From a virus (lineage: Duplodnaviria; Caudoviricetes), in the IMG/VR virus record IMGVR_UViG_3300027769_000049, positions 1-42,846 of that record: a stretch of 42,846 nucleotides of DNA, one strand, 5' to 3'. The position numbers and the translations under genes are program-made. Positions 1 to 42,846 of this stretch are shown one piece after another (within the stretch, counting starts at the first letter, position 1; the number at the start of each line of letters is the position of its first letter). The notes below the pieces were generated by a model, which saw only the letters and a list, made by a program, of their open reading frames with translations, did no database searches and was not told the DNA's origin.

Positions 1-832
1 TCTTCTCCTCCATGGTCCACGGTGGCATCCATAGCTCCGTGATCTGGCCAGCCTCCACCGGCTGCCAGTGATCCAAAAGCAACCGCGACTGAAGGTCACG
101 GCATGTGTCGAGCAACTGACGCTCGCACTGGTCGAGATATGCCTGGGGCAGGACGACGACTAGCGCCTCGTATGGAGGCACGGTCGAACTCACCACGAAG
201 GCAAAACGCTCAGGGGCAAAGCCTGCTTCCCTGGCCAGCCGCAAATAGAGAGCGGCTTGAAACCCATAACCGAAGTCGTGAACGGACTTGTGCCATGTCC
301 TAATCGGACATTGATCAGAGGTAGTCTTCAGGTCCCAGATAGTGTCTATGGTTGCTGCATCGGGACGGCACCTGACCTTCAGCCCTGAGTCAGGGCAGGT
401 CGAGCGGACGGAAAACTCTCTGTGTTCCGTCGAGTCTTGGAGCTGGCAAAAGAACTTGTTTGAAGACAGGCGATCGAACTGTCGTCGATAAGCATTGGCC
501 TCGCTCGGCTTGAGGATGATGGCGTCGGCGGGCTGCTCCGAAACCCATCCCTCGCCCTTTTTCAAAATCGCCCCGTTGGCCCCGACAAACTCCTCGGGGA
601 CGATGGCGACCCTGCCCCACCAGGCATCACTGCCGATCTCACACCAAAGATGGCAGAGCGATCCCTTGCGGAACGCCTGTCCCGAATGTTCACTGATTGA
701 GCCGGTGAGGTACCGCTCGTAGAAGTACAGCGGCCCCTTGTCACGGAGCGACCACAACTGGCTTTTGCTCCACCATTCCCTGTCGGCGTGGTAGAGGTCG
801 ATTGGTTCGTTGAACGTGAGGGTGGCGGCCAT
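1..832 (-). CDS. PD-(D/E)XK nuclease, RecE/exonuclease VIII-like (DUF3799-type), 3' end beyond window
   Basis: Not in ORF track; translated by hand from ATG at 832 (alternative GTG at 880): MAATLTFNEPIDLYHADREWWSKSQL...FRKGSLCH...LKVRCRPD...IWDLKTT...FGYGFQAALY...FAFVV...PPYE...ELWMPPW. No stop before base 1. Confidence 0.85.
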   Translation of the reverse strand, partial: MAATLTFNEPIDLYHADREWWSKSQLWSLRDKGPLYFYERYLTGSISEHSGQAFRKGSLCHLWCEIGSDAWWGRVAIVPEEFVGANGAILKKGEGWVSEQPADAIILKPSEANAYRRQFDRLSSNKFFCQLQDSTEHREFSVRSTCPDSGLKVRCRPDAATIDTIWDLKTTSDQCPIRTWHKSVHDFGYGFQAALYLRLAREAGFAPERFAFVVSSTVPPYEALVVVLPQAYLDQCERQLLDTCRDLQSRLLLDHWQPVEAGQITELWMPPWTMEEK

Positions 833-976
833 CGTGGTGGCCCGCCGGGCGTTCGCCGGGATCGTGAATCCGGGTGACACCTGACGGGACTGCGGTTCCT
901 AATGTAGGGGTTGTGCGGGGGGGTTCACTCCGTCAGACCGGTCGCTATCTTCGCTGGCACATCGAGGGATGCAGCG

Positions 977-1840
977 ATGATCGAGGTTGCAAACAGCTAC
1001 GTTTCGCAGAGGGAGATCAGCCGAGACTATCGGCGTGATGTTCTGCGGTGTGCCGAGTCCATGCGGGACGCGGGCGTCACTCCATCGACGATCAGAGACT
1101 CCGTATTCAACCGCTGGCTGCTCGGGCTGAGGTCCGCGAGCTACACCCGGTCGAAGGCCCGAGTGATGGGGCTGACGCTTTGGCGGCACTCCATCGACCT
1201 CGGGCTGACGACACAGGGTATCGGCCGGATCGCCACTGTCAAGCGGATTTTTCCACCCCCCGTGGCATGGTCGGCAGAAGAGCTGTCGAGGCTGCTGGAT
1301 TACGTCTCCCACATCGACGGCGTCTACAAACAGAGGCACCCTCGCCGCGTCTACTGGAGGGCGTGGGTCCTGCTCGGCTACGAATCGGGACTCCGAATGT
1401 CCGACCTCCACGACCTCCGGGTGTCCTCCGTAAGAGGCAGCCGCTTGTGGACCACCGCCAACAAGACCGGGGTTCCCATCAGCAAGAGGCTGTCCCCTGA
1501 TTGCGCCGCCGCTGTGGAGGACCTCGCCGCCAGGGGTGACGGGCAGACGATATTCAAGTGGCTCGTTTGCAGTGACCGAACAACCCTGTACTTCAAAGAG
1601 CTTTGCCGCGAAGCAGGAGTGAATGGCACAAGCAAATACCTGAGACGATCTGGGGCAACTCATGTAGAGATCGTCCAGCCCGGAAGTGCAAGAGCTTTCC
1701 TGGGACACAAGTCCATAGGCTTGGCAGAGAAACATTACATAGACGCAACCCTGCTGCCAGACAGGACACCTTCCCCGCCGCCGATCATCAGTCAAAGAAC
1801 GAAATCGGGTCGGGCACTTTCTTCCGCTTCGCTGCCTTGA
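977..1840 (+). CDS. Tyrosine recombinase/integrase (Xer-sized, no obvious arm-binding domain)
   Basis: ESGLRMSDL (Arg I), NKTG (Lys), KYLRRSGAT (HxxR box with His replaced), FLGH...KHY (catalytic Tyr). ATG 977 follows GAGGG at 964-968; the track start at 911 is less likely. Confidence 0.88.
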   Translation: MIEVANSYVSQREISRDYRRDVLRCAESMRDAGVTPSTIRDSVFNRWLLGLRSASYTRSKARVMGLTLWRHSIDLGLTTQGIGRIATVKRIFPPPVAWSAEELSRLLDYVSHIDGVYKQRHPRRVYWRAWVLLGYESGLRMSDLHDLRVSSVRGSRLWTTANKTGVPISKRLSPDCAAAVEDLAARGDGQTIFKWLVCSDRTTLYFKELCREAGVNGTSKYLRRSGATHVEIVQPGSARAFLGHKSIGLAEKHYIDATLLPDRTPSPPPIISQRTKSGRALSSASLP

Positions 1841-4800
1841 CCGGCTCGCCCCTGCGGGCGGCTCGCTCTCGCTGAAGCTCTCGGCCCAATTGGCGGTCGA
1901 GGGCCAGCATTCTCATGGTGACCGGGTCGGCGTAGGGCTTGAGTTCCTCGGGGACGTACACCTGAGAGAACGACTTGACGTAGGGGTCGTCGTGCAGGAT
2001 GTCAGCAATCTTCTTGCGGGCATCCACTCGGCGGATGTCGTCGTCGAGGTTCTGGATCTTCACCCCGGCGGTGGCGTTCACGCCCAACTGGAAAGCCCGG
2101 TCGGCAAAGCTCTCGACTCGCTCGGAGTCGAGGAGCCGGTTGGTGCTTTGGAACACTCGGGCCGCAAACGGAAAGGTGTCGATCAAGGGCTTGACGGCAC
2201 CGATCGTCTGCCCGATGGACGACTCGGGCCTGACGGCCCCCATGGTGATCTTTTCGACGAACTGCTGCGGGGCAGACACGCTCTCTTTCAGTGGCCGCTT
2301 GGTGTAGGAATCTACGCCAGTGAGACGCTCGACAATTCCCTTCACACCAGGGGCGGCATTCCTGCCCACGAAGTCTTCCAGGGTCTTGCCCACCGTGCCC
2401 ATGTAGCTGAGGCTGCCGTCAGGCTCGTAGCTGGGCCGGACAAGGTTGATGGTATCAATGCCTGGGAGGTCAATGTCCGTGATCCAGGGCGTAACACCAG
2501 GCTTGACGGTCCCAAACGGAACACCAGAAAAGAGCCTAGACGCAAAGCCTTCGTCTCCATCGCCCGATGCCCTGAATCCGTAGTTGGCTTTGATGGACTC
2601 GGGAACGTACTCGTCCTCTCCGCTGGAGAACAACTCGTTCGGCAGACGAAGACCGGCTTGGGTGAACCGACCGCCAGGACGCTCCCAAATGTTCGAGGCA
2701 ACCCACTTCCCAATGCGGGAGGTGAAACTCCAGAACGGAAACGCTCGCCTCATGAACTCGCGTTCAATCTTGGTCAAGCTGGACGGGTCGGTGTGGGCGT
2801 TTCGCATGACACGAACAGCCTCGCCAACGTCCCAGCCCTGCATCATCAGGGCAAAGGTCCCCTCCATCCGGTTCATTTTCTCGGTGGTGTCACCGACTGC
2901 GGCACCCCATCGAAGGATTGGGTTCTGCACATTTCGTGGGTCTTTCATCCCGAGCTGATTGAAGTTCCGCCAGCTCTCAGCATTGAGCAGCTCGTTCTCT
3001 GGCATGGTGCTGAGCGGACTGAGCCCCTTGCCAGTGAGAAAGTCCCACCCCTGGTACCCGATCGTGTTGGTTTGGCTTCGGCCCGGGAGCATCTCATCGA
3101 TCGTCCCACCGGCAGTCTGAATGTTGTCGCCCAGGGACTGGAGGTCCATGTTCCTGGTGACTTCGAGGGCCTTGTTCGAGAACATGTCCCTGCGGAAGGC
3201 GTTCACCCGCTCTTCGACGGTGTCGAGATTGCCGTACTTCCGGATCTTCTGGAGGTAGAAGTCGAGCGTCGGCAGGTCCCCTTGGATCAAAGCCTTGGTG
3301 GCGTTGGCTCCGTCCACCATGTGCTTGCCGCCGGTCTGAACATAGTTGACGAACTTCCCCCCGTACCAGTCTCTCGTGAACTTGGCTGGCCAGGAAAGAA
3401 GCGAGCTGCGCCACACCCGAGTGACGTCATCCCACAGCTTCAGGAACCCCTGCTTGACCGCCGCCGAGGATTCAAACCGCCCGATGTTGGCAAGTCGCTG
3501 GAGCTGGGACCTGTCGAGACTGGCTCGGTTTAGCTGATCGATCTCGTCGATCTGCCCGGGGAACCTTTCTCGGAGAAGCCCAAGGATCCTGTCCTTGGCT
3601 CCAGCCGTGGCGAAGTCGTGAGCCGGATCAAACGGAAGCCCGGTAGCGGGGTTCACTGTGTCTGGGTTGATCTCTGGGCGAAGCGCAATCGGAGTGTCCG
3701 GGTCCAGATTGCTTCGCTGGCCAAGCTCCTGAAGGGCCTGGGGCACAGACACCTGCCTGCCTGGCAGCTCAGTTGCCGCACGATATGTCGCCTGGCCGTT
3801 CCGCACCGGGCCCGGAGATGTCCGGGTGGAGCGAGTCAACATGTCTTGGAGGAAGTTGCTTGACTCGATGGCCTTGTCCGAGCCGAGCATGTAGTCGGTG
3901 TAGTCATCCAGGACGTTCCGCCCGAACAGAGGCATGCCGGTTTGGTTCGCCCGAGGATCCATGTTCTCAAGCAAGTTAGCGATGTTGTTGGCTTGGTTGG
4001 CGTCGAACTTCTTGATCGGACCAGTTCCACCCCAGACTTGCTTGGGCATGTGAGACCCGTCGTCTGGGGTCATGAAGTTCGGGAACGTCTCTGGGTTTCC
4101 GTACTCTTGGTTGAGTCGCCTCCTGATGATCGTGGACCGCTGCCGTCTCGGGAGCATGTCTTCTGCCGACTGGCCCGGCTGGCGAACAAGGTCGGGGTTC
4201 TGGCTGAGTTCGTTCAGAACCTTGGTTCCCCCTGGAGTCTTCAGGTAGTCGCCTCGCTTCCGGGCTTCACCTGCGATTGAAGACACCAGGCCGCCGCCTG
4301 CTTCTCGGGAGTTCTGGTCAATGAACTCCTGAAAGCTGAAGTCGCTGGTCTGTCTCGGGAAGAACCGGGTGCCGTTCTCGTCCACCAAGCTCATGCCCGG
4401 GAGCCCGGCCCGAATCCGCCTGTCCAGCTCGTCCTTCAGCCACTGCGGTGCGTTGTCCACGAACTCCTGGAGCCTTGGGTTGGCGGCGATCAGGGCCCGC
4501 TCGGCCTCGCTTCCGCCAGTCTCGATCACGCTTCGGACGGCAGCCGATGCCTGCGGGTCGCCAAGGTCTTCAGCCAAATGCGAAATCTGGTCATGAAGCC
4601 TCTCCCTGGCTTGGATCTGGGTGGTGCTGACGTGCCTGTTGAAGGCGTCGTTGACGTGCTGGTCGGCGGCGGCGAGGGTGTTGCCGGTGTTTTTGTTGAA
4701 GAGCTTGTGCCCGAGCCGCCCGGCGGCAGACCAGCGAAGGGCTTGCATCCCCAAGTCCATGCCAGAAGCCAAAGCCTCGCCGCCAGGGATGTTCATCCCA

Positions 4801-5573
4801 AGTGGGGTGTAGTCCGAAAGAGGAAGCCCGATGCCGATGTCTCTGGACAGAGTGCTGTCAAGAAGTTTGTCGATGTTTGTCCCCGGGGCGAACTGGTTCT
4901 GCACCTTCTGGAGGGCAGAGCCCGCGTTGTCGCCTTGCTCTGCGATCAGCTCCCGAAGTGTCATGCCCCGGCGAGAGACTCTCGGCCCAACCAACGGCCT
5001 CGAAGCCAGCTCGAACGGCGAGATGTCCCTGGCGATCGTGAGGGGATCAGTGCTTCCTGCTCCGCGACCGAGGCTCCGGTAAAAGTCGAGGGCATTGTCG
5101 GCGTACTTCCCGCCGATCTTCCCGCTCCTGATGGCCCGGGAGGAAGCAGCACGGGCGGCGTCGTCGAGCAGACCGGCTGCCTTTGCCGCCTTTCCCGCTG
5201 CACTCACAGTCCCGGTGCCAACGTAGGTCAGGGGATCCGTGAGCAAGCCAGCAGCGAAGTCGGCCACCGGGCGAGCAAGACCCCAGAGGTCGTCTTCTCC
5301 TGGCCTCAGGCCAAACTGCTGGAGCATCTCTCCAGGGTCAGTCTTGCCAGAGATCATGTACCTCAAGCCTTGGCCTGGCTTGTCCAGGGCGTCAAGCAGA
5401 AGGCTGGTTGCTTGGCCCGTCAGGCCGCTGACCTGACCAAGCAGGGTCTCTCGCTCTTCCTCTGTGAGGGGAGCTTGATCGAGCCTGGGCTCAGCGTCCT
5501 CGTACAGGCCGAATCCGATTTGGGGCCGCCTCCTGCGAGGCTGCTGCATTGCGACCTGCTCGAAGTAGTTCAT
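1788..5573 (-). CDS. Large internal virion/ejection protein (1261 aa)
   Basis: Last gene of structural operon. N-terminal LLTDPLTYVG segment and C-terminal ERxFMRRAFPFWSF region resemble large podovirus DNA-transfer proteins. No catalytic motif recognised. Confidence 0.6.
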   Translation of the reverse strand: MNYFEQVAMQQPRRRRPQIGFGLYEDAEPRLDQAPLTEEERETLLGQVSGLTGQATSLLLDALDKPGQGLRYMISGKTDPGEMLQQFGLRPGEDDLWGLARPVADFAAGLLTDPLTYVGTGTVSAAGKAAKAAGLLDDAARAASSRAIRSGKIGGKYADNALDFYRSLGRGAGSTDPLTIARDISPFELASRPLVGPRVSRRGMTLRELIAEQGDNAGSALQKVQNQFAPGTNIDKLLDSTLSRDIGIGLPLSDYTPLGMNIPGGEALASGMDLGMQALRWSAAGRLGHKLFNKNTGNTLAAADQHVNDAFNRHVSTTQIQARERLHDQISHLAEDLGDPQASAAVRSVIETGGSEAERALIAANPRLQEFVDNAPQWLKDELDRRIRAGLPGMSLVDENGTRFFPRQTSDFSFQEFIDQNSREAGGGLVSSIAGEARKRGDYLKTPGGTKVLNELSQNPDLVRQPGQSAEDMLPRRQRSTIIRRRLNQEYGNPETFPNFMTPDDGSHMPKQVWGGTGPIKKFDANQANNIANLLENMDPRANQTGMPLFGRNVLDDYTDYMLGSDKAIESSNFLQDMLTRSTRTSPGPVRNGQATYRAATELPGRQVSVPQALQELGQRSNLDPDTPIALRPEINPDTVNPATGLPFDPAHDFATAGAKDRILGLLRERFPGQIDEIDQLNRASLDRSQLQRLANIGRFESSAAVKQGFLKLWDDVTRVWRSSLLSWPAKFTRDWYGGKFVNYVQTGGKHMVDGANATKALIQGDLPTLDFYLQKIRKYGNLDTVEERVNAFRRDMFSNKALEVTRNMDLQSLGDNIQTAGGTIDEMLPGRSQTNTIGYQGWDFLTGKGLSPLSTMPENELLNAESWRNFNQLGMKDPRNVQNPILRWGAAVGDTTEKMNRMEGTFALMMQGWDVGEAVRVMRNAHTDPSSLTKIEREFMRRAFPFWSFTSRIGKWVASNIWERPGGRFTQAGLRLPNELFSSGEDEYVPESIKANYGFRASGDGDEGFASRLFSGVPFGTVKPGVTPWITDIDLPGIDTINLVRPSYEPDGSLSYMGTVGKTLEDFVGRNAAPGVKGIVERLTGVDSYTKRPLKESVSAPQQFVEKITMGAVRPESSIGQTIGAVKPLIDTFPFAARVFQSTNRLLDSERVESFADRAFQLGVNATAGVKIQNLDDDIRRVDARKKIADILHDDPYVKSFSQVYVPEELKPYADPVTMRMLALDRQLGRELQRERAARRGEPVKAAKRKKVPDPISFFD

Positions 5574-5585
5574 GTTGGCTCACGC

Positions 5586-7274
5586 TCAGTTCACGGGCAT
5601 CTCGTTGGGCTGCCGGAACTCCGTTGGGGCCGAGCCAGGCTTGGGACGGATAAAGTCTGCGCCCCACCGGATGTACCCTCGCGGGTCGGTGCCGGTTGCT
5701 GTCTGGTAAAGACCGGCAATCATCGCGCTGTTCTCGGGCGTCACGGGGATTCCAAGCGCAGCGGCCCAGTTCTTGTACAGATCGGCGTCTCCTTCCAGGC
5801 CAGACCCCCTCAGAGACTGGGTGTACTCGCGGGTGAAGTCGTTCAGAAGCACAGCAGCCCCGGGGTCGTTGCTGGGGTTGAGCTGACCAGACACCATGGC
5901 CCTTGCGATCTGACCTGCACGAGACTGCTTTTGCCCCGACATCCACCGTGGGAGATGGTTTGGGTCCAGGTTCTGACCTTGGAACCGCATGTTGTAGTGA
6001 GTCTGCAACCCAGACGAGAACTGAGCGTGGTCCTTCATCTGGTGAACGTCGGCCAGGTGCTTGTCTGCCCGCCGGATCGGGTCGTTTGCTTCAGCTTGCT
6101 GCCGAGCTGATTCATTCAGCGCCTGCTGGGCCTGAAGATCGTCTTGCCCCCGAAGGACCATGGAGGCTGCATTGCCAAGACCGAGCCTTGGATTGATGAC
6201 ATGGCCCTCAAGCATGACCCGAGCCAGTTCGTCTGGAGTCTTGGCGTTCCGGAGCGACTGGCCGTAGACGATGTTTGCCACCGGGGTGTTCATCCGCCGG
6301 GCCATGTTGTCCTGCTCTGCCCGAGTTCGGACGTTCTGTCTCAGGTCAGCCTGGATGTTTGCCTTGACCCCCGAGTCAGAGAGGAACTTCTGAAGCGATG
6401 CGGCCCGTTCCCGGAAGTTCTTGCCCTGAAACTGCTGGGCAAAGTCCTGGAACTGCATCGGGGTGCCACCCTTCTGGATGACGTCCCGGTACTTGGCCCA
6501 CTGCTCGTCCAAGAATCGCTGCCCATGCCGAGCTTCGACCGACTCCCTCATGGCTTGGTTGGGCGTGTACCTGTACCCGCCGCCGGGGACATGGATGGTG
6601 TCGTACTTCCCGGAAAGCTCTTGGTGCCTGGCTTCTTTGGTGGCGATGTCAGCATTGAGCTGGGCTTGGGACTCGGGTCCGTAGGCACTGGGATCCAGCC
6701 CAAACATGCGAGCCTTCCCGGCCCTCATGCCTGCCGTTGATTTGTCAACGGGGAGAGGTTGCATCGGTGGCTTGAGCATCCCGCCGTCGATGGCAGCGAC
6801 GTAGTTCGTCCCCTTGGGGATGTCGCCTTGCCCCACTTTCTCGGCGTACTCTGCCTGCCGCCACTTCTCGGAGCTGTTGAGGTCGATCGCCCCGAGCCTC
6901 GGATCATTGGCGAGGCCGAGCAGGCCAGCAGCATCCTCGGGGATCTTGATCTGAGGGCCTGCCATGCCCGGGTCTGGGGCTCTCATGCCGTACCCGCCCT
7001 GCCCACCCTGAAGACGCTGGTCCCAGATCCTGCCAGCCTTTGGGCCGTGCGGCATCTCTTGATTGGACATGGGCAGGTGGCGGTTCATGGACTGCTCGGG
7101 GGTGAGCTGCTGCTGCGGAACGCCGTCAGCCACTCCCCGCCGATTTTCCAGACCGTCTCCGTCCCCGGGCTGTGGTCCCATGGCCGGGCCAAAGCTCGAA
7201 GCCCTTGCCCTGGCTGCCTCTCGGACTCGGGCAAGTCGCTCTTGTTCTCTCCTGCCGGGAGTGCCGTACATCAC
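5586..7274 (-). CDS. Putative internal virion/ejection protein (562 aa, Q/M/G-rich)
   Basis: Long ORF coupled to the upstream gene by a GTGA overlap at 7271-7274; lies among ejection-type genes. Confidence 0.5.
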   Translation of the reverse strand: MMYGTPGRREQERLARVREAARARASSFGPAMGPQPGDGDGLENRRGVADGVPQQQLTPEQSMNRHLPMSNQEMPHGPKAGRIWDQRLQGGQGGYGMRAPDPGMAGPQIKIPEDAAGLLGLANDPRLGAIDLNSSEKWRQAEYAEKVGQGDIPKGTNYVAAIDGGMLKPPMQPLPVDKSTAGMRAGKARMFGLDPSAYGPESQAQLNADIATKEARHQELSGKYDTIHVPGGGYRYTPNQAMRESVEARHGQRFLDEQWAKYRDVIQKGGTPMQFQDFAQQFQGKNFRERAASLQKFLSDSGVKANIQADLRQNVRTRAEQDNMARRMNTPVANIVYGQSLRNAKTPDELARVMLEGHVINPRLGLGNAASMVLRGQDDLQAQQALNESARQQAEANDPIRRADKHLADVHQMKDHAQFSSGLQTHYNMRFQGQNLDPNHLPRWMSGQKQSRAGQIARAMVSGQLNPSNDPGAAVLLNDFTREYTQSLRGSGLEGDADLYKNWAAALGIPVTPENSAMIAGLYQTATGTDPRGYIRWGADFIRPKPGSAPTEFRQPNEMPVN

Positions 7275-10200
7275 GTTGGCCTCTGAAGGGTCTGCGGGGT
7301 CATTCTGTCTGGATCGAATCGAATGTACCGGATGCGTTCCGATGGAGACATCTGACTGAACGGCTTGGTGTACCCGCCCGACCCGGAGCCTGGCGTGAAG
7401 ATCGTTCCTTCGTCTTCAACCGGCACTCCGAAGATCGGGTCCAGCCCGGCGTCCTTGGATGGAGGGGTGGCGTATGGGTTGGGCGGGGCACCGGCCTGCT
7501 TCAGCAGAGACGAAGCCCCGATCAGTCCAGCACCACCTGCAACGACGGCGGCGATCTTGCCTCGATTTCCAGCGACCGCACCGGCAGCATCGCTGGCCCG
7601 ACTTGACCAAGTTGGCTTTTCTGCCTTTTTGGTCTGCGTCTTGGGTACGGTCTGCTGAACCTCGACTTCTTCGTCAACGTCAACATCATCTCCGTCTTCG
7701 ACCTCATCGCCGTCAACGTCACTGCCGTTGTCCGCAGCCTGCTCTCCCTGAATCTTTTGGGCATCGGCAGCGGCAGCGTTGGCGTCTTCGTCCCCAACCA
7801 GATCACCGGACTCTTCCTCGACGGTCTTGGCCGGTCCTGGGGAAGGACTGGGGCCTGCGTTCTGGGGATCGGGCTGGGGTGCAGGCTGCGCTTTGATTTT
7901 GGGCTTGAGGAGCTTTCTTCCCTCATTTGCGACCCACGGGGAAACGACCCCATCTTTCTCCATTCGTTCGAGAATGCCCTTGGCCACGCTGAGGTTCACG
8001 CCGAGCTTGGCCACAATGACGTCCGCAGTTGTCCTTCCTGATTCGGTGACGGCATCCCAAGCGGCATCAAACTGCTCCTGGGTGTGAGGAAGGTACGTCG
8101 AGGGAGCTGGGCTTGGTGCTGGCGAAGGTGCCGGGTCAGACGAAGGGGCGGGGTCGGGAGCCGGGTCCTTGGGCCTGTTGGGGTCTTCCCATCCAGTGGG
8201 GTTTGGAGGAAGGGGCTGCTTGCTGCCATCAGCCCGGTACATCACTTGGCCGTCCACGATGAACGACTCGATCTGGCCAGCCTTCTCCATCTCGTCGAGC
8301 TTGTCTGCGGGAATCCCAGTGGCAGCGATGTAGGCATCCCGGGGAATCATCTTCGGCCCGGCTGGGGCTGGGGCAGGAGCCGGGGCTTGCGGCTGGGCTC
8401 CAGCTCCATTTCTCTTGGCCTCGACGGCGGCGATGGCGTCCTCGAAGTGCTTGATGTAGGCAGCGTCGATGGAAGACCAGAGGTTGGGGTCGATGGAGTC
8501 GAGCTGCTGCATCCGCTCTTTCCAGTATTTCATGCTCCTCCAGGTCTTGCCTCTGCTGATTCCTCGGATGTACTTCTCTCCTTCCGGGGTTTCCATCCAC
8601 TCTTCGACTGTCATTGACCTTGAGGGGCGAGCCTTCTTCCCTCGTTCGATGCCTTCCTGGGTCCACTTGAAACCGGGGCCGGGCGAGTGCGGCCAGGCCG
8701 GGTCTTCCGTGTAGGCGGTTTGGCTCACGGTCGGTGCCGCTGCGTTGTCGAGCTTGTCTGTTCCGGCTGGGTCGCTCGGGGCCGGGCTGGCCGCAGGATC
8801 GGCCTTGTTGACCACTCCCGCAGAGTGGGCTTCGACATCCCTCCACTTGATTCCCGCTTCCTTGAGCGCTTCGTCAATGAAGTCAAGGATTGCCTGGTGC
8901 GTCTTCTGGTGCGGGCCTTTATTCGACGCCTCTTCCCGAAGCTCCTCGATTACATCCTTGGCCCACTTGGCGTCATCGGGAGTGCGGTCCTTCAGGCTCA
9001 GGAGGATGTCGAGGGCCTCCTGGTCGTCCGGGGTGAGCAGCTTCGAGGCGTCCGCGAAGTACAGATTGTTCAGCGTGTTGTTGGATGAGTCAGTCCGGTC
9101 GGCCGCCTCTCCCTTTCGCAGCTTGGAGTATCCTTCTGGCGTTGGGCCAATGGCATCCTCGATGGAGTCGGCCTGAGTGAGGGCTCCCCACTGGGAGCTG
9201 TGGATGTTGCCGAACGGCTTGTTTCCCGGCTTCATCATCGGGCCGGGCGACGGAACTGACGGAATCTCTCCCTTGGTCGTGGCTGGCCCAACATCCCCCG
9301 AGATCGCTGGGCTGTTGATGGGCACATACCCTTGGTCAGTCAGCATCCTCAGACCGTTCTTGGCTTGGTTGTCGTTCTCCAGGTAGCCTCGAATACGGTC
9401 GATGACGGTCCTATTCTGCGGGCCGAACTCTTGCATCGGCCTGCGGAAGGAAAACCCTCGCATGGTGTCGGCGTAGTCTTTGGCAGACTGGGGGTACCCA
9501 GGCATGGCGTACATGTCTGCCAGGCCGGGGTGGGACTTGCCAGACTCGATCTCTCCTTGCCTTCCAGAACGACGAAGCTCCTTGACCCACTCGGGAAGGT
9601 TGCTCCACTCGCGCTCCCACTCCTCTCTCCATCCGTCTTTTCCGACCCATGTAGGGATGGCGGTCTCTCGCTTCAGCCCCTTCATGGCATCAAGCTCTGT
9701 CCTCTCGCCTTCGGTGAGGAAGGTGCGAGAGTCCGTTGAGTTCGGCGGCTGCTGACTGGGGTGTTCTTGCCCGATGATGTTTGCTGGGGCCGCGTCCCGG
9801 TATGGAATCGGCCGTCTTGCGGCAAGGCTTTCTTCGTCTGTGCCAGACGGCTCCACCCAGACTCCGGGCCTTCGCTCTGGGTTGGCAACGCTCGGATCAA
9901 ACGTGTTCTGGAGAGCCTGCATGACAGCAGCCCTCCGGGAGTTTGCCGTCTCACCTTGGAACAGATGCCTGGCTCGGTCTGCGATCAGCGAAGAAAGCTG
10001 TTCAAGTCGATCGTCGATGTTCGCCTGGGCGACTTGCTCTGGCGTCCAGTTTGCGTTGACCTGCACGTTGCCAAAGGCAGCCTTCAGCTTCGGCTCGTTC
10101 AGGCTGAGGGGGTTTTTCCCGAGGTGACCGCCGATCATCGACCACAGGGTTTCCACGCTTTTGGTGGCCCACGGGTCCGCAATGATCTGGTTGATGAGGC

Positions 10201-12646
10201 TGTTGTACTTTTCGCCCTTGGTGGTGAAGTCAGAGTTGATCTGATTCGTCGCCTGAGCGGTGTCGTCAAACCCGCTGCTGTTGCGGTCGAAGTTCCCGCT
10301 CGTCATGAGCCGGGAGTCGAGGTCCTTGAAGTCAGCTTCGGGCGGCTGGTAGTAGTGGAAGTTCGTGTCGATTACCGGGTTCTCAAGGTCGTAGAACGGC
10401 TGTCGGTCCCGCCACTCGGCCAGGTTCTCGAACTTGTCTGAAGACTTGAGCCCGTCGCCGTTTGGGCCCACGATTCCAGCAGGCGTCACGCCTTCCTTGG
10501 GGATGAAGGCATCAGTGAACCTGTGCTTGGATGCGTCCCAGGGCACCACCTCGTCGGTCTCAACCCCGGCTTCGTCGGTCTTGTTCTTGAGGCGGGCGAT
10601 CCAAGTGCTTGAAGGCGGCATGTCCGTGTCTGGACTGAACAACCTCCAACCGCCTGGGGCATTGGGATCCTCCACCGCAATGGGCTTAACCCCCAGCTCT
10701 CGGGCCTGCTCGATGAGCGCCTCCCGGAGGGTCGGGGCACCACCCAGCTCGGCTGGCGGCTCTGCACTGAGGCCGGACGGAAGGTGGTTGTTGACGTCGG
10801 CGTCGTACATGTCGCCGGGCAGCTTCGCCCACTGCCCGGTGGCGGGGTCTTTCCAGATCAGGTGCCGATCCCGCTCTGTGACCAGCATCGGCTTGCCTTC
10901 GCTGTCGGTCTTTCCGCTCTCGTCGAGCTTGCTGATCATCGTCTTGCGGCCGGTCGTCCGGAACCCCGTGGTTCCCTCTACGCCCGAGAGGTCCTCGCCC
11001 TCGACGATGTTGCCAGCCTCGTCAACTTTCACCGGGGTGTCGGCGTTGACGTCGGTTCCACCGATGCCCTTTTGGAATCTCCGAACGGTGTCCATGGAGA
11101 CGCTGGAGTTGAGGGCCTTTTGGGCCAGCTCTGCGTTGGCCAACGAACGGCCCATGGACCGAGGCACGAAGTCACGGATCGTGCGAGGCTTATCGCTGTC
11201 CCCGAACGTGCCCATGATGGTGTGGGTCATCACCCGGGGCATTTCGTATGAGCCAGTGGATGGCATTCGGGGCGGCTGGTAGTCAGGGACAAGCCGCAGC
11301 AGGGCCTCGTCGCTGATGTTGGCGAAGTCCATTCCCGTCAGCTCGGGCTTGGCCGCACGAACAGCTTGCTCCAGGGACTGCCGGTAGAAGGCAGCCGAAA
11401 TCTCTGGGGTGATTTCCCGGCGAATCGTCTTCGGCACGACGACGTTCACCTTCTGCGGATCTCTCCAACGGCGAGAGGCGAGGTCCGGTCGGCTGAACTT
11501 CTTCGTGTCAACACCAACAAGGGGTGCTTGGTAGTCGCTTTTGGTGACTACGCTTCCTGGGGATTTTCCAGTCCAGTTGGGGTTGTCTCCTTCCACCCCC
11601 AGGTCGCTCATCGGCTCTTGCCCTGTGGCCAGGCCCTCAGACCTTGCCATGTCGTCCATGACCTTTTGGTAGCTGATCTCTCCAACATCCCCGGCGGCGT
11701 GGGCATCGAGCCGATCATCGACGCCCTCCATGTCGGGCTCATACCCAGCAGTGTCGAATCCGCCGCCATCCTCAGCGCTTCGGTACACAGCAGTGGCAAA
11801 GTCCCGGTCGATGCCGGGAGCGTTCCCTTCTTGCTGGGCGATCTCGGCAATGGCATTGCCCCGCTGGGCAGTCATCCTTCCCTGAAGGGCACCAAGGATC
11901 TCTTGGACGCTTGAGTGCATGGGAGTGGACAGAACGTCGCCACTCCGGTCTCGGGATGTCTGCACCGGGTTCTCGTCGGCAAGTCGCTGGATGATCTCCT
12001 GCTTGACCGGCGAGTCATTCGGGGTCTCGCTCCACCACTTGATCAACTCCTGACGAAGCCCGACCGACTGATCGAACAGGGCGTTCATGAACAGGGCTGT
12101 CGTCGGCCGCCCCGAAGTGTCGGCTGCCTTGGAGAACTGCCGCTGCCCCTTGGAGATGTTGAACTCGGCGGGGCGGTTCCCGTCGCTCCACCGACTTTCC
12201 CGCATAAGGGCGGCGTCGAGAAACTCCTGGATCGCCGTCCTCCCTGACGGGTACTGCCGGATCTGCGAGTCGGGCTTGGTCACGAAGGGCATCTGGCCGT
12301 ACTTGACGCTGGACCGGCCGTCTTCGCCTTGAATCAAGTTGTTCAGGTTGAACCCAGGATTCCTGCCAACGCTCAGCCCGCTCATGGGGCCGGTGGCATT
12401 CGGACTGGCGTTCCTGCCCATGACCTGCTGAAGCTGGTCCATGAGGCCGCGAAGAGTCGATGCGTCCAGACTCCGGGCCTGCTCTTCCGGGACCCCTCCC
12501 TGGATGAGTGCTTGAATCATGGCCTCTTCCTGGCCGACTTCGAGCCCGCCCTTCTGGATTGCGTCAACGCCCAAATCCCTCAGGCTGACAGGAGGGAGGG
12601 CCTTGCTGATCGAGAAGTTGCCAAGGGCCTTGCTTGGATTGGCCAT
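7271..12646 (-). CDS. Giant multidomain (polyvalent-like) putative virion protein, 1791 aa, with HTH-like and FtsK-gamma-like modules and a C-terminal hydrophobic segment
   Basis: Pro/Ala linkers separate small domains: KMIPRDAYIAATGIPADKLDEMEKAGQIESFIVDG (excisionase/MerR-like HTH), EQFDAAWDAVTESG...GILERMEKDGVVSP...GRKLL (FtsK gamma-like), IAAVVAGGAGLIGASSLL. Confidence 0.65.
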   Translation of the reverse strand: MANPSKALGNFSISKALPPVSLRDLGVDAIQKGGLEVGQEEAMIQALIQGGVPEEQARSLDASTLRGLMDQLQQVMGRNASPNATGPMSGLSVGRNPGFNLNNLIQGEDGRSSVKYGQMPFVTKPDSQIRQYPSGRTAIQEFLDAALMRESRWSDGNRPAEFNISKGQRQFSKAADTSGRPTTALFMNALFDQSVGLRQELIKWWSETPNDSPVKQEIIQRLADENPVQTSRDRSGDVLSTPMHSSVQEILGALQGRMTAQRGNAIAEIAQQEGNAPGIDRDFATAVYRSAEDGGGFDTAGYEPDMEGVDDRLDAHAAGDVGEISYQKVMDDMARSEGLATGQEPMSDLGVEGDNPNWTGKSPGSVVTKSDYQAPLVGVDTKKFSRPDLASRRWRDPQKVNVVVPKTIRREITPEISAAFYRQSLEQAVRAAKPELTGMDFANISDEALLRLVPDYQPPRMPSTGSYEMPRVMTHTIMGTFGDSDKPRTIRDFVPRSMGRSLANAELAQKALNSSVSMDTVRRFQKGIGGTDVNADTPVKVDEAGNIVEGEDLSGVEGTTGFRTTGRKTMISKLDESGKTDSEGKPMLVTERDRHLIWKDPATGQWAKLPGDMYDADVNNHLPSGLSAEPPAELGGAPTLREALIEQARELGVKPIAVEDPNAPGGWRLFSPDTDMPPSSTWIARLKNKTDEAGVETDEVVPWDASKHRFTDAFIPKEGVTPAGIVGPNGDGLKSSDKFENLAEWRDRQPFYDLENPVIDTNFHYYQPPEADFKDLDSRLMTSGNFDRNSSGFDDTAQATNQINSDFTTKGEKYNSLINQIIADPWATKSVETLWSMIGGHLGKNPLSLNEPKLKAAFGNVQVNANWTPEQVAQANIDDRLEQLSSLIADRARHLFQGETANSRRAAVMQALQNTFDPSVANPERRPGVWVEPSGTDEESLAARRPIPYRDAAPANIIGQEHPSQQPPNSTDSRTFLTEGERTELDAMKGLKRETAIPTWVGKDGWREEWEREWSNLPEWVKELRRSGRQGEIESGKSHPGLADMYAMPGYPQSAKDYADTMRGFSFRRPMQEFGPQNRTVIDRIRGYLENDNQAKNGLRMLTDQGYVPINSPAISGDVGPATTKGEIPSVPSPGPMMKPGNKPFGNIHSSQWGALTQADSIEDAIGPTPEGYSKLRKGEAADRTDSSNNTLNNLYFADASKLLTPDDQEALDILLSLKDRTPDDAKWAKDVIEELREEASNKGPHQKTHQAILDFIDEALKEAGIKWRDVEAHSAGVVNKADPAASPAPSDPAGTDKLDNAAAPTVSQTAYTEDPAWPHSPGPGFKWTQEGIERGKKARPSRSMTVEEWMETPEGEKYIRGISRGKTWRSMKYWKERMQQLDSIDPNLWSSIDAAYIKHFEDAIAAVEAKRNGAGAQPQAPAPAPAPAGPKMIPRDAYIAATGIPADKLDEMEKAGQIESFIVDGQVMYRADGSKQPLPPNPTGWEDPNRPKDPAPDPAPSSDPAPSPAPSPAPSTYLPHTQEQFDAAWDAVTESGRTTADVIVAKLGVNLSVAKGILERMEKDGVVSPWVANEGRKLLKPKIKAQPAPQPDPQNAGPSPSPGPAKTVEEESGDLVGDEDANAAAADAQKIQGEQAADNGSDVDGDEVEDGDDVDVDEEVEVQQTVPKTQTKKAEKPTWSSRASDAAGAVAGNRGKIAAVVAGGAGLIGASSLLKQAGAPPNPYATPPSKDAGLDPIFGVPVEDEGTIFTPGSGSGGYTKPFSQMSPSERIRYIRFDPDRMTPQTLQRPT

Positions 12647-12927
12647 CAGGCATCACCCTTTCCGTTCTTCTTGCCCTTGAGCTGGCTGGCCACTGCTTTC
12701 GGGAGGTCGTCCTCGGTGACCTTGGGCGGCTTGCTGTCGCCCTTCTTCTCTTCGTGCAGGTCCACGAGTTCGTCGTTGTCCTTCTCGGCGTCGTCACCCT
12801 CGTCGTCCTTGCTGTCTTTCTTTCGACGGTGGCTCATGCTCGACATGTTCGCGGCATGGCGAAGGGCCATCCGCAACTGCTTCGGCGTCATGTCTTCGAT
12901 GTCGAGTCCAACAACGTGGTGGGACAT
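12646..12927 (-). CDS. Small charged hypothetical protein
   Basis: Fills gap exactly; TGATG coupling to next gene at 12646. Confidence 0.7.
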   Translation of the reverse strand: MSHHVVGLDIEDMTPKQLRMALRHAANMSSMSHRRKKDSKDDEGDDAEKDNDELVDLHEEKKGDSKPPKVTEDDLPKAVASQLKGKKNGKGDA

Positions 12928-12930
12928 GGG

Positions 12931-13422
12931 TCATTCCATCTGGGATAGGAGTGCGAGTCGGATTTGCTGCCAGGCTTGCTGCCTGGCCATGTTCATGCCG
13001 AGCCGGTTGGACTGCTGGGAAAACTGCTTCTGCCAATTCGCTGAGTTCAGGCCGCTCTGAAGTTCGTAGTTCGAGTTGAGCCGGGCCCCCAAGAGGGCCT
13101 GGTAGGCGGCGTCTTGCTGGGAATTGAACGCCTGGTCCTGAGAGCGAATCCCTGCGGCCTGCTGGGCGCCCTGAGCCTGACCGGCCGCTTGCTGCTGGCC
13201 AGCCACCATGCGCTGCTGGGCTCCAGCCGAGAACCCGGCCTTGGCAAGCTGCCCGGGTCGGCTGTACCCCTGCTGGAACCCAGAGGCCACGGCGTTGTTG
13301 GCGGCGTCCTCGGTGGTCGAGTCAGCGATCTTTCTGGGCTGCCGAAGACCCGAGAGGTCGGCCATCGGGTTTTTCTTGGGAGCCGCCTGCATGGGACGGA
13401 ACCCGGGCTCTGCACCGATCAT
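12931..13422 (-). CDS. Q/A-rich putative ejection (pilot) protein
   Basis: ATGA overlap at 13419-13422 favours this start; low-complexity helical composition; position after nozzle. Confidence 0.55.
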   Translation of the reverse strand: MIGAEPGFRPMQAAPKKNPMADLSGLRQPRKIADSTTEDAANNAVASGFQQGYSRPGQLAKAGFSAGAQQRMVAGQQQAAGQAQGAQQAAGIRSQDQAFNSQQDAAYQALLGARLNSNYELQSGLNSANWQKQFSQQSNRLGMNMARQQAWQQIRLALLSQME

Positions 13423-13877
13423 TGCAGCAGACCGATCAGGCCGGTCCTCCATTGGGTCCGCATGTCAAGCTGCTGGCGGGCGAGCTGGTTCGCCAGGTTC
13501 ATTTGGTCAACTGCCTGGCCGGTCATCTGCTGGTATCGCTGGAGCCTGGCCGCCCGGCCTTGCTGGGTGAGCTGCTCCCGTTGCTGCTGCTGCTGAGCCT
13601 GCCATTGAGCGTTGGTCGTGTCGGCAGCTCGACCGGCCGTGGCTTGGTTCTGCATCAACTGGCTCTTGGCGAAGTCAGTGACGGCCCGGTCTCCAGTTGC
13701 GGTTCCTGTGTTTGGCTTGGTATTCGAGTCATGCCTCAGCCCTTGGAGAAGGCTGCTCTTGTTCACCGCTTGGCCGTTTGCGGGGAACTGCGAGTTGAAC
13801 CCCGTGGGGCTCGGCATCTGCTGTTTCGGCTGGGGCTTTGGTGCGGGGCCGGGGCCGCCGCCGTAGAAAGTCGGCAT
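13419..13877 (-). CDS. Q-rich putative ejection (pilot) protein
   Basis: Tightly packed ORF, poly-Q coiled coil, ends GLIGLLQ. Confidence 0.55.
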   Translation of the reverse strand: MPTFYGGGPGPAPKPQPKQQMPSPTGFNSQFPANGQAVNKSSLLQGLRHDSNTKPNTGTATGDRAVTDFAKSQLMQNQATAGRAADTTNAQWQAQQQQQREQLTQQGRAARLQRYQQMTGQAVDQMNLANQLARQQLDMRTQWRTGLIGLLQ

Positions 13878-13880
13878 GGG

Positions 13881-14705
13881 TCACCCGAGGAGTGCTTGGC
13901 GAAATGGAGAAAAGCCTTCTGACTTCCGGCCGTTGACGATGGTGGTTCCGCCAAGACCGGCGGCCTTCATCAGCATGGAGTTCCTTTGGTTCTTTTGCTG
14001 GGCGGCCTGCTGTGCCATTGCCATACCAGCACGTTGCTCTTCCTGCTTGGACTGAAGAGCCATCCTGGCGATGTTGGCTTCATGCTCTCGGTCAGCCTGA
14101 TCGTTGGCCTGGGCGACTCGGGAGTCCATCTCCCGCTCCCAGGCCTTGTTCGTGGCCGAGATGGCGTCGTTGTAGGACTGAAGGCCCTGCTGCTGCATGG
14201 CAACGCCAGGGTGAACGAACTGCTTCTGCTGCTGCTGTTGGGCCTGCTGTTCTTGCTGCCCCTCGGGCTGCTGATGGGCTCCGTCCCCCGCCGCCTGCTT
14301 GGCTGGCTTGGTTGGCGGCGGGTTGTTGAAAGCCGCCATAGGGTGGATCGCCCCTGAAGCAATCGCGGGCTGGAGGGCTACCGGCGGAATAGAGGGCGGG
14401 AGCGTTTCCGGCTTGGAGAACTGGGCAAACATCCCCGGAACAGCCCGGGCTTTGGCAAGGTTCTGCCCCTGAATCCCGGCAATCTCGCTCCGTGACTCCT
14501 GCACCTGAGATGCGTGGTAGTGCGACCGGGAGGGATGCCCCATAAACCCAGGGGCCTGGGCGACTGGGCCCATGGGTCCGTGGCCGGTAAACCCGAAGGC
14601 GGGCTGCCGAAGCTGAGGCCGAGCGGGCTTTGGTCGCTGACCAGGCAAAGACTCAGGGAATCTGCCCTGATTCTCTTCGTCACTCCAGGTTCTTGCCATG
14701 CCCAT
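13881..14705 (-). CDS. Q/P-rich putative internal virion protein
   Basis: AGGAGG Shine-Dalgarno 8 nt upstream; ends RQALLG. Confidence 0.6.
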   Translation of the reverse strand: MGMARTWSDEENQGRFPESLPGQRPKPARPQLRQPAFGFTGHGPMGPVAQAPGFMGHPSRSHYHASQVQESRSEIAGIQGQNLAKARAVPGMFAQFSKPETLPPSIPPVALQPAIASGAIHPMAAFNNPPPTKPAKQAAGDGAHQQPEGQQEQQAQQQQQKQFVHPGVAMQQQGLQSYNDAISATNKAWEREMDSRVAQANDQADREHEANIARMALQSKQEEQRAGMAMAQQAAQQKNQRNSMLMKAAGLGGTTIVNGRKSEGFSPFRQALLG

Positions 14706-14714
14706 CAGGTGGTC

Positions 14715-14738
14715 CTCCTAATGGTTCATGGCCCCCCT
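14715..14738 (-). promoter_or_regulatory. Conserved motif A, copy 1 (AGGGGGGCCATGAACCATTAGGAG)
   Basis: 23/24 identical to 28530-28553; similar to 42037-42061; always just upstream of a minus-strand gene. Confidence 0.6.
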
Positions 14739-15736
14739 GCCGCTGATTGGTCATCCCCGCCAGCCAGCAGGCATGCAGTTTCAATCAGCGCGGCAGCCCC
14801 GGCTCGTGTAAACAGCCACGAGCTTCTCTCCTTGGCTTGCTCCTCTAGCCAACCAATCACTGTCTCCGTGTTATCCCTCACCCATTGGACTCCTTTCTCG
14901 TCCATCTCCCTGGCCCTGGCGTTGCAGGGGCAGTTCTCGGTGGCGACGTACCCCATGGCGGCGAGGAGCTTTTTGAGTTCGGTGCCGGGCCCGCCTCGGG
15001 GTGGAGCAACGCAGGCAATCTGGCACTCCTGCTCGGTCGGGTACCCCTGGTTCTCGTTGGCGACCACTCGGAGTTCGCACTTCCCGTCAGGCTGGCACAC
15101 CCACCGGACGAGATCCCCGCCGCCTTCCCCGCAGCATCGGTCCAGCCGCTCCTTGATCCTCTCCAGCTCGATGCTGATTTCGTTGATCTGGGCACAGACC
15201 GATCGGTTGGTGGCTCTCCCGTTGCCAGAGCAGCAGACCAAGTCGCCCTTGATGGCTGGCTTGCACGGCAGGGAAGGCGGGGTGGAGATGTCGGGCAGGC
15301 ACTCTCGGGCCTTCTTCCTGAACCACTGGCAGTTCAGGATCTTGTCCAGCAGGCCGGGGAGAAGTCCGTAGATGATCCCGGTCAGGCCGGTGAGGTCCAC
15401 TTCGCCGTCTCGGCCAGCCTGTCCCGTCTCGCCGTCTTGGCCAGACTCCCCGTCCTTCCCGTCCACGCCGGTGCCGTTGTAGCCCCGCAGGCCGTCCTTG
15501 CCGTTCCGGCCGTCCTCGCCGTCAATGGCGGTCTGCTCCTTGGAACGGAACCTGTTCTTGAAGCTGGATGATCGGGCTTGGCTTGCGGTGATCTCCCGAG
15601 AGCTGGAGTCTGCCTGCACCTGACTGGAGTCGGCCAGGGTGAGCAGTCTCTGGGCGATGTCGAGGGAGTGGTTGCTGGGGACGCCGGACTGGGTGAGCAG
15701 CTCCCCGATCTGCTGGGCCGGACGAGGATCAGGCAT
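14726..15736 (-). CDS. Cys-rich protein with short collagen-like G-x-D tract
   Basis: Start MPDPRPAQQ overlaps the upstream stop; DGEDGRNGKDG tract; C-terminal GPGTELKKLL...CPCNARAREMD...IGWLEEQA module. Confidence 0.65.
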   Translation of the reverse strand: MPDPRPAQQIGELLTQSGVPSNHSLDIAQRLLTLADSSQVQADSSSREITASQARSSSFKNRFRSKEQTAIDGEDGRNGKDGLRGYNGTGVDGKDGESGQDGETGQAGRDGEVDLTGLTGIIYGLLPGLLDKILNCQWFRKKARECLPDISTPPSLPCKPAIKGDLVCCSGNGRATNRSVCAQINEISIELERIKERLDRCCGEGGGDLVRWVCQPDGKCELRVVANENQGYPTEQECQIACVAPPRGGPGTELKKLLAAMGYVATENCPCNARAREMDEKGVQWVRDNTETVIGWLEEQAKERSSWLFTRAGAAALIETACLLAGGDDQSAAGGP

Positions 15737-18677
15737 CTTCCACTCCCTGGAGGTCGATCTGGTGGACCACCACCGGGCCCGCCTCTGTCTGCTCCCCGTG
15801 AAGCCCGATGGCAATGTGGGTGTCGTTCCCAGAGAAGTCCGCGATCGTCCTGCCTGCAAACAGGGCTCGGGCAATGCCGTTGGTGGGGGCGTCCTCGTGG
15901 GGCATGGCGATCATGTCCACGAAAGCGTCCGGGGCCTCGTCGGAGTGGACAAACCCAACCCCTCGGTCTCGTCGTGCCACTGCCTTCCGGGGCTGGTCTG
16001 AGCCGTTGTAGAAGACCTGGAGGTTCAGCAGGCAGGATTCCTCGGTCGGCTTGTAGACCACCGATGCGGTTCGAGACATCTGCTGCCCGCCGTTTTTGGC
16101 CGTCTCGTCTGTGACGAAGGCGGCGTTCCCGGACTTCCATCTCCACGAAACCGAGGCCCCGTCGTCGGTGAGCCCCACGCCAAGCTGGTGAAGCCCCGAG
16201 TCAGAGCCCAAGTAGGAGACCAGACTCCCGGTCGCGTCCCTTACCTCACACCCAGAGGAGAACACCTTGGGATAGTTCTCCATCCAGAAGCTCTTGGTGT
16301 CAGGGTCGTAGACGATCTGTCTGGTCGGGTACTTCCCGGCGTCACCGTCGAACGACACGAACACCCGGATCACCCCGAGGTTGCGGTCGGCCCGGATGAA
16401 GAACCACTCCTTTTTGGAGAAGTCGATCGTCTGAAGGCTGGCGTCCGAGTTCACCCGGAACATGGTGTCGAGCTGCGGGCTGAGATGCTCCACCTGCCCC
16501 TGCTGGTCGAGCGAGTAGAGCCCCATGTCGTCGAGGATGAACAGGGTGCCCTGGTAGATGTCCCAGCACCTCTGGCTGATCACTCCCCGGTAGGCCACAA
16601 GGGAGACGGTTGCGTCGAGGGAGGGGTCGTTGACCCAGGTGAGCCGGTGGCAGTGTCGGGACTGTCCAACCACGAGAGCCCCGGCGTAGGGGATGAGAGC
16701 CGTGATGTAGTCCGTGTCTCTGACGTTCGTCTGTAGAACAAGCTCGTTGGTCTCGGGGACGGACTCAGGCTCATCGGCTTCGGAGTAGAGGAGCGTATTG
16801 GGCCGATGTCCGGTGGTGTCCACCCCGAGAACCGTCCGATCTTGAAACACAACGCCAACAGAAAAGTCAGAGCTAGCCACGCCGTATCTGTTCGCGTTGA
16901 GGGCTCCGTTGCCAAGCAAAATGGGAAGTCCAAGGAACCCCTCCCTGTCAGCATTGGTCAGGTCGTAGTCCGAGAGCTTGTCCTCAAACTTCGTCGGTGA
17001 CCGGAGGGTGGCAACGCGGAACAGAGTGGTCGCCTGGTTGCTTGTGGACCGCCAGAGTTCCACCGCAGTCGCACCGCTGGGGATGGGGATCGGCAGCCAT
17101 GTGAGCTTGGCTGCCTGGTCGCCACAGTCCACCTCGTTCACCGGGGACAGCGAGGAGTAGATCGGCCCGCCAGCAGAGGCTGGGACCGAGTCATTCACGA
17201 AGCGGTAGTAGCACTGGTACTTGCCTCGGAGGGTGGCCCGCATGATGGCCAGACCCCGAGCCTTGCCGACATCCCCGGTGGTGTCCAGGAGAGTCGGAGG
17301 GAACAGGTAGGTCTTGTTCGGGTTGGGGATGTTGAGCTTGGTGATCTCTCCCTTGCAGTTCACCTCGGTTGTGATCGTGTCTCCGTCTTCGGTCACGAAC
17401 GTCGGTGGAGTGAGGTAGCCAGAGCCCGGCTTGGTCAAAGTGGTCTTCAGGGCTCGCTGCCGGTAGGTGCTGGCGTTGATGACCGTGAGCCGGTCTGGGC
17501 ATCGGGGGTCGTCCTGGCAGTACCCTCTTGCCTTGAGTTGGCACCGGGCTGTCGTGCTGCACACCGGCCCGTTGAACCCAGTGCCTGACTGGTAGAGGGA
17601 GGCAACGTGCATGGTTGCCGTGACTTCGTCTCCTGGCTTGTACCCCGAGCCGAAGTCGTAGACCTGTACTTGGATGTCGAGGTCTTTCAGGTCCTGGCCA
17701 TCTCCGGTCGGGCACTGCACCCGGTTCCAGAACGAAGACGGGAAGGTGATGAAAGCCTTGGCCCCTCGGCCGGATCCGCCTGTGGCCTCGACGATGAACC
17801 CGTTCCCTTGCCGGATGTACTCCTGCCAGCAGACCCAGAAGAAGTTGGGGAACTCGAACAGCTCCCAGAACACGATTCCGGTGCTGGGGTCACCCTTGGC
17901 ACAGCCGTCCTTCAGCTCCAGGACAGCAGCCGCACCCTGGCCGGTGACAGCAAGGCCGGGCTGATCGGTGAACTGGACGCACGGGGTGGTGGTGTAGCCA
18001 GTCCCACCATCGGTGATCTCTACCTCGGAGACCTGTGCAGAGGCGATCCGGCAAATGGCGGTGGCTTGCCTGCCAGACCCGATCGGTGGCGGGGTGACCG
18101 GGGCGTCGGGGAGCAGGGGGTTGATGGGGGCGACGGACGATGGCGGGCCGATGTAGACCTTGGGCGGCAAGTGGTACCCGTTCCCGGCGTCGGTGATGTC
18201 CACTCGGGCGACGTAGAAGCTGGCGGTCTTGTCCACCTCGATCTCGGGCTTGGAGGTGGGGGCTTCCATGCCCACCATCCTCATCTTCCCGTCTGTGCCT
18301 CGGACCATGCCCCGCTTCCCGTACCCCTGGTACAGGTACACCTCTCCCCTTCGGCCCTGGGAGAAGCTGACGGGGTGGTCGGGCGAGAAGGCCCCTTTTA
18401 CGAGGAGACTCTCTGCAAGGCCGGAATCGACGGCGAACTGGACGATGTCACCTTGGTCGGTCTGCCCGAGAACGAACTGCGGCTGGCCCGCTCCGGTGGT
18501 CAAACCCCAGAGTTCGAGCATTCGTGTCGCCGTTGTTACCACAGACCGGCTGCCTCCCCGTACCGTGAGCTGGCCGGGGATCAAGGACATGCAGTTGGTC
18601 TGGACCGTGGCCGCACCGGCAGGGAGCCCGTAGGGTGAGGCTGCCTGGATGTACCCCAGCCACTTGTTGATTCTCAT
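15729..18677 (-). CDS. Putative tail nozzle/tubular protein B-like with inserted GxGY repeats (982 aa)
   Basis: Beta-rich; LLYSEADEPESVP and ITALIPYAGALVV propeller-like blades; directly after adaptor and before ejection genes. Confidence 0.6.
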   Translation of the reverse strand: MRINKWLGYIQAASPYGLPAGAATVQTNCMSLIPGQLTVRGGSRSVVTTATRMLELWGLTTGAGQPQFVLGQTDQGDIVQFAVDSGLAESLLVKGAFSPDHPVSFSQGRRGEVYLYQGYGKRGMVRGTDGKMRMVGMEAPTSKPEIEVDKTASFYVARVDITDAGNGYHLPPKVYIGPPSSVAPINPLLPDAPVTPPPIGSGRQATAICRIASAQVSEVEITDGGTGYTTTPCVQFTDQPGLAVTGQGAAAVLELKDGCAKGDPSTGIVFWELFEFPNFFWVCWQEYIRQGNGFIVEATGGSGRGAKAFITFPSSFWNRVQCPTGDGQDLKDLDIQVQVYDFGSGYKPGDEVTATMHVASLYQSGTGFNGPVCSTTARCQLKARGYCQDDPRCPDRLTVINASTYRQRALKTTLTKPGSGYLTPPTFVTEDGDTITTEVNCKGEITKLNIPNPNKTYLFPPTLLDTTGDVGKARGLAIMRATLRGKYQCYYRFVNDSVPASAGGPIYSSLSPVNEVDCGDQAAKLTWLPIPIPSGATAVELWRSTSNQATTLFRVATLRSPTKFEDKLSDYDLTNADREGFLGLPILLGNGALNANRYGVASSDFSVGVVFQDRTVLGVDTTGHRPNTLLYSEADEPESVPETNELVLQTNVRDTDYITALIPYAGALVVGQSRHCHRLTWVNDPSLDATVSLVAYRGVISQRCWDIYQGTLFILDDMGLYSLDQQGQVEHLSPQLDTMFRVNSDASLQTIDFSKKEWFFIRADRNLGVIRVFVSFDGDAGKYPTRQIVYDPDTKSFWMENYPKVFSSGCEVRDATGSLVSYLGSDSGLHQLGVGLTDDGASVSWRWKSGNAAFVTDETAKNGGQQMSRTASVVYKPTEESCLLNLQVFYNGSDQPRKAVARRDRGVGFVHSDEAPDAFVDMIAMPHEDAPTNGIARALFAGRTIADFSGNDTHIAIGLHGEQTEAGPVVVHQIDLQGVEDA

Positions 18678-19717
18678 CAGGCACCCCCGCCGTCCACGAC
18701 ACCTGGCCCAGTCCCGGCTGCGTTGCCACCATCGAGGTTGTCGTTCGTGACAGGAGGCTTCACTCCATCGGTCACCCCTTCGTCAGGGCCAGCCCGGAGA
18801 TACCAGAACGAGTAGTAACCGAAAGGCAGGGACTGACGCTGGCCAGAGATCGGGGCCATGACGTCGCCCTCGAATGCCATCCGAAGGTCTCGCCCGTAGA
18901 CCCCCATGGCACCCTCCAGGTTCTTCCCGGAGAGCCGGGCCAGCCAGACTTCGGCCCCTGAGAGCAACGCCGTGTACATCTGGGGTGAGATGTCCAGGTA
19001 GTCAGTGATGATGTACTTGGTTCCGGCCGGGTACTGGAGCTGCCCGGCTGGTGACCAGACATGGATCGTGTCTTGGTCGTCCACCTTCTGGATCAGGGCC
19101 TCGTCCGAATAGGCGTTCATCCCCTGAAGAGACTCGGGGTGCTTCTTGGGGTCAGCACTCACCCGGACCACGGACCCCTGCATGAGGTTCGTGAAGGTGG
19201 TTCCCGTCCCCTGAATGATGCTGCCGTCCCACTGGATGGTCCCGGCGCGGGCCTGGGGCTCCCATCCGGTGAACCTGAGGTCCTTGGGCCTGCGGCGGTA
19301 GGTGATGGTCACGAAGTCATCCACGGCGAACCCGTTGAAGACCCGGACCTCGAACCTGTCGGGGGCCGTCTTGGAGGGCAGGATGGTCCAGACGATCCGG
19401 GCCAGGTTCCGCCACTGGGAGTTCAGCAGGCGGTCCCACTCAACCGGGGTGACGTAGGCCACCGAGACGTTGGTGAGCGGGAGGACCAGCGAGTCCACCG
19501 AGTTCACGCCCCACGGGAGCAGGTAGGTGACGATGGAGTTCTGGCCGCCAAGGTTGAACTTGTCCGTGGTGTGGTACCACTTCCATGAGTCCCGAGCCGT
19601 GACCAGATCCCGATACCCGTGGAACAAGGACTGCCTGAGCAGACGATGCTCCTGGTCCTGGGCACCACCTCCGGTGCTGGACATCAGGTACTCGATGGCA
19701 TCAAGGGCCGTGTACAT
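18677..19717 (-). CDS. Putative head-tail adaptor/tubular protein A-like
   Basis: Helical N-terminus then W-x-W (DSWKWY), Y-x-LP, ITYRRRP, TALLSGA; synteny; AGGAG SD upstream. Confidence 0.6.
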   Translation of the reverse strand: MYTALDAIEYLMSSTGGGAQDQEHRLLRQSLFHGYRDLVTARDSWKWYHTTDKFNLGGQNSIVTYLLPWGVNSVDSLVLPLTNVSVAYVTPVEWDRLLNSQWRNLARIVWTILPSKTAPDRFEVRVFNGFAVDDFVTITYRRRPKDLRFTGWEPQARAGTIQWDGSIIQGTGTTFTNLMQGSVVRVSADPKKHPESLQGMNAYSDEALIQKVDDQDTIHVWSPAGQLQYPAGTKYIITDYLDISPQMYTALLSGAEVWLARLSGKNLEGAMGVYGRDLRMAFEGDVMAPISGQRQSLPFGYYSFWYLRAGPDEGVTDGVKPPVTNDNLDGGNAAGTGPGVVDGGGA

Positions 19718-19727
19718 CCTTCACTCC

Positions 19728-21014
19728 TCAGGGAATCACGGGCCCGGCACCAGCGGAGACAGCTCCACCTTCGCGGCTGTAGATCGGGCCGTTGTTGACC
19801 GTCCTGGCCACGCACCGATACCGGACTGCGTTGTTGATCACCCTGGCGAAGATCAGGAGGGAAGTCCCAGCCGGAAGTCCCTGAACGGCACCGAGAGGCT
19901 GGCCCGACCCGGCGTCGATCCACACCCCGCCGATCGAGTCCCTTCTCTGCCAGGTGTAGGTCACGGGACCATCGGTCGAGAAAGCCCTGGCTTCAAGCGT
20001 GACCTGAGTTCCTTCTGGGTGGTTGGTCGAAAGAAGCGGCTCGGTGGCCCAGTACAGGCCGTTCCCGCAGCACGGCAGGACGAGGTTCAGCACTTGGTTG
20101 GGGGGAGTGCCGGTGATCGTGGCTGAAGCCGTGTCGCCCGAGGTGACGATGCCGATGGTCAAGACGTTGGCGGGACCAGCCGGGCCAGCGGGTCCGGCGT
20201 CCCCCTTCAGTCCTTGGATCCCTTGGACGCCGGGTTCACCCTGGTCTCCCTTGGGGCCTTGGGGTCCGACTGAGCCCTGCGGTCCAGCACTGCCAGCCGG
20301 TCCCTGCTGACCCTCGATTCCCTGGATCCCTTGGGGGCCGACATCACCCTTCGGGCCCTGTGGTCCCTGGGGCCCCTGAGAGCCGATGGAACCAGACGGT
20401 CCCTGGATTCCACGTTCCCCTTGGGGGCCGCGAATGGGACCGACGTTGATCCAGTTGGTGCCTGTCCACATCACCCCATCGCCCGGCTGACCAGCAACGG
20501 CCCCGAGCGGGATGGGAGTGACGAGCAGGTAGAGGTCACCGATGTCTGGGGTTGCCGAAGGGGGCCAAGTAGTGACCGTACCTTCGAGGGTGAGGGAGTT
20601 CCCTTGGGGACCCTGCGGGCCTTCGTCTCCCTTCGGGCCGGGCTCGCCTTGGATTCCCTGCGGTCCCTGAGGGCCAGCGGGCCCGGCCTCGCCCTGGGGG
20701 CCGACGTTTCCCTGGGGGCCAATGGAGCCTGGCAGGCCACGCTCGCCCTGATCTCCCTTCAGCCCCTGGGGACCGGCGGGACCGGCAGCACCAGCCTGAC
20801 CCTGAAGACCTTGCACCCCCTGGATTCCTTGAGGGCCAACGGGGCCGCGAAGACCCTGGTAGGGCAGGTTCACCCACGAGGTCTTGGCGTCACCGATCTT
20901 GGTCTTGCCGGTGTCTTCCTCGTAGCCCCACTCCCCCGAGTCCAGGGTTGGGTTCTTGGCCAGGAAGTTGTTGGCAGTGTCACGACGGACTTGGATCTTG
21001 GCGAAGGTGGTCAT
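19728..21014 (-). CDS. Collagen-like fibre: Mtd_N-like N-terminal domain + Gly-X-Y repeats + C-terminal Ig-like domain
   Basis: KIQVRRDT...NPTLDSGEWGYEEDTGKTKIGD...WVNLPY; two long GPQG tracts; VTLEARA...VTYTWQR...YRCVAR. Confidence 0.8.
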   Translation of the reverse strand: MTTFAKIQVRRDTANNFLAKNPTLDSGEWGYEEDTGKTKIGDAKTSWVNLPYQGLRGPVGPQGIQGVQGLQGQAGAAGPAGPQGLKGDQGERGLPGSIGPQGNVGPQGEAGPAGPQGPQGIQGEPGPKGDEGPQGPQGNSLTLEGTVTTWPPSATPDIGDLYLLVTPIPLGAVAGQPGDGVMWTGTNWINVGPIRGPQGERGIQGPSGSIGSQGPQGPQGPKGDVGPQGIQGIEGQQGPAGSAGPQGSVGPQGPKGDQGEPGVQGIQGLKGDAGPAGPAGPANVLTIGIVTSGDTASATITGTPPNQVLNLVLPCCGNGLYWATEPLLSTNHPEGTQVTLEARAFSTDGPVTYTWQRRDSIGGVWIDAGSGQPLGAVQGLPAGTSLLIFARVINNAVRYRCVARTVNNGPIYSREGGAVSAGAGPVIP

Positions 21015-21022
21015 CTGTGGGC

Positions 21023-22162
21023 TTACGCTTTCTTGTTCACGCCGAGTGCATTCAGCTCTTGCTGACTCAGGTCGATCACCATCCTGTACCCATCCTGGGA
21101 GACCGCCACAAAGGACTCGCCGTCACTTGCGACTGCCTTCCACACCGCTGTTGGGAGCTTCCTCTCCATCCACTTGTTCACTCCACCGGATGCCGAGAAG
21201 TCTCCGCCTTCCATGCCCGGCTTGCCGATGAAGCAGACAGAGCTGAAGTTGCTCCTGTCGAACCCCAACGCACACCAAAGATCGAGCCTCGGCGTGTAGC
21301 AGATCGACTCGATTGACTCGACACCCGGCAGCTTCCCGTAATTGAGCCACGACACACCGTCATCCTTCGTGAGCCACATCTGCTTGCCTGGAGGAACGGC
21401 TTGACCAACTGCGGTCCTCTGGTCTGTCGTGGAACACAAGACGTTGGTCCCATCGCTGGCAGAGTCGTAGACCCATCCAGCACTGGCAGTGTTCGCTCCC
21501 CATGGGACGGCGCGGGGGAGGGTGTAGGCGGCAGCGATGTTCCCAGGCTGAGTGGCGACGGTGTTCCACTGGCTGAACAGGAGGAACCTTCTGCCGGTCC
21601 AGACCGTGCTTGTTATTGCTGGGTAGCTGGCGTCTGTCCTGGCATCAAAGGTCGTGCAGTTGGTCGTGTATGAACTGCCAGCACTGGGGCCCGGAGCAAT
21701 GCCTGCGTACATCCACCCATCGGGACTGGCATCCAGGCCGAGGATCGCCCAGGCATTGACGGTTGTGCCCAGAGATGGCTTGACGAAGAGTGGGTTCCAG
21801 AAGTCAAGGTTGGGGGTGTCTTGAGCCAGCAGCTTGTAGTGCTGGTTGACCCCCGACCTCAACCACTTGGATGAGCATGCCCAGAAGCCGGGCCGGTAGC
21901 TGATGCGGTCGTAGATTTGCTTCTGGCCGAAGAACGGGAGCTTGACGTCACGCCAGGTGTAGCCTCCGTCAGAGGAGACGCTTGCCCCCGGAGCAGTGAC
22001 AGCAGGCCCGTCCCCGGCATCTGATCCCGAAGCAGCCCCGAGCTGGTGCCCGACAGCCACGAACCGGCCGTTCCCGTATGCAATGGAGAAGTACCCCGTG
22101 TCTGGCGACCGGGTTATGGCTCCACGGATTTTTGCACCGGCAAGCCGGATAGGGGTGGTCAT
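21023..22162 (-). CDS. Beta-propeller (Asp-box/BNR-like) putative receptor-binding protein
   Basis: IAYGNGRFVAVG, SSDGGYTW, TKDDGVSW, VASDGESFVAV blades. Confidence 0.65.
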   Translation of the reverse strand: MTTPIRLAGAKIRGAITRSPDTGYFSIAYGNGRFVAVGHQLGAASGSDAGDGPAVTAPGASVSSDGGYTWRDVKLPFFGQKQIYDRISYRPGFWACSSKWLRSGVNQHYKLLAQDTPNLDFWNPLFVKPSLGTTVNAWAILGLDASPDGWMYAGIAPGPSAGSSYTTNCTTFDARTDASYPAITSTVWTGRRFLLFSQWNTVATQPGNIAAAYTLPRAVPWGANTASAGWVYDSASDGTNVLCSTTDQRTAVGQAVPPGKQMWLTKDDGVSWLNYGKLPGVESIESICYTPRLDLWCALGFDRSNFSSVCFIGKPGMEGGDFSASGGVNKWMERKLPTAVWKAVASDGESFVAVSQDGYRMVIDLSQQELNALGVNKKA

Positions 22163-22320
22163 TCATCGTCCTCGGGGAGCGGCTGCATTGCCTTCTGGTA
22201 GGCGGCGTCCCTCTCGGCCTGGACCTGCTCGATCTCTCTCACCACCTGCTCCATGAAGGAGTTGATGGCAAAGTGTTCGTCCACGGCCGCCTGAGGGAGA
22301 GCCTTGTCTTCGGGTTCCAT
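22159..22320 (-). CDS. Small acidic helical protein (53 aa), possible fibre chaperone
   Basis: Hand-translated MEPEDKALPQAAVDEHFAINSFMEQVVREIEQVQAERDAAYQKAMQPLPEDDE; fills gap, ATGA overlap with next gene. Confidence 0.65.
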   Translation of the reverse strand: MEPEDKALPQAAVDEHFAINSFMEQVVREIEQVQAERDAAYQKAMQPLPEDDE

Positions 22321-22325
22321 GGTTC

Positions 22326-23618
22326 TCACTTGTTGGGGTTGGCGAGGTCACCGATGGCGATCCAGGTGTTGGACGCAGTCTTGATGAGACGAACGGTGGT
22401 GTACCGCCCGGAGAACTCCACATCGGCATTCGCCCCGCCGAAGTAGGTGTTGCGGACGTTGTAGAACAGGAACGTGCTGGAGTCGCTGGTGATGCCTGCG
22501 GTCCCGGTGGCGGTGTTGAGGATCTCGACCACGGACCCAACAGGGATCGCCGCATTGGTGGACAGGTTGATGTCAACCCGGTTGGCACCAGAGAGCAGGA
22601 TCACCTTGCCGATGTCGGTGGCGGCGAGTGGCCTTGCTCCGTCCGAGACTGGAACGAACTGCATCGGCCCGAGGGCCTCAGAGTTGATCGAGGCTTGACG
22701 GAAGGTGTTCGCCGCCCCCTGAAAGGCAGTGTTCCCAGGGACAGTCATGTCTCCGTTCGCCGCCCAGGACATCCGGTTAGCGTTGGCCGTGACGTCAAAG
22801 ATCCTGAACGTACCGGTGGCCTGAGCCTGGATGCGGTAGGAGCAGGTGGTGTTGCCGGTGTTGAAGTCTTTGGAGGCGAGGTTGAACTGACCGGCTTGGT
22901 TCGTGACGTTGAGAACAGCCAGGCGTCCGTCCAGGTTCGCCACCCCGTGACACAGCATCCCCCGGTACCCAACGACAAAGTCTTCTGCTGCCTCGACGGA
23001 GGAGGACTGACCGGCGCTGAGGTCACCGACCGTTGCCCCAGGCACATTCAGGTTGCCTGCTCCGTCGAGGGTCATCTGGGGAGGGGGCTGCGTCAGGTCG
23101 GTTTCGTTCACGTTCAGCCGGAACGAGAGCAGATTGCTCGGCCCAAACTCGATCGCGGCTCCAGCAATCAGGCCTTTCCCGTCCGCGTTGAGCAGGATTG
23201 CAGTCGTGCTGTTTGAAGGACCACCGATCAGGTCTAGCTGGCTTTCGTAGAGCTTCGAGCTTGGAGAGGAGTCATGCTTTCGCTGGCCCAGCACGAAATG
23301 TTCGGCATGCAGGTATGGTGCGCTTGGCGGGGAGTGGCTCTTCCCCCAGACGACCTGGTAGGGACGGGTGTAGAACACAGCGTTTTCGTCGCCGCATGCC
23401 GTGCCCGAATACGTCGAGTTGTCCACCGGGGGGTCGTCTTGGGTTTGGACTCTGACCGGGACATTCGCGAGGTACACCAAGCCGTCTGAGCCAAGGGTGA
23501 TCAGGTTCCCGCAGTCAACGCTGTAGTCCTGGGGTCCGGCCTCGCCCTGGGGTCCGATCAGAGACTCCCACTTGGTGCCGTCGAATACGCGAACGTCGAT
23601 GATTTCGCCCTGTGCCAT
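22326..23618 (-). CDS. Fibre protein with beta-rich shaft and C-terminal knob
   Basis: N-terminal VRVFDGTKW; MTLDGAGNL / MSWAANGDM shaft repeats; C-terminal TDIGKVI...IPVGSVVEI...LIKTASNTWIAIGDL module common in phage fibres. Confidence 0.7.
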   Translation of the reverse strand: MAQGEIIDVRVFDGTKWESLIGPQGEAGPQDYSVDCGNLITLGSDGLVYLANVPVRVQTQDDPPVDNSTYSGTACGDENAVFYTRPYQVVWGKSHSPPSAPYLHAEHFVLGQRKHDSSPSSKLYESQLDLIGGPSNSTTAILLNADGKGLIAGAAIEFGPSNLLSFRLNVNETDLTQPPPQMTLDGAGNLNVPGATVGDLSAGQSSSVEAAEDFVVGYRGMLCHGVANLDGRLAVLNVTNQAGQFNLASKDFNTGNTTCSYRIQAQATGTFRIFDVTANANRMSWAANGDMTVPGNTAFQGAANTFRQASINSEALGPMQFVPVSDGARPLAATDIGKVILLSGANRVDINLSTNAAIPVGSVVEILNTATGTAGITSDSSTFLFYNVRNTYFGGANADVEFSGRYTTVRLIKTASNTWIAIGDLANPNK

Positions 23619-23652
23619 TGGTCACCGATGAGGGGTTGGTGTTCGGGGTGGG

Positions 23653-23693
23653 ACAACAAGGCAGGGGAGCAGCTCTAGGCTCACTCCCCTGCC
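23653..23693 (-). terminator. Putative intrinsic terminator/hairpin
   Basis: Perfect 10-bp stem GGCAGGGGAG (23660-23669)/CTCCCCTGCC (23684-23693), followed by TTGTTGT on the minus strand, in an 88-nt intergenic gap. Confidence 0.55.
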
Positions 23694-23706
23694 CGTGTCT
23701 TGGAGG

Positions 23707-24465
23707 TCAGTTCGTGACGATCCAGATAGCACCCGTCCTGGGAAGGATGGGGGTGGCCGACTGAACGAAGCACTGGGCGTTCTCGCCATCGACGCCGTCA
23801 GCTCCGTCAGCACCGTTGGCACCATCGGCACCGGGATCACCCTTGGCTCCATCGGCCCCCTTCGGGACGGTGAAGTTCAGGATGGCAGCAGTGGCCGTCC
23901 CCGAGTTGGTGACCGCCACCGGGCCTTCGGTCACGGTCCCCACGGCGATGGTGGCTGCCGTGCCGGGCTGACCCTGGGGGCCTTCCGGTCCTTGGATCGG
24001 GCCGACGTTCACCCACGAAGCCCCGTCGTACAGCACCCCATCGCCGGGCTTGGAGCCAGCCGGGGCACCGGGCGGAACCGGGGTCCCGATGATGTAGAGG
24101 TCGTTGAGGGCCGGGGTTGCCGTGGGGGGCCAGGTCGTGGTCGTGCCCTTGATCACAGCAGCCGCGCCGACATCACCCTTCTCCCCCTTGGGAATGGAGA
24201 AGTTCAGCACGGCGTTCAGGCCGGTGCCGACGTTCACCACCTGAGCCGGGTCGCCGGGGTTGACCGTGGACACCGTGCCGACACCCACGGTTGCAGACTG
24301 CCCGTCCGCTCCGTCAGCACCGTCAGCACCCGTGTCGCCCTTGTCCCCCTTTGCGCCATCGGCACCGGGGTTCCCCTGGTCACCCTTGGCTCCGTCAGCA
24401 CCAGCGGGGCCCACGATGGAGATCCACTGAGTACCGTCCCAAACCCGAACGTCTTGAGCAGCCAT
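23707..24465 (-). CDS. Collagen-like fibre protein
   Basis: Start MAAQDVRVWDGTQW, 4 nt after the upstream stop; GAD/GDK triplets; two VGTV...LNFxxPKG modules. Confidence 0.8.
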   Translation of the reverse strand: MAAQDVRVWDGTQWISIVGPAGADGAKGDQGNPGADGAKGDKGDTGADGADGADGQSATVGVGTVSTVNPGDPAQVVNVGTGLNAVLNFSIPKGEKGDVGAAAVIKGTTTTWPPTATPALNDLYIIGTPVPPGAPAGSKPGDGVLYDGASWVNVGPIQGPEGPQGQPGTAATIAVGTVTEGPVAVTNSGTATAAILNFTVPKGADGAKGDPGADGANGADGADGVDGENAQCFVQSATPILPRTGAIWIVTN

Positions 24466-24469
24466 GGTC

Positions 24470-24844
24470 TTAGCCCTGAGGGTTGATGTTGATGATGTCG
24501 ATCCCGGTAGATGGAGGAGTGATTCCCCCAATGCTGGTTCCACCGCCAGTCCCAATGGAGGTGACGGTGGTTGGTTCTGGTGTCCCAATGGAGATCCCAA
24601 TGGGTTGTTCTGGTTGCTTGATGGTCACGGTCCCTATGTCCGGCGTTACCTTGGTGGTGGTGGTCGAGAACCAGATGTCTCCCTTTCGGGGTCCGACTGG
24701 CTGATCGGCCTGTGGTCCGTAGACGGTGACCGACTCTCCGTTCTGCCCAGGGACTCCCTGTGGGCCTTGCGGTCCCGTACCACCACCTCCACCTCCGGAG
24801 ATGGGGACCCACTGAGTTCCGTCCCAGAAATGTGCCTGTGCCAT
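24470..24844 (-). CDS. Short collagen-containing fibre/linker protein
   Basis: MAQAHFWDGTQW, GPQGPQG, PRKGDIWF. Confidence 0.75.
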   Translation of the reverse strand: MAQAHFWDGTQWVPISGGGGGGTGPQGPQGVPGQNGESVTVYGPQADQPVGPRKGDIWFSTTTTKVTPDIGTVTIKQPEQPIGISIGTPEPTTVTSIGTGGGTSIGGITPPSTGIDIININPQG

Positions 24845-24873
24845 GGTTATTTGCCGATTTTGGTGTGCATGGG

Positions 24874-27135
24874 CTAGTAGTCGGCCTTGAAGCGGATGCC
24901 CGAGAAGTTTGCTTCGTTCGACCTCGCTCCGGGACTACAGGAGACGTCTCGGCTCTTGCTGCTCACTGAGCAGAACCCGTAGGTCACCGCAGACCCGACG
25001 AGCCGCATCGCCAGCGGGTAGTTCGCGTCGATCTCTGCCAGCGGGAACTGCGGGGGAAGTCGCAGCGGCACCCACGAGCCGCTACCAGCACCGAATGACA
25101 GGGTGCCCTTGAGTTCGATGAAACCACCAATCATCCTCGCCTGAATCTCGGTAGAGACAGACTCCCGTGAGCCATCCATACGAATCATCCATGTCCAGTC
25201 GATGTCGGGCGGCGGCATCTTCGTACCACCAGCCAGCATCTTCTTGACCTCGTCCAAGACCGACTTCTTGAAGTCAGCGAGTGCCGGGTCGTTGATCGTG
25301 GCAGCACCGACCGGACTGATGGCAACGAGCTTGGCGTCGATCTGGGACCGGGAGTACAGGGACAGGGCCATCTGGTTGTCGAAGTCAACCTTCGACATGC
25401 CGTCACCCTTGAGCATGTACCGGGCGTCACAGATGTCTTTCCGCCAGTACAGGTTGGGGTCAAAGGTAGTGGGAGCAACGGCTCGGTCTTCCATGGCCTG
25501 GACCCGAGCCGCGATTGGCTCGAAGTCTGACCTCAGGGCGACGTAGTCATTCACCATGCCAACGGCGAACACCAGCCGAGGACCAAAGCCCTCACCCGTA
25601 TCCGTGTAGGTCAGGGCGGCAGGGGGAAGTGCTGTGTCACCAAACCCGACCGCCTGAGCCACCAAGGTCTTGGCCAGGATCGCCTGGGTGTTGTCCTGCT
25701 TCTTGGCGTACCTGTCATCCGACTCGGCTCGGGTGTAGATCGAATCGAAGACGGCTTGCAACTGAGTCGTGATGAGCGTCGTCGTCGAGAGCGGCGCGTA
25801 GCCAGCGAGATCGGAAGAGAAGGCGACCGTCTCCAGCTTCGACGGATCGCCAACATCTGCGGCGTAGAGAAGTCGCCCGCCGCCCGATGCAATTGCGGAC
25901 TCGTCACCGAAATTGATCGCCGTTTGCCCAAGATGCAGCGAATCAACGTAGAGGTCTTGCCCGACCAGCGCCGCCACCACGTTCGTCCCCGTGAGGTCCG
26001 TTTGCAGGAGGTATTTCCCGTCCGACTCCACCTTCGTGTAGGTATCCGACTTGTCCGCTTTCAAGCCGATCGCGGCGTCGGAGGAATCCTTCACCTCCAT
26101 GATGGAGTTCATCAGCGTCGTGCCGAGCGACGAGACGGTGGTTTTGTCGGCCTTCGTCTCCAGCCCGGACAGGCAATCCTGCGTCGCCGTTGCCAGCCCT
26201 TGAAGGAGTTGATTGGTCTGGTCGATGTCGGACTGGGTAAGGAACGTCTGCTGCTGTGAGGCCAGGGCGGCGATGTCGGCAACGGCAGCATCGAGGGCGG
26301 TCTTGTCGCCTTTTAGAGCCAGCGAGTTGCCGATGGAGGTGAGAACAAGCTGGAGTTCGCCAAAAGTCTGGTCCCTGAGTTCCTGGTCCCAGATCGCGGC
26401 TTGGTCGGTCGCCAGCTTGGCAATGGCATCGACCTCGGTCTTGTCGTAGTAGTCGCTCAGGTCAAACCCGTTGGCAACCACAGCCTCAACGATGGCTTGG
26501 ACTTGCTCCTGGGTGAGCGTCCCTACCTGCACGTTGGCGATGGCGTCGGTGAGTTGCTGCTGGGTGACCGACTCCAGGACATCCCCTCGGCCGACCGGCA
26601 CAAACTGGTCGTCGGGGAGTGCAGCCTCCAGCCGGAAGAACACCTGGCCCTCCTGGCGAACGAACCAGGACGGCGGGGTGCCAACTGACCCAGGGGGAGG
26701 AACGAAGTTGCTGAGACGACCGACAGCAGTGGCGGCTGGTGAGAATGACTGGAGCCTTAGCTCCTCGCCGTTGGGAAGAGGCTTGCGACTGACCAAGAGC
26801 AGGACGGAACTGGTCGTGAACCAGTGCAGGCCGTCTTCGTAGGGGGAGACGGCAGCGACCGCACCGGCTGGAGTCAGGCCGGGACCGAAGTCCGGGGCAG
26901 CTTCGTCGTGCAGCTCGATGGCTGGCGGCACCTGCGGCGGCAGGGCGGCGAACAGGTCATCGACTTGGTCGCGGGTGTAGCGGTTGGCGAGCTGGGCGTT
27001 GAGGTCCTGGACTGCATCCACGAACTCGGGCTTGGTGACCAGGCCCGACAGGTCCACGGTGCCGCCAGCACCACCGGCAGCGGCGACCCATCGGCCACCG
27101 GAGTAGACAGCAAGAGCTTTGGTTTCGGCGGGCAT
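24874..27135 (-). CDS. Long fibre protein with coiled-coil stalk and C-terminal receptor-binding-type beta domain
   Basis: Six Y-[TDWS]-[KR]-x-x-x-D stalk motifs (YTRDQVD, YDKTEVD, YTKVESD, YTRAESD, YWRKDICD, YSRSQID); C-terminal GFIELKG...LRLPPQFP. Confidence 0.7.
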   Translation of the reverse strand: MPAETKALAVYSGGRWVAAAGGAGGTVDLSGLVTKPEFVDAVQDLNAQLANRYTRDQVDDLFAALPPQVPPAIELHDEAAPDFGPGLTPAGAVAAVSPYEDGLHWFTTSSVLLLVSRKPLPNGEELRLQSFSPAATAVGRLSNFVPPPGSVGTPPSWFVRQEGQVFFRLEAALPDDQFVPVGRGDVLESVTQQQLTDAIANVQVGTLTQEQVQAIVEAVVANGFDLSDYYDKTEVDAIAKLATDQAAIWDQELRDQTFGELQLVLTSIGNSLALKGDKTALDAAVADIAALASQQQTFLTQSDIDQTNQLLQGLATATQDCLSGLETKADKTTVSSLGTTLMNSIMEVKDSSDAAIGLKADKSDTYTKVESDGKYLLQTDLTGTNVVAALVGQDLYVDSLHLGQTAINFGDESAIASGGGRLLYAADVGDPSKLETVAFSSDLAGYAPLSTTTLITTQLQAVFDSIYTRAESDDRYAKKQDNTQAILAKTLVAQAVGFGDTALPPAALTYTDTGEGFGPRLVFAVGMVNDYVALRSDFEPIAARVQAMEDRAVAPTTFDPNLYWRKDICDARYMLKGDGMSKVDFDNQMALSLYSRSQIDAKLVAISPVGAATINDPALADFKKSVLDEVKKMLAGGTKMPPPDIDWTWMIRMDGSRESVSTEIQARMIGGFIELKGTLSFGAGSGSWVPLRLPPQFPLAEIDANYPLAMRLVGSAVTYGFCSVSSKSRDVSCSPGARSNEANFSGIRFKADY

Positions 27136-27143
27136 GCTGATCC

Positions 27144-28031
27144 TCAGTAGGCGAAGGCCGAGAAGCCGTTGAAGTCACAGTGAGTGAACTTTCCACCTGT
27201 GGCGCAGACCTTCAGGATCCCGTCAGTGTCGAGCATGACGGAGATGAATCGGTGGGTCACCCCGTTCTCCTTGCCGGTGACTACAGCCCTGGCAGCGACA
27301 AGCGGCTTGGGGAGCCGGGCAGGCAGGGACCGGACGTTGGAGTAGGTCCCGCCTGACGAGTAGGTGTAGACAAGCTCGCCTCTGATCCTGATGACACCGT
27401 TGGTCATGCAGGCTTCGATGAGTCCAGTGCCCGCAATGAACGGCATCACGGTCCAGGGGAAGTCCTCTGGAACAGTGGCATTGCCGACCATCATGGACCT
27501 GACGATGGCCCGAATCTGCGGCTCGGTCATGCCGGGGTTGGCCTGCATGATCTTCAGGACCTGGGTCTCGATCTCGGTGACGGTGGCTGGTGCTGTTGCT
27601 GGTGCAGCCTCATCCACTGGGTCGGTGGTCTTGGCGGCTGGGTAGAGCCACAGGTCCCCGGTGTTGGCGGTGGTCGGCTCGGTGACTTGCTCGAACACCG
27701 TGCCGCCGCCACCACCGCCGCCGGTTCCGGTGGCAGTCGGGTCGATCCACAGGGCACCGACTTCGGTGGCTGGAGGAGGCTGGACTGCGGAGACGATGTG
27801 CGGCGGGCCGGGGTCACCGGGAAGACCGGCAGCCCCCGGAGGGCCGGGAGGACCATCGGCACCAGCAGGGCCAGCAGCACCCGCCGGTCCTTGGGGGCCG
27901 GGAGTCTTGCCGATGTGGTCGGCCACCTGCTTGGCGGTGACCCGCTGCGTGACGGCCCCGTTCACCACCGGGAAAAGGGTGGAGTCGGTGACCGTTCCTG
28001 CTGACAGAGCTGAGATTTTCTGGTCGGGCAT
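27144..28031 (-). CDS. Collagen-containing fibre protein
   Basis: MPDQKISAL...FPVV...TQRVT N-domain, Gly-X-Y tract, two GxLW modules, C-terminal GVIRIRG...RSLPARLPKP domain. Confidence 0.75.
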   Translation of the reverse strand: MPDQKISALSAGTVTDSTLFPVVNGAVTQRVTAKQVADHIGKTPGPQGPAGAAGPAGADGPPGPPGAAGLPGDPGPPHIVSAVQPPPATEVGALWIDPTATGTGGGGGGGTVFEQVTEPTTANTGDLWLYPAAKTTDPVDEAAPATAPATVTEIETQVLKIMQANPGMTEPQIRAIVRSMMVGNATVPEDFPWTVMPFIAGTGLIEACMTNGVIRIRGELVYTYSSGGTYSNVRSLPARLPKPLVAARAVVTGKENGVTHRFISVMLDTDGILKVCATGGKFTHCDFNGFSAFAY

Positions 28032-28033
28032 GG

Positions 28034-28192
28034 TCAGGTACTCTGCTCTTTGCGAAGGGGGTCACCGGCTTCGGTGAGGAGCTTGAACCCGTCCTCTTGG
28101 AGGATTCGGTGGGTGACAGCAGCAGGCGGCGGCTTCGGTGGTCCCGATGCCTTCTTCCTCTTGTTGGTGAGGGTGATTTGGGAGTGGGGCAT
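28034..28192 (-). CDS. Small protein (52 aa) with ILQEDGFKLLTE motif
   Basis: Hand-translated MPHSQITLTNKRKKASGPPKPPPAAVTHRILQEDGFKLLTEAGDPLRKEQST; TGATG-coupled to the upstream gene, ends 2 nt before the next. Confidence 0.7.
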   Translation of the reverse strand: MPHSQITLTNKRKKASGPPKPPPAAVTHRILQEDGFKLLTEAGDPLRKEQST

Positions 28193-28506
28193 CAGCCGCT
28201 CGCACAGATGTAGCCTTCGATGTCCGCTCCCTCACCGACGAGGTAGGAGACGGAGTAGACGCACCCAGGGAGGGCAACGGCGTTACCCTCAGTTATGAGG
28301 GTCTCGGCTCTGTTCCCCTCTTCGTCGTACAGGGGGAACGGGGTGCCGCCCGGCTCGACCAGGCAGGACCACTGGACGGTCCCGGAGCCAGACTCAGCGA
28401 TCAGGATCCCGCCAGCCGAAGCGTGGAAGGGGATCACCTGGGAGGTGGAGACATCCGAGGTGATTTTGACCGGCATGACCCCGGCGTTGCGTTCCATCTT
28501 GGGCAT
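28192..28506 (-). CDS. Small beta-rich hypothetical virion protein
   Basis: GAGGT SD upstream; first gene of the fibre cluster. Confidence 0.65.
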   Translation of the reverse strand: MPKMERNAGVMPVKITSDVSTSQVIPFHASAGGILIAESGSGTVQWSCLVEPGGTPFPLYDEEGNRAETLITEGNAVALPGCVYSVSYLVGEGADIEGYICASG

Positions 28507-28529
28507 GGTGACCTCGGGCTAAAGAAGGG

Positions 28530-28553
28530 CTCCTACTGGTTCATGGCCCCCCT
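28530..28553 (-). promoter_or_regulatory. Conserved motif A, copy 2, enclosed by CGGGCTA/TAGCCCG inverted repeat
   Basis: Wholly intergenic; 23/24 identical to 14715-14738. Confidence 0.6.
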
Positions 28554-28565
28554 AGCCCGCAATGG

Positions 28566-29102
28566 TCACGCCCGTTTTTTCCACGACGGCAGGTACTTTT
28601 CCCTTACCACTTCACCGGCTTCCCTGCGGCCAAGCCTGGGGTTCTTGGCCATCTCCTCTTTCGCCAGCCTTTTCTCCAGGCTCTTGCTCAGCGCTTTCTT
28701 CTTGGGGGCTTGTTCATGCCCCTGGTGATTGACAGCGCCGGACACAGTTAGGTTTCGAGCCTGGGCGACCTTCTTGACGTCGGATGTGTCCGAGACCCAA
28801 GCAAGCGGATCCATGTGGCCACGCTTGTCGGCCAGTCCGGAGACGTACTGCTTGCCCGAGATGTCGATGCCAGCGGCCTTGGCCTCCCGGACGATTCTCT
28901 GGGCCTGGTGGACTGGCATGTCGTCCAGCCAGTTGCCGTCGAGCCTGCCCTGCTGGAACGCCCGGTCGGTGCCTTTGGTTCCCGGAGGCTGCTGAAGGGC
29001 GCACATTTCAGCGAAAGCCGGGGTCTGCCCGTCTTCGATCATGCGGACGTAGTGATCCTGGACGTCCTTGTCAGCCAGGGCGATCGAGATGGGCATCATC
29101 AT
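28566..29102 (-). CDS. Hypothetical protein downstream of portal
   Basis: ATGA overlap with portal stop; globular sequence with basic C-terminus. Confidence 0.7.
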   Translation of the reverse strand: MMMPISIALADKDVQDHYVRMIEDGQTPAFAEMCALQQPPGTKGTDRAFQQGRLDGNWLDDMPVHQAQRIVREAKAAGIDISGKQYVSGLADKRGHMDPLAWVSDTSDVKKVAQARNLTVSGAVNHQGHEQAPKKKALSKSLEKRLAKEEMAKNPRLGRREAGEVVREKYLPSWKKRA

Positions 29103-31264
29103 GGCATCAGCTCCGGTGGAACTTGGTCAGGGTCCATGGGGGGGCCCTGTTCTGGAGGAGGGCCGCCGCCGCCTTCGACCGGGGGAGAGGTACCCTCTGG
29201 GCCAGGTGGAGTAGGCTGGCTGGGGTCACCGGGAGGCGGCGGCGGCGGTTCCGGGAGGAGGTATGGCTTGGGGTCGATGTCGAGCGACTTGGCCCAGTCG
29301 GTGAGCAGGGCATTCCAGACCGAGACGTTGCCCATGCTGACAAGCTGCTGGGCCATCGGCCCAACGGTCTGCATGGCCATCTGCATCTGCTCGACCTTGC
29401 CAGCTTTGTTCGGCTTCCTGGCAGATCCAGCTTCGATCCTGTACTCGAACTCCCTGGCAGACGAGTCAACGTCAAGGGTCCGGACGGCAGAGTCCCACAC
29501 CTCTGCTCCAAGCGGGCCGAGTACGGGGACGACGTCCTTCCCTTCCAAGAGCCACCGGGCAGCCAGGGCTTCTTTCCTGGCGAGTGTACTCATGGCATCT
29601 TCCAGGACGTTTGCCATGTCGTCAGGTCTTACGCTTATCTGTTCAGACTTGACCTGCGCCTCTGCTGCACTTCTGAACTGGTTTCTGGTCATGCCGTACA
29701 CCAGTTCGGTCAGGCCAACCCTCTTGTCAAACATCTCCATGACCGCCTGCATCACCTGGAAAAACTGCGGCGACAGGTCAGGGAGCTGGAGGACCGAGAT
29801 GATGTCGTTGACCGACCGGCCGAGGCTTTCGGACAGCTCGACCAGAGAGAAGCCACCCTGCTCGTGCTTCAGGAGCTGGTCCTTGATGTCTTGATCGGCC
29901 GCCTTGCTCACGGCAACGGTGGTCTTGCAGGACACCATGATCCGGGTGGCCAGGAAGCTCATGCCCCAGTTGATGAACTTCAGCTCGGGCATCCCGGGCT
30001 TCAGGTGGCTGATCGGGTAGGAGTACCCGGGCTTCCTGTGGAACTGGAGCGGCGTGAACGGCCAGCCGTTGATCTCCGTCGAAAACGGAATTGGCCACCG
30101 GGTTTGGGTGAACATCAGCTCGGGGAGGCCCGTCTCGGGGGAGGGCGGCTCCATGGCGAGCTGCTTGGGGGCGTTGAGGGGGAAATCGACCCCCTCGGCC
30201 ACGACGATGTAGCAGGTGTCGCCCAGGGAGTCGAAGAGCCCCTTGAACTCCTTGCTGGCCCCCTTGAGGGTATGGCCAAACCCGGTCTTGCTGTAGATCT
30301 TCCAGTAGACAATCAGGTCGTTGGTCTTGCCGTTTCGCTTCTTGGTCTTGTAGTCCAGGTTCTTGTCCTGGGACCGAGCGACGTAAGACTCCAGGTGCCC
30401 CTTCAGGTCTTCTCGGTTGAGTCCGTACTGGGCGGCAACCTGATCAACTGGGTGAACGCACCGCCGGGCACACCAAAGGATGTCCTCCTGCTCGTCGGCG
30501 TCGGGGTCCCAGACGATGTTGTCGCAGGAGTCATAGAAGCTGCCGACCATCCCGAACGTCTGCCCTTCGCCAGCCTTGAGCTGGACCATTTCTGTCCACC
30601 ACACCCCGAGGCCGGTGATGATCGCCTCATCCACCACCTTCCGGGAGTGTTCCTTGAGGTTCAGCTCCACGGGGGTGTAGTTGAGATAGCCCTGGACAAG
30701 CTCGGAAATGCCTTTCCGTTTCTCCTCCTCCATGGCCACGACGTTGGAGGTGTCGATGAACTGCTGGATCCTGGGGTCTTGGGCAGGCATGCCGGTCATC
30801 GGATCGACCATCGGCATCCCCGTCATCGGGTCCACCGGGGGCGGTGCTGATGGATCAATGCCCAGAGAGATCGGAGAAACCACAGGGAAAGACCTGGGGG
30901 TAACCGTCCTCACAGGATTCCGGGCATAGATCACAGAGCCAAACAGCTTCACGGCCTCGAACGCCTTGTTGACGCACATTCGGAAGCTTGGCGGGGCCAT
31001 CTTGGAGTACGCCGGGCTGCTGCCGGGTGTGCCCCGATCGCCCCAGAACCAGTCGCCCGCCCCGTCAAAGAAGTTGCGGGCCTCAGTGGCGTCCTCGGTG
31101 AACGGCCGCTTGTGGTCGAGAGCCAGGTTGATCTTCTCCATCCACCCCTTGGAGATGGACCGAAGGGCGTCCTCCATGAGCTTCGTGGAGATTTCGTCCC
31201 CGGGAAGCTCTGGAAGGCCGCCGTCTGACATCGACGCATCGGTGGAGAGGTTCAAGCCGTCCAT
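29099..31264 (-). CDS. Portal protein
   Basis: 721 aa close behind TerL; podovirus/P22-like portal features (DEAIITGLGV, WDPDA, GLTELVYG...SAAEAQ, YRIEAGS, Pro-rich tail). Confidence 0.8.
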   Translation of the reverse strand: MDGLNLSTDASMSDGGLPELPGDEISTKLMEDALRSISKGWMEKINLALDHKRPFTEDATEARNFFDGAGDWFWGDRGTPGSSPAYSKMAPPSFRMCVNKAFEAVKLFGSVIYARNPVRTVTPRSFPVVSPISLGIDPSAPPPVDPMTGMPMVDPMTGMPAQDPRIQQFIDTSNVVAMEEEKRKGISELVQGYLNYTPVELNLKEHSRKVVDEAIITGLGVWWTEMVQLKAGEGQTFGMVGSFYDSCDNIVWDPDADEQEDILWCARRCVHPVDQVAAQYGLNREDLKGHLESYVARSQDKNLDYKTKKRNGKTNDLIVYWKIYSKTGFGHTLKGASKEFKGLFDSLGDTCYIVVAEGVDFPLNAPKQLAMEPPSPETGLPELMFTQTRWPIPFSTEINGWPFTPLQFHRKPGYSYPISHLKPGMPELKFINWGMSFLATRIMVSCKTTVAVSKAADQDIKDQLLKHEQGGFSLVELSESLGRSVNDIISVLQLPDLSPQFFQVMQAVMEMFDKRVGLTELVYGMTRNQFRSAAEAQVKSEQISVRPDDMANVLEDAMSTLARKEALAARWLLEGKDVVPVLGPLGAEVWDSAVRTLDVDSSAREFEYRIEAGSARKPNKAGKVEQMQMAMQTVGPMAQQLVSMGNVSVWNALLTDWAKSLDIDPKPYLLPEPPPPPPGDPSQPTPPGPEGTSPPVEGGGGPPPEQGPPMDPDQVPPELMP

Positions 31265-31267
31265 GGA

Positions 31268-31627
31268 TCAGCTCTCGGTGGTCTTCTTGGAGGGGGTCCT
31301 GGAGGCCTGCTCCAGCTTCATCTTGGTGAGAAGGGTCCTGATTTCCTTCAGAGCCTCGGTGTTCGGGTGAAGGGTGAACGCACCCCACTTCGACCAGGCA
31401 CCGGACATCTCGCTCTCTCTCCAGAACGGGTCGTCGGCGTGGCGAACGCTCGGCTTTTCCACGAAGCCAGCGTCTTCGGCCCAGATCAGGATGTTGACCG
31501 TAGAGTTTCCGGGCCTGCGGCTGACCCACCCCATCGAAGCCGTCCGGGTGTCGGGGTGGAGGGGGTTGTCGTGGTACAGGACAAGATCACCGACCGTCAG
31601 TTCGGGAAGTTCAAATTGCTGGCTCAT
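31268..31627 (-). CDS. Hypothetical protein (SH3-like beta barrel plus helix)
   Basis: AGGAG SD before MSQQFELPELTVGDLVLY. Confidence 0.7.
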   Translation of the reverse strand: MSQQFELPELTVGDLVLYHDNPLHPDTRTASMGWVSRRPGNSTVNILIWAEDAGFVEKPSVRHADDPFWRESEMSGAWSKWGAFTLHPNTEALKEIRTLLTKMKLEQASRTPSKKTTES

Positions 31628-31674
31628 GTGCGGGTCTCCTTGTGGCGGCAGCTTGACAGGAGGCCGTGCAGTCG

Positions 31675-31688
31675 CAAACCGTCTTTCA
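31675..31688 (-). promoter_or_regulatory. Conserved motif B, copy 1 (TGAAAGACGGTTTG)
   Basis: Identical to 38381-38394; 13/14 to 42820-42833. Confidence 0.5.
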
Positions 31689-33389
31689 AGCAACCCATGT
31701 CTGGGTGTATGAGTTGGGAGTCAGGTATACAGCTCCGCTTTGGTTCTTCTGCTTGTCCTTCTCCTTCTTCCACTTGAGCCACCACGGCTCTTCTGCGGTT
31801 CCCTTTTCGGGGGCGTGGTACCGAGGCTCGTAAGCACACAGGTACCGAAGGCAGTCCACGAGGTGGAAGTCGCCCCGCTTGTTGGGCTCGTCGGTAACGA
31901 CCGTGACACCGGCGACGTAAGCGCACTTCTTCTTGTACATCTTCATCTCGCGCTCCATGTTCGGGACGGAGTCGCGGAGAAACCTGAGCTTGGGGGCCCC
32001 GTCAGGGCGGATGTGCAAGAGGTTGCGGACGGCCTGGAGTCCCGACTGAACATCGTCAGCTCCGGGGATAAAGCTCGCCCCCGTAGTCTTCGAGCGGATG
32101 TTGTGCTTCACCATCTCCTCGGTGTACTGATCCTGAGCAGACCTTCCCGAGCCGATGTCTGTGATGCGGCCACCGTGAGCGTCGATGAGAAAGGCGTGAA
32201 ACTTGGATCCGCTGGCTTTCTTCAGGAACTCCTGGCCGAAAATGATGGCGTTGGCGTGTCTGATGTACAGCTCGTCGTACACCAAGACCATCGACTCATC
32301 TGGGGGGATGGCCGCAAACAGCACGGCTGTCACAGAGTGCCCGGGGTCAACCACGGCAAACCGGCACCAGTCGTCTGGGACCGTGCCGTTCGGGAGCTTT
32401 GCCCTGTCGTACCCGTGAATGGACATGGAGAACGACGGGTAGACCTTGACCGAGTCGATGTTGAACTCACCCTCGGATCGCTGCCTGAGGACGTCTTCCC
32501 CGGCGGCGGCCCAACGCTCGATTGCCTTCCGCTTTTCGTTCTCGTCGATGTGCGGGTTGTCCAGGAAGCGGAGGACGTATCTCCGAATGTCGTTGCTGCC
32601 GGTCTCCTCGGCTTTGTCGGCCCGCTCCTTGAGTACCATCAAGGCATCATTCCTGGAGTGGGGCATGGCAGACCAGGCAAACCTTCCCTTTCGGTCTGCA
32701 AGTCTGGCCTGCATTTCTGGGACCCACTGCTCGTTATTGATATCCTCGTCGATGTGTACCCTGTCGGCTTGGAAGCCCTGGGGTGGATCACCTTCGGATG
32801 AGAAGCAGTAGATCGTCCACCCGTTGACCAGCTCGCAGGAGTTCAAGTACCCGGCCGACTTGAGGAGCCAGGACATCGACTTGATCATTCGGGGTGGAAT
32901 CAGCGGCGGGGCTGGCTTGGCCTGCTTTTCCCGCTCTAGGTCCCCGAGCAAAGCCGGGTTGAACGCCCGCCACTTCCCGGTGGTCTTGTCCTTGATGATC
33001 TTGAAGGCCCCGGCCTTGAACAGGTAAGGCACGACCACCAGCCCGATGTGCTTCCAGTTGGCACCGACGATGACGAGATTCCCGCCCTCTTTTGGGTACT
33101 TGCCTTCGATGGGGTGGGTACCTGTGGCGGCCCATGCGTCCTCGATGAAAGTGCAGAGGGATTTGCCGGAACGATTCCCCCCGATCACCAGGATTTCACT
33201 GGCCATGTCCCGGTGGAAGTCCCACTGCTTCGGCGTAGGCTGGTAGAGGCGAAGGGACTCCATCCGCCTCTCGGCCAATTCGATCTGCAAGCTCCGCAGC
33301 TCGTCGAGCTGGAACCCCGAGATGCTCTGACTCGACTGGGGCGTCGTGCCCTGGGGGCTGCTTGAGACCGGCGGATTCGGGGTGGACAT
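31686..33389 (-). CDS. terL: Terminase large subunit
   Basis: PTPKQ adenine motif, Walker A GGNRSGKS, Walker B VHIDED, RNase H-like VVDPG and HLVDCLRY. Confidence 0.93.
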   Translation of the reverse strand: MSTPNPPVSSSPQGTTPQSSQSISGFQLDELRSLQIELAERRMESLRLYQPTPKQWDFHRDMASEILVIGGNRSGKSLCTFIEDAWAATGTHPIEGKYPKEGGNLVIVGANWKHIGLVVVPYLFKAGAFKIIKDKTTGKWRAFNPALLGDLEREKQAKPAPPLIPPRMIKSMSWLLKSAGYLNSCELVNGWTIYCFSSEGDPPQGFQADRVHIDEDINNEQWVPEMQARLADRKGRFAWSAMPHSRNDALMVLKERADKAEETGSNDIRRYVLRFLDNPHIDENEKRKAIERWAAAGEDVLRQRSEGEFNIDSVKVYPSFSMSIHGYDRAKLPNGTVPDDWCRFAVVDPGHSVTAVLFAAIPPDESMVLVYDELYIRHANAIIFGQEFLKKASGSKFHAFLIDAHGGRITDIGSGRSAQDQYTEEMVKHNIRSKTTGASFIPGADDVQSGLQAVRNLLHIRPDGAPKLRFLRDSVPNMEREMKMYKKKCAYVAGVTVVTDEPNKRGDFHLVDCLRYLCAYEPRYHAPEKGTAEEPWWLKWKKEKDKQKNQSGAVYLTPNSYTQTWVA

Positions 33390-33894
33390 CGATGATCCTC
33401 GGTCGCTGTTGGAGGGAAATGGCGTTTTGGATCCGCTGGTCGATCTCCGCTTCCAGCTCGTCCTCGGTGTAAAGGCTGATCGGCTTCCGGGCCCCGCCTT
33501 GCTCGGTGTTCTGGGTGGCCAGCTTGGTCACCATTTCCAGGACCTGAGACCTGATCCTGGAGCCTGGGGCAGCGTCCCAATACTGCTTCATGGCCAGAGA
33601 GGCGAACCCGTTCACGCCGCCGAAGTTCACCATCATGGCTTCGAGCAGCTCGGCCGTATGCGGGATGTTTGCCCCGCCAGAGATGGTTCTCTTGACGAAG
33701 GTGTCAACCGCCTTGGCCTCGATCTTGGCCAGCTCGGCTTTCCGCTTGTTTGCTGCCCGGCACTTCCGGCAGACGGACTGGAAAGAAGTGGTGCATCCAG
33801 GGACGCAGACGAAGTGCTTTCGGTCAGCGGGCAGCACCCGGTCGCACTGGGAACACTGCTTGACCGGGCGGATCTCTTCGTCGCCGTCGCTCAT
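33196..33894 (-). CDS. Putative terminase small subunit with N-terminal Zn finger
   Basis: CSQC...CRKC; LYTEDELEAEI helix; immediately upstream of and overlapping terL. Confidence 0.6.
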   Translation of the reverse strand: MSDGDEEIRPVKQCSQCDRVLPADRKHFVCVPGCTTSFQSVCRKCRAANKRKAELAKIEAKAVDTFVKRTISGGANIPHTAELLEAMMVNFGGVNGFASLAMKQYWDAAPGSRIRSQVLEMVTKLATQNTEQGGARKPISLYTEDELEAEIDQRIQNAISLQQRPRIIDVHPESAGLKQPPGHDAPVESEHLGVPARRAAELADRIGREADGVPSPLPAYAEAVGLPPGHGQ

Positions 33895-33897
33895 CGG

Positions 33898-34185
33898 TCA
33901 CCTGTCGAGCTGGGTAACGGTCTTGACCATGGGGTTCTGATTGGGCTGCTTGCCGCCGACCAAGGCAAGCAGGTTTGAATCCTGCTGGTACCCCTGGTAA
34001 GCGTCCACGATCTGGCTTGCCATGGTTGGCCCGAACATGGCCTTGTACAGATCCTCGATCATCCTCTCGTCCAGCGGGATTGGGCTTCGCTGGGATTCTT
34101 CTGCCGCCCTGGCAAACAGGGACTTGGCGTCTGGCAGGCCGCCTTGCTGACGGTCCTTGAGGAGAGCCCGAATGGTGTCTGACAT
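33898..34185 (-). CDS. Hypothetical protein
   Basis: Start MSDTIRALLK; fills gap before TerS. Confidence 0.65.
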   Translation of the reverse strand: MSDTIRALLKDRQQGGLPDAKSLFARAAEESQRSPIPLDERMIEDLYKAMFGPTMASQIVDAYQGYQQDSNLLALVGGKQPNQNPMVKTVTQLDR

Positions 34186-34200
34186 TGGTGAGCCCCTATG

Positions 34201-34248
34201 CACCGGGGGCCTGCCCCGGGATGTGGAGTCCCAAGACAGGCCCCCGTG
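34201..34248 (-). other. Intergenic stem-loop
   Basis: CGGGGGCCTG pairs with CAGGCCCCCG, with inner GGGA/TCCC; no U-tract on the minus strand. Confidence 0.5.
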
Positions 34249-34260
34249 TTGCGTTGGTCG

Positions 34261-34746
34261 TCAGTTCGAGGAATAGATCCGCTTGACGGCCGCGTCGTTC
34301 ATGGCCTCGTGCTGGGCGTTGTAGGACTTTCGGGCAAACCGGCCTGCCTTTCGTCCGTTCTTCGCTTCAGCCACGGTGGCCCGCTTGACGATCCGGGCAT
34401 CCTTGCGGGCGGTATGCACACCAACAGGCGGGCAATCACCACCGACACAGGCGGCACCCCCGGGGCCACCGACGATCACCTGCTCGTTCACGGTGACATT
34501 GGGGGCCGAGACACGCTCCTGGACACGCACGGTGCCGGGAGCTTCCACGACCACCGACTCGTTCACCGTCACAGCCTCGTCGGCCGGGATGGTAACAGAC
34601 TCGTCGGCCTGCACCGTGGTGCCGACCCGGACGGACTGCTTGACGGAGGTGTCCCCGTGGCAGTTACCAGCCTGGGCGGCGTTGCAGGTGAGGACGCAGA
34701 GGAGGGCGAGGACCAGGGTCCAGGCGAGAGCGGGGAAGTTTTTCAC
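34261..34746 (-). CDS. Secreted Val-rich protein with signal peptide
   Basis: GTG start after AGGA; MKNFPALAWTLVLALLCVLTCNAAQA signal; repeated VTVNE-x-V-x-V; basic C-terminus. Confidence 0.65.
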   Translation of the reverse strand: MKNFPALAWTLVLALLCVLTCNAAQAGNCHGDTSVKQSVRVGTTVQADESVTIPADEAVTVNESVVVEAPGTVRVQERVSAPNVTVNEQVIVGGPGGAACVGGDCPPVGVHTARKDARIVKRATVAEAKNGRKAGRFARKSYNAQHEAMNDAAVKRIYSSN

Positions 34747-34768
34747 GATCGGAGTCCTTTCCAGAGGG

Positions 34769-35248
34769 TTACTTGAACGACTGAGTCCAGTAGGGTACGC
34801 CGCCATTGTAAGCGAGCCCCACACCAATTGCACTGTACTTCGGGTTCAGGATGTTGGCACGGTGACCACGGCTGTTCATCCATGTCACATGAACGTCCCG
34901 TGGAGTGGTCTGGCCATACGCCACGTTCTCTCCATACCCCATCTTGCTGTGATACATCCTTCGTCGAGCGGCTTGGTTCCTGCTCCACCCGCTTGCGGCT
35001 GCCATCAGGGTTGGGTCCACGCGGAGTGGGGACAACCCCCGTGACAGTCGCTCGGTGTTCACCAGCTTCACCACCTGAGACTCGAAGGTCTCGGGAGCTG
35101 CCGCCTGCTTGACGGCTGGCTTCTTGGGGGCGAGGGGCTTGGCCGGGGCGGGCGGGGCGATGACGGGGGGAGGCACGGGGGCGGGCTTGATCATCAGCCA
35201 GATGGCGTAGACGACCAGCAGGACGCCGATGGCCACCTTGGCAAGCAT
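34769..35248 (-). CDS. Membrane-anchored CAP/SCP domain protein (YkwD-like)
   Basis: LVNTER...GLSPLRVDPTL...MYHS...GENVAYG...WMNSRGHRANIL...IGVG...YWTQSF; N-terminal TM helix and Pro linker. Confidence 0.9.
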   Translation of the reverse strand: MLAKVAIGVLLVVYAIWLMIKPAPVPPPVIAPPAPAKPLAPKKPAVKQAAAPETFESQVVKLVNTERLSRGLSPLRVDPTLMAAASGWSRNQAARRRMYHSKMGYGENVAYGQTTPRDVHVTWMNSRGHRANILNPKYSAIGVGLAYNGGVPYWTQSFK

Positions 35249-35249
35249 G

Positions 35250-35510
35250 TCACTTCTCCGCTGCCTCCCCGCTCACCATCGACACGATCAGGGCCTTGCA
35301 GGTGTTGGCCGCTGCCTTGTTCCCCTGACGCTCCAGGTTGTCCTTGAGGGTCAGGAGATCGACGACCGACTTCTTCCTGAAGGCTTGCTGGTGGGTTTCA
35401 AGACCCAAGCGGGCCTTGATCCACCCACCAGCAAGCCACTTCACCAGGGGCCATGCCAGAAGCAGGACCCCAAGGGCGAGGATCAGGTAGAGGATGATCT
35501 TGTCGTCCAT
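35250..35510 (-). CDS. Small single-TM membrane protein (holin-like candidate)
   Basis: IILYLILALGVLLLAWPLV TM followed by an amphipathic tail. Confidence 0.55.
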   Translation of the reverse strand: MDDKIILYLILALGVLLLAWPLVKWLAGGWIKARLGLETHQQAFRKKSVVDLLTLKDNLERQGNKAAANTCKALIVSMVSGEAAEK

Positions 35511-35512
35511 GT

Positions 35513-36022
35513 TCAGCCGTTGGAGGCGGAGAGCTGGGCGACCCCGACCACGAGACGAACCTTGCCGTCAACGGCGTCGGCAATCGCCACCCCGAGGCCG
35601 GTCCCGGCAACGGCGTCACCGGCACCGACCCCCAGGGTGTCACCCTTGGCGGCGGCGGCACAGACGGCCGAGGTCGGCCCGTTGATGACCGCCCAGAACA
35701 CGTCCTCTTCCTTGACCCCGGAGGCGGGGATGTACTCGTCCACCACGGCGGTGAGGGGGTCACCGGCCGCAGCGAGAGCATCGACTTCACCGACGAGGTG
35801 GTTGACCACCTGGCCCGGGAGAAGCGGGGCACCAGACTTGTTCCGAAGGGCCACGCACCGGACGGCCATGTTGGAGAGGAAGTCTCCGCTCACGGCATGG
35901 ACGTCGGTGAAGACCTTCTCGACGCCGACCCAGCGGTCACCGAACTCGGGCGGGTAGACCTTCACGCCCTCGCCAAGGGTGTGACCACGGGAGAACGGCG
36001 GATCGGCAGTAAGCGTACTCAT
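35513..36022 (-). CDS. Putative capsid decoration/cement protein
   Basis: Directly after MCP; Ala/Gly/Val-rich beta-clip-like C-terminus (FWAVINGP...GDTL...GVAI). Confidence 0.6.
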   Translation of the reverse strand: MSTLTADPPFSRGHTLGEGVKVYPPEFGDRWVGVEKVFTDVHAVSGDFLSNMAVRCVALRNKSGAPLLPGQVVNHLVGEVDALAAAGDPLTAVVDEYIPASGVKEEDVFWAVINGPTSAVCAAAAKGDTLGVGAGDAVAGTGLGVAIADAVDGKVRLVVGVAQLSASNG

Positions 36023-36078
36023 CTGGGGAGCTTTCTAGTGGAAGGATATGGTGGTGGAGTCTGGGGTCGGGCCTGGGG

Positions 36079-37200
36079 TCAGGCAACGGCCTTGAGAGCG
36101 AAGAAGTTCCTGGGGGAACGGAATCGTAGGTTTGCCAGGACACTTACGACGTACCGATAGCTCTGGAGTTCCTCGTTGTAGAACGGACCTTCGGGAACCA
36201 TCAGGTTCCCTTCCATGCACCGGAGTTCCATGTTGGCGATGGAGAGACCGTATCCACATCCGTTCGGGACAGCGTATTCCGTGCTGATGTCCACGCCGTC
36301 CTGCTGGAAGACGTCCTTGAAGCCATAGGACCGGAGACCCTCGTTGTTGTTGGCGAGGATCCGTTCCTTGGAATCCAGCTTGTTCATGTACTCGATGTAC
36401 ATCTTGCGATCGATGAGGACCATGTCGATCTGGGATTCCTTCGTGTCGTTCCGCTTGGCTTGGTTGATGCCCTCGCGGACGGCCTGAACGCAGTTCTCCT
36501 GCCAGGTCGGGGTGGTGCCACCCTTGAAGCTGGTGGAGGTGTAGTTGACGATGATCGGGGAGTAGAAGTCGTACTCCGGATCACAGGTGCCGTTTGGCCA
36601 CGAGCTGTTCGAGTGCTGAGACCCGGCCACCGCACCGAGGCCAGTGGCCACCCCGGCGTAGGTGTCGGAGGGCCACGCGAACATGTCCTCGGCGTTGGCC
36701 ACACGCTTGGTGCCGTCGTTGATGTTGACGGTGCCGTCGTAGCCCAGGAACGACTCGACGCCGTGGAACCGGAGGTGGTTGCCCGGCAGGTTGCCGTCCG
36801 TCCAGACCTCGTGGCTCAGGTGCTGCTCCATGGACTCCTGGAGGCGGGAGGCCATCTTGGAAGCGACCTGGATGAGAGCCTGCTGACCACGGTTCTCCAG
36901 CATCTCCTTCTTGTAGATGCTGTCTGTGACCTGGTACCCACGGAATGGGAGTTCGGCATCCACCCAGAGGTTCTGCCTGGCGAACACGCGAGCAGTCTCA
37001 CCGTTGTTCCCAGAAACTGGCTGGTTCCGATACCTGATCTGCCAGTTGATTCCCCTTCCAGATTGATTCATCAGGACGTTGCCTGACCCTTCGAGGGCGG
37101 CAAACACCTTGAACTTCCGGAACGTCGTCAGCTCCTCTTCCTTGAGGTAGTTGATGATCGTGGTGCCGATACTACGAGCCCAGTCTGTGGACGACGGCAT
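36079..37200 (-). CDS. Major capsid protein
   Basis: 373 aa, strong codon bias, follows scaffold; SGRGINWQIRY, EMLENRG, HGVESFL, LRSYGF, LANL...SPR pattern typical of HK97-fold MCPs. Confidence 0.82.
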   Translation of the reverse strand: MPSSTDWARSIGTTIINYLKEEELTTFRKFKVFAALEGSGNVLMNQSGRGINWQIRYRNQPVSGNNGETARVFARQNLWVDAELPFRGYQVTDSIYKKEMLENRGQQALIQVASKMASRLQESMEQHLSHEVWTDGNLPGNHLRFHGVESFLGYDGTVNINDGTKRVANAEDMFAWPSDTYAGVATGLGAVAGSQHSNSSWPNGTCDPEYDFYSPIIVNYTSTSFKGGTTPTWQENCVQAVREGINQAKRNDTKESQIDMVLIDRKMYIEYMNKLDSKERILANNNEGLRSYGFKDVFQQDGVDISTEYAVPNGCGYGLSIANMELRCMEGNLMVPEGPFYNEELQSYRYVVSVLANLRFRSPRNFFALKAVA

Positions 37201-37211
37201 GTCTAAGCCTT

Positions 37212-38330
37212 TCAGATGAGGCCACGGCGTCGGGCATTGTCTTCAAGCATCTGCTCGAAGGACTGCTTCTGCCTTGGGGCCCGGGGGTCGGTGTTGGTGG
37301 TTCCGGCGGATCGACTCGGAGACCGGGAGGCTTCCCTCCTGAGGTACTCCATGTTTTGTCGGGCCACATCCTGGGGAGAAGGCAATGCCTGCTGCTGCGG
37401 AGGGGCTGGTAGTGCTTGCTGCTGCGGAGGAGGGGGAGCGGCCTGTTGTCCTTGGAGGAGGTTCTGGACCAGCGACTGGAGCTGAGCGATCTGGTTCTTC
37501 TGCTCTTCGTACCGCCCGATCAGAACTTCCCGTTCAGTGTTCTTGGTGGCGTAATCCCACAGCTTCTCAACATCCTGGATGCCGATCTGTTTTCCTTCCT
37601 CTATGTACTTATGGACTAGAAACCCTTCAGGCGTCACCTGGTCGGTCTGCTCGTCCACGAGCCAGTCAGCGTTCTCCCGCTCCAGCCTGTTGACGTACTC
37701 TTCACGATCCCTCTTAGCAAGGGTCTTGGTGACGATCTCCTGAGCCTGCTTTGAGGCAAGCTCCTGAACCATGGGGCCCAGGGCTTCCTCGGGGTTCGTG
37801 AGGAACTTCTTGGCGAAGTCGGCCTTGTACTGCTGGTACTCAGCCAGGGAGTGCCGGGCGTCCAGCGGTGCATCCGGGGAGATGACCTCCCGGCCGTTCT
37901 CGTCCTTGACGAGGTACTGCCTGTAGGCCTCCCGGACTTCCGGCGGGTTCCACCACGCCTTCTTCTCGGGCTGGGGAGGGGCTTGCTGCTGATTCCGGGT
38001 CTTCAGCCACTCTTCGTACTGCGGCCTGTCGGCCAGGTACTGCTGGGTGTGCGGCAGGAGTTGCTGGTACTGAGACAGGTGCCGGACGGCGGCCTGCTCC
38101 CGCTGCATCGACTGGTACAAACCCTGAGCGATTTGCTGCTCGTCCATGCCCTGAAACTGGGGCAGGCGGCGGAAGTTCTCCATCACGCCCCAGGGGCTTT
38201 GCGGCTGCTGGGGTGCCTGCTGTGCCGGTGGCTGGTACTGCTGGCCTCCGGTGTCCTGGGATTGAACTTGTTCAGGTGCAGAGCCTGCTTCTTGGGGCTG
38301 GGATTCCTGGCCGATGTTTTCTTCGTCCAT
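37212..38330 (-). CDS. Capsid scaffolding protein
   Basis: Acidic/Q-rich disordered N-terminus, coiled coils, C-terminal SFEQMLEDNARRRGLI helix; AGGAG SD; precedes MCP. Confidence 0.72.
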   Translation of the reverse strand: MDEENIGQESQPQEAGSAPEQVQSQDTGGQQYQPPAQQAPQQPQSPWGVMENFRRLPQFQGMDEQQIAQGLYQSMQREQAAVRHLSQYQQLLPHTQQYLADRPQYEEWLKTRNQQQAPPQPEKKAWWNPPEVREAYRQYLVKDENGREVISPDAPLDARHSLAEYQQYKADFAKKFLTNPEEALGPMVQELASKQAQEIVTKTLAKRDREEYVNRLERENADWLVDEQTDQVTPEGFLVHKYIEEGKQIGIQDVEKLWDYATKNTEREVLIGRYEEQKNQIAQLQSLVQNLLQGQQAAPPPPQQQALPAPPQQQALPSPQDVARQNMEYLRREASRSPSRSAGTTNTDPRAPRQKQSFEQMLEDNARRRGLI

Positions 38331-38380
38331 GACGGTTACTCCTGGGGATTCCTCGATCTCACCATGAGTTGCTTGCCTGA

Positions 38381-38394
38381 CAAACCGTCTTTCA
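38381..38394 (-). promoter_or_regulatory. Conserved motif B, copy 2
   Basis: CAAACCGTCTTTCA on plus strand, 50 nt upstream of the scaffold start. Confidence 0.5.
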
Positions 38395-39693
38395 CCTGTC
38401 TGGTGAGATCAAAGGGGACAGGACTCCTCCCTTGATGTTGTTGTCTCGGATGATCATCTCGGCCTCTCGGCGGCTTGAGTTCGCCCTCTTCCACCAGTTC
38501 TCGGAGTCGTCTTTGACCTTGTCCTCTGACGGGAATCCACCGGCCATCATCTGCATGGCGTTGAAGCCGCCGCCATATGCCAGCTCTTCGCCAAGCTCTC
38601 GCCAGAAGCTGCCGCCGAAAAGCACGGTCGGATCAGTGAATGCGTCGGCAAAAATCGTGGATGCAAGCGAGGCACCGGGGCTCAGGAACTCTCCGGTGTT
38701 CCGGTGGTGGTAAGCCTGAACCGGCATCGACTCCATGGCCCCGGCCATGACGTCCCGGTAGCGGTCGATTTCGTTCTGGGCATCCATTCCCCGGAGGTGG
38801 TCAATGGCCGGAAGGGCCGGGTCTGACTTGAAGACCTGGTTCCCGTTCATGTAAACGTCGGCGGCATTGGCCTGGTGATCGTGACGTCGCTTGCTGTCGT
38901 TGGACAAAAGCCCGGCCAGCGGGCGAATGAAGTACATGAGGGGCTCGGCGTAGACCTGGGCCTGGCCGGACATGCCCATGTCTTCCCGCTCTTCCGCGTT
39001 CTTTTTCTGGAGCTGCGGATGCTCCATGGCCGTGTCGTAGACGGACCTCTGGAATGGCCCGAAGAAGTTGTTGTTGATGTACCCCAGGGGGTTGCCGTTC
39101 GACCTGACGTAGTCCGCGACCCCGGAGTTTTGCTCGAAGTTCGAGGAGCCCCAAGAGCTGGAGTGCTTGGCGTCTTTTCCCCGGTCATACATGTCCAAGA
39201 CACGGGACAAGCCGATGTCATTCCCGGGCATGTTGGCCTGGATGCCTTCAAACAGGTGCCTGGGACGGGACCACTGGAGGCTCTGCTGTGCCCCCGGGGA
39301 GAGCTGGTTGTGGTTCCAGAGCGACCCGAGGACCCCGTTCTCCTTCCGGAACTTCTTGAGCTGGCTCTGCTTCCAGGCTGGACCAGGCCATGTGGACCGA
39401 ATGTCGTCGAAGCCCTGGCGAAAACCCTCAAACTGCTTTCGCTCCTCGGGGTCAAGGATGCTGTCTGCCCGGTAGTTCGGGTCTCCAGCTCTGGCCATGC
39501 CGGACCAGAAGTTCATGGTGTACTCGGGCTTGTCGGACGTCTGCCCGGAAGCCAAATGCTGGGCGATTTCGTCCTGCTTCTCGGGAGAGAGGCCGCTGAT
39601 GTGCGGGTGCCCACGGCTCACCAGGCCACGGATTGCGTCTTTGATCCGGGGGTATTTGTCGGTGTCGTGGAAGCCTGACGTTTCAAACGGCAT
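38392..39693 (-). CDS. Hypothetical, probable internal virion protein
   Basis: 433 aa ORF; DAFTDPTVLFGG echoes GLLTDPLTYVG of the 1261-aa protein. Confidence 0.55.
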   Translation of the reverse strand: MPFETSGFHDTDKYPRIKDAIRGLVSRGHPHISGLSPEKQDEIAQHLASGQTSDKPEYTMNFWSGMARAGDPNYRADSILDPEERKQFEGFRQGFDDIRSTWPGPAWKQSQLKKFRKENGVLGSLWNHNQLSPGAQQSLQWSRPRHLFEGIQANMPGNDIGLSRVLDMYDRGKDAKHSSSWGSSNFEQNSGVADYVRSNGNPLGYINNNFFGPFQRSVYDTAMEHPQLQKKNAEEREDMGMSGQAQVYAEPLMYFIRPLAGLLSNDSKRRHDHQANAADVYMNGNQVFKSDPALPAIDHLRGMDAQNEIDRYRDVMAGAMESMPVQAYHHRNTGEFLSPGASLASTIFADAFTDPTVLFGGSFWRELGEELAYGGGFNAMQMMAGGFPSEDKVKDDSENWWKRANSSRREAEMIIRDNNIKGGVLSPLISPDR

Positions 39694-40711
39694 CGGGGCG
39701 ACCTCCGCTCATGCTGGCTCCCTCAAGGAGGCCCTGAAGGATGAACTGGCCCTTGACCTTCTCCTTGGGGTAGGCGTCCTTGATGCTCCGCTTCATGGTC
39801 GGAACGTCCATGGACCTCGTGCCCTTGAGCGGGCCGAACTTCCTCTCGACTGGGTCCGGCCCGTAGAGGTACTGCCAGTTCGTGGCGTTGGTGTCGATGG
39901 TCTTGGGGGCCTCGTCGAAGACCTGCTCGACGAACTGCTCGGCTTCCTTCATGTTCGTCGGGATTTTGCCGGTCTGCTGGTAGTTCTCGCGGCGAAGCTC
40001 AGAAAGAACATTGGTAAGTTCATTCCTCTTCCTGATGTGGCTGCCCTGCCTAGCGGCGATCCAGATCATCCGCTCCAGCTCTTTCCGGCGGCCCTCGTCG
40101 GTCATGCCGTTGAGCAGCCCTTCGTTCTCCTTCATGAGGCGCTGGTGGTATTCCTGGAAGTCGAACGGCGAGAGCATGTCGTTGTTGAGGTAGTGTTCCC
40201 GCAAGTGGCCGGTTTCGTGAAGAAGCGACCTCAGGTACCCGGGGCGGTAGGTGCTGGCAGGGTTCCAGGGCTTGGGGACTTTGGCCACGCCCCAGAAGTT
40301 CGACCCGGCCACGGTGTTCGCGGCTCCCGGGGTGGCGAAGATTTTCTCGGGCTCGTCAACGTGGAAGATGTAAGCCGGGGAAGTTCCGGCGCTGACCCGT
40401 TCCCATTGCTTGGGCGGTGCAACCGGGCTTCGGTTGGCGTTCATCACCCCCTGGACCTCAGGCCAGAAGTCCCCGTAGGCAGACTCCCGAAGGATCTGGT
40501 CTGGGGTGGTGACTCGAAGCTCGGCGTCTTCGGGGTTCAGCCCGTCGCCGCTGAACGACATGCCCTTGACCAAGTTCGTCCTCGGAGTCACCCCGGCCGG
40601 GCCGTGACTTTTGGCGTACTCGGCAATTGCCTTGAGCCCCTCGCTCGGCCCGCCGACCGCCTTCATGTAGGCGGTTGACGGGGCGGAAAGAGCCTTGGTG
40701 GGGTTGCTCAT
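39683..40711 (-). CDS. Zincin-like metallopeptidase
   Basis: LLHETGH at 40205-40219 with downstream conserved Glu (RNELTNVLSELRR). Confidence 0.65.
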   Translation of the reverse strand: MSNPTKALSAPSTAYMKAVGGPSEGLKAIAEYAKSHGPAGVTPRTNLVKGMSFSGDGLNPEDAELRVTTPDQILRESAYGDFWPEVQGVMNANRSPVAPPKQWERVSAGTSPAYIFHVDEPEKIFATPGAANTVAGSNFWGVAKVPKPWNPASTYRPGYLRSLLHETGHLREHYLNNDMLSPFDFQEYHQRLMKENEGLLNGMTDEGRRKELERMIWIAARQGSHIRKRNELTNVLSELRRENYQQTGKIPTNMKEAEQFVEQVFDEAPKTIDTNATNWQYLYGPDPVERKFGPLKGTRSMDVPTMKRSIKDAYPKEKVKGQFILQGLLEGASMSGGRPDAV

Positions 40712-42006
40712 CCAAGCAGGCTCCTCTTGATGTGGTCTGAGCCAGCCACCTCAAGCATCCTTTGAAGAACTTTCTCCCTCTCGACCCCGGGAAGTGTCAG
40801 GTATTCCTGGACAGTTCCCCTTCCGGCTGTTGGCTCGTGCCCGTCCTTCTGCATCTGCTCGTGGTTCTTGATGTACCAGTGCAGGGCTTCCAGGGCGTCT
40901 TCGTGCGTCCTGACTGGGGTTCCCGTGTAGTGCGTGAACATCCGCCTGATTTCAGCGGTGCGGGCAGAAATCTCCGATGGCTTGGTGACGTAGGCCGAGT
41001 CGATTCCGTTGCGGGACGCTGTTTGGAGCGGGCTGGCGTTGAGGTCGTCCCGGACGGCACCGTGGGTTCTTTCGTGCGTCAGGGTGTCGTGATACCCCCT
41101 GGAGTTCTGCCAGTCTGGGAACTTCTTGGTGTTGAAGTGGATGCTCCCGTACTTGCCGTCCGGCATGTAGTACGCCTGGGCATCTGGGTTTCTCTCGATG
41201 AAGTGGTTCAGGGGATCTTCCCAGTCGTGGGGCTGGGGTCGCAGGTAGTCATCCTTGGTGAACTCACCGAACCCGGCCATGTCGATGTGGGCCGGGCGGT
41301 TCTTTCTCGCCTGGAGAGAGGCCTCGATCTCCCGATCAGCAGCGGCCGGGCTGCCGTAATACGGGATGATGTTCTGCTTGAGGTAGGTCGTCCCGGGATT
41401 CTTGAACCCCGGCTGCGGGCCCTCGTCCATGGGAGGGTTGGGGTCCATCAGTGTCACGGTCGGACGTCGCGGGGCTGACTCCGGGGCTGGCTTGGGGGCC
41501 GGTTTCGGAGCTGGTTTTGGGGCTGGTCCAGGGAACTTGATCGAAGTCGGTGCTGGCTGGGGAGGAGGCGGATCGACGGACAGCTTCGGATCTGCCTTGG
41601 GCTCGATGCCGTTCCGGGCCTGCTCGTTCTTCAGGAGGTTGTTCCGAAGGTCTTCCTCGAACTTCCGGATGCCGCTTTGCTTGATCTTCGGCACAACCGG
41701 AGGAGGGTCGAGCTTTCGGGCGGGCGGCGGCGGGGGCGGCTCTTTCCCGAGCGGGACGGCCGGGGTCATCCGCAGCGGACCCTCGCCCTTCCGATGGGCT
41801 TTCAACGCCTCATCCAGCCGCCCGGCATTCCCCTCCGGGTCACGGTCAGCAATCGGGGGATCCTCGGGTTGGGTGATCCCCTTCTTCTCCAGGGCCCGCT
41901 TTTTGGCCTGCCACCCCACCCCGGCCGGATCGGCAACCATCTGGCCGTCCTTGATGTTGATTCGCTTGTTGTACTTCCCAGGGGTGTTCTCGGGTCCGTA
42001 GGGCAT
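40708..42006 (-). CDS. Zincin-like metallopeptidase with Pro-rich N-terminal half
   Basis: AYY...IHFN strand, LTHERTH at 41062-41076, YVTKPSEISAR third-ligand motif; alternative GTG start 42015. Confidence 0.7.
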   Translation of the reverse strand: MPYGPENTPGKYNKRINIKDGQMVADPAGVGWQAKKRALEKKGITQPEDPPIADRDPEGNAGRLDEALKAHRKGEGPLRMTPAVPLGKEPPPPPPARKLDPPPVVPKIKQSGIRKFEEDLRNNLLKNEQARNGIEPKADPKLSVDPPPPQPAPTSIKFPGPAPKPAPKPAPKPAPESAPRRPTVTLMDPNPPMDEGPQPGFKNPGTTYLKQNIIPYYGSPAAADREIEASLQARKNRPAHIDMAGFGEFTKDDYLRPQPHDWEDPLNHFIERNPDAQAYYMPDGKYGSIHFNTKKFPDWQNSRGYHDTLTHERTHGAVRDDLNASPLQTASRNGIDSAYVTKPSEISARTAEIRRMFTHYTGTPVRTHEDALEALHWYIKNHEQMQKDGHEPTAGRGTVQEYLTLPGVEREKVLQRMLEVAGSDHIKRSLLG

Positions 42007-42032
42007 GTGCGTCACCAGCTACGAGAAAGGGG

Positions 42033-42061
42033 AGGGCTCCTACCTGTTCATGGCATCCCCT
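42033..42061 (-). promoter_or_regulatory. Conserved motif A, copy 3
   Basis: Plus strand AGGGCTCCTACCTGTTCATGGCATCCCCT; shares AGGGCTCCTAC with 28526-28536 and GTTCATGGC with both other copies. Confidence 0.55.
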
Positions 42062-42218
42062 CGCCTGATTTGTGACCCAGCTTGGCGGCAGCCCGACGCT
42101 TCTTCTGGTTCTCAGCGAGCTTGGCTAGACGCAAGGCATACTTCTTAGGGTCCTTCTTCAAGCGTAGATACCAAGCCTTGCAGTAGGCCTTGTTGTCTTC
42201 CGGCGAGTCGGTCGGCAT
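42048..42218 (-). CDS. Small basic protein (56 aa), paralog of upstream gene's N-terminus
   Basis: Hand-translated MPTDSPEDNKAYCKAWYLRLKKDPKKYALRLAKLAENQKKRRAAAKLGHKSGEGMP; below ORF-track cutoff. Confidence 0.7.
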   Translation of the reverse strand: MPTDSPEDNKAYCKAWYLRLKKDPKKYALRLAKLAENQKKRRAAAKLGHKSGEGMP

Positions 42219-42221
42219 GGT

Positions 42222-42734
42222 TCATCCCTTCCAGTGGTTCCGCCACGCTTCCATGAGCTGGTCGGCGGTGAGTGAGACATCCCCTTGAGCAACCGTGGCG
42301 GCATGCTTGCCACCGAGCGGTGTGACTACATGTCGGGTGACTACAGGAACCAGCGGCTCAGTTGACCTGGTCGCCGCCTCGAACTCTGCCTCTGCCCGGG
42401 AGAGCCCGCCGTCGTACTCCATGATGGCGGCACGTTCCTCGTATTCGAGGTCGGTGACTACATCAGGTGTGACTACATCAGGTGTGACTACAGGATCATT
42501 GTCTCTGAGCAGGTCTTCCAAGGCACTGAATGAGCCTCGGGTGACTACATGATCGTGTCTTGTAGTCACCGGGTGACTACATCCGGGGAGTTTTGAGGAT
42601 TTTGAGGATGGATTCTGGAGCCTGGCCCTGCGTTCTCTTTGGTTCTTGGCACGTCGGACCCGGAGAGCGGCGAGCTTCTCGGGGTCTTGCTTGGTCTTCT
42701 GGTAGTAGTCACGGCACTTGCTGGCGTTGCTCAT
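42222..42734 (-). CDS. Basic-helix protein with ERAAIMEYDGGLSRAEAE module, containing repeat array
   Basis: Likely start MSNASK at 42734; repeats translate as VVT; the ERAAIMExDGGL motif is a recurrent small phage domain. Confidence 0.65.
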   Translation of the reverse strand: MSNASKCRDYYQKTKQDPEKLAALRVRRAKNQRERRARLQNPSSKSSKLPGCSHPVTTRHDHVVTRGSFSALEDLLRDNDPVVTPDVVTPDVVTDLEYEERAAIMEYDGGLSRAEAEFEAATRSTEPLVPVVTRHVVTPLGGKHAATVAQGDVSLTADQLMEAWRNHWKG

Positions 42735-42820
42735 GTAGTCACCCTGCTTCGTGTAGTCACACCACGAGTAGTCATCCGGCGTGTAGTCACACCAGTTGTG
42801 CCACAGTTGGGTGACTACAC
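42322..42820. repeat. Array of 9-bp GTGACTACA motifs in both orientations (iteron/packaging-site-like)
   Basis: Forward at 42322, 42337, 42454, 42469, 42484, 42541, 42573, 42811; reverse at 42561, 42734, 42752, 42782; near matches at 42704, 42767. Confidence 0.9.
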
Positions 42821-42833
42821 AAACCGTCATTCA
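42820..42833 (-). promoter_or_regulatory. Conserved motif B, copy 3 (TGAATGACGGTTTG)
   Basis: 13/14 match to the other two copies; abuts the last GTGACTACA repeat. Confidence 0.45.
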
Positions 42834-42846
42834 CGGCGGGGGGGGG

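Follow-up and report, generated by a model that had tools for sequence, protein, structure and literature searches.

Several ways of coupling one phage fibre protein to another have been described. Podophages KP32, K11 and KP34 of Klebsiella combine a T4 gp10-like branching domain with a conserved peptide of 29 residues (PMC13352976): a second trimeric protein uses its short N-terminal peptide to dock at an internal site of the first, and the host-binding tips are modular. In the BppU-BppA pair of Lactococcus phage Tuc2009, the sheet of one virion protein is completed by a beta-hairpin from another (PMC4742702), the result being described as a Titin/Ig-like composite with a C-terminal hairpin, used as a one-to-one baseplate accessory and not for joining fibre trimers. 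In the gp40-gp41 pair of mycobacteriophage Mysterious, a triangular fold at the N-terminus of one protein is inserted where a trimeric fibre has its C-terminal end (PMC13252515). The branched lateral fibre of DT57C, with LtfA and LtfB, is made of several gene products whose joint is not resolved (PMC10713586), and the serial T4 fibre of gp34-37 likewise consists of several gene products (PMC5537660).

Here we analyse a fibre cassette in an IMG/VR virus record of 42,846 nucleotides (72% complete; "the window" denotes this whole stretch of DNA), whose fibre, as in DT57C and T4, would be built from several gene products. The initial annotation proposed it as a candidate for an undescribed system. 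In this respect it went too far, since the principle is known in phages from the KP32 docking peptide and the Tuc2009 hairpin, as those sources present them. What appears to be new is that a different domain from the KP32 and Tuc2009 joints is split and used serially; our literature search, chiefly of open-access main texts, found no paper on a split of this domain. Short N-terminal peptides of the KP32/CBA120 type are present, the plugs lying at residues 3-20 of proteins B, D, E and F, for which docking is proposed. However, whereas the KP32 acceptor is described as gp10-like and as serving one branch, acceptor and peptide in the window are halves of one 43-residue repeat, and this joint would be used four times, serially and as branches, and is also found fused. 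The five window proteins gave no Pfam or PHROG match to a T4 gp10-like branching domain, and their sockets span just 21-22 residues. A further mark of the KP32/CBA120 type is that incorporation into the virion fails once either part is lost; what the genomes of the window's relatives display is the loss of both parts together. As in BppU-BppA, the two parts make up one domain, which here also exists as a single chain; unlike the Titin/Ig-like composite, this unit has 43 residues, four predicted strands and no Ig or PDB match. The Mysterious joint, as described, differs in sequence, has a helix between strands and no Trp pair, and represents a cleft contact rather than a split domain. Its gp40 may belong to PF24243 (Phage_tail_C), and a comparable arrangement occurs in L066 and L076, where one gene ends in PF24243 and the next has three short repeats. 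This second split system, a C-terminal PF24243 motif followed by a gene that starts with three short repeats, is found in distant relatives of the window (L066:4948-6075, L072-L076).

The phage and its fibre cassette

The window phage is podovirus-like, judging from a P22-like portal, large terminase and major head protein, all encoded on the minus strand. A CAP-domain gene (34769-35248, E 4e-17) lies near the head genes, and a 1,791-aa protein (7271-12646) gives a weak FtsK-gamma-like match (E 0.003). Five fibre genes (A, B, D, E and F), all on the minus strand, lie in a cassette with a conserved 178-aa gene (28566-29102) on one side and a 346-aa gene (18677-19717) on the other. The corresponding interval of relatives ranges from about 20 bases to more than 10 kb and sometimes holds none of these genes, which are therefore accessory; the cassette is also exchangeable and probably serves host-surface binding. 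A 104-aa gene (28192-28506) is retained even where the relatives' cassette is otherwise empty. In two of the relatives, the fibre cassette has taken up a prepilin-type host gene (L037:14712-15722, L093:5685-6668), which we take to be planctomycete DUF1559-like, and on this basis a planctomycete host would be our guess. Ten start codons of the cassette (14341-21833) show no clear Shine-Dalgarno motif; ACC precedes five of them.

We use "socket" for the first half of the repeat (strands 1-2) and "plug" for the second (strands 3-4). The features are as follows, all on the minus strand.

19728-21014: collagen fibre gene with an Mtd_N N-terminus (PF18454, E 1.6e-8), in the same cassette and with no split half
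20442-20594: intact long-loop unit in the 19728 gene, overlooked in the initial annotation
22326-23618: tip fibre F, 430 aa; N-terminal plug, beta-rich shaft, tip at residues ~319-430
23559-23597: plug P4, residues 8-20 of F; 10.2 bits, the weakest plug, included in plug alignment A2
23658-23694: RNA hairpin in the E-F gap; -31.9 kcal/mol, z -3.3
23707-24465: extender E, 252 aa; plug, collagen, knob, intact unit, collagen, knob, collagen, C-terminal socket
23710-23775: socket S4, last 22 residues of E; 15.8 bits
24004-24156: intact (unsplit) long-loop unit, residues 104-154 of E, likewise overlooked at first
24415-24453: plug P3, residues 5-17 of E; 18.4 bits
24470-24844: linker D, 124 aa; plug, Gly linker, short collagen, socket, Pro/Thr-rich tail
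24665-24730: socket S3, residues 39-60 of D; 22.8 bits
24800-24838: plug P2, residues 3-15 of D; 18.6 bits
24874-27135: fibre B, 753 aa; N-terminal plug, long stalk with repeats, tip at residues ~644-753
27079-27117: plug P1, residues 7-19 of B; 16.3 bits
27144-28031: scaffold A, 295 aa; anchor-like N-terminus, collagen, two sockets, Pro/Thr/Ala linker, tip
27639-27701: socket S2 (FEQ type), residues 111-131 of A; 24.1 bits
27738-27800: socket S1 (HIVS type), residues 78-98 of A; 23.0 bits
28034-28192: 52-aa gene directly upstream of A; no PHROG

Collagen matches were obtained for A (E 2.9e-5), whose two sockets are connected by a Gly linker, and for E (E 6e-10). The tip domain of A (residues ~189-295) is homologous to that of B (27%, E 6e-7), a protein for which no Pfam family was matched, while the tip of F matches phrog_8780, minor tail protein (E 3.6e-7), its PDB search returning collagen or chance matches only. 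The Pro/Thr-rich tail of D is variable, differing between the window, L005 and L010, and its model in the Atlas is poor (pLDDT 0.42); neither D nor E had a match among cultured phages. The 52-aa gene carries an LQEDG-LLTE motif and directly precedes genes starting MPD/MAD-K-IS. It stays with A-type N-termini in L005, L010 and L150-152, and in a shorter form in L006 and L008; a role in connecting the fibre to the virion is possible. The E-F gap (88 nt, 23619-23706) is the largest within the cassette. Its hairpin has z < -3 in 4 of 13 folded loci, although a stem is drawn in 13/13, and the terminator call was negative. An inserted HNH-like gene (named by eye) occupies this gap in five of 13 loci (L023, L037, L044, L051, L093).

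The eight motifs of the initial annotation, four sockets and four plugs, were all recovered in the five genes with scores above shuffled controls. Half-unit HMMs proved too insensitive, so we used scoring matrices, derived solely from intact units of 150 external proteins. In a shuffled control of 504,303 residues, sockets reached at least 14 bits 7 times and plugs at least 10 bits 26 times, and the best plug score in any other window gene was no higher than 7.2 bits. A plug lies inside the first 19 residues of 56 of 1,947 distinct proteins from the fetched loci (41 distinct N-termini), compared with 1.05 plug proteins per replicate of shuffled N-termini; these proteins are related to each other and do not represent 56 independent events. 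The genes are out of frame with one another, as had been noted, adjacent frames being different (2, 0, 1, 0, 2). The placement of the second halves at N-termini applies to all four plugs, but one gene start had to be corrected: the 23707 gene was listed from a TTG at 24600, whereas its true start is the ATG at 24465, the Met at which its homologues begin, and only with this change does its plug count as N-terminal.

The intact unit and the site of the cut

The unsplit form of the domain is a repeat of about 43 residues with four predicted strands that is common in phage fibres. A search with a fused copy from L018 matched 329 of 1.84 billion representatives at E <= 0.001, many of them with up to 19 repeats, and 1,011 intact units were extracted from the best 150 of these 329 proteins. 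The repeat was present in 1,642 proteins among 8,000 scored candidates, and proteins carrying it belong to tail, tail-fibre and virion PHROGs; in the cultured-phage search it weakly matched 14 records. In a local copy of Pfam there was no convincing match, DUF7360 and DUF2793 being weak only, and a sequence profile search of the PDB gave neither a solved relative nor an Ig match. PDB searches with E and with the plug, tandem-unit and unit profiles returned collagen or chance matches only. PF26696 (PTL_trimer), DUF7360 and DUF2793 are precomputed on some intact-unit proteins or lie near them in the Atlas (0.84), and may model variants of the unit; relatives of the long-loop variant match DUF2793 weakly (E 0.013-0.018).

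Two candidate homologies were rejected. Designed trefoils had been matched (E 1e-5 as the sum for three repeats), which suggested a beta-trefoil lobe, but a trefoil needs all-antiparallel neighbours while strands 1 and 2 of the unit are parallel, and the unit profile gave no trefoil match. Homology to Mtd_N or to the N-terminus of HylP was likewise dismissed (hhalign 0.2%); the positive control, A6, recovers hyaluronidase structures.

The halves are complementary parts of one contiguous unit, as initially proposed. The socket profile aligns to unit columns 3-25 (hhalign 94.6%) and the plug profile to columns 30-43 (87.6%), with no overlap. Covariation refers to residue pairs of one and the same intact chain rather than to pairs from split partners (1,493 distinct units, taken from 232 proteins; effective number 1,087). 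It places strand 1 parallel to strand 2 with an offset of 15 (T13-L28, Y15-I30, T17-T32, T18-D33), strand 2 antiparallel to strand 3 with sums of 66-70 (I30-L38, L28-R40, V25-G43, L28-L38, V25-W41), and strands 3 and 4 in a hairpin with sums of 85-89; Y15-V49 and E23-W41 are coupled as well, and the contact between strands 1 and 4 may lie between chains. Given the antiparallel register of the paired strands in intact units, the cut is placed in the variable turn that links strand 2 to strand 3. The information lies in this register, as pairs across the cut are not enriched (12 of the 30 top couplings, with about half of all pairs crossing).

Joint presence, natural fusions and competing explanations

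That the split-domain feature is real and conserved can be seen in relatives. Among 34 related cassettes, curated by hand with near-duplicates omitted, 13 contain both halves and 21 contain neither; several of the 13 are close kin, and four (L029, L036, L037, L152) stop short of the downstream marker (adaptor) gene. Socket and plug counts are equal in nine of the 13: 4:4 in the window, L005, L010, L036 and L152, 3:3 in L151, 2:2 in L037 and L093, and 1:1 in L011 (with a triple plug, judged by eye). In the other four, however, sockets exceed plugs by one (6:5 in L021, L023 and L029, two weak sockets included; 4:3 in L150), so the four-to-four arrangement first noted holds for the window but is no fixed rule; plugs never outnumber sockets in the 13. 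A cassette tree suggests 5-7 gains or losses, though its starred branches require just 2 and the rows L057, L075 and L086 were wrongly picked. A further 133 loci, collected via collagen and knob similarity, comprised 8 with both halves (about two lineages), 11 with a socket only, 1 with an N-terminal single plug only and 113 with neither; some of the socket-only loci represent intact variants or have tandem plugs as partners, L158 and L184 carrying tandem-plug genes. The same split occurs in unrelated phages (L098, L106, L143).

The natural fusions that the initial annotation had suggested looking for do exist. In P0093, residues 22-52 correspond to the L151 socket (62%) and residues 57-168 to the entire next plug gene (48%, E 3e-36), which begins four residues after the socket. 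In L151 and L152, by comparison, a linker and a tip domain come after the socket before the reading frame stops, and the plug opens the next gene. A fused unit is also present at the matching place in L018, L020, L093 and P0111, and a narrow search found no fusion at the E-F joint. Insertion into the loop of the unit would be the simplest way for a linear fibre to become branched.

Taken together, the homology of the halves, the strand register in intact units, the fusions and the joint presence speak for the assembly by beta-strand complementation that was originally proposed, although this support is genomic only. We consider such joining the best reading and a probable one.

An improbable alternative is that each half is an independent foldon-like cap, for trimerisation or registration of the adjacent stalk, with the proteins attached to the virion by other means. 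The T4 fibritin foldon is a short Trp hairpin that follows a Pro-rich segment in a trimeric fibre context, and the plug, also a Trp hairpin, resembles it by eye. Collagen stalks require a nucleating cap, and in D, E and F such stalks have plugs and sockets next to them. Yet the foldon (PF07921) is a single, self-trimerising chain without the GD[LI]W strand of the window unit, and neither plugs nor intact units gave a sequence match to Fibritin_C (PF07921); in P0146, where a foldon-like motif stands beside three intact units (E 0.27), only that separate motif matched, not the units. Independent caps would also leave unexplained the joint presence and loss of the halves, the fusions at the exact cut, the plugs on the collagen-free B, and the chains with two or three tandem plugs beside a C-terminal socket (L011, L158, L184). 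Such tandem plugs would be required by a three-fold cap. Tandem plug-hairpin chains, N- or C-terminal, are found at L011:14981-15127, L158:4302-4598, L184:7790, L129:8274-9230 and L135:3154.

It is still less probable that the halves are non-functional leftovers of gene fission. The cassette is hypervariable and absent in many relatives, and some sockets lack an evident partner (L021, L023, L029, L150), as decay would have it, but the plug Trp is invariant in 27/27 aligned plugs while the stalks diverge to 19-50%. Furthermore, the position of the plug is constant at residue 12-17 in the 56 proteins with an N-terminal plug, and the extender architecture (N-terminal plug and C-terminal socket) was scored in 41 of 72 socket-profile matches. 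That readthrough or frameshifting joins the halves into ordinary one-chain fibres, as E ending in a socket and F opening with a plug beyond a hairpin might suggest, is extremely improbable, given that the gap in relatives (60-88 nt) occurs in all three frames and is occupied by an inserted gene in 5 loci, and that S1, S2 and S3 are internal, with 60-200 further residues after each.

Candidate wiring and its significance

Returning to strand complementation, D and E each bear a plug and a socket, as expected of the two linker subunits in the original proposal. S2-type sockets precede B-type plug genes and disappear together with them, both being absent where the two genes are fused; from this joint absence (L020, L037, L093, L152), the partner of S2 would be the plug of B. 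HIVS-type sockets accompany plugs with aromatic residues ahead of the first Trp, and the E plug adopts this pattern in L037 and L093, where D is missing (both by eye); co-occurrence in L036, L151 and L152 points to the plug of D as the partner of S1. The plug of E would then pair with S3 and that of F with S4. A plug gene follows a C-terminal socket immediately in 6 of 13 distinct cases, and in 11 once HNH-like inserts and GTG or internal starts are skipped, the exceptions being L007 and L020. On types that co-occur and are lost together, the likely tree is A-B (through S2), A-D (through S1), D-E and E-F, with three tips on A, B and F. However, the E and F plugs form one class, with a single difference over 20 residues in L029, which makes E-E chains or direct docking of F on D possible. 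Internal sockets precede Gly or Pro/Thr/Ala linkers, through which the parent chain could leave the axis.

In molecular terms, the Trp repeat would be a small domain of four strands that trimerises and occurs at intervals along phage fibres. A socket would end or interrupt one trimeric fibre protein and a plug would open another; three plugs would complete three sockets, rebuilding the domain and coupling two trimers end to end. Collagen and coiled stalks in fibres go with trimers, and their presence on both sides suggests that these proteins are trimeric. A C-terminal socket would thus extend the fibre and an internal one with a flexible linker would branch it, such that, on A, S2 may bear B and S1 may bear D; D may in turn bear E, and E may bear F. 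Binding itself, the pairings, the location in the virion and a role in adsorption are all read from sequence and are proposed in that sense. More speculatively, and in our view rather unlikely, this could be a general three-fold connector kit, in which plug-socket classes act as a loose address code, branches arise when a tip domain and a stop are inserted into the unit loop, and E, whose plug can be near-identical to that of F (L029), docks on its own socket to give fibres of variable length capped by a tip protein.

Another pattern was observed in the same cassettes. In 7 of 7 relatives viewed, a gene ending in GG-P-V-x-V-x-G-K-[RK]-Y is followed by one starting with MPAP (for example L010:4941-6097, L036:4688-6352 and L151:9917-10957), likely a further joint. 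The window 27144 gene fuses the two sockets that flank this junction and carries neither motif, and in L150, where a 183-aa gene has one such ending, the next gene is a plug gene rather than an MPAP gene.

The intact repeat is common, yet it has no match in the local copy of Pfam and no solved relative detectable by sequence. With a socket of ~22 residues and a plug of ~13, the joint would, if real, count as one of the smallest couplings between trimers that we know of, and would be small enough for easy peptide tests. Strand complementation would also explain how uncultured phages assemble one appendage from strings of short fibre genes that lack annotation, would make the wiring of such fibres readable from sequence, and would show an evolutionary route from linear to branched fibres.
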